41,500 nucleotides of DNA, taken from the NCBI GenBank assembly GCA_032718475.1, contig JAUCBJ010001620.1:1-41500 (forward strand). The letters run 5' to 3'. Within the stretch, counting starts at the first letter, position 1; each line of letters starts with the position of its first letter. Both the position numbers and the translations under genes were made by a program. The notes beneath the pieces are model-generated. The model made no database searches, was not told the DNA's origin, and saw only the letters and a list, made by a program, of their open reading frames with translations. Shown in pieces: positions 1 through 41,500 of the stretch. Source of the DNA: Nemertoderma westbladi (taxonomy: Eukaryota; Animalia; Xenacoelomorpha).

Positions 1-166
1 TTATTTACGTACATGATATTATTATAATATAAACATCAGTACAGACACGAACCGGAATAACTACAGTACACACAGTTTAAGGTAGGGTAAATCAATTAGC
101 ACAAAAGAAAACATTAAGATTCAGATTTAGAGTAAATTAAAGTAAGGTAATTATTATTAATATTCA

Positions 167-3100
167 TTAACTCGCAGAGACCACGCTCAACATCTCTTGT
201 ACCTCCTCGTGCGAAAAACCCACAACCTCTAAATCGCCACGCAAAACATTACCAAGTTCTTTACATACCGAAACCCTCCAATGACTACCATCTGGTACCG
301 CACTATAATTTAACTTAGAAACGATATGGGGCGAAATATCCTCTAAACAATTACAATTAGACAGGTTCGCAATCCTGCGCAAATTGGCACCTAATGAGCT
401 CCTACAATCATCGTACAAAAAAGTACTCAAAAACCGCACAGATAATTTACCCGAGTTTAATAGACTTTTTGCAAACTTAATTAAACGTAGACATAGCATT
501 ATCTTTGGATGCATACAATCTACAATCCCTTCTACAATGTATCGATGGGCATTAAACGGTAAACCCCATACCATACGGACATTTATATTCCAAGCTGTAA
601 AAAGTTTACTGCAATCACTTGAGAATAAATCCCACAACACCCCACCATAAAAACTAGTTGCATATAACTTTTGCACAACAGAGATAGTACTAGGTGTTGC
701 AAACCCAAATTCATGTCTCAATCCTGATAACTTACCTATAAACGCCCCCCTCTTACTTAAAACGTCCTGGTGTAAATCGCACTTATAATCTAAAATAACA
801 CCCAAATGCTTAGCTTGTTGAACCCAGGGAAGTAAGATCCCATTCACTTTTACACGTGCAGTAGGAGGCTGCCACGTCCTGCCGAAAGGTACACATTTCG
901 TTTTACATTTACGTAAATCAATATTTGTACTCAAACGCAACTTAAATTCAATACAAAAATCAACACAAATCTTTACCATAAACTGTAGACCAATGACAGA
1001 CGGGCATAGTAAAATCACATCATCAGCATAAGCAATACATCCAAAATAGTGAGCCCCAATAACACAACCTACTTTAGAACACCTCAATCTTATAATTAAA
1101 ATATTTAATACAATACAAAACAAGGTCGGTGAGATTACCGACCCTTGTCTCACCCCATTGGTCACTGAAAAATTGTGTGAATTTACATTGGACCATCGCA
1201 CAAAACAAGTCTGATTTCTGTAAATGAAAAATAAACACCTCAAAAATAATAAATTAAAACCCTTTTTAATTAGTTCTAGAAACAGTTGTTTCCATTGCAC
1301 CAGATCGAAAGCTTTTGTAAAGTCAATCAGGCAACTATACACAGGTGAACCATTCCTCATGTAATAATTAACTACCTCTGAAACTGTCCAAGTACACATA
1401 CTTGTACTTGACTTTGCAGTGAAACCAAACTGTAAATCGTCTAAATTCAATTTACTTCCTTCAGATAGAATAATGACCCATTCAAAAACCTTTAAAATCA
1501 AAGAGGCAATAGCAATCGCACGATAATTGTCTACCAGAGAAATATCACCTAACTTATCTTTTACTAAGGGTACTAAGGCTACTGATAGAAGACATTTAGA
1601 TAGGGAACCATGAATAAGAAAAGCATTAAATAACATACACAAATGTTTTTCAAGAACTTTACCACCATTAATAATTGCACCTGCATCAAAACTGTATGAC
1701 ACATCGGACTTATTCGACTTCAAATGCTGACGTGCATCATGTATAATATCTGTGGTTATAGTACACCTTGTACCGTTATAATCACCACTGAGTAACCCAG
1801 ACCTAATTTCCTTATCAACATTATCAAAATCAGCAGTAGGCGCATCTTGATTGTATAGTACCTTATAAACCTCTGCAAATTCAGCCGCAATACTTTGTGG
1901 ATCAGTTTCCCCATTTACACAATCACTAACCAAATTACAATTGCCCCGTAGTTTACGAATTTGTGCAAAAATGTCTGCGTTTCCGGTTACTGAAGCACGT
2001 AATAAATTTTCCCGTTTCACACGATCAGCTGAATTCTTAATCCGACGTACAGCATATTTATATTGTGCCCGAGTAGACTGTTTCATGTGAAATAAATTAC
2101 CTTGATTCCCATTGGGCCGGCCGGCAGCACACCACATTCCATACCAAAAAACAGCCTCTTGTTTATACGGCTTTACATACTGATTCCAACCCGGAATTTC
2201 CCTCCGCGTGTTTTCCCCTACCGATCCACCACTCTGCGGAAGTTCCTTAGATGCGGTTTCAATTGCATCTAAGATTTTCACAGACAAATTTTCTAAACAC
2301 AATCTATGATCTAAATCATTACAAAATATATCGCTACAGTTAATACACGGATTCTCTAAATTAATACCCGATAAACCAGCATCCAATTTTCGCTGAAAAT
2401 TTTCACGCTGAACTTCATTTGCTTTAGAAAAGTTAGACCTGATAGGATACACTGGATTCAACACATTACGATTTAGTGGCTCAATATAAAACTTAGCATA
2501 TACAGGGGAATGCCCCGATAAGTTAGCACCTGTATGCACTGAATCAGCCTCAAAACAATTATCGTGTAAAGCAGTACTTAAAATAAAGTGGTCTATAGTA
2601 GAAGTAAAGGTTCTACTATCTACGCAGTGCATATATGTATAGTCAATCGGTACCGAATCCCATAACACATTTAAATAATGTGTATCAATAAATTCCCGTA
2701 TATACCTTGTTTGTAACGTTAAACGGGAAAAATCAACGTTTAAATCACCGCACCACAAAAAATTACAATCTGTGTATTTGCTAAATAATTCGGAAATATC
2801 CTGCAACAATAACAGCGTATCGTCGGACAGCGAACTATTTGACTGCGTATCAACCGGAAAATAGCTATTAATTAACACAATATTATTATTGGACCCATTA
2901 CTACCCGGTAAGGATATTTGAATCCCTTGTATACGTTTATTATCACTGTCGATTTTTACCGGAGATATATACTTTGCAATCTCCCTTTTGTACAAAATAC
3001 ATAAGCCAGCACATTGCCTACCCACATGGTTAACGTTGTCTGCTGTGAAAAACGCTGGTAATATAGAAAATTACATGTTGGAAAATACTGTTTGAGTTTA

Positions 3101-3261
3101 TAACTGCAACTCTCTAAAATAAAAGTTTCTTGCAAGCAAACTATATCTGCACCCAATAATAAGGTATTAATGTAATCAACTTTATCTGGTGCTAATCCAG
3201 TCGAGTTATAAGACACAACAGTAATATCAGAAGCGGCTCCTGCTTGTCTGGGTGTTGCCGT
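167..3261 (-). pseudogene. LINE ORF2 (AP endonuclease + reverse transcriptase) with one frameshift near 3055
   Basis: APE motifs SYNSTGL, IVCLQET, GDLNVD, IDHF and SGHSPV. RT motifs NYRAIAI, QFGF, DFTKAFD, GVRQGSVISP, YADD and KHLG. The N-terminal APE part (ORF 2956-3216) is in a different frame from the 952-aa ORF. There is no ATG, but an in-frame ACG lies at 3259-3261. Confidence 0.9.
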
Positions 3262-3289
3262 GTTAACAAGTTAGTAAGAATTCAAAGAG

Positions 3290-3630
3290 TTAAACATTAC
3301 CCCCCTGGGCCCCGGCTGGCGATTGAACTCTGTAACCAACCGCGTTATCATTATTATTATACCTCCGATGCTCCCAGAGACGCACACAAACATTGCGCGT
3401 CCAGACCTCTGGAACCAACACCTTCTCGATATCCTCGGGCTTTATTGAGACTTTAAAGCTTTTAGAACGAGCGTCCTTATGAGACTTAAGTTCGATGTCG
3501 GAAGCTGCAACAGTAACTCCCGCCTTATCCTCTAACCGGTTGACAATATCTTCTTTACTGGTGCTGTAATGACACATGAAGACGAATATATGCCCCGGCG
3601 CAGCCTTCAGGCTACCCCCGAAACCTGCAC
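3290..3630 (-). CDS. LINE ORF1 C-terminal RRM-like fragment
   Basis: HIFVF..SFKVSI..VL.PEVW...VCVRLW pattern typical of LINE ORF1 C-termini, immediately upstream of ORF2. The frame is closed by a stop near 3633. Confidence 0.7.
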
Positions 3631-5457
3631 TCTAGTGCTGAGCCATGAAATAAAAATATATTCGAGAAGGGTACCAGAATGGCACCACAGAACCTAAATT
3701 TACATGCTATACTGTATAATTGGTATTTGCGATGTTGGATTGCCCATTGCATTTTAAGAAAAGTCACGAACTCTCGGTTTCCCAACAAACCTGGCTCATA
3801 AAGACACAGATACAAGACACAAGACATAAATATGAAAATATACGAAAGACATAAAAGAATAAGAAAGACATAAATACTTGTGTCTTGATGGCTAACCTTC
3901 CATGGGTGCTAGAAGTCGCGGTTTTGTATGGGTGGGTGGGAAGGGGAGGGGGGGGGGGGAGGGGCAGGTTCGTTTCACGCTGCGTTTCTAGTCTCCAAAA
4001 TAGTCTATTCCTCAAAATATTAGGCTTTGTACAGTATTTATTGATGGGATTTCTGTGTAGGCCTATTTGAATTGTCTAAGTTTTTACACTGCAGCATTGC
4101 AGGGAGAGGGTACCGGTAGGTATATAAATTTATTTATTTTAATATCATTTACTGAATCGACTCAGCATAAGATATTTTTCATATTTCAGACAAATTGAGC
4201 AGACTGCGATCTTGATTTTCTATAAAACTCAAATTAACTGTCAATAACTACCTACAGTACTTGCCATCAATCTCATACTGTATACTGCACTGCGGTACCG
4301 TCTGTGCCTTTGGGTTGCGGTGCAGATTAAAAGGGCTGAACATGTACTGTCACCGTTTCTTTGATTGATTGGATGTTGTTGTTAAATTTCTCAAATACTG
4401 ATTTTGTGATACAATCGCTCATTTTTAATGTGATCGCATTACGATCATTGCATCTCATAATTGAGCCTCGTGCTGCGCGAAGTCCCCACGAACGTGTAAT
4501 ATACGTGGGGAATAAACCCGTTAATTAGGAATACTTCACATACACGTCGTTCAGTTAAATTCAATCGCTGCAAGGTTAATATTTGCCACTGTTGAACATT
4601 TCAACTGTGAAGTGTAGTTAGTAATCGACTGTAATTTGAACGCGCCTTTAACATTGGAAGAATCGGTAACAATTATTCTTACAGGAATCAACGTATTTTT
4701 TTCAAAATTTAGATATAGATATATTTTTCTCTCGAACCCAAGCAATATTTCTTACGCTTCTCTTATACCGAGTTAGAATATTTCAATTGATCTTTATTGC
4801 TTAATTCAATTGTAGAATTAATTTTTGTAGGTAATATTTGAGCTGTAATCAACCTGTTTTTGTTGAAGAAAATTAAATAATAAAAATTGTCTTGACTCGG
4901 GGTAATATATTTACAAATAAATATACCAACACTACATCACACTTTACCTTTTATTGTAGAGTAATAAAGTTACAGTAGTGTGCCTTTAAGCAGTATACGG
5001 CTTCAGTAAACTAAGATAGGCCTAGGTATAAACAATGATTGTAAATTGCAAAGTTCAATTCTATGCCTAATTGTCTTAATTCGAAATATCATCCACTTTG
5101 ACTAAACCATTGATTGGTAAGATGATGTTCACACATTGGAGAAAAGATAGAAACGTATGGACGGACAGGTCAGATATGGGCGATGTCGATCTCACAAGTA
5201 ACGAACTAACTGTACTGTGTGTGCTGATTTGTGTGTACTTTGTGGCGGCGCAATTTTGTCGACAAGCCGGCACAGCATTCTTAAAAATGCAGCTGCAATG
5301 CAGCATGCCGATCCTAGTAGTAGTGTGCTGAAGCTCAATGTGTTCTTTACAAACCCACTAATACGTCATTAAAGAGACATACAGTATAGTACTGTACAGT
5401 AGGGTACTGGTAGGCCCCTACATCATTTCCATACAGTATTTACTATATACATACAAG

Positions 5458-5881
5458 GGGTGACTCTGACTACAAAACAAAGACACAAGAACCAAATACA
5501 TAATAACGACCTGCATAATATTGTACCATGTGTTAACTTTCGTTTATTGTTTTGGTTCCCCCAACACGCCTCTGTAACCCGCCCCTTTAAATGACAATGG
5601 CACCTAACGCTCTTTGGGACCTGTACAAAACAAAGAGGTAAAGTCGCGTTACGTCGCAAAGAGCGTTAGCCCCCTAGATCCCTTCCAATTAGGTCCCGAA
5701 GAACGATAGGTCCCATTGCCTTAAGAGCATTAGGTCCCATTGCCATGTAAAGGAGCAGGTTAGTGAAGGAGCAAGTTACAGAGGCGTGTTGGGGGAACCA
5801 AAACAATAAACGAAAGTTAACACATGTGTTTTGTACAGGTGTGTATTATTTGGGTCTTGGGTCTTTGTTTTGTAGTCACTC
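5458..5881. mobile_element. MITE-like foldback element (~420 bp)
   Basis: Long imperfect inverted arms (GTGACTACAAAACAAAGAC...; CATGTGTTAACTTTCGTTTATTGTTTTGGTTCCCCCAACACGCCTCTGTAAC and its reverse complement). The same arm recurs twice at 19130-19345. No clear TSD. Confidence 0.7.
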
Positions 5882-6005
5882 TACAGTATACAAGACGAGA
5901 CAATAGTGTATTTATAGAATATTTGAATAATCATTAAACTTGTATAATTATTTTAAATGAATTTCCATCACCATAAGCCACGCAAATGTCAATGAAAAGA
6001 AAGAG

Positions 6006-6653
6006 TTAGCAAAGTCCCAACTCAATCAGAGACACAATCACCACACCAACCATTCGACCATATATGGTAGATCCCGCACTGACTGAGGTTGTTGTATCTT
6101 CAGACGATGTTTCAGACGTTTTGGTTGTGGTAACTTCGGATTCGTCCTGATGAAAATCTGAGTGATTCCAATCAATAGAACCGTCGCTATTTTTGTATTC
6201 ATTTTCCCACTGAACGCCTGCCTGAACTATGGCTTCACAGGCATCACTTCCCTGGCAACAGACCTTCTGGCAACGAGCCTTAGTAATGTCCGCAGCTGAT
6301 ATCTCTTGTTGTACATACTGTGTGAAATTCGATTGGTCTCCCGTACAATCTTCCTCATTCAAATCTTTGAGACATTCTGACTCGCACATGTAGTATCGTG
6401 TGTGTCCCAATACTCGTATTATTGGGTTTTGCAGTGGCCCACCCAATACCTGAAAGAAGGTGACTGAACAGGTAGCGCAATCTTCACGAATTTCGCCATC
6501 GGTTGCCAATGGCTGATTTTTGAAGTTAATATTTTTGTCTGGGTCGTTTGCGATGCTCGAACCAAAGGAAAGGTCGTCTTTGCATGTTGCAGTACCGGCG
6601 CCAGCAGTAAGAACTGGTAGGGCGAATACTGCCCATAGAAGTACTGCTTCCAT
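6006..6653 (-). CDS. Cys-rich Ly6/uPAR(three-finger)-like cell-surface protein with predicted GPI anchor, paralogue A (215 aa, single exon)
   Basis: ATG at 6653; hydrophobic signal peptide MEAVLLWAVFALPVLTAGAG; 10 Cys ending CCQGSDAC (compare the LU CCxxDxCN motif); Ser/Thr/Glu stalk; small residues SAG followed by a C-terminal hydrophobic tail. The frame is conserved in paralogue B. The fold assignment is inferred from the Cys pattern only. Confidence 0.82.
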   Translation of the reverse strand: MEAVLLWAVFALPVLTAGAGTATCKDDLSFGSSIANDPDKNINFKNQPLATDGEIREDCATCSVTFFQVLGGPLQNPIIRVLGHTRYYMCESECLKDLNEEDCTGDQSNFTQYVQQEISAADITKARCQKVCCQGSDACEAIVQAGVQWENEYKNSDGSIDWNHSDFHQDESEVTTTKTSETSSEDTTTSVSAGSTIYGRMVGVVIVSLIELGLC

Positions 6654-9600
6654 TGAATATAAAGCAACCACTATATACTGTTATCGACAACAACTATGGA
6701 AGGTCTATAGTGATTTAACCATGTTAATGTTCTAACACAAATCTATTACTTATCGTAGGGGCCTACTGGCATCCAATAGAATATAAAGTAGGCCTACTTG
6801 ACGAAATCAAATCCTCGTTTAGGTATTGATTCAAATCGGGTAAAAAATTCGACATATGCTTTGATGATTCATTAATTGAACCCCGGCCCCTTTATTACAG
6901 TTAAGTAAAATATCTTTAAAATTATTTGCGACTCAACTGAAATAATAAATATATACACTGACATAATTTTAATATTAGGCCTACGCTAAAATCAAATCAG
7001 GGATGCACATAAAATTAAAATACCCAGATTCAAGTTCAATCTACAAAGTCAGTGATCTATCACGCCTTGGCTTGATTGATTCTCTAGATTGCATCTACCT
7101 GACTGCAAATTTTGTGATAATATTAATAATAATTTATATAGCGCCTTTCTGGACATTACTTCTAGGCGCTACTGTATTATGTTGTATTGTATTAGCCTAT
7201 ACAACTGTAGTGATGTTTAAGTAGAGTACTGTATGTTAAATTGCTAGCAATTAATTGTGGTAAGCCAAGCTTCCAGCCTCCTATATGCAATAGTCCTAAT
7301 TAATAATTTTGCCCTCAGCCTATTTAATTTGTAAAATAGAGTAGTTTCATAGTACTACATGAATCTGCACCCACCGAATTTAAAAAATCTGGATCGAAAA
7401 CATGGTAGTGGAGCTGAGTGGCTTAGTGACAAAAGTGGAAAACCAGCCAACATTTTTTTGTAAGTTCCTTTGGGTATATACAATACTGTAGGCGTACAGT
7501 AGATGACAACCAATCCCATGCTCCAAAAAATCCGACAATATTTCATAACGTACTTTCAATTTCATGTTTAGTTCCTTAGCAAACATTGATTTTACATAGC
7601 AAAAAAGTAGCTATTGGTGAGACGTTTCCTAAATTTTGAGAAAACGAACTTTAGTCCAATGACTATCGTACTGGACTGAACTCACTGCAACCTTGTCCCC
7701 TAAAAATATACCCGATGTTTCATAAACTATTGTGATTATTAAAAACGTTGGCAATATTGTGGAATCCCATCTTTCCTCTGTCGTCAGGTGGAGGTTACCA
7801 TTATGATTCGTTGTGAATATCTGGAATTGGAAGGTTGTCATGGAGATCGAAAATGAATGGATATATTACCTAAAATGAATACATCAATCCCAATATTAAT
7901 AAATGTTAAATGGCCGTTAACATTAGTAGAAATTATCAAGTTTCCTTGCAGATCAATTCTATATGTATATTTCTTTAGAATTTCCAGCAATAAATATATG
8001 ATTAACTACAAATATTTTTGGAGCATGTGATTTTTGACATATGCATAGTTACACCTACTCATAAAAATACTTTTGGAAATTTCATCTCAATTTTTTAATG
8101 TGCCACTCCACTATGGCGGACCTCCATTATTTATAAAATAATAAAAAAAAACCATGTGGTGCCCATCCCAGGTGAAAATAAATATTTATTTTAATTCGGT
8201 TTATAATATATTTTAAATTTAGTTATATTTAAAATTGTCGCTAAATTAAGATTACTTTCTACCCACAATATAACACTGCTTAGGCCTACAGTATACCAGT
8301 TTACCGGTCCTGATAGCAGCATTACAATTGACCAGCTAATATTTAACAAATGTACATAACTTATTAAAGGTACCGAAAGGTGGGGGCCGGGCGGTACCTA
8401 CTGTATACCTTGTTAGTGCTGTTAAAAACGAAGTAGTCATATCGTATACCACACAACCTGGAATAGTCAAGGAGTTTCATTTTTTCTTGAAATGTCGGCG
8501 AAATATCTGGGAATATTTCTAAAAAACGATAAATCAGGGAAAAGACGGGAAATTTGATAAACTGGTGATTGATTGATTGACATAGGTGTATGTATTGTAT
8601 AGTATAGGCCTATCATAAGCGAACATGTGTACAATTTTATCTGCTCGTTTCGCCCACCATTCTTATCCATTTACTCACATCACTACCTATGTACATAATA
8701 AGTACACTCTATTTGCTTTTTTATCAATAGGCCTATGGTCTCTTGTGGTAGGAGCCTAGTTTGCCGATATCTTTCTTCATATTAAAAGACTCGCTAACAA
8801 TGTCCCAATGTGTAACAATAGGTTCCACCTTGGTGTAGTGGTCGCATTGAATACAAATTGCATACGCATGAATACACATGCATGCAATTGAATACGCATT
8901 GGACACAAAATTTACTTTTTTTACTTTATTTTATGTCTATGTATTTTTTTTTTGTAATAAAATAAAGCGAGTGAATAAGAAAAAGCGGCCAATATAATAT
9001 ATTTCATAAAAATGTAGTGAGAGAATTTTTTCAAAAACTCAGGGATTGAATTGAACTTTCAATATTTATTTCCTCCTTGGTCCACGGATTGTTGTTTTAA
9101 ATTTCCCTTCATTTGTTGGTTCAAGCGTTTGATAAAATATACCACTGTTTATTATTTCAACGTCTATACAAATGTATAATTCCATTAGTCCAGATAGCCA
9201 GGTTTTCAGTTCTGTTTGAACAGTTCGATGCCGTGTACTGAAGGATACAGTACTACTGTATCTATTGGTCTGAAAACATTTTATACTTTAATTCCTATTA
9301 TAAAGTTTGACAAATTTCAGAATAAAATATTGCGGATTCTGTTTTTAATTTTTTATATGCAATTGGATTTTCAACAGCAGTGTATCGCAGTATCACAATT
9401 TTTGAATAAAACTAAATAAATACATATAGGCAGGCCTACTTCTTGTAAAGTACTTTTCATAGTAATATTTTCACTACATTCATTTTTTTACTCGGATCAG
9501 CAAACTCTAATGTGATAGGCCTAGTTTAATTTTAAACAAAAGTTTGTAAATAGTACATGTTACTCTATAAATTTTAAAGGATGGAAATGTTATTACAATA

Positions 9601-10732
9601 TGAGATCATCGATTGATGTAGGCGCTACCAGTACAGAACATATGTACAGAACAATGTTACTGTAGTAATTGTGAGTGCCGTAGCTTTGTGTATAAGGCAT
9701 TGAGGGTATAATTGATTCTTGAGGGAGGAGGCTCAATTAAAAATAATGTGAAAACCCACAGTGTAGCCTAGCAGGAGTTTTTTATATTCCTGTATGTTGG
9801 GAAGCAAACATATGTACTGTAGGCCTAGTACATTAAATTAATCCGTGGTGGTATTATTAGAAGCATGATTTAACATACAGTACGGCCCTTATATTCCAAA
9901 ACCGTGTATCTCGATTTTTGACGAAAATGACATATTTATATATTTGGAATCAGAATTTCAAGGCGCATCTTTCTATCCAGGTCCCGAAGCTTGAAAATCA
10001 AATGCAAAGAAAATAGTTTGCGACCAAAACCGTGTATCTCAATATTTTTTGAAGCAATTTTTAATCAAAACCATTTATCTGAGAAAAATTAACCGAAAAA
10101 AATTAACTGACCAATAGGATGCAAGATCTCCATGATTATTAATTTATCAAAACAGTGTATCTCTGTTTCGGAAATTCGTTTAATTTATCAAAACCATCTA
10201 TCTGGAGATAGACGGTTTTGGACCACCTCTAGAACAAATCTTTCTCAGATAGACGGTTTTGATTACAAATTCAATGTTCAATAAATGTTCTAGATATATT
10301 TCAAAACACAGTTAACTGGTCATTTAGTCTGAACAATTCGTTTGCAATTGTCGCGGCCAGCTACCGTTTACCGGTAGTTAATTCATAAATCAACAATTCA
10401 GGCATTAACAAACTACACAAAGCGTTATGATAACATATTGTATAGTTTCAGTTTAGGTAAACAACCATGAGAGTTTAGGTAACAAGAGTTTACCAGTTGG
10501 TTGTGTTACTGTACCATACCGTTTTGTCATCTATAAGCAATTCATCGATCAAAGAATCAGAACAACAGTTTTTTTAAACACTTTCTTGACTCTTGGTAGC
10601 AAGCCAGTTTGTTTATTTTATATCAAGCATAGCACTGATATTCGTGTAAGTAAACAATGTCTGCCACACGCAAACAATATCCTCTACGGAGGAAGGCTAT
10701 ACCCCCTAATGATTCCAATGCTTCTGGTAAAT

Positions 10733-11992
10733 GGTGACGTTGGAGGGGGACATACAGAGATGAGTGGAAGTGGTGACGTTGGAGGGGGACATACAGAGGA
10801 GAGTGGGAGTGGTGACGTTGGAGGGGGACATACAGAGGGGAGTGTGAGTGGTGATGTTGGAGGGGGACATACAGAGGGGAGTGGGAGTAGTGACGTTGGA
10901 GGGGGACATACGGAGGAGAGTGGGAGTGGTGACGTTTGAGGGGGACATACAGAGGGGAGTGGGAGTGGTGACGTTGGACGGGGACATACAGAGGGGAGTG
11001 TGAGTGGTGATGTTGGAGGAGGACATACAGAGGTGAGTGGGAGTGGTGACGTTGGAGGGGGACATACGGAGGAGAGTGGGAGTGGTGACGTTGGAGGGGG
11101 ACATACAGAGGGGAGTGGGAGTGGTGACGTTGGAGGGGGACATACGGAGGAGAGTGGGAGTGGTGACGTTGGAGGGGGACATACAGAGGGGAGTGGGAGT
11201 GGTGACGTTGGAGGGGGACATACAGAGGGGAGTGGGAGTGGTGACGTTGGAGGGGGACATACAGAGGGGAGTGGGAGTGGTGACGTTGGAGGGGGACATA
11301 CAGAGGGGAGTGGGAGTGGTGACGTTGGAGGGGGACATACGGAGGAGAGTGGGAGTGGTGACGTTGGAGGGGGACATACAGAGGGGAGTGGGAGTGGTGA
11401 CGTTGGAGGGGGACATACAGAGGGGAGTGGGAGTGGTGACGTTGGAGGGGGACATACAGAGGGGAGTGGGAGTGGTGACGTTGGAGGGGGACATACAGAG
11501 GGGAGTGGGAGTGGTGATGTTGGAGGGGGACATACGGAGGAGAGTGGGAGTGGTGACGTTGGAGGGGGGCATACAGAGGGGAGTGGGAGTGGTGACGTTG
11601 GAGGGGGACATACAGAGGGGAGTGGGAGTGGTGACGTTGGAGGGGGACATACAGAGGGGAGTGGGAGTGGTGACGTTGGAGGGGGATATACAGAGGGGAG
11701 TGGGAGTGGGGACGTTGGAGGGGGACATACAGAGTGGAGTGTGAGTGGTGATGTTGGAGGGGGATATACAGAGGAGAGTGGGAGTGGTGACGTTGGAGGG
11801 GGACATACAGAGGGGAGTGGGAGTGGTGATGTTGGAGGGGGATATACAGAGGAGAGTGGGAGTGGTGACGTTGGAGGGGGACATACAGAGGGGAGTGTGA
11901 GTGGTGACGTTGGAGGGGGATATATTGAGGGGAGTGGTGACATTGGAGGGGGACGTACTGAGGGGATTGGGAGTAGTGGCGTTGGAGGGGGG
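10733..11992 (+). repeat. 39-bp G-rich minisatellite, about 32 copies (GGTGACGTTGGAGGGGGACATACAGAGGGGAGTGGGAGT)
   Basis: Directly visible tandem array; it accounts for the five long repetitive ORFs on both strands. Confidence 0.97.
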
Positions 11993-12714
11993 ATGAATGA
12001 CTATTGTGTGGTGTGGCATGATGGGCTGCAAGGTCGGGATGCTGACTCATTGGTCGATTGTATGTTAAGGATCATCAGAGAAGAGCGGGATTCCAAAGAG
12101 TTTATATTTTGGCTGGATAATTGTACGGGTCAAAATGAAAACTGGTTGCTCTTTGGCGCATGTGTAGCGATTGTCAATGCCACAGGGGGGCCACAGTCAA
12201 TCACATTGAAGTACCTCACCAAGGGACATAGCACATGTTAGCCGATTCGGTTCATGGAAATATAGAGAGGAGTATTAAAAGACAACCAGCAATGTATGAT
12301 TTGAAAGACGTCACTATGGTTATGGCCAACAGTAGAAAAGATTTGGTTGTATTAACCCCGGAATTCCACAAGTGGTTGAAGAAACTAACGTATTCTAAGC
12401 TGAAAGAGGTGCTTCCCTATATTACAGAGGTAGTCCAGGTATGATTTAACAAAGGGTGTCGCAAGATGGTGTATAAAACAGACTTCAAAGAAGCAGAGAA
12501 GTCTGTAGAATTCCTTCAAGAGAGGTATCACCCAGAAATTCCACAGAAGAAAGAAGGTGTACGGGGAATTAACACAGCAAAGAAGGAGATTATCCCAAAG
12601 AAACTTGTTAATCTCATGCCAGGAAACAGATCGTCTTTCTGGTTATCGATGACATCGAAACAATCACAAACAGACCTTAATAGTGGCTACGATCACTCTT
12701 TAGTTAATGGGTAG
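11993..12714 (+). pseudogene. Sola-type DDD transposase C-terminal remnant
   Basis: [25 protein letters not shown]-(frameshift near 12232)-MLADSVHGNIE, a stop at 12442-12444, then GINTAKK..KKLVNLMP..FW. Confidence 0.8.
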
Positions 12715-12719
12715 AACTG

Positions 12720-13300
12720 TATTGAATAAAACTGATCGATTTATTAAACTCATTATTCTATAAAACGGATCAATGTATTAAACTCATATTTGTTTAAACT
12801 GAACTGTTTAATTAACTATAAATTGTATTAAACTGATCGCTATAAACTCTTCATAATTGTAAAAACTGATCATTAAATCTTATCTATGTATTAAACTCAT
12901 CTTTGTATAAAACTGCTCTATATTATTAAACTCAAATTTGTATAAAACCGATCTCTGTACTGTATTAAACTCATATTTGTATAAACCGATCTATGTATTA
13001 AACTCATATTTGTATATAACTGATCTACAGTATATATTAAACTCAAATTTGTATAAAACTGATCTATGTATTAAACTCATACTGTATTTGTATATAACTG
13101 ATCTACAGTATATATTAAACTCATATTTGTATAAAACAGATCTATGTACTGTATTAAACTCATATTTGTATAAAACCGACCAACAGTATATATTAAACAC
13201 ATATTTGTATAAAACCGATCTATGTATTGAACTCATATTTGTACAAAACCGATCTTATGTATTAAACTATAAATTGTATTAAACTGATCGTTACATTAAA
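12720..13300. repeat. AT-rich degenerate tandem repeat (~38-45 bp; TTAAACTCATATTTGTATAAAACCGATCTATGTA) inside the Sola element
   Basis: Visible tandem units; source of the spurious ORFs 12938-13282 and 12991-13236. Confidence 0.85.
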
Positions 13301-14189
13301 CTGACTGTTCATTTTATTTTATTCCCTTACCACAAATTGTAGTTTATTAGTTAATGGTTTTCAATATTAATCGTAATTATTAATTAATAATATAAAAGTT
13401 TATATTCAAACATAGAGATAAACGGTTTTGTTAAAAAATAAAATATAAAAGATAGCTGGTTTTGAAGAATAAAAAATGAGTTAGGCGATTTTGATCCAAA
13501 AAAAGTTACATGTTTGCGGCGCAAGTATATTGACCAATACCTGCTATGGTGTACTATCGGTGTACTATGGTGTTTTTAACATATTTCTCTTTATTTTCAC
13601 GCCTTAATTTTGCCTCAGGTGGATTCGGCACATGCGTTTACCCTATATTGAATATTAATATGGAAATTTCCCGAATTAATCCCAGTAAGAATTTAAAATG
13701 AACAACCATAAAAAACCGGAATGGTTTGTGGCCATTTTCTCAAAATGCCAAAAATTGAGATACACGGTTTTGGAATATAAGGGCCGAGTAGGCTCCTATG
13801 TTAACTCATCTAATATAACCCATTTTGGTGAACAATGGTTGTTATTGGATGGTTGTCATGGTAACAGTAAGTTCATCCACCATTGACCAATTACGGGTCA
13901 GAATATACTGTACCTGCAAATTACTAACCACACCCGGTAAGAGTGATGTAGTACATGGTCTGGTAGATGGCATTGCAGGCCATATTGGCTAGGTATGCCG
14001 AGGGAGGGTGGTGGTGATGTGTCCTCAACAAACCAACTGAGACCCGCATTCCCCAGGTTGGCAAACCAGACAGAGCTTGATATTTGACAGGAAAACAATC
14101 GATCCATCTCCGAAAACCTAAGAACCATCGGGGTAAACTGGGTCTATTATAAAATATAAAATAATGATAAAATAATATAAAATATATTT

Positions 14190-14660
14190 CTCCCAGTCCA
14201 GTATCATGTCGTCACATATCGTCCACGACTACGCTTTCGATGTGTTGGTTGCCAGAAAAGCTTTACTTCTCCAGCAGTGCCAACTGAATCTTATCTGTGT
14301 TCACGGAGGGTGGTTGATACAGGTGGTATTGTACCATAAAGTTCGGCGATTGTCACGTGTTGTCTGTCTTCATTATCTGTATTTCGGCGGGTGTGAAGTC
14401 CCCTGTTTCTAGGTAGCGTCTTGTCATATATTTTCCTAGTAGTTGACCTCATGTTTGGTGGCTACCAAAGCAAGTTGCTAAAGTGATATTTCAATTTCCC
14501 AACACGTTTTTCAGGACTATCAGCTTTTAATTTTTTCAATTTTGAACTGATGTATTTCTCCTGGTAGATGTTGTAGGCCAATTTAAGATTTTCCTTAGCT
14601 TTCTCAACCTTGTTTTCGGTTATTGGTTGTCCGATTTTTACTTTAATTGCGCCCATTTTT
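14190..14660 (-). pseudogene. RTE/RTE-X-like LINE ORF remnant with a large internal deletion
   Basis: Frameshifted minus-strand translation gives HFSNLL..PP..ETGDFTPAEI (pre-RT region) joined to ELYGTIPPVSTTLREHR.RFSWHCWRSK..WQPTHRKRSRGR (RTE C-terminus). Confidence 0.6.
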
Positions 14661-14879
14661 GTGTTGTGATTGTGATAGTGGTGTGATATGTAAACCATAA
14701 GCGGGGACGGGAACCATTCACGTTTTAAATGAGACAGTGAATTATTTCGACCTATAATTATTAAATGTATATCAGCTGATCCACCTGATATCTTGATGAT
14801 TCACTTCATACTTACTGTATGCAGTACTGCACTACTGGGCCTAGCTGGACTTATTCTGGGTACGTACTAAAAGGTAGAA

Positions 14880-14960
14880 CGATCTATAACGGGCTATAAC
14901 GATCTATAACGGGCTATAATTTTCTATAAACAAGCTATAACCATGTATAACGATCTATAA
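14880..14960. repeat. 10-bp tandem repeat (GATCTATAAC / GGGCTATAAC)
   Basis: About 8 degenerate units visible. Confidence 0.75.
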
Positions 14961-15585
14961 TATGAAAATTTACAATAAAAAAACATATTTTAGCATGGAT
15001 TTATTTTCCTAGTCAGTAATTTAATTAAGCAATTTGGTTTTTTTAGTCCATACTGCTTTTCGTCTTTTTGGTATCATGAAATCAGTCATTACTTCATTAG
15101 TCAGCATTCCACTATCTGACTTGTCAGACAGGGGAGTGGTCTCCCTATCCGCTGTCAGCTTCTGCAGTACTGGTGCTACGTGCTAAAGCAGAGGGCATAC
15201 CGTCAGAACTGCAGAATCCGAGTCTATGCGTTGCGTTATCACTTGGCTACCCGTACGCGGCTGGTAAGAGGTGCGGTGCCGGTAAGGCCTGAAGGCAGTA
15301 TGCAGTAAGGAGTGGGTCTGTCAGTCTGTGCACTGTACTGTGACAAGTCGCTAAAAGGTGCCACCATGCTCCATAGCGCGGGAAATTCAAATGATTGAAA
15401 GACATGTAATTTGTACTGAAAAGGGTGGAAGATTAGATCTGCCACCTACATTTTGGCGGTAAATTATTTAACATTGAATACATCAATAGGGTAAGACTAA
15501 ATAATAAAATGTAATTCATTGAATCAGAATAACTTGTTTCATATCGGTTTAACTCACTCATCAGTTATTGTTGTTGTTTTATCTA

Positions 15586-15815
15586 TTCTGGGGCTTCGAG
15601 CAGCACGTGAACAACTAAGCTGACTGGTTAAATAATCTGGGGCTTCGAGCAGCACGTGAACAACTAAGATGACCGGTTAACTAGTCTGGGACTTCGGGCA
15701 GCACGTGAACAACTAAGCTGATTGGTTCACTAGCCTGGGACTTCGAGCAGCACGTGAATAACTAAGCTGATTGGTTAACTAGTCTGGGACTTCGAGCAGC
15801 ACCTGACCAACTAAA
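15586..15815 (+). repeat. 50-bp subterminal tandem repeat of the left TIR (~5 copies)
   Basis: TCTGGGACTTCGAGCAGCACGTGAACAACTAAGCTGACTGGTTAACTAG units. Confidence 0.9.
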
Positions 15816-16040
15816 GTAGATTAGTAGTTTAGCTTAACTTCTATCAGTAAAATGTTAAGAACATATATTATTTGCTTGTATCAGTTATAATTACATCAGA
15901 ACATTATAATTATAACAATTATACACTTATACAGTATATTAATTCAATTGATTAATTCCTCTAGAAAATGTCCGACACATTCATCACAATACCATTTTTG
16001 CTCTTGTGCACGTGGTACAACTATGGTTGATACGCATTTG

Positions 16041-16695
16041 CTAGTGTTCACATTCCCATCGAGTGGACCCATCCATGATCCAATCGGTGGAGCCCCGATC
16101 CGCCAACCATAATGCAATTTGATTGCGTAATGCCACTGGAAGTCCTATGTGATATAGTAGTCTATCATGGCCGTAATGGTCGATACAGTATTTCACTAGA
16201 ACATTTCCCGTAGAGTAGATTATGGCTGTTATAAACGCTGAGCATTGGTAGACACTTTGTGACCTTTCATTTAACGAATCATCACGGTTCAATCCCTTCA
16301 TACGCTCATTGCGCTTTCGTTCTGCTAACTTTATCTTTATAATCCTTACTTACAGAGCGATGACATGAAAACCTTTCTACATAGTAATTGGTATATTTTC
16401 TAGTTCCTCTAAAATTAATAAATTTTGATCTAGTACTTCCTTCCACACCCATCTTCCACTCATGGAACTCATTGTAAGTATCGAAGTTTACCGTTTGTAC
16501 TAAACATGTAATACCGTGATTTGCTTGTACATGAGAAATTATATCGCACTCACTGCCAAATGTGTCACTACAAAGTCTACATTGTACTATTCCTTGTTTC
16601 TGTTTAAGTTCCGCAATTAGGATTACAGTTTCTGAGTTAGTGGTAGCGGATTGTATTTTGTCACAAGTTACTAAAGAATAATAATGTTTATTCAT
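16041..16695 (-). pseudogene. MULE-type transposase N-terminal fragment (C2H2 finger + WRKY/GCM1-like domain), disrupted and truncated
   Basis: CRLC..HVQANH; F.EWK..VE..T.SKF; FSCHRS; then, in a second ORF, CSAFI..V.VKY..DHYGH..L.HI.LP..LRNQIA.WL. No DDE core is visible. It lies between the matching TIRs. Confidence 0.7.
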
Positions 16696-17980
16696 AATAA
16701 TATTTTATCATATTATATCTTGTAAAAGCTTTTGCGGATATAATCAGTCCCCTTGCCCGCAAAGTACCGTGTGGGTGTTTTAACGGACATAAAAGTTGTT
16801 TTTCTATATGTGTGCTTTGGAGGACATGGCAAGATACAAAACCCGCAATGCGTCAAATCCTCTAGCACAGTGTAGCCTTGATGATTCAGATTACGACATC
16901 TAACAGCTGGTTGCTGGCATGGAAACGGCCGTTGGACACATGGTTCTTTGTTCAGCTTAATAGCCAATCAGAGCGATTTTTACTTGAGATGTGGAGATAT
17001 CCTACAGATCGTACTAGGCGTGTTCAGTCTTACTGTGTTATAGTTTTGTTGTTTCTATCTAGGCCAAGAACACCGGCTCTAGAGTCAATTCGTTTCAGAC
17101 TTTAGAAGAAACATTAGTAGGCTTAGATTATAGAGCGTATAACTGTTATCAGTCTTATCAGCGATTATTGTATGCCAGCGGTACAATCTTACATTGTTAT
17201 AATCTTAACCTACCGTCTTAATGCTTTTTACTGTTGTCATTATTTGTATCAGTTGGTTGAATATTATTATTTGGAGAACATCGATAAATAACCCAAATTT
17301 CCCAATTTTCTTGATACACTGCAGGTTAGAGAGACAGGTTACATATAGCGATTGCGACTTATATTATCGTGGTTTGTAGTGAATTTAATGCTATTTGATA
17401 GGCACTACATGAGTCAATTGCTGTTCTCTTTATGTATGATAAAATTCATTGACGGTCGGCAGATTAGTGTGCAGTATTATGCGGTACCGGTAGTGTGCAT
17501 GATTGTGGCTGATAACTAAGCATTTCCTAAAGAATGCGCCTCATACGTGAATCATAAGCCTTACCGTCTTACCGTTGTGTTTAGTATAAGTCATAGTTCT
17601 GTTTACCTAGATAGAGCGCCACGTCCTAAAGGAACTGTTAATATTTCCCGAAAGTGAATAATATTCGTCAGAAATTATTTATTAACGATCAATCGAATAA
17701 TACAGTAAGCTTACACTGCAATAAAATCTAAGCCCTCCGAATCCAGTCTCCCGGGTATATCCAGCGGGTGAATGGACGCGCACTAGGCTGGCTTCGGCTA
17801 ATGTTGTGTTTATTGGTATTAAATACTTGTCATATGTTAAAGTCTATTTATAAACCAAAAGACATATAAATTTTGGCAGGTTAAACTGCTAAAGGTCTTC
17901 AAAAGCGCGTACAATAACAGTTATTTTCTTTATTGCAGTAAGCAATAAAGTTGAAAGTACCGGTCGACCGGTAAACCTGA

Positions 17981-18179
17981 ACCGGTACTGCTGTAGGTCC
18001 GTAGGCCCAACTGCCAGAATCGGTACTGCTGTAGGTCCGTAGGCCCAACTGCTTGAACCGGTACTGCTGTAGGTCCGTAGGCCCAACTGCTTGAACCGGT
18101 ACTGCTGTAGGTCCGTAGGCCCAACTGCCAGAATCGGTACTGCTGTAGGTCTGTAGGCCCAACTGTCCTAACCGGTACT
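17981..18179 (+). repeat. 38-bp minisatellite, 5 copies plus a partial, inside the solo LTR
   Basis: Units start at 17981, 18019, 18057, 18095, 18133 and 18171 (ACCGGTACTGCTGTAGGTCCGTAGGCCCAACTGCTTGA). Confidence 0.95.
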
Positions 18180-18344
18180 TCCAGTATAAGAACATTAGTA
18201 TTATTCGATTTGATTATTGTATACCTGTAGGTCTTAGTACTTAATCAGGGAACGGCCGCCCTGGTTTTTTATTGAGATTTTACTTATTTCTATCGGTTTT
18301 ATTTACATGTAAGTTAATATTGAGCAGAAGACGTGTAAGTCTGC

Positions 18345-18925
18345 GCAGATTGTTCAGATAATTGTAGGCTGGACTCTTGTCGGACTGTTGTTGGGTCTGG
18401 AGAGATTGCGGCGTGTGTAGAGTCTGTCCGATAAAGTGCCAGTTAGTAAGTTGGGGCATCTTGAGTTGTAAGGTCAACCCCCTCCTAAAGAATAAGTCGT
18501 ACTACCGTGTTAGAACGCATACTAACTAACCATTTTGGAATCTGCATATACTGTAGTTTATTTAGGCTTGATAGTAGTCTACCAGCGTTTTAGCCTGTGT
18601 TTGTTTGTGTGGTCTGTTCAGGCACCGTAATAGTTATTACTCAGATATTTTGTAGGCTGGATTGTTGTCTGGCTGTTGTTGGGTCTGGAGAGATTGCGGC
18701 GTGTGTAGAGTCTGTCCGATAAAGTGCCAGTTAGTAAGTTGGGGCATCCAGAGTTGTAAGGTCAACCCCCTCCTAAAGAATAAGTCGTACTACCGTGTTA
18801 GAACGCATACTAACTAACCATTTTGGAATCTGCACATACTGTAGTTTATTTAGGCTTGATGGTAGTCTGCCAGCATTTGGTTTGTATTTTGTTTGAGTAT
18901 TCTGTACGGGTAGCGTAATATTTAT
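18345..18925 (+). repeat. Two tandem ~290-bp units in the LTR, each a predicted G.U-rich RNA hairpin
   Basis: Direct repeat at about 18350-18640 and 18640-18925; hand-pairing of the arms is given in the findings. Confidence 0.8.
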
Positions 18926-19078
18926 TATTCAGAGTTTATGCGATTATTCGCAACATTCATGTCCCCAAGTTTATTCCTACAGTAATTGTGCTTGTTACAC
19001 ATACTGGTTGTTCTTTCTCCGGTGTAATAAATAAATTTTATTTTAAATATTGTCACTGTGAAATAATAATAATAATTA

Positions 19079-19590
19079 TTCGATCTACAAATTACTAAGC
19101 TCGAATGTAACATTGCCATTTACAGATTTAAAGGAGCAGGTTATAGAGGCGCGTGTTGGGGGAACCAAAACAATAAACGAAAGTTAACACATGTTACAAG
19201 AATATGCAGGTTACTTTTATTCAAAGGCTGAAAGGAGCAGGTTACAGAGGCGTGTTGGGGGAACCAAAACAATAAACGAAAGTTAACACATGTTACAAGA
19301 TTATGCAGGTTACTTAATTGCGTCTTGGGTCTTTGTTTTGCAGTTTTGTACTCACCAACACCAAACTGTTTCTCCCTGTAAATAAACGAAGCATTTCATC
19401 GGTTAACTCCTGAAATTAAAACACAACTGAAATAAATGCTGAAATGTATGTTACATTCTGACATTCGAGCTTAGTAATTTGTAGATCGAATGTAACATAA
19501 TTGTAGGATCCAATGTAACATACTTGAGGTTACGTTCGATTCGTAAAAACTATGTTACATTCGATCCTGATTACGTTCGGTCTGTCACCC
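19079..19590. mobile_element. Non-autonomous DNA element fragment with CGAATGTAAC-type short repeats, containing two partial arms of the 5458-5881 MITE family
   Basis: TTCGATCTACAAATTACTAAGCTCGAATGT at 19079 is inverted at about 19461-19490; AAGGAGCAGGTTA..GGGGAACCAAAACAATAAACG occurs at about 19130 and 19231. Confidence 0.55.
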
Positions 19591-19845
19591 GCGTCTAAGC
19601 AGTCTGACAAGTCCCTAAAAGGTGCCACCGAGCTCCATAGCGCGGGAAATTCAAATGATTGAAAGACATGTAATTTGTACTGGAAAGGGTGGCAGATCAG
19701 ATCTGCTACCTATATTTTGGCGGTAAATTCTTTAACATTGAATACATGAATAGAGTAAGACTTAAATGTAATTCATTGAATAAGAATAAATTATTTCTTA
19801 TCGGTTTATTAACTCACTCATCCGTTATTGTTGTTGTTTATCTAT

Positions 19846-20667
19846 TCTGGGACTTCGAGCAGCACGTGAACAACTAAACCTGACGTTAACTAGTCTGGGG
19901 CATAGAGCAGCACGTGAACAACTAAACTGGCTGGTTACCTAGTCTGGTACTTCGAGCAGCACGTGAACAACTAAACTGACTGGTTAACTATAGTCTGGGA
20001 CTTCCAGTAGCACGTGAACAACTAAGCTGACTGGTTAACTATAGTCTGGGACTTCCATAGTAGCACGTGAACAACTAAGCTGACTGGTTAACTATAGTCT
20101 GGGACTTCCAGTAGCACGTGAACAACTAAGCTGACTGGTTAACTATAGTCTGGGACTTCCACTAGCACGTGAACAACTAAGCTGACTGGTTAACTATAGT
20201 CTGGGACTTCCAGTAGCACGTGAACAACTAAGCTGACTGCTTAACTATAGTCTGGGACTTCCAGTAGCACGTGAACAACTAAGCTGACTGCTTAACTATA
20301 GTCTGGGACTTCCAGTAGCACGTGAACAACTAAGCTGACTGGTTAACTAGTCTGGGACTTCCAGTAGCACGTGAACAACTAAGCTGACTGGTTAACTATA
20401 GTCTGGGACTTCCAGTAGCACGTGAACAACTAAGCTGACTGCTTAACTATAGTCTGGGACTTCCAGTAGCACGTGAACAACTAAGCTGACTGGTTAACTA
20501 GTCTGGGACTTCCAGTAGCACGTGAACAACTAAGCTGACTGGTTAACTATAGTCTGGGACTTCCAGTAGCACGTGAACAACTAAGCTGACTGGTTAACTA
20601 TAGTCTGGGACTTCCAGTAGCACGTGAACAACTAAGCTGACTGGTTAACTAGTCTGGAACTTCGAGC
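19846..20667 (+). repeat. Expanded 50-52-bp tandem array (~16 copies) in the internal TIR arm
   Basis: TAGTCTGGGACTTCCAGTAGCACGTGAACAACTAAGCTGACTGGTTAACTA units, nearly identical, with no unique spacers. Confidence 0.95.
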
Positions 20668-20924
20668 AAAATTGCAAATTTAGGGGGGGGGGGGGGGAGG
20701 GGGGATCGGGGGATTTGGCTTAACTTCTATCAGTAAAATGCAAAGAACATATTTATTATTTTCTTGTATCAGTTATAATTACATCAGAACATTATAATTA
20801 TAACAATATAGCAGGGAACTGATAGTAAAATATATCGCAGGTAAGCCTACTGTAATAACAATAGGTGTATAATGCTTCTGCCTATACTGCTATATCTGTT
20901 CCAGACATGTACCAGACTATAAAA

Positions 20925-21277
20925 ATAGTTAACCAGTCAGCTTAGTTGTTTAGGTGCTGCTCGAAGTCCCAGACTTGTTAACCAGGCAGCTTAGTTGTAC
21001 ACGTGCTGCTCGAAATCCCAGACTAGTTAACCAGCCAGCTTAGTTTTTCACGTGCTGCTCGAAGTCCTAGACTAGTTAACGTGCTGGTTTAGTTGTTCAC
21101 GTGGTGCTCGAAGCCCCAGACAACCGGTAGTTAGCGTGCTGGTTTAAATGTTCACGTGCTGCTCGAAGTCCCAGACTAGGTAACCAGCCAGTTTAGTTGT
21201 TCACGTGGTGCTCGAAGCCCCAACTACCGGTAGTTAGCGTGCTGGTTTAATTGTTCACGTGCTGCTCGAAGTCCCAG
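20925..21277 (-). repeat. Inverted copies of the 50-bp repeat in the right TIR (~7 copies)
   Basis: TTAGTTGTTCACGTGCTGCTCGAAGTCCCAGA units, the reverse complement of the left-arm units. Confidence 0.9.
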
Positions 21278-21744
21278 AATAGATAAATCAACAACATTAA
21301 CGGATGAGTGAGTTAAACCGATAATAAATAATTTATTCTGATTCAATGAATTACATTCTGACATTGGCAGATTGGTCTTACTCTATTCATGTATTCAATG
21401 TTAAAACAGATTTGAATTTACCGCCAATATATAGGTGGCAGATCTGATCTGCCACCCTTTCCAGTACAAATAACATGTCTTTCAATCATTTGAATTTCCC
21501 GCGCTATGGAGCAGGGTGGCACCTTTTAGGGACTTGTCTGTACTGTGGGTTGCTGGGTTGGGTATGCTGGTATGGTATGGTAATTAAGCAGTAGGTGGAC
21601 TGGTCAACTGTCAACCGGTCCCGGCTCCCGGCTGCCCGGTATTCAGGCCTGTCAGGTATTTTATCAGTGAATATACCCAGATACGATTCGGTAGCCAGGT
21701 AGCTGCTACATGAAGTTATAGGCCTAGGCGCTTACTTTCTTACT

Positions 21745-22950
21745 TTCTCATTTACTCACTCACTTAAATGCATACTTACTCCTGTACTCACTTACATGCT
21801 GTAGTAACATACATAATATTTTAATAACTACGGTGCCTTGGTTGCGGAAAATCTGATTTGTTCTTTCTTACTTACTCACTCACTTACTCGCTCGCTCGCT
21901 CACTCACTTACTTTCTTATTTGTTACTATTTATTACTCGCTCACGCACACATTCAATCACCCACTCACTCGCCCACTCACTCGCTCACTCACTCACACTC
22001 ACTCGCTCACTCACACATTCACTCACTCACTCAAACATTCACTTACTCGCTCACCCACACACCCACTCACTCACCTCGCTCACTCACTCACACATTCACT
22101 CACTCACTCACTCACACATTCACTCACTCACACATTCACTCACTCACACATTCACTCACTAGCTCACTCACACATTCACTCACTCACTCGCTCACACACA
22201 CATTCACTCACTCACTCACACATTCACTCACTCATTTAGTTACTTACTTTCTTACTTACCCACTTACTTACTTTCTTTCTTACTTACTTACATAATCACC
22301 TACCGACTTACTTACTCACTCACTCACTTACTTTACTTTACTTACCCTCTCACTTACTTTACTTACCCACTCACTTATTTACTCACTCACTTACTTACTT
22401 ACTCACTTACCTACTTACTTACTTACTGACTCACTTACTTGCTCACTCACTTACATTCTTATTTCACTCACTCTCTCAATCACTCACTCATTCACTCACA
22501 CATTCACTCACTCATTCATTCACCCACTCAATCAGTCACTCACTCAGTCACTCTCTCATTCATTCACACATTCACTCATTCATTCACTCACTCACCCACA
22601 CACTCATCCACTGACCCACTCATTCACTCACTCGCTCGCTCACCCAAACATTCACTCACCCACTCACTCAGTCACTCACTCACACATTCACTCACCCACT
22701 CGCTCATCACACATTCACTCACCTACTCACTCAGTCACTCACCCACTCACTCAGTCACCCACTCACTCACTCACTCGCTCATCACACATTCTCTCACCTA
22801 CTCACTCAGTCACTCACCCACTCACTCAGTCACCCACTCACTCACTCACTCGCTCATCACACATTCTCTCACCTACTCACTCAGTCACTCACCCACTCAC
22901 TCAGTTACCCACTCACTCACTCACTCGCTCATCACACATTCACTCACTCT
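21745..22950. repeat. Compound (ACTC)n/(ACTT)n microsatellite
   Basis: Directly visible; produces the His/Ser/Leu/Thr-rich spurious ORFs. Confidence 0.97.
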
Positions 22951-23273
22951 TATTAACATACTTTATTAAAATATTAACGACTTTTTAAAAGACTATTTAC
23001 TTCCTTGCTTACTTTAACTTGCCTTTAGAGTTTATAACCCACAGTACAAATTATCCATTGTAGAAAAATTTCTCTACGAAAACCATCGGAGTATATTTCA
23101 AGTTTAGAATAATTACAAAGACAACAGCCCTAATATTCCGATATATTATTACCATCTCATTAAATGATACTCTAGCTGGTGTGGTGGTTGTACGGCAAAC
23201 CCCATATTATTGGAAAGATATGTCTGCATAGAAGGTGTACATTATAAATGTAAAAAAAAAAAAACCTAAGGAC

Positions 23274-24434
23274 GGATCTAGGACACTTCCCCCCCGGACA
23301 CTTCCCCCCCGGACACTTCCCCCCCGCTCAAGTAGGACACTTCCCCCCCGGACACTTCCCCCCCGGACACTTGCCCCCCGGACACTTCCCCCCCAGTTAA
23401 AGTGTTAAAATTAATCTGGGTGCATCAAAGCAATAAACAAAAGTTAAAGATGGTTACAGGACAAGTTGTATCTAGACAAGTTTTTTCAAAATTATAAAAG
23501 AAACATTTGTATAGTAAAATTTGGTTTGTTTTTCTTTTAATTCCTTTAATTCTTTTAATTTCTTTTAATTGGGGGCTGCCGCCCCCAAACCCCCGCTTCT
23601 TTTGTTGGGGGCTACAGCCCCCAAACCCCCGCTTCTTTTTTTTATCGCCCCCAGACCCCGGCATTTCCCTGAGTGCCCGGGGTGAAGGACTTAAGACCAC
23701 TTTGAAATAATTAATTCATGTTTGAATCATCAGATAATAAATTGACTAAGCCTAAAGTGGGAGCTGTATTGAATGTTAACCAATTTAATATATAAATTAC
23801 TACAATATTATATAATTCAACAAAATCCTATTAAAAATATTGCAAGTAACCAGAAAATTTAATATGTAGTGTGTATAATATCTATATAGTATGTATAGTA
23901 ATATGTATATCAATATGTAATGCTGAACACAGAATGCTGAACACAATGCTGGAGAGGTATAATGTTGATTGCAACAATAATATTCGTCCCCATCTGATAC
24001 AATTTGAAGAAGACTATTACATAATAATACCTATAATTAAAACAATTAATTATTATAATTCTATAGTTAGTAAAAACAGTATATCATTCCGGGGATGGAA
24101 TTTATAGGTCATCTAATATAATTAATTGTTTAAAGATTAGCAAACAATACGATGTAATTGCATTGATAAAACCCATAAATAAAACTTGGATATAAAATGT
24201 AAAATCGGGATGCAAAAGATCACTTTCTGAGCTACGAAAGGAAAATTGGATACAACTTATCTGGATACAAGCGGTCCGTTTACCTTACAAAATGAAAAAT
24301 ACGAATGTGCGAAGTTAAGAACAGTCGGGGGGGAAGTGTCCGCAGGGGGGAAGTGTCTGGGGGGGAAGTGTCCGGGGGGGAAGTGTCCTACTTGAGCGGG
24401 GGGGAACTGTCCGGGGGGGAAGTGTCCGAACACC
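23274..24434. mobile_element. Non-autonomous foldback DNA transposon (MULE-like by TSD length) with GGACACTTCCCCCCC-modular TIRs
   Basis: Left arm 23274-23395 and inverted right arm 24326-24434 share the GCTCAAGTAGGACAC module; TSD CTAAGGAC (23266-23273 and 24435-24442). Confidence 0.85.
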
Positions 24435-24982
24435 CTAAGGACCACTCTGATACAAAGAGGCCAATGGGCCACAAGACCACACAGTTAGCGCAGATATATG
24501 CTGTAACTGTAAAAAGCAATCTTAGGGCCAGTCAGATACGAAAGCAGTCAATGGGCCACAGGGCCTAGAGGCAACATGTTGCCAAGATGCCACTAATGTT
24601 GCCATAGGGCCACATTTATATGCTGAGAGGTTGCCAATGGGCCACTGCCAATTCTGGGGGGGTGGCACAGTGGCAACATTTATATCAATTATATATATAA
24701 ATATATATATACATAATGAAAATAAAGTAATAGGAAGGCATTTTAAACAACCATATGTTCACTGTTCAGCATGATCCGGTCTCTTAGATACAATTTTGAG
24801 TTGAACGAATTATGTTTTTGACAGACCAATATCAAGCAAGTAAATTTATTTGGAAACAGAGAAACAACATGTTCCTATCTGTTCAACCGTAAGTAGTCAT
24901 CGTTTTATTTAAGCAGGGACGCAAAGCGCAACCCTGTTTAAATACTGTAAGTAAAATTATCACATTGGATACATTTTTGCAT

Positions 24983-25036
24983 ATGTGTTTCGCCGGGATT
25001 TGGCTCATCAGCCACACTAACCCGTGCAGGACACAT
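24983..25036 (-). ncRNA. Type III hammerhead ribozyme, canonical core
   Basis: The minus strand reads AUGUGU-C-CUGCAC-GGGUUA-GUGUGG-CUGAUGA-GCC-AAAUCCC-GGC-GAA-ACACAU: stem III 6 bp, GUC cleavage triplet, stem I 6 bp, stem II 3 bp, all core nucleotides intact. Confidence 0.88.
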
Positions 25037-25326
25037 GTTAATCAAACTAACTACACCAAAAAACAGCTAAACACACACACATACATATAAACAAAATAGT
25101 ATTGCATTCCATTATTTTAAGAGACCGGATCATGCTGAACATGGTTGTATAAAATGCCTTCCTATTATTTTATTTTTATTATAAATAGCAACCATGCACT
25201 AGACAAATTATTTCATATAGTGTTGCTAAGGAAATGATTGCTTATTTGATCTGGAATGCAATACTATTTTGTTTATATGTATGTGTGTGTGTTTAGCTGG
25301 TTTTTGGTGTAGTTAGTTTGATTAAC

Positions 25327-25380
25327 ATGTATCATGCACGGGTTAGTGTAGCTGATGACCCAAATCCCGGCGAAACACAT
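25327..25380 (+). ncRNA. Type III hammerhead ribozyme, degenerate copy
   Basis: AUGUAU-C-AUGCAC-GGGUUA-GUGUAG-CUGAUGA-CCC-AAAUCCC-GGC-GAA-ACACAU: the core is kept, but stems I, II and III each have a mismatch next to the core. Confidence 0.7.
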
Positions 25381-26086
25381 ATGCAAAAATGTAACCAATG
25401 TGATAATTTTACTTACAGTATTTAAACAGGGTTGCGCTTTGCGTCCCTGCTTAAATAAAACGATGACTACTTACGGTTGAACATATAGGAACATGTTGTT
25501 TCTCTGTTTCCAAATAAATTTACTTGCTTGATATTGGTCTGTCAAAAACATAATTCGTTCAACTCAAAATTATAAATATATATAAATATAAATATAGGGC
25601 CTACCTTGGATTCCCTTTTTTTCTCAATAATAGCAAATATTGGAAAGGTCATTCAAGGCCGTTTGGCGACAAAGACCTCAATTTTACAAAAAATGTAATA
25701 ACTCCGCATTTCATTTGGTTTTTTCGAAATCCACGATGCCATATCATGGGATGGAGGACTGGGTCAGGACGGAGGTATTTTTATTAGAAATTTTTGGCAT
25801 TTTCCGAACTAAACCATTGCTAAGATAATATTTACCCACTTGAGAACAGGCAGACAGAGGGACGAATATAATGATACACGGTTGATGTTTGATTTTGCAC
25901 CGAAATAAATGCTGAAGGTCAGTCAACCAATTCTAGTCTCATCCCATACATACATTACAGTTCCATTTTTACTATTTGGTAGACTACATACAAGACAAGA
26001 CAACTATTATAATTATTATTAACTTAAACTTCATAATTACTTTAAATAAAATACCCATCACCAAAATAGTCAATGAAAGGAAAGAG

Positions 26087-26734
26087 TTAGCAAAGTCCCA
26101 ACCCAATCAGAGACACAATCATCACACCAACCATTCGACCATATATGGTAGATCCCGCACTGACTGAGGTTGTTGTATCTTCAGACGATGTTTCGGACGT
26201 TTTGGTTGTGGTAACTTCGGATTCGTCGTGATGAAAATCTGAGTGATTCCAATCAATAGAACCGTCGCTATTTTTGTATTCATTTTCCCACTGAACGCCT
26301 GCCTGAACTATGGCTTCACAGGCATCACTTCCCTGGCAACAGAACTTCTGGCAACGTGCCATAGTAATGTCCATAACTGTGATTTCTTCCTGTGTCTCCG
26401 CTGTGTAACTCTCTTGGTCTCCCGTACACTCTTTCTCATTCAAATCTTTGAGACATTCTGACTCGCACATGTAGTATCGTGTGTTTCCCAATACTCGTTT
26501 CATTGGGTTTTGCAGTGGCCCACCCAATACCTGATAGAAGGTGACTGAACAGGTAGCGCAATCTTCACGAATTTCGCCATCGGTTGTCAACGGCTGATTT
26601 TTGAAGTTAATATTTTGGTCTGGGTCGTTTGCGATGCTCGAACCAAAGGAAAGGTCGTCTTTGCATGTTGCAGTACCGGCACCAGCAGTAAGAACTGGTA
26701 GGGCGAATACTGCCCATAGAAGTACTGCTTCCAT
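26087..26734 (-). CDS. Cys-rich Ly6/uPAR(three-finger)-like cell-surface protein with predicted GPI anchor, paralogue B (215 aa, single exon)
   Basis: ATG at 26734; same length, signal peptide, 10 Cys, stalk and hydrophobic tail as paralogue A; 23 amino-acid differences and no indels or stops. Confidence 0.82.
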   Translation of the reverse strand: MEAVLLWAVFALPVLTAGAGTATCKDDLSFGSSIANDPDQNINFKNQPLTTDGEIREDCATCSVTFYQVLGGPLQNPMKRVLGNTRYYMCESECLKDLNEKECTGDQESYTAETQEEITVMDITMARCQKFCCQGSDACEAIVQAGVQWENEYKNSDGSIDWNHSDFHHDESEVTTTKTSETSSEDTTTSVSAGSTIYGRMVGVMIVSLIGLGLC

Positions 26735-27368
26735 TGAATATAATGCAAACCAATATAATGCTGTTATCGACAATGTCTATGGTGAAAGTCTATGGTGAAA
26801 GTCTATGGTGATATAACCATTTAGGAAACGTTAAGTCCAAATACAAGGGTGAACAGGAATGACATTAAATCGAATCGAATGCAATTTTTCGCTTTTGATT
26901 CCCCATATTTTTCGATTCAAATTCGATTCGGATAAAATTCAACTTTAATTCTTAATCAGCCAAATTATAGTCTATTACTAATTTAATATTATTATAACTA
27001 AAATTTCAAATAAGGATATTCTTATTATAATTCTTGTTTCGATAATTCAAAATTTAAGATAATTGAAAGTGAATAATTGTTTTGTTTTGAAGTGTTTTTT
27101 TATAATTGTTTTTTGACAAAACCTGTTGTACACCGACAATCAGGATACAGCAATTATAATGATATCATAGCCCACATTCCATTCCGGTCATTGACCCCAA
27201 ATGTTAGCCCACGCATTACTGGGCTTTTTTTTTATTTTGTTTGCTAACTTTTAATAATTGATAGGCCTACATTACATGCATAATCTCATAATATTTCGTA
27301 CAATAGATACATTTTATTGCGGTAGCAGACCAAAGAAACATTAAATATTTACCTGCACTCCAGCTGCA

Positions 27369-27435
27369 TGACACCCTACGTTATTATAATTCGTTGTTTA
27401 GACTAAACAACGAATTATAATAACGTAGGGTGTCA
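27369..27435. repeat. Perfect palindrome, 33-bp arms with a 1-nt spacer
   Basis: TGACACCCTACGTTATTATAATTCGTTGTTTAG-A-CTAAACAACGAATTATAATAACGTAGGGTGTCA. Confidence 0.95.
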
Positions 27436-27449
27436 AATAGGGTGTCAAA

Positions 27450-27690
27450 AGTAGGGTGTCTAGGTTCAGTCAAATATTAAAATTGACATCGGAAATAGAA
27501 TCAGACACTAGGAAAACCCCCATATCATAAATTATAGTAAAGTGATGTGCTTTTGTCTGTGAGATTGACAGTCAGACAGACAGACAGACAGAATGACAGA
27601 CAGACAGGCAGTTCAGATATCATCAAACATTAAAACATATATCAGATATAAATTCAGCGTCTACGAAAACCCCTAAATCGTAAATTTTGG
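27450..27690. mobile_element. Possible Helitron/Helentron-derived non-autonomous fragment with (GACA)n
   Basis: A (GACA)n tract flanked by AAATTCAGCGTCTACGAAAACCCC-like motifs resembling invertebrate Helitron-derived repeats; termini not defined. Confidence 0.35.
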
Positions 27691-28777
27691 TTCGTAAATT
27701 TTGGTTGGTAAATTTTCGCTGGAGTAGTTTATTATATTTTGGCTTATTTTTGAAATTTCCCGCGTTTTACATAAAATTAGCGGGAAGGTTTGAAAACTTA
27801 AAATGCGTTTATCTCAGCATCTTATTTTTCGTGAAATTTCGAAATAAATGTACCTTTTTCTCGAGAACGGCTTGATGGAATAGGCTGAAATTTTCGCAGC
27901 AGGTTTTTAGTAGTGAGACACAATTGTGGAACCTCCATAAACATAATATGTTTAAAACAATTATCAAATGTATTTCTAATATAAACTTCGAAAATGTGTC
28001 ATTTTTGGTGCAATTAAGTGACCCTCAAACAGACACAAAAAAATTCAATTTTTTTTAGGTTCCAGGTGTGTCTCAATAGTTACTCCGACCTTCTGGAAAT
28101 TTTCATGAAATTCCATCTTGTATTTAGTTGTTCTAGAAAGTTTTAAGTACATAACTACAAATAATTCCCCACAAATAAATAAAATGAAATTCTCCATTGT
28201 TCATAATTAGCACTTTAATGTTTTACTGCCCATATTTTATTATTTCCCTGCTATCAGGTCTTGAACTAATAACACAAGCAGCTGTCGGTCGATTGAGCTA
28301 CAATTTTGCAATTTGTGTTGTTCTGTTTTCTAGAAATTTTAGTGAGAAAAAATGTGGACTTTTCAGATAAAAATAATTTATTTCACAGACTCGCTGAGAA
28401 AAATTGGCCCGTATTTTCGTCTGGCCCTAAGGCACGTGCCTTATATGCCTAAAGGTTAATCCGGCACTGTGTTTAGTGTTTAAAATAAATATCTATATTT
28501 ATTACCCTGATATTTTGTTATTTTTCCGGTTATTTTAACCCTCGGAACAGGAAAGCCTCGGCTTCCCATACTTTTAGCATACAATAGCTACCGGGATCAC
28601 TCAAACTAAAGCAATTCAGAAGTCGATTGTTTCTACGTGGTAGATATACTTTGCAGCGTTCCGACCTGCAGTAACGACGCAAAGTTATTTTTTTAGCGTT
28701 ACGAGGACAACAATAGCGCTGAAAAGTTGACATAATGTAAAAAAAATCACAAAAATAACGTCGCTAGAAAGGGAACA

Positions 28778-29035
28778 TGTGATATCGCACATTTGATATG
28801 TGATATCGCACATGTGATATCGCACATGTGATATCGCACAATTGATATGTGATATCGCACATGTGATATCGCACAATTGATATATGTGATATCTCACATT
28901 TGATATGTGATATCCCACATTTGATATGTGATATCTCACATTTGATATGTGATATCGCACATTTGATATGTGATATCGCACATTTGATATGTGATATCGC
29001 ACATTTGATATGTGATATTGCACATTTGATATGTG
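28778..29035. repeat. 14/21-bp tandem array of a near-palindromic unit (ATGTGATATCGCACAT-TTGAT)
   Basis: Directly visible; source of the spurious ORF 28685-29080. Confidence 0.93.
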
Positions 29036-29648
29036 CGATTCATTTAATTTAGCAATTTTGCAACTGTAGTTATTCATCAACCTTATTGTGATTTATACTT
29101 ATTTTAGGTCAAAATTTATCGTACTTCATGAATTCAGTGCTAAAAATTGTATCAACACAGGTGGTTTATCAAAAATAGTCGAATTACAAATTATGCACCT
29201 GCTCTGCACAAAATGTGAATAAAAGTGTACAAAAGTTTCGTTTCCTGTAGGCACTTCCTATGACCAATAAATTAACATTTCTGAGCATGTACCAAATCAA
29301 AAACAAACCCATTTTCGAATTTTTTTGGTTTCATTTAATTTCACCAGTGTTTCATTCCTCTGTAATGAAATCGATAAAGTTAATCTTGTGATGTCCCATA
29401 CTTTACCTAAAATAGTGAAATTTTTAGTTTATTCACAGAGATGTAACTCAGCCTAATCACCCAGTGGAATGCAAAGCACGTTTGTGTTGCGTCATCGTAT
29501 AAAACAATTAGTTTCATCTTCACTCCCTCAAAAATATCATGGCGGCCAATTGAAAATTGTCCCATACTTTACCATTAAAATGGCGATTATATTAGTGCAC
29601 TGTATTAATGTAATATGTGAAGCCATGAGTGATATAATACTCTAAGGT

Positions 29649-31777
29649 TGTAAAAGCTTTTGCGTAATTAACCGGTTATTTTCCCTTAAAGTACTCTGTA
29701 GTTGGTTTACCAGGCATAAAAGGGCCGTGTCCTTGCTGTACTGGTGTTTTAGAGGACATAAAAGTCATTTCTTCTGTATTTGTACTTTAGAGGACATAAT
29801 CCGCAATCTCGTGACGCGATAAGCTAGATACTCTTGAAAACAGTGTCGCTACCATGACGACGGCTGACAGCTGATATTGCCACGTCGACATTTCTTTGTT
29901 TCTTTGTTCTCTCGTTGTTCGGTTGACCAATCTGAGCGTTTTTTGTCTCTGTGTTGGAGGTGGATACAGAAACTCAGTAGTTCAGTGTTGTGTTTTTGCC
30001 CAGAGCCTAAGAACACCGGCTTTTGGCACCTCCGTATATCAGCATTCTTTAGCTTTACATTAGTAGGCTTAATTATAGAAAGTATATCTGTTATCTAACC
30101 ATACCAATGCAATTCGAGTTAACATACCATATCTATCCATAAATTACTAATATTACTGCTTTTACTGTCGGTTATTCATTATATTTGTTGATGAAATATT
30201 ATATCGGAATACTGATCAATAGTCAGACACCCCACCTTCTTGATATACTAAAGGTTAGAGAGACCGGTTACAGATAAACGATTGCGACCTATGTTAAGTG
30301 GTTTGAAGTGAATCTAATGCTATTTCATAGGCCCGACATAAATTGTATGTTGCTCTCTTTATACGTGACTAAATTTAGTGAAGGTTGGCAGATTAGTGTG
30401 CAGTATTGTGCAGCATTGTGTATGATTGTAACTGATAACAAAGCATCTCCTAAAGAATGCGCCATATACTTAAATCTATAGCTTTTTCGTTGTGTCTAGT
30501 TTAAGTCATAACTCTGTTTACATATTTAGAGCGCCACGTCCTAAAGGAACTGTTAATATTTCCCGAAAGTGAATAATATTTGTCAGAGATTATATATTAC
30601 GATCAGTCGAATAATGCGGTAGGCTTACACCATCAATCATTAAGCTTCCGAATTCAGTCTCCCGGGTATATCCAGCGGGTGAATGATTGCGCATAGACTG
30701 GCTTCGGCTAATGTAGTGTATCAAATACTCGTCATAAGCTAAAGAATATATATCATCTAAAAGACATCCTAATTTGGCAGGTTAAACTGTCAAAGGTCTT
30801 AAAAGCGCAAACAATAACAGATATTGCTTCTGGATTGCGGTGTAAGCAATCTAGTCGAAAGTACCGGTCGACCGGTAACCAGTAGGCCTGACTGCCTGAT
30901 CATCCGGACCGGTACCTACAGTAGTACAGGTACAGCAGTATTATTTGATTGTGGTATTGTATACCGGTAGGCTGTTTAAGAGATTAGGGACTGTACACCC
31001 CTTGTTTCTTTTGGAGCTTACTTATTTCTGTCAGTTTTATTTATTTGTAAGCCAGTATTGAGCAGAAGGCGTGTAAGCCTGCTCAGATTGTACAGATAAT
31101 TTGTAGGCTTGACTGTTGTCTAACTGTTGTTAAGTCTGAACGGATTGCAGTGTGTGTAGAGCATCTGTCCGATGAAGTGCTAGTTAGGAAAGTAGGGGCT
31201 TCAAGTGCTGTGAGGTAAACCCCCTGTGAAAGAATAAGTCGTACTACTGGGTTAGAACGCATACTAACTAATCATTTCGGAGTCTGCATATACTGTAGTG
31301 TATTTGGGCTTGATAGTAGTCTGCCATCGTTTAGTCTGTACTTTGTTTGTGTAGTCTGTACGGGTAGCGTATAATTTTATTTAGATAATTTGTAGGCTGG
31401 ATAGTTGTCTGGCTGTTGTTGGGTTTGAGGAAATTTTGGTGTGTGTAGAGCATCTGTCCGATAAAGTGCTAAGTTAGGAAAGTAGGGGCTTCAAGTGCTG
31501 TGAGGTAAACCCCCTGTGAAAGAATAAGTCGTACTACTGGGTTAGAACGCATACTAACTAATCATTTCGGAGTCTGCATATACCGTAGTTTGTTTAGGCT
31601 TGATAGTAGTCTGTCAGTATTTGGTCTGCATTTTGTTTGAGTAGTTTGTACGCGTAGCGTAATATTTATTATTCAGAGTTTATGCTATTATTCGCAACAT
31701 TCATTCCCCAAGTTTATTCCTACAGTAATTGTGTTTGTTATACATACCGTTATAGTTAAACTAACCCCAGTACTACA
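29649..31777 (+). repeat. Long terminal repeat (2129 bp)
   Basis: TGTAAAAGC...TACTACA; homologous over its length to 16721-19005; internal ~290-bp tandem units at about 31084-31670. Confidence 0.85.
29925..29987 (+). promoter_or_regulatory. Putative LTR promoter (CCAAT box + TCAGT initiator-like motif)
   Basis: CCAATC(T/A)GAGCG and a downstream TTCAGT are conserved at equivalent positions in both LTR copies (about 16964 and 17022 in the solo LTR). Function is inferred only. Confidence 0.4.
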
Positions 31778-31941
31778 CGACAAATTTTGTAACTGAAAAT
31801 AATCCAGTTAGTTGACCAATAACCTTTGTATTTGATTTATAAAATTTTAACAGAATGCGTACTTAAATTAATGATATTTTAAAATTGTTGTTTGATTTTG
31901 TTCAGAAATTGAAAAGATATTAAAGTCATATGGGATTGTCT

Positions 31942-32400
31942 GTCTGCCATCGTTTAGTCTGTACTTTGTTTGTGTAGTCTGTACGGGTAGCGTATAATTT
32001 TATTTAGATAATTTGTAGGCTGGATAGTTGTCTGGCTGTTGTTGGGTTTGAGGAAATTTCGGTGTGTGTAGAGCATCTGTCCAATAAAGTGCTAAGTTAG
32101 GAAAGTAGGGGCTTCAAGTGCTGTGAGGTAAACCCCCTGTGAAAGAATAAGTCGTACTACTGGGTTAGAACGCATACTAACTAATCATTTCGGAGTCTGC
32201 ATATACCGTAGTTTGTTTAGGCTTGATAGTAGTCTGTCAGTATTTGGTCTGCATTTTGTTTGAGTAGTTTGTACGCGTAGCGTAATATTTATTATTCAGA
32301 GTTTATGCTATTATTCGCAACATTCATTCCCCAAGTTTATTCCTACAGTAATTGTGTTTGTTATACATACCGTTATAGTTAAACTAACCCCGGTACTACA
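31942..32400 (+). repeat. Second, 5'-truncated copy of the LTR 3' end (459 bp) abutting the internal region
   Basis: Matches 31319-31777 at offset 623 with three substitutions seen; ends TACTACA. Confidence 0.92.
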
Positions 32401-33632
32401 TCAGGGCTGCTCGGCGTAGGTAAAGACTGGAGATTTTGTGCTTTGGTCACTCCGGCAGATACCGTGGTTCTTTTGGCTGTTCAAGTATTTTTAACTACTG
32501 ATTATTTGTTATACAAGTACTTGTACCTAATTTAGGGTTTAGTGTACAGTGCTTTCCGAAAGCAATTAGTGTGTAGGCAGTGTATTTGTGTTGTAAAGTG
32601 GTTAATAGGCACGTTGGTTCCGGTAGACCGCGGTAATTAACTTCTAGGTAGGGACACTCCGTGATACATAACGTAGTACCTATAGCGATACGGTTATAAG
32701 TCGTCAGGCGGTGGTATTTTCCTATCTGGACAACGCAGTATATTTACTACTACTTATTATTTTCAAATACCGTAGTAATCTGTCCGTTGTAATAACCAGA
32801 TATTCTAACCCTTTGTTAGGCTGGTTAGTAGACTTCTTGTAAAATTACCCTAAAAATTCGTATTTGTGTATTGGTAATTAAATTTTTGTGTTTATTTAGA
32901 GATTGTAATCTCAACCCGAATTGTACGTAATTTGTAGTATTAAGTAACTTAGGTAAATTAGAATTATTTGTTTTAGTGTCTAACAAGTAGCACTCCACTG
33001 AGAGCGCACAGCTTATGTGTAGTGACTCCCCCAGAAATAATAACATTTATTTCAAACATTGACAAAACCCATTAAACGGGTATATATATATTATAAATCA
33101 ACTCAAACGATTTATAAATAGTAGGCCTGCCATATAACAATTAGGTCTCAATATCAGTTGGACTACTGCTCAAATAACGGTAATAAAGTAAGTTAAAGTA
33201 ACCAAGTAACCCTTAAAATTCAGAAATTCAATTATTCTAAAATAATTGACATACCGGTATTTACAATAGGCTTATTATATTTATTTCATAAACTTAGGCT
33301 GAAATCATACCGGTATTCTGTAATTAATTCTAGTTAATAATTATACTTATATATACTATAAGTGTAAACTGCATACCGCTATCCACGATAGGCCTATTAT
33401 ATATTTATATATATTTGTGCTAAAATTATATACCGGTATTCTGTAAAAAACCTAGTCTGTAATAATACTTATATATACCATAAGCATACCGGTATTCTAA
33501 CATTATATATATATATCACGCTACACTGAGTAGCAGTATCGGTGATTAATTACTAGGCTAGCAGTTAATGCTGAATTACTAGACTTGCTTAGACTGTAAT
33601 ATAGCAGTAGGCATTCAACTGTGCAAACAAAC

Positions 33633-35537
33633 ATGTCTGATACTAAGCAGAACCTGTCAGACAGTTTATTAGATGTAACTATCTGCGACTCAGATAAGGG
33701 TGTAGAACCGTCTACACCTAAATTCAGTTCACCTCCCACTGTGAGGAAGGTCATCCCTCCAGTAGTAACAACAGAACCTAGGCTGGTCCAACACCGTAGG
33801 TCTATCATAGGCACTCGAGCTCAGGTCAAGCGGGACCAAGAAGCAGCGGAACAGCAACAACCCGCAAGCCAAGAACTTATTTCTCAGCGGCCCGACAGCT
33901 CCAGTAGTGAAGATACTGTAGAGCTGACACCCGAGCGCGGAGCAAGGATGACGGATGCGGTTTATTCGGATCCCCTTCTCATCCTTCCTGCAGCCGTACT
34001 CACTAGGTTATTGATCGCGGTGGAAGAACACCAGATCGATTGGGCGAGAAGTAAGCGATCAACTAAGGATAGTTATGAGGGATACACAAGGGAAGAACTG
34101 AAGTCTATGGTCGAGTCGCAATGGAACTTCCCCGGACCCGGACTCCCGTTTGATTTATCAGAAGCTGCCTGGGAAGACATACACCGGATGGGAGTAGCCA
34201 AGGAGACCACCGATCCAGCTGTGTGGAAGAGGTCCGCAGCCGGATACGCACAGGGATTCTTCAGCTCTATGGAGCGAGTAGAAAAACAACTGTTTCAACA
34301 ACCCCAAGGACCTCAAGAGCAGGGACAACTGCTTTATCAAGTTAGAGAAAGAATTCTACGAATCAGGCTAATCTTATCAGCCTTTGAGGAGGCTTCTAAA
34401 AGAAGACAAGACACGTCGTTGCAAGTTGCTGTAAAGACTTGGTTTCAACGGGTGAGTCTCCAGGTTCAAGGAACGGCTCAGTGGAAAGCTCAGCTAGAGG
34501 AGCGCTCAACCCATGGAGAATCCACGGATGCTACCTTTTCCCAAGTGGAAAGTGAAGCGACCGCAGAGAAGCCGCATAGGAGGGATGCCATTGACATTTA
34601 TCTGTCAGACTATCAACGTTTTTTAGGTGATGAAGAGTTGAGGAGAAGGTTAGGCGGACTTAGCCCTAATAGTGAAGGAGCCCAGCGTGTGTTGGACGCA
34701 ATCGATGTGGATAGGTTAGCTGCGAACCAAGCTAAATTCAATGAAAGTATCCGCATCGCTAAGGTTCAAGAAGAACAAATAAAGAAAAAACGTATAGAAG
34801 ACAGAAAGATAGCAGCAGTGGCAGAAGCAGAAAGAAAGGCGGCAGTGGCAGAGGCAGAAAGAAAAGCGACCTTGGCAGAAGCAGCGGCAGAAGCGGAAAG
34901 AGAGATAGCGGTGGCAGAAGCAGAACGGAGAGCGGCTGAAGAGATCGCCCAACTGGAGTTGGAAAATCTTCAAGAGAAGCAAGACGACTTCAGTAAACAG
35001 TTTACAGCTAGTAATATGCAGATGATGAATCGATCTACTCCCAAAAGACAGGGTCATACATCATCTGAGGAAGGCGATACCACCGATCCTGAAGGAGGAG
35101 GAAATCGATCTCGCCTAAGCAGACGTAAAAGAATGTCCCACCGTCAGAAATTGCCTGATTTGCCCCCAGCTGTTAGAAGGCAACTAAATAACACAAACTT
35201 AGGTAGTACAGAACCCACAGACCAAATAATTAAAATAGAAAGACTCCCTACTATAGTAGATGAGCCTGAAATAATTAGGCCTGTTCTTGAAATCACCCCT
35301 TCGGTGATAGAGACACCTGTACTCCCAGAACCTACCTTTAAATTCCCTTTACACAGCACCAAATTATCTGTGCCTAGAGGAACAGCCCTTGAAACAGTGT
35401 CGGTCCTGGACTCCGAGCGAAATATAAAGGATATATCGCCCGTAGTCCCTCGTCTGCCCGCTACGACGTTGGCGGATCCCGCTTCGGCGGTTGATTGGGT
35501 GGACGAGAGACGGCGGGGGATGGACATTCTCCTCTGA
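33633..35537 (+). CDS. BEL/Pao 5' ORF or extended Gag N-terminal region (coiled-coil, low complexity)
   Basis: Long open frame from the ATG at 33633 with AEAERKAA coiled-coil repeats; same frame as Gag, separated from it only by TGA-AAG. Confidence 0.75.
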   Translation: MSDTKQNLSDSLLDVTICDSDKGVEPSTPKFSSPPTVRKVIPPVVTTEPRLVQHRRSIIGTRAQVKRDQEAAEQQQPASQELISQRPDSSSSEDTVELTPERGARMTDAVYSDPLLILPAAVLTRLLIAVEEHQIDWARSKRSTKDSYEGYTREELKSMVESQWNFPGPGLPFDLSEAAWEDIHRMGVAKETTDPAVWKRSAAGYAQGFFSSMERVEKQLFQQPQGPQEQGQLLYQVRERILRIRLILSAFEEASKRRQDTSLQVAVKTWFQRVSLQVQGTAQWKAQLEERSTHGESTDATFSQVESEATAEKPHRRDAIDIYLSDYQRFLGDEELRRRLGGLSPNSEGAQRVLDAIDVDRLAANQAKFNESIRIAKVQEEQIKKKRIEDRKIAAVAEAERKAAVAEAERKATLAEAAAEAEREIAVAEAERRAAEEIAQLELENLQEKQDDFSKQFTASNMQMMNRSTPKRQGHTSSEEGDTTDPEGGGNRSRLSRRKRMSHRQKLPDLPPAVRRQLNNTNLGSTEPTDQIIKIERLPTIVDEPEIIRPVLEITPSVIETPVLPEPTFKFPLHSTKLSVPRGTALETVSVLDSERNIKDISPVVPRLPATTLADPASAVDWVDERRRGMDILL

Positions 35538-35540
35538 AAG

Positions 35541-37247
35541 ATGGAGGAGAATCGAGTGCGCTCCTCCCAACAGGTCCGAGAGTTAGAAGGGACTGTTCAA
35601 CAGTTAAAGGGAACCGTAAAGGAAAGTAGGTTAGAGTTGCAAGAAGTGCAGCAAAATATCGCGCTAGAACGTGATAAATTAGTAAATTTACAAAAGGGTA
35701 TACCACCACCCCCTGTAACAATGTGTCAACCTGTTAGGTCTGAAGTATCTCATGCGCAAGGTGTGGAGCCTACACGCATCTATACTGCTAGCGAAGTAGA
35801 AACTCCTATAGTGAACCCTATTAAGAGTAATTATAGACCTGTTGATAATGATATTCCCTATAGACCAGATCATAATCCGAGAAATTTATATACCGATAAC
35901 TCGATATTAAATAACACGATGGCCCAAGAAAGTTTTACGCGTCAAATGGCTAGAACCGAAGCCCGGCAAGCAGTAAAGGTGGGAGAGATCGTCAAGTTCA
36001 ATGGAGATGAGATGAAATGGTTACCTTTTAATGAATATTACAAAGATAACATACAGAACTCTGTACTATCTAATGGAGAGAAACTTAGGTTCCTCATCGA
36101 GTGCTTGGAAGGATCTCCCAAGTTAATGGCGTTAAAGTTTATTGGTCATCCAGACGGATTAAGACAAGTTTGGGATACACTAAACATCAGGTATAGTAAT
36201 AGGAATAACATAGCTGGGTATTTGTATGCAAAGTTAGTAGCGCCCCGAAAGTTTATTAGCAGCGGGATTATAGAGTTTTCCGATGAGATTCAGGAGATCT
36301 GCAGACAATTAGATTGGCTAGGTAAGTCTCATGAGTATCAGAGTGCTATGGTTATTAGAGCAGTGGCTTCTACTTTACCGAAGGGTGGAGTAGGTACACG
36401 CTGGGATAAGAAAGTGTTATATATGATGGAACAACAACGACGAGACCCTACCATGGCTGATCTCATGTCATTCCTAGATGGAGAAGTGAAATTACAGCTC
36501 CTGAAACTGTCCAGAGAGAAGACACCGGAAAACAAGGTAAGTGAAAAACCCGTCTCTAGGAGAAAGGTAACACCAGTGTGTTATACAGATGACGGCGAAA
36601 GCCAGACTTCTCAAGGAGAAGATAGCGGGAAAGACACTGACAGATCTTATTACGTAAATAAAATGCCTAAAGATCAGGTAAGTAAATTCAAGTCTCGAAC
36701 CAATGACAGGAGAGAACAGGTAAGAAGAACTCCTCCTACGTCTCCCAAGAGAATTCAGGTGAGAAAGCCCGAAGAAAAAACAAGTGTACACAATGTTACT
36801 CAGAGTAAGGTGAGTAACATCAAACCGAAATGTGCGCTATGTGATGGGACCCATCGCTTAAATATGTGTGATGAATTTCTAAAGAAATCATTAACTGAGA
36901 GACGTGAAGTCATGTGGGATAAGCGGTTGTGTTATAATTGCCTCAGACAAGGACACCAACGGCGAACCTGTTACTCTGACACAAGATGTGCCAAGTGCGG
37001 TGCGAAACATCATATCTTGTTGCATACTGAATTCGAGCGAAATAGTCCGAGTCAGGTAAGTGATTCCGAACTACATGTCCAATTCAGTGATGTGAACGAC
37101 ACTGATCAATCTGAGATGGAAGGATTCTATACAGACGAGTTCTCCGACGAAAACGAACCCTGTTACATGATAAATACCACAGTGTATCGAGCACTCACTT
37201 ATGAAAAAGATACAGACATTGACCTCGCTCTAACTACTTCTGATTGA
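35541..37247 (+). CDS. gag: BEL/Pao Gag (capsid-like core + zinc knuckles)
   Basis: KFNGD..W..F..LSNGEKLRFL..L.G core; CALCDGTH..C, CYNCLRQGH..C and CAKCGAKHHILLH knuckles. Confidence 0.93.
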   Translation: MEENRVRSSQQVRELEGTVQQLKGTVKESRLELQEVQQNIALERDKLVNLQKGIPPPPVTMCQPVRSEVSHAQGVEPTRIYTASEVETPIVNPIKSNYRPVDNDIPYRPDHNPRNLYTDNSILNNTMAQESFTRQMARTEARQAVKVGEIVKFNGDEMKWLPFNEYYKDNIQNSVLSNGEKLRFLIECLEGSPKLMALKFIGHPDGLRQVWDTLNIRYSNRNNIAGYLYAKLVAPRKFISSGIIEFSDEIQEICRQLDWLGKSHEYQSAMVIRAVASTLPKGGVGTRWDKKVLYMMEQQRRDPTMADLMSFLDGEVKLQLLKLSREKTPENKVSEKPVSRRKVTPVCYTDDGESQTSQGEDSGKDTDRSYYVNKMPKDQVSKFKSRTNDRREQVRRTPPTSPKRIQVRKPEEKTSVHNVTQSKVSNIKPKCALCDGTHRLNMCDEFLKKSLTERREVMWDKRLCYNCLRQGHQRRTCYSDTRCAKCGAKHHILLHTEFERNSPSQVSDSELHVQFSDVNDTDQSEMEGFYTDEFSDENEPCYMINTTVYRALTYEKDTDIDLALTTSD

Positions 37248-40200
37248 CAACCATCTTGGAAAGCGCCAACTTCCAATGTAGGGATTAGAGAATTTCCTGT
37301 GGTACAGGTAAGGGTCCACGGACCAAAAAGGAGTTATGTAGTGAACGCCCTCCTTGACTCCGGTAGTACAGGAACATTCATCGACAAAGAGCTAGCCGAA
37401 GACATATTCGCTGGACAACCCAAGTTCCGAATTAAGCTAAACATGTCAGGGATTATGCAGGTTTGGAAATCTACAGTAACAGCGGATTATTATGTAGGTG
37501 CGTTGTCCACCCCCCAGGACGAACTAGGAGAACATAGCATAAGGTCAGTGAAAATGGTGGCTATAAAGAACTTCGCTACTACTCAAGCAGACCTTTATAA
37601 TTGGGACGAGGATGAGAGCATCCAACATCTTAAGATACCTCGATTCCAGACTGATTATCCTGGAGTGCAAATACTCATCGGCCAAAACGCGCATGAGGCG
37701 CTCGAGACATTGGAGAAACGGCCTGCTCAACCGCAGCCACTACAAACCTATGCGGTAAGAACTAGAGTAGGTTGGTACTTTACTGGCCCTTCCCGTAGAA
37801 CTCTCATGGAAAGATTACCGAAAGATCAGGTATATCAAGTGCGAGAATGGGAAGTTGAGAACAGTGAGTTCGACGATCCAACTGAGGGAACTCCATACTC
37901 CTCAGACAACGACGATATACATCAACTCTTCGATGAGGAGAATGCCATCGATCTCCTTAAGGAAAGCGAGACTTGGCAAAATCAAGTGAACTTATGCCAA
38001 CTCCTTCTCCCATCCGAGCGAGACGACTATAACGACGAGCTTAATGACGTCATTGAACGTTATAATGCCAAGACTCGGGATGAACACGCCGTAAGATTCT
38101 TTACTCAAGAGGTTGTAGAGCCCAACTCCTACGATAAGGCCCTATCGGTGGAGGAAGAAAGAGCCAAGCAGATCCAAGCGACAACTACTCGTTTTCTTAA
38201 AGATCAAGGTAGGTATGAGATCGGACTTCCTTTCCGAAAGCGAGAACCAAAGTTCATTAACAACAGACCTTTGGCGGAGAAAAGAATTGCTCAACTACAT
38301 CGACGCCTTACGGCAAATTCTTCAGCTAAAGAAATGTATCAAACGCAGTTGAAGAAGTTTATTAGCAAGGGATATGCGGAGCTAGTACCGGAAGAAACAC
38401 CCATAACTGAGAGAACGTATTATTTAACTCACCATTACGTTCCCAAACCCGGTAAACCCCATGAAGTACGAGTAGTGTTTGACGGTTCCGCCCTTTATAT
38501 GGGCCAATCTCTTAATTCTGAATTGTTACCCGGACCCAACTTACTTCAATCCTTGTTGGGAATACTATTAAGATTAAGACAATACTCCATTGCTTTCGCC
38601 TCAGATATAGAAGGCATGTTCTTACAAGTCAAAGCGCTGGATAGGGATCGAGATAGTCTACGATTTTTGTGGTGGCCCGAAGGAGACCTCAATAAGAAAC
38701 CGGTGGAGTACTGGATGACCATCCAAGCTTTTGGGATAATCTCGAGCCCTTCAAACGCCTGTTCCGTGGTGCGCACTACTGCGGATGACAACAGAGACGC
38801 CTTCTCTAAAGAGGTGATCGACAATATCAAACGAGACATCTACATGGATGATAATCTGAAGTCCCTTCCATCAGTCGAAGAAGCCATTGAGGTCGCTAAA
38901 GGAATGGTAGAATGCTTAAAGAAAGGTGGATTTCGATTAACTAAATTCACCAGCAACTCCCGTGAGTTTCTGGAGTCGATCCCGGTAGAAGATCGAGGAA
39001 CAAAGGACCTAGATCTAATAAAGGATGATCTCCCAGAAACTAAGACCCTTGGTTTGAAATGGGACACAGAAAGAGATATCCTGTTTTTCCAACTAAAACA
39101 GCGAGATAATCCAGTTCGGACTAAACGGATATGTTTAAGTATCCTGAGCACTTATTTCGATCCATTGGGATTTATTAGCCCAGTTATATTAATTGCTCGG
39201 AGTTTAGTACAACAAATGTGGCTTGAAAACCACTCATGGGACGATCCACTTAAGGGAGAATTATTAAAGAAGTGGATGAAATGGGAAGATTCTCTACCAG
39301 CCATCGAAAACTTTATAATTTCCCGTTCATATTTTGGTCATGTTCTCCCTACGTATTCATATCAACTCCATGTGTTTGGAGACGCCAGCGATATGGGAAT
39401 CGGTATAGTAGCCTACCTAAGGGTGGAAACTCCGGACGGAATTAAAGTCGCCTTGGTTACCTCTAAGGCATTAATAAACAACAAGTTGAAAGTTCCTCGA
39501 GCGGAGTTAAAAGCGGCTCTATACGCTACAGCCATCGGCCGGAATGTAACAGAACAGATCGACTATCCCCTGGAGAAAACTGTCTATTGGACCGACGCTT
39601 TACTCGTGTTGGAGTATATAACCAATGAAGTCTGTCAGTTCAGCGTCTTCGTTACCAACAGAGTAGCTATTATACTCAGTCGCACGACGATGGATCAATG
39701 GAGACATTGCCCCGGAACGATTAATCCAGCGGACATCGCTTCCAGGGGAGCAACTCCACAAGAACTGGTAGATACTCCAGACTGGTTAGGTGGACCCGAC
39801 TTCCTCTACAAAGAAGAAGAAGAATGGCCTCCTCATCTTACTACAGCAGAAATTAGACAGGCCAAGGGAGCGGAGAAAGTCAAGCCTAAAACTCAGGCGA
39901 GTAAATCGAAGTTATTCAAACCCACAGTAGATCTGTCTGTACTACATACTTCCGGAGACGACGCTTTGGATCAGAAACCCACAGCCACAAATAAACCCAT
40001 TGTGGAAATCCGTGATAAGGATTGGAAATCTGGTATACCAGACGTCTCGCAAGGACTCTCACCTCTTCTGCAGAGAGCGATGCATCACTACAGTTCCTGG
40101 AATCGGCTTTGTAAGGCCGTTACATATTTAAAGAGATGTTTTCACCATCACTACTCTGGGATGAAAACAAAGGGTGATACCGCTCCAATCACATCAGTGC

Positions 40201-41500
40201 AGGTCCATGTTATTAAAGACCTTCCTAAATATAAGGTACCCGACAAGTTTCTGAAGGAGAAGATCAGTTATCAGGAGCATGAAGAAACCAACAAACAGAT
40301 GCTGAGACTCTTACAATGCTATGAAGATTCCGATAAGTATTTCCTGTTGTTGAGAAATCCACAGATGCGCTTAAGGGATCGTTTCTCTAGCACAATGATA
40401 GATGGGTTGATACGTGTTGGAGGAAGGTTAACGAATGCCCCATTATCCTTTGATACTAAGTTCCCCATACTCATTAGAAATCTTGAAATACAAGTCAAGA
40501 TGATTGTAGATGTTCACAGCAAACTTTATCATGCTGGTAGAGAACGAGTTCTTAGCGAAATTCGAACTCGCTATTATTTTTATAAACCCCGTAGAGCTCT
40601 GAACCAAGTTCTTAGGAACTGTATACCCTGTAAGAGAGCATTCAGTAGGCCTTTAACACAGAGAGAGGCAGAATTACCTAGGGAACGAGTAAGCTTTTAT
40701 GAACCACCCTTTACTAATACCGGTGTGGATTTATTTGGCCCTATTGAAGTATATCGTGCTAGGACTATAGTCAAGAGATGGTGTGTAATCTTTGTTTGTA
40801 TGACTTGTAGAGCCATCCATCTCGATATGGTGAACGATTTATCTACCAACAGCTTTCTATTAAGCTTACGACGACAGATCGCTCGCTTTGGCACTAGTAA
40901 CACGATGAGATCTGATAAGGGAACAAACTTCATTGGTGCCAACAATGAAATCAAAGCTTACGTCAAAGATTGGAACCAAAGACAGGTGGACGACCAACTA
41001 CGAGTAACAGCGTCTAGTTGGACCTTCAACGCCGCCGACGCCCCTTGGTGGGGAGGAAGTTGGGAGAGATTAATAAGAAGTGTGAAGACGGCATTTCATT
41101 TTATAGTGCCTTGCCGCGCTTATCTCACCGACGAACTTTTGCGGACGTTAATGGAAGAAATCGCCGCCTATCTCAACGAGAGACCGCTTATGCCAGTCTC
41201 ATCGAGTCCCGATTCCCTGGAAGCGCTAACACCCGCGCACTTCCTACTGAAGAAACCTGTAGCCATGCTCCCACAATCGGAAATCACAGACGGAGACGAA
41301 TACTGCCGACAAACTTGGCAACTCATGCAGTTGTTATCCCGTCGTTTCGCTGACCATTTCGAAAAACATTATCTGCCCACGCTACAACTTCGAACTAAGT
41401 GGTTTGCGCAGCAAGAAAACGTTAGCGCTGGAGACATGGTTCTTATTGTGGATGTAGATCTTCCACGTAAGAGGTGGCAGTCAGGTCGTATCATCGAGAC
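37248..41500 (+). CDS. pol: BEL/Pao Pol (protease, RT, RNase H, integrase); partial and absent from the ORF track because it runs off the edge
   Basis: Same frame as Gag: ALLDSGS (~37347), RVVFDGSA, SDIEGMFLQV, YMDD (38841), LHVFGDAS, PRAEL, NPADIASRG, HHCC finger, TGVDLFGP, SDKGTNF and PWWGGSWERLIRSVK (~41040). The motifs checked are in one frame and the ORF track shows no stop-terminated piece in it. Confidence 0.95.

Follow-up and report, generated by a model that had tools for sequence, protein, structure and literature searches.

The window, by which we mean the entire 41.5-kb stretch of DNA analysed, carries a BEL/Pao retrotransposon on its forward strand (Table 1). Downstream of a long repeat, copy B, and on its strand come an AT-rich stretch of 1.2 kb and then an orphan frame, gag and pol. 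The gag translation shows three Cys/His knuckles. The profile matches of pol (PF05380 at E 4e-36, PF17921 and PF18701) are those of a Pao-type pol with integrase, and 49 of the 52 homologues listed bear a Pfam label, mostly PF05380, or no label. The closest proteins are about 40% identical, the named ones coming from cnidarians, a crinoid and crustaceans. The element family is very abundant in its host, with 13,053 contigs of run X1 and 3,047 of run X3 aligning to 1.85 kb.

The extra frame of 645 codons before gag sets this element apart from described BEL/Pao elements. Its protein (634 residues, 33633-35534) contains an Ala/Glu-rich stretch and an arginine-rich stretch, and has no Pfam family, homologue or Atlas hit. 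The orphan frame, gag and pol share one reading frame, with a single TGA at 35535-35537 and at 37245-37247; these codons may reflect decay or natural stop read-through. Elsewhere in the window lie a LINE-type endonuclease/reverse transcriptase frame of 967 codons (167-3070, reverse strand; closest proteins 34-40% identical) and an 830-base repeat (5888-6713 and 25988-26798, 90% identical), whose reverse-strand frames of 224 and 229 codons have no Pfam match.

Table 1. Coordinates of the element, its repeat copies and the rod units within the window
Feature	Position	Strand	Basis or remark
Copy A of the rod-bearing repeat	16721..~18990	+	Similarity to copy B from TGTAAAAG, fading past ~18990
Candidate TATA	17849	+	Motif scan; TATA-like counterpart in copy B at 30747
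Candidate AATAAA	17944	+	Motif scan; copy A
Perfect 16-nt palindrome TACCGGTCGACCGGTA	17958..17973	.	Identical in copy B (30862-30877)
Rod unit A1	18340..18625	+	Core helix and outer helix, apical domain in between; helix counts, RNA folds
Rod unit A2	18628..18913	+	288 bases 3' of A1
Copy B	29649..31777 (~2.1 kb)	+	TGTA start, TACA end
Rod unit B1	31079..31366	+	
Rod unit B2	31368..31657	+	
Rod unit B2'	31991-32280	+	Inside the 459-base duplicate 31942-32400
Orphan frame, 645 codons, upstream of gag	33600..35537	+	First ATG 33633
BEL/Pao gag	35538..37247	+	DUF1759, PF03564 E 1e-10
BEL/Pao pol	37248..41498, past window edge	+	Peptidase_A17, Integrase_H2C2, DUF5641

The two repeat copies and their ends

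The rod-bearing repeat is likely an LTR, because the similarity between copies A and B begins at a common TGTAAAAG and copy B ends in TACA. Both copies start with TGTA, and TACA occurs at 31777 and at 32400. By sequence, copy B is likely the 5' LTR of the BEL/Pao element; copy A probably comes from a related subfamily, as an LTR that is either solo or truncated. The two are 59-99% identical depending on the part compared. The 3' end of copy A is a soft limit, set by the fading of similarity at about 18990. No target-site duplication was found around copy A, the window holds no 3' LTR (it would lie beyond the edge), and no primer-binding site of tRNA-Arg or tRNA-Gly type was recognised by eye past 32400; the LTR ends are therefore those that we infer. 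The window contains 0 tRNA genes, so it offers no host tRNA for comparison with a primer-binding site. At about 2.1-2.3 kb, the LTR lies near the top of the BEL/Pao range, for which supplement 9 of PMC3118150 gives a median of 383 and a maximum of 2,427.

Each LTR carries two tandem rod units. The initial annotation had noted this correctly, and had also counted 31942-32400 as a further occurrence. That segment is a 459-base local duplicate, differing from 31319-31777 in 3 places; it comprises one full unit and the tail of the other, and is thus not independent. Between the duplicates, about 165 bases (31778-31941) have a depth several hundred-fold below that of their flanks.

The candidate TATA and AATAAA sit 400-500 bases upstream of the rods. 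Given the usual order of LTR motifs (PMC3601003), this placement suggests that the rods likely belong to U5 and the leader, where they would lie in the 5'-terminal part of the genomic RNA and be reverse-transcribed early; placement in U3 instead is still conceivable. An AATAAA is absent at the matching place in copy B. The TACCGGTCGACCGGTA palindrome lies just upstream of the rods in both copies and could be a site of dimerisation or of protein binding. The ACCGGT at its core is found again in a 38-base tandem repeat, an array present in copy A only (17978-18179), and the leader has four further occurrences at 33253-33488. The stretch at 30850-31080, upstream of the rods in copy B, is itself structured (z -3.2); its copy A counterpart gives no such signal (z -0.45).

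The identities of the parts record something of the units' history. Between corresponding units of the two LTRs, the basal 5' part matches at 37 of 44 positions (A1/B1), against 29 of 44 between the two units of copy A (A1/A2). The tandem duplication thus predates the split of A and B, since the basal 5' parts are specific to a unit yet common across LTRs. The apical domain behaves otherwise, with 117 of 119 positions identical in A1/A2 and 121 of 122 in B1/B2, and only about 100 of 119 (~85%) between LTRs; judged from these identities, apical domains are homogenised within each LTR. The stretch directly 3' of the second unit is also highly conserved (73 of 74), and apical conservation therefore does not stand out in this terminal part of the LTR.

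Folding of the units in sense RNA

The initial annotation had paired two helices of unit A1 by hand and followed both into the diverged copy B, and its counts hold. The core helix, 18382-18421 with 18541-18580, pairs at 38 of 40 positions (21 Watson-Crick and 17 G·U, with one C·A and one other mismatch), and the outer helix, 18345-18370 with 18592-18617, pairs at 24 of 26 with 10 G·U on an exact recount. Their equivalents in copy B pair at 36 of 40 (31121-31160 with 31283-31322; 13 G·U, 2 A·C) and at 24 of 26 (31084-31109 with 31333-31358; 8 G·U). The second unit has its own basal stem, as had also been noticed: A2 is closed by TACTCAGA with TTTGAGTA, unlike A1.

Folding against shuffled controls, a check that the annotation had proposed, bears out its central idea of an RNA-level rod that exists in the sense strand and is invisible as a DNA palindrome. 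As forward-strand RNA, A1 (18340-18625) folds at -94.7 kcal/mol (z -3.5; 1 of 200 shuffles as good), and as reverse-strand RNA at -53.9 kcal/mol (z +0.26). All five full units give z-scores of -2.7 to -6.2 on the forward strand and of -0.3 to +2.3 on the reverse strand, with 40 shuffles per unit. When DNA parameters are used, 0 of the 4 tested units clearly beat their shuffles on either strand. Comparing G·U with A·C is an established way to tell which strand a structure is read on (PMC1892782). Each 290-base unit is predicted to form, in sense RNA only, a rod of about 70 in-register pairs topped by an apical domain.

The same asymmetry appears across the locus. A G·U-aware scan of the whole 41.5-kb window for in-register helices of 30 pairs (at least 27 paired, at least 8 G·U) returned 10 diagonals on the forward strand, every one among the rod units, and 0 on the reverse strand. 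A DNA repeat finder did not have the rod arms among its 25 longest inverted pairs. MITE-like ordinary DNA inverted repeats serve as controls, showing on both strands with few G·U; they lie at 24789-25574, 5527-5826 and 19606-21538, and one of them contains internal arrays of 49/51 bases.

The apical domain is less certain, as single-sequence and alignment folds disagree about it. The stem proposed by the initial annotation, AGTTAGTA with TACTAACT around GGGG/CCCC, is present in the A1 fold, whereas the apex takes another form in the B units and in the alignment fold.

G·U pairs are frequent in the rods, although the earlier description of the helices as dominated by them was overstated. Across four units, A1 being entered by its core only owing to a 1-base indel, the in-register rod has 49 G-C cells, 88 A-U cells and 93 G·U cells; A·C accounts for 4 of the mismatches, and the remaining 21 are of other kinds. 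G·U thus makes up 93 of 230 pairs, or 40%, which is no majority, and the minimum-energy folds hold 29-32 G·U among about 106 pairs per unit. The observed shares of 21% GC, 38% AU and 40% GU compare with 20/46/35% under a null in which every allowed pair is equally acceptable and bases follow the LTR's own composition. The high G·U share lies near this expectation and so needs no special process. Deliberate spacing of G·U to break up Watson-Crick runs is not established: the longest runs are 4, 6, 4 and 3, and run lengths fall below chance in B2 alone (P 0.015; P 0.09-0.76 in the other three units).

Substitutions and the maintenance of pairing

Variation between copies mostly keeps the register, in line with the earlier observation on the diverged LTR. 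In columns with an invariant partner, transitions that keep the pair occur at 18 of 70 and those that break it at 2 of 26 (one-sided P 0.043); for pyrimidines alone the counts are 8 of 30 and 1 of 17 (P 0.08). Pairwise simulations found fewer broken pairs than expected in four of eight comparisons (P 0.003-0.024), and the four that were not significant (P 0.21-0.41) are all those with A1. The full-length sequences underlying these unit comparisons come from two lineages, copies A and B.

Family variants from public assemblies point the same way. They number 36 within the units, 22 from a complete table and 14 among 40 of 290 rows, and they partly repeat differences between the units of the window, so they are not fully independent of it. 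The rod itself contains 21 of them: 13 keep a pair, 4 gain one, 2 break one and 2 stay mismatched, so that 17 of 21 end paired. When only distinct rod variants are counted, 15 of 19 end paired, against an expectation of 38-41% (P about 0.001-0.003), and the complete table by itself gives 7 of 9 (P 0.025-0.05). When all 36 are placed on each unit's own minimum-energy fold, 16 keep a pair, 10 break one (5 of these in the apical domain) and 10 are unpaired.

Covariation is weak. Two-sided changes occur at 3 of 67 pairs, a count reached in 71 of 500 shuffles; the covariation score is matched by 5 of 500 shuffles, a level that relatedness alone can give. Double changes are nonetheless seen, including a U-A/A-U swap at columns 17/276, of which deamination cannot be the source. 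Taken together, the evidence for selection on pairing is moderate and not decisive, and such selection appears to fit the differences between copies best.

Origin and possible role of the rods

Other origins could leave a similar pattern. The rods might be what remains of an ancient perfect inverted repeat, altered by strand-biased RNA-level mutation (A-to-G and C-to-U) that reverse transcription fixed, with little present function. G·U without A·C would also arise from A>G and C>U changes in one direction only, in keeping with 93 G·U cells and just 4 A·C, the G/T skew of the strand extends past the rods, and weak two-sided covariation is what a relic would leave. We consider this origin rather unlikely, since single-row one-sided changes run towards G·U at 6 pairs and away from it at 5 (a crude polarity), G>A and T>C occur at G·U pairs among the low-share family variants, and the register outlasts 15-25% divergence; selection would be needed in any case for the transversion double changes and for the refitted basal stem of the second unit. 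The initial annotation had offered a more specific alternative, in which the G·U pairs are the footprint of ADAR hyper-editing alone, again fixed by reverse transcription. ADAR prefers the UAG context and cannot make C/U changes. Several variable A/G sites do lie in UAG or UAAG, and U is the commonest 5' neighbour of G in G·U pairs, but U also takes first or joint first place among the bases 5' of unedited paired A in all four units, and among those 5' of G in G-C pairs in three of the four. A pure footprint is improbable as the main cause because, where the partner is G, C/U changes occur (8 of 30 columns) no less often than A/G changes do where the partner is U (10 of 40), the flux runs both ways, and five to eight paired UAG adenosines persist in each unit (5/13, 5/22, 7/27 and 8/26). 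The directional A>G excess with ADAR's neighbour preference that the annotation had proposed to look for did not emerge, and editing may have made some contribution without being the main cause.

Endogenous hairpin-RNA siRNA loci form a long hairpin as RNA and not as a DNA inverted repeat. The rods could similarly be element-encoded precursors of siRNAs or miRNAs, or dsRNA decoys, in which G·U preserves a Dicer substrate without a DNA inverted repeat, a role that we regard as possible but unlikely. Of 39 columns, 6 vary in the 3' core arm and 14 in the 5' arm (P 0.068; the weight of tolerated changes is similar for both), as expected if the 3' arm were a guide, and summed contig depth is greater over the loop and the 3' arm, a measure that does not rank the parts. 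Engineered G·U hairpins have also been shown to yield siRNAs in an arthropod, and serve to reduce self-silencing (PMC13527466). These engineered RNAs resemble the rods in forming a long hairpin as RNA with no DNA inverted repeat; the rods differ in carrying G·U on both arms and a large conserved apical domain. Against a precursor role, the rest of the window offers no pairing target for either arm or for the apex that exceeds those of shuffled queries, LTR-derived siRNAs would match the element itself, and there is no Rfam match. The apical domain, of about 120 nt, is branched and homogenised between units, and a plain precursor needs no such domain. The rods might instead control LTR transcription, 3' end formation (for instance by hiding or exposing poly(A) or splice signals) or translation of a long leader. 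The candidate AATAAA lies about 400 bases upstream of them, both copies have a donor-like GTAAG immediately 5' of unit 1, and motifs resembling acceptors occur near the unit bases in copy B and A2; such short motifs are, however, frequent by chance, and a start-stop codon pair upstream of A1 is missing in copy B, which leaves this the least credible of the roles considered.

The reading that we favour, with a probability of roughly one half, is that the rods are a selected cis-acting RNA scaffold in the element's transcript, likely in its U5/leader, for packaging, dimerisation or export. Selection would act on the shape of the helix and not on its strength, so that G·U could drift up to about the share that base composition allows. 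The minus-strand cDNA, with A·C mismatches in place of G·U, and the integrated DNA would then offer no usable inverted repeat. This would let the rods come through reverse transcription, a step at which a long perfect hairpin would be cut back; in HIV-1, an inserted perfect hairpin of 300 bp prevented replication, and evolution shortened it (PMC1819390). Two genomic RNAs could also pair in trans, since the arms of either unit pair equally well: arm duplexes across units have energies of -64 to -71 kcal/mol, like those within units. Any binding partner is a guess at present, with Gag, the upstream orphan protein (a candidate partner) or a host export factor as options.

Structured cis elements of retroelements (PMC3856414) and functional G·U-rich rods (PMC7102988) are already known. 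The CTE of MPMV and the direct repeats of RSV are likewise structured, at times duplicated, non-coding elements in genomic RNA, and have a tested function and a known bound factor (NXF1 for the CTE) (PMC3856414). Like CTE/RTE-type elements, the rods are, by prediction and with weak covariation, a conserved structure in sense genomic RNA; they are longer than the MPMV and RSV elements, lie in the LTR, contain about 40% G·U and match no Rfam family. Potato spindle tuber viroid is also a non-coding rod, in which G·U pairs are kept like Watson-Crick pairs and matter for replication (PMC7102988). It is a circular autonomous RNA with 17 G/U in 359 nt, in contrast to about 30 in 290 nt here within part of an LTR. 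The element as a whole resembles BEL/Pao (Belpaoviridae) in its DUF1759 Gag, its Pao-type pol with integrase and its upstream LTR-like repeat; LTR RNA rods are described in neither PMC8742986 nor PMC3118150, as far as their available text goes, and the terms 'hairpin' and 'secondary structure' have 0 occurrences in the main text of the latter. As the initial annotation had supposed, no description of such rods in BEL/Pao LTRs was found in the literature covered, a body that leaves out most subscription journals and repeat-database annotations.

From metagenome contigs, the best 80 of 419 relatives were kept, amounting to 579 kb, of which about 136 kb lie outside long forward-strand frames. Among these 80 distant BEL/Pao loci, 0 carry a G·U-rich helix and none shows DNA similarity to the LTR or leader; long-range direct repeats of any kind occur in only 25 of the 80 and are mainly short, and full LTRs are missing from most loci. 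The absence from all 80 suggests, as a weak negative, that the rod is not a general need of the BEL/Pao group. An exact search of the metagenome contigs for the conserved apical pattern gave 0 matches, and the viral contigs contained no relative. Rfam 15 covariance models gave 0 hits at gathering score in the window and 0 at E up to 5 in 16700-19100, and identification as a ribozyme, tRNA or Rfam family was rejected, with no match to any. Two short motifs were also discarded: CCGATGA in B1, which we take to be hammerhead-like, is not kept in the other four units, and ATTTTGG in copy A, presumably Sm-site-like, reads ATTTCGG in copy B.

The replication of BEL/Pao elements is poorly understood according to their ICTV profile (PMC8742986), and their cis-acting RNA signals are little known. 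On the folding and comparative evidence presented here, the two tandem 290-base units in the probable LTR of an abundant BEL/Pao element are likely a selected RNA signal, and the rod offers a concrete, probe-ready candidate of 290 nt. Long RNA helices in repeats can escape searches for DNA inverted repeats, and the G·U-aware scan that found the rods is applicable to repeat libraries. The thousands of diverged family copies provide a natural experiment on the build-up of G·U under selection for pairing only. A more speculative extension, which we hold to be doubtful, is that the rods act as a 'DNA-invisible' dsRNA: held together by wobble pairs and existing only as RNA, they would escape deletion in reverse transcription and could serve as a small-RNA source or as a decoy against the host's RNA silencing, maybe together with the orphan protein. 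If true, this may explain the very high copy number of the family.

What the first reader, a model, noticed from the sequence alone, without database searches (positions are those of the whole stretch)
24983..25036. Canonical type III hammerhead ribozyme in an animal-like genome
Seen: complete core (CUGAUGA, GAAA, GUC), three intact stems, and loops GGGUUA and AAAUCCC whose GGG/CCC could form a loop-loop contact; predicted cleavage between 25030 and 25029 on the minus strand. Established: most metazoan repeat-associated hammerheads are type I, while type III is typical of plant retrozymes and viroid-like RNAs. Inference: an active self-cleaving RNA of an uncommon topology for this context. It lies on the same strand as paralogue B, about 1 kb downstream of its stop codon, so it could cut extended 3' transcripts.
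Basis: partly seen in the sequence, partly recalled or inferred. Interest (0 to 1): 0.78.

Follow-up and report, generated by a model that had tools for sequence, protein, structure and literature searches.

The report
Type III hammerhead in animal retrozyme
A hammerhead self-cutting RNA fold of the type III layout typical of plants and viroids sits inside a 459-base, highly repeated non-coding element of a likely animal genome, which likely spreads as RNA copied by Penelope-type retrotransposon enzymes; known animal elements of this kind use the type I layout, and this copy is probably not a control switch for the neighbouring gene.

Summary
The motif is real: full core, three stems, type III order, cut predicted at 25030/25029 (minus strand). 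It is not a lone 3'-UTR ribozyme. It lies in a back-to-back double insertion (24708-25574) of a 459-nt, 33% GC, non-coding unit; a second, damaged hammerhead sits at 25327-25380 (+). Public DNA contigs stack on the unit far above single-copy depth in 2 of 3 runs of this organism (roughly hundreds to a thousand copies). The partial-tandem plus inverted layout, TA-rich target and two recurring 3' ends match Penelope-like insertions. One other genomic fold-back starts exactly at the predicted cut. The loops can form a 5-bp kiss (GGGUU/AAUCC). Against 'active': the hammerhead is not the lowest-energy fold, and this copy's private change at 25013 widens the gap from 4.7 to 10.6 kcal/mol. A paralogue-B read-through would bury it in a 323-bp hairpin. 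Best reading: a retrozyme-like Penelope passenger with a type III instead of type I ribozyme. Cleavage, RNA circles and the helper element are untested. Type III hammerheads in animal genomes are published as isolated motifs; six literature searches showed no high-copy animal retroelement with one.

The parts
24983..25036 (-). Type III hammerhead, copy 1 (core intact; predicted cut 25030/25029; private G at 25013 favours a misfold)
   Evidence: sequence; majority letter; folding
25018..25023 (-). Loop 1 GGGUUA; first five bases predicted to pair with loop 2
24995..25001 (-). Loop 2 AAAUCCC; AAUCC predicted to pair with loop 1
24708..25111 (-). Minus arm of the insertion, 404 nt: starts 82 nt upstream of the cut, runs through the unit junction and ends at the 'long' 3' end
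25112..25574 (+). Plus arm, 463 nt: one whole 459-nt unit (25116-25574), circularly permuted, ending at the 'short' 3' end
   Evidence: (X5 contig joins 25574 to 25116 in one sense)
25327..25380 (+). Hammerhead copy 2, damaged: stem III (25331), stem I first pair (25334), G10.1 position (25359)
   Evidence: majority letters at 25331 and 25334
25116..25187 (+). Segment between the two recurring 3' ends (tail-like, about 60-72 nt); its second copy is 24708-24787 (-)
   Evidence: (loose ends, depth)
24696..24709 (+). Left copy of a candidate 14-nt target-site duplication in a TA-rich tract
   Evidence: register not unique (a 15-nt alternative at 24691/25576)
25571..25584 (+). Right copy of the candidate target-site duplication; its first 4 nt are also the last 4 nt of the unit

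Best explanation
The motif is a type III hammerhead fold inside a 459-nt non-coding, highly repeated unit that is likely a retrozyme-like passenger of Penelope-like retrotransposons: its RNA is predicted to cut itself into unit-length pieces, which likely get ligated into circles and reverse-transcribed into TA-rich DNA. Shown: the fold's sequence, the second copy, the unit and its circular order, the high depth, the head-to-head layout, the TA-rich flanks. Inferred steps: (1) read-through of a more-than-unit copy gives RNA with two ribozymes; (2) the ribozyme, helped by a 5-bp loop-loop kiss, cuts as a monomer during transcription; (3) the RNA then refolds into a rod in which the ribozyme is switched off, and part of it is ligated; (4) a Penelope-type RT-endonuclease primes at one of two internal sites about 241 and 302-313 nt after the cut; (5) on cut linear RNA the copy stops at the cut site, on circles or dimers it reads across it; (6) priming from both DNA strands gives back-to-back arms. 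Here the minus arm ends at the long site and reads 82 nt past the cut, and the plus arm ends at the short site and spans one full lap. This locus is likely a recent, decaying insertion.
For: Unit and circular order: both junctions are in the window, and one X5 contig bridges 25574 to 25116 with 236 and 145 letters on the two sides (record 20). Abundance: 371 (X1) and 149 (X3) contigs lie on 661 bases; depth at 25013 is 43,232 and 12,018 against 30.4 and 17.2 on the single-copy flank (ratios about 1,400 and 700; summed contig depth overcounts and is no copy number). Family letters favour the fold: A at 25013 (U-A pair in stem I) in 43,232 of 43,232 (X1) and 12,018 of 12,018 (X3); G at 25331 in 27,954 of 27,954 and C at 25334 in 27,964 of 27,992 (X1), 6,950 of 6,950 for both in X3. 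No further variant row at 1% or more inside 25327-25380. A fold-back joint at single-copy depth in both X1 and X3 (two studies) has one arm starting exactly at 25029, the first base after the predicted cut, with no overlap letters (25335, where 25334 mismatches): 1 of 6 fold-back arm starts known to me, chance about 0.013. Recurring 3' ends: among 16 of 112 loose-end rows shown, 4 rows lie at 24784-24800 and 3 at 25176-25187, and three of these seven flanks are TA-rich; X1 depth falls from 49,900 (24791) to 34,763 (24787) to 11,668 (25185). Both arms share two letters that differ from the family majority (24845/25518, 24921/25442), as expected if copied from one source. No ORF over 41 aa from ATG, GC 33%, circular fold z = -3.3 against 40 shuffles. 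Published PLE marks: partial tandems, an inverted 5'-truncated copy, tail, (TA)n targets (PMC8557442 passages); two internal RT start sites bounding the tail (PMC11167929 passages); close opposite-strand hammerhead pairs (PMC4209133).
Against: No cleavage or RNA data. The hammerhead is not the minimum-energy fold: 10.6 kcal/mol above it for this copy and 4.7 with the majority letter; stem I and II pair probabilities are about 0 at equilibrium (pseudoknots are not modelled), and an upstream hairpin competes during growth (stem I peaks at P 0.62 with the majority letter, 0.35 for this copy). The 5-bp kiss arises in 4% of random loop pairs and has no covariation support. The cut-site joint is one locus; the other 5 of 6 arm starts are elsewhere. 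Depth across the cut falls gradually (43,232 at 25350-equivalent, 27,954 at 25331), near a stretch edge, not as a step. The tail is 60-72 nt against 30-40 bp published. No autonomous PLE was found: no genome is held. One search gave no row at 25359 although the two copies differ there and one search gave none at 25004, so the family letter at G10.1 is only inferred. In a cloned PLE, hammerhead cleavage was not needed for insertion (PMC11167929), and 8 of 9 Xenopus retrozyme dimers did not cut in vitro (bioRxiv 2026.07.22.740005).
Confidence: 0.7

Rival explanations
1. The unit is the terminal repeat (pLTR) of a longer, possibly autonomous Penelope-like element that carries a type III hammerhead, and the 459-nt circle is a deletion derivative of it.
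For: 3 contigs in X1 and 5 in X3 leave the unit before 25218 into one shared sequence of 255 nt or more (agreement 0.76, 0.74). Animal retrozymes are reported to derive from pLTRs (bioRxiv 2026.07.22.740005, parts 1 and 3). Compatible with the best explanation; it concerns origin.
Against: All PLE hammerheads described in the parts read are type I (PMC4209133 parts 1-2). No ORF was seen; the loose sequence could be an older subfamily.
Confidence: 0.3
2. The unit descends from a viroid-like or satellite circular RNA replicon (where type III hammerheads are typical) that was reverse-transcribed into the genome and then amplified by host retroelement enzymes.
For: Type III topology, 459-nt size, compact circular fold. 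HDV-like circles of a toad and a termite carry pseudoknotted type III hammerheads with relatives in termite and fly genomes (PMC7936874 passages).
Against: No ribozyme core on the antisense strand; GC 33%; no exact or geometry-matched relative in IMG/VR, JGI metagenomes (0 of 21 pattern hits had three stems) or GTDB (0 of 4).
Confidence: 0.12
3. A once-active ribozyme repeat that now spreads without cleavage: the fold is a relic, and uncut read-through RNA or DNA-level duplication is the template.
For: Competing folds win at equilibrium; both arms here cross the cut site; PLE insertion in vitro used uncut RNA.
Against: Family-majority letters restore stem I, stem III and the GUC triplet; one fold-back starts exactly at the cut.
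Confidence: 0.15
4. One reading: a cis-acting ribozyme that cuts extended 3' transcripts of paralogue B.
For: Same strand, about 1,058 nt after the stop. A discontinuous type III hammerhead in Clec2 3' UTRs is a precedent (PMC6155905 passage).
Against: Repeat insertion with private damaging letters; no aligned depth in X1 or X3 carries this copy's letter at 25013, so the insertion may be absent from those animals; three AATAAA upstream; the opposite arm would trap it in a 323-bp duplex; another high-copy repeat (25600-25710) lies between.
Confidence: 0.05
5. A MITE (DNA transposon) with about 75-nt terminal inverted repeats at 24708-24787 and 25118-25187 that carries the hammerhead.
For: Those two stretches are inverted repeats around copy 1.
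Against: They are the same internal segment of the unit on two arms: the plus arm runs on through 25188-25574, and the X5 contig holds the segment once, in one sense, inside the unit.
Confidence: 0.03

Closest known systems
Animal non-LTR retrozymes (Cervera and de la Pena 2020, PMC7229834, passages; Li, Clavereau and Pollet 2026, 10.64898/2026.07.22.740005, parts 1 and 3 of 5)
   Same: Non-coding, low-GC unit of a few hundred bases with one hammerhead, many copies, more-than-unit layout, long candidate TSD, likely PLE-driven.
   Different: Those are defined by type I hammerheads with a weak stem III that often need dimers. This one is type III with a 6-bp open stem III and a predicted Watson-Crick loop kiss; 459 nt is just above the quoted 150-450 bp; circles are not shown.
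Penelope-like elements and their pLTR hammerheads (PMC4209133 parts 1-2 of 4; PMC8557442 and PMC11167929 passages)
   Same: Partial tandem plus inverted 5'-truncated copy, TA-rich target, two recurring 3' ends downstream of the ribozyme, opposite-strand hammerhead pairs a few hundred bases apart.
   Different: No ORF; ribozyme type III, not minimal type I; 60-72 nt between the ends against a 30-40 bp tail; helper element not seen.
Plant LTR retrozymes (as described in passages of PMC7229834, PMC7761336; PMC4918200 seen as a listing only)
   Same: Type III hammerhead in a non-coding retroelement.
   Different: No direct LTR pair, GC 33% against over 55%, unit 459 against 600-1000 nt, candidate TSD 14-15 against 4 bp, loops unlike the 4-nt loop 2 type.
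Pseudoknotted type III hammerheads of Drosophila pseudoobscura, termites, dipterans and HDV-like circles (PMC7936874, PMC10761166, PMC3088659, passages)
   Same: Type III order in an animal context with a Watson-Crick loop 1-loop 2 contact.
   Different: Those have long helices I and II with an internal loop and, in termites, were found as isolated motifs; this one is compact (6/3 bp, terminal loops) and in a high-copy element.

Membership tests
Hammerhead ribozyme, type III | Core CUGANGA, GAA, A15.1-U16.1, H17 | tested here: met
   (copy 1)
Hammerhead ribozyme, type III | Three helices, I and II closed by loops, III open | tested here: met
   6, 3 and 6 bp; a type I reading fails downstream of GAAA
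Hammerhead ribozyme, type III | Loop 1-loop 2 tertiary contact | tested here: inconclusive
   5-bp kiss possible, -4.3 kcal/mol as a free duplex, 4% by chance; no covariation data
Hammerhead ribozyme, type III | Match to an Rfam hammerhead model | tested here: not met
Hammerhead ribozyme, type III | Self-cleavage at NUH | not testable with these tools
   indirect only: one genomic fold-back starts at 25029; competing folds
Animal non-LTR retrozyme | Type I hammerhead | tested here: not met
   type III; definition
Animal non-LTR retrozyme | Short non-coding low-GC monomer | tested here: met
   459 nt, GC 33%, longest ATG frame 41 aa
Animal non-LTR retrozyme | Many copies, tandem arrangement | tested here: inconclusive
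   high depth in 2 of 3 runs of organism A; unit junction bridged, but no array of two full units seen
Animal non-LTR retrozyme | Linear and circular monomer RNA | not testable with these tools
   no RNA holder on record
Animal non-LTR retrozyme | TSD longer than 4 bp | tested here: inconclusive
   14-15 nt candidates in a TA tract; empty site not bridged
PLE-type insertion | Partial tandem with adjacent inverted 5'-truncated copy | tested here: met
   two more fold-backs
PLE-type insertion | Two 3' ends bounding a 30-40 bp tail | tested here: inconclusive
   two recurring ends 60-72 nt apart, from 7 of 16 shown loose-end rows and depth
PLE-type insertion | Microsatellite (TA)n target | tested here: met
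   this locus; 3 of the 7 end rows
PLE-type insertion | Autonomous RT + GIY-YIG element sharing the repeat | not testable with these tools
   no genome held
Plant LTR retrozyme | Direct LTRs, 4-bp TSD, GC over 55%, 600-1000 nt | tested here: not met
Plant LTR retrozyme | PBS and PPT | not tested
   not looked for
Viroid-like circular replicon | Ribozymes in both polarities | tested here: not met
   no antisense hammerhead core; no Rfam ribozyme
MITE | True terminal inverted repeats | tested here: not met
   apparent repeats are one internal segment on two arms

The most novel reading that the evidence does not exclude
This is an animal retrozyme family built on a monomer-active, kissing-loop type III hammerhead, gained independently of the type I ribozymes of Penelope elements (possibly from a viroid-like circle), whose genomic insertions record both templates: copies that stop exactly at the ribozyme cut (linear RNA) and copies that run exactly one lap (circular RNA). 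It would show that Penelope machinery can carry any self-cleaving circle and give a direct genomic read-out of ribozyme cleavage and ligation in an animal germ line.
Probability: 0.35. Interest if true: 0.78.

Novelty: new variant of a known kind. Interest (0 to 1): 0.6.

Why it matters
The published split is type I hammerheads in animal retrozymes and PLEs, type III in plant LTR retrozymes and viroid-like RNAs; animal screens use type I descriptors, so a type III family would be missed, and Rfam misses this one too. Whether hammerhead cleavage matters for Penelope-type mobilisation is open (PMC8557442, PMC11167929 passages). A young family with hundreds of copies, a defined cut and two defined priming sites makes that testable by counting insertion ends, and a compact ribozyme with a Watson-Crick loop kiss is easy to test by swap mutants.

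Tried and rejected
Whole genome: none held, so no copy alignment, covariation test, end census or helper search. No RNA holder listed: no evidence either way. X5 is only a guessed RNA run of another organism label; its one contig stops at 25024, 5 nt from the cut, but contigs cannot show RNA ends, so I do not count this. X4 (organism A, third sample) shows only 3 diverged contigs and none on the hammerhead, but it also lacks the unrelated neighbouring repeat (depth 6 against thousands), so this looks like filtering, not absence. X7 gave 0 contigs (no proof of absence). Empty-site test failed: both flanks are repeats and the TA tracts were skipped. Rfam: no hammerhead match. Relatives: exact patterns found nothing in JGI metagenomes or IMG/VR; relaxed patterns gave 21 metagenome and 4 GTDB hits, none with three stems. 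A relaxed core scan of the window found no other credible hammerhead, including in the 290-bp tandem repeats (5 cores, 1 is this motif; copy 2 fails the stem II filter). Type I reading rejected. MITE reading rejected. Paralogue B: no homologue at E<=0.001 among 172 candidates of 118-377 aa, no Pfam hit. Earlier findings by sequence and by place with 'hammerhead' or 'Penelope': none.

Full report
Observation. The minus strand at 25036-24983 holds every hammerhead element in type III order: stem III (6 bp, open), C17 at 25030, stem I (6 bp) with loop GGGUUA, CUGAUGA, stem II (3 bp) with loop AAAUCCC, GAA. My descriptor found it once in the window and in 0 of 200 composition-matched random windows. 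A type I reading of the same core fails. Rfam 15 has no match at gathering score in the window and no hammerhead at E<=10 locally, so the motif is not 'canonical' in its periphery. The loops pair best as GGGUU/AAUCC, 5 bp; random loops do that 4% of the time. About 40% of hammerheads were predicted to use such a pseudoknot (PMC3088659, passages).

Context. The motif lies in one arm of a 323-nt, 98% inverted repeat, 24789-25111 and 25252-25574. The arms differ at 8 places, 4 of them inside the 54-nt motif (P = 0.03, a post-hoc count). The second arm carries a copy at 25327-25380 with changes in stem III, the first pair of stem I and G10.1. The spacer holds an inverted copy of 24708-24787. All this resolves into one 459-nt unit (25116-25574, GC 33%, longest ATG frame 41 aa) present twice, head to head: a plus arm of 463 nt, which is one full lap, and a minus arm of 404 nt that starts 82 nt before the cut, crosses the unit junction and ends about 72 nt further round. 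A 14-nt direct repeat in a TA-rich tract flanks the whole (24696-24709, 25571-25584); a 15-nt alternative register exists. The host is likely an animal: the window holds a LINE-type RT and a DUF1759 LTR-element frame, paralogue B resembles Ly6/uPAR proteins at lead level, and earlier unchecked notes on this genome say animal.

Copy number and family letters. Nine public runs were listed, 4 holding over half the words, none on record as RNA. I laid 5 of the 9. On 24600-25260, 371 contigs of X1, 149 of X3, 3 of X4 and 1 of X5 were laid; on 25296-25760, 244, 88, 3 (X4) and 0 (X7). Depth at 25013 is 43,232 (X1) and 12,018 (X3) against 30.4 and 17.2 on the single-copy flank, ratios near 1,400 and 700. 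The tool warns that summed contig depth is no copy number, so I say only hundreds to about a thousand. X4 lacks the stack but also lacks the next repeat, so it is uninformative. At 25013 all aligned depth in X1 and X3 has the letter that makes a U-A pair where this copy has U-G. At 25331 and 25334 the family has copy 1's letters: 27,954 of 27,954 and 27,964 of 27,992 in X1, 6,950 of 6,950 in X3. No other row at 1% or more falls inside the motif, against four minor-variant rows reaching 1% in X1 or X3 downstream (25450, 25461, 25514, 25523); that contrast is too small to prove selection. One thing is unexplained: no row appeared at 25359 nor at its mirror 25004, though the two copies differ there. 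The X5 contig has five differences from copy 1, four listed and the fifth likely 24791, which implies G10.1; this is inference. The two arms share two non-majority letters and stand 1.5% and 1.9% from the majority, so both came from one source and have since drifted.

Signs of the mechanism. One X5 contig joins 25574 to 25116 in one sense with 236 and 145 letters either side, confirming the circular order. One search lists 5 joints: 3 reflect the window's own permuted layout, 2 are true fold-backs. One of these, at single-copy depth in both X1 and X3 (two studies, likely one locus), has an arm starting exactly at 25029, the first base after the predicted cut; one search places it at 25335, one base in from copy 2's mismatch, which fixes the arm on the downstream side. 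With the X4 fold-back and the window's own, that is 1 of 6 arm starts, chance about 0.013. It is what reverse transcription to the end of a self-cleaved RNA would leave. Of 16 loose-end rows shown (112 in all), 4 lie at 24784-24800 and 3 at 25176-25187, the same two places where the window's arms end; three of the seven flanks are TA-rich. X1 depth steps down from 49,900 (24791) to 34,763 (24787) and 11,668 (25185). Penelope-like elements leave partial tandems, an adjacent inverted 5'-truncated copy, an optional tail and (TA)n targets (PMC8557442, passages), and a purified PLE enzyme starts reverse transcription at two internal sites that bound the tail (PMC11167929, passages). The helper itself was not seen because no genome is held.

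Against activity. ViennaRNA puts the hammerhead 10.6 kcal/mol above the best fold for this copy and 4.7 above with the majority letter. The rival pairs loop 1 and stem I with loop 2 and stem II; this copy's G at 25013 adds a hairpin over CUGAUGA. During simulated growth an upstream hairpin also competes, and stem I peaks at probability 0.62 (majority letter) or 0.35 (this copy). The program cannot score the kiss. An off-state after transcription is usual for ribozymes in RNA circles (recalled), so this fits a family that cuts once and refolds, but it also leaves room for a slow or dead ribozyme. The unit folds better than shuffles as a circle (z = -3.3, 40 shuffles). In published work 8 of 9 Xenopus retrozyme dimers did not cut and PLE insertion in vitro did not need cleavage.

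Paralogue B. The cut lies about 1,058 nt after the stop, behind three AATAAA signals and another high-copy repeat. A read-through RNA would carry the complementary arm first and bury the ribozyme in a 323-bp duplex. Paralogue A has no such element, and this copy's private letter has no depth in X1 or X3. I rate the regulatory idea at 0.05.

Comparison. It works like an animal non-LTR retrozyme but fails that family's defining type I feature (PMC7229834, passages; bioRxiv 10.64898/2026.07.22.740005, parts 1 and 3 of 5; PMC7761336, passages), so I do not file it as a member. PLE hammerheads in PMC4209133 (parts 1-2 of 4) are all type I. It shares the ribozyme type with plant LTR retrozymes but none of their tested element features. 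Type III hammerheads in animal genomes are known: D. pseudoobscura, termites, dipterans (PMC7936874, PMC10761166, passages) and the discontinuous Clec2 motif (PMC6155905, passage). Six searches showed no high-copy animal retroelement with a type III ribozyme. [quoted passage not shown] No relative was found in viral, metagenome or prokaryote collections. Earlier unchecked notes of this scan describe the same two-site back-to-back layout in other animal genomes and two other type III cases; I had written the PLE-retrozyme idea before seeing them, and they are not independent support.

Verdict. Observation confirmed; interpretation partly supported. Best explanation, confidence 0.7: a retrozyme-like Penelope passenger with a type III, likely kissing-loop hammerhead; this locus is a decaying double insertion. 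New variant of a known kind; interest 0.6.

Noticed in passing
window 25218 (loose ends): 3 contigs in X1 and 5 in X3 leave the unit before 25218 into one shared sequence of 255 nt or more: a candidate longer parent or older subfamily.
   Followed up: no
window 26087-26734 and 6006-6680, minus strand: Two intronless paralogues, 90% alike over 832 nt: signal peptide, cysteine-rich core, hydrophobic tail. ESM Atlas points to Ly6/uPAR-type clusters at 0.84-0.88 (lead only); no Pfam or sequence homologue.
   Followed up: partly
window 25419-25457 (+) and its mirror in the minus arm: A long hairpin inside the unit; a minor variant at 25450 (3,440 of 32,528 depth in X1) would close its one A-C mismatch. 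Candidate protein-binding site.
   Followed up: partly
window 25600-25710: A separate repeat with depth of thousands in X1 and X3 lies between the element and paralogue B; 24600-24682 on the left is a lower-copy repeat.
   Followed up: no
window 167-3070, minus strand: Open 967-aa frame of an APE-endonuclease plus RT LINE (Pfam RVT_1 E 8e-21), with short upstream frames at 2956-3631.
   Followed up: partly
window 33600-37247, plus strand: Two long frames, the second with DUF1759 and a zinc knuckle: start of an LTR retrotransposon, BEL/Pao-like by recalled resemblance.
   Followed up: partly
window 27369-27435: Perfect 33-bp palindrome with a 1-nt centre.
   Followed up: no
window 15341-15814, 19606-20663, 20925-21538: A 49-51-bp satellite in direct and inverted blocks.
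   Followed up: no
window 18354-18933, 31093-31677, 31942-32400: A family of about 290-bp tandem units; no hammerhead core in the relaxed scan.
   Followed up: partly
window 10732-11991 and 21935-22949: A 39-bp G-rich minisatellite (32 copies) inside a transposase-like frame (recalled resemblance), and a 1-kb (ACTC)n tract.
   Followed up: no
window 25325-25380 against 24983-25036: 4 of the 8 differences between the arms fall in the 54-nt ribozyme (P 0.03) and all four weaken the fold of the copy that carries them; chance or loss of activity after insertion.
   Followed up: partly
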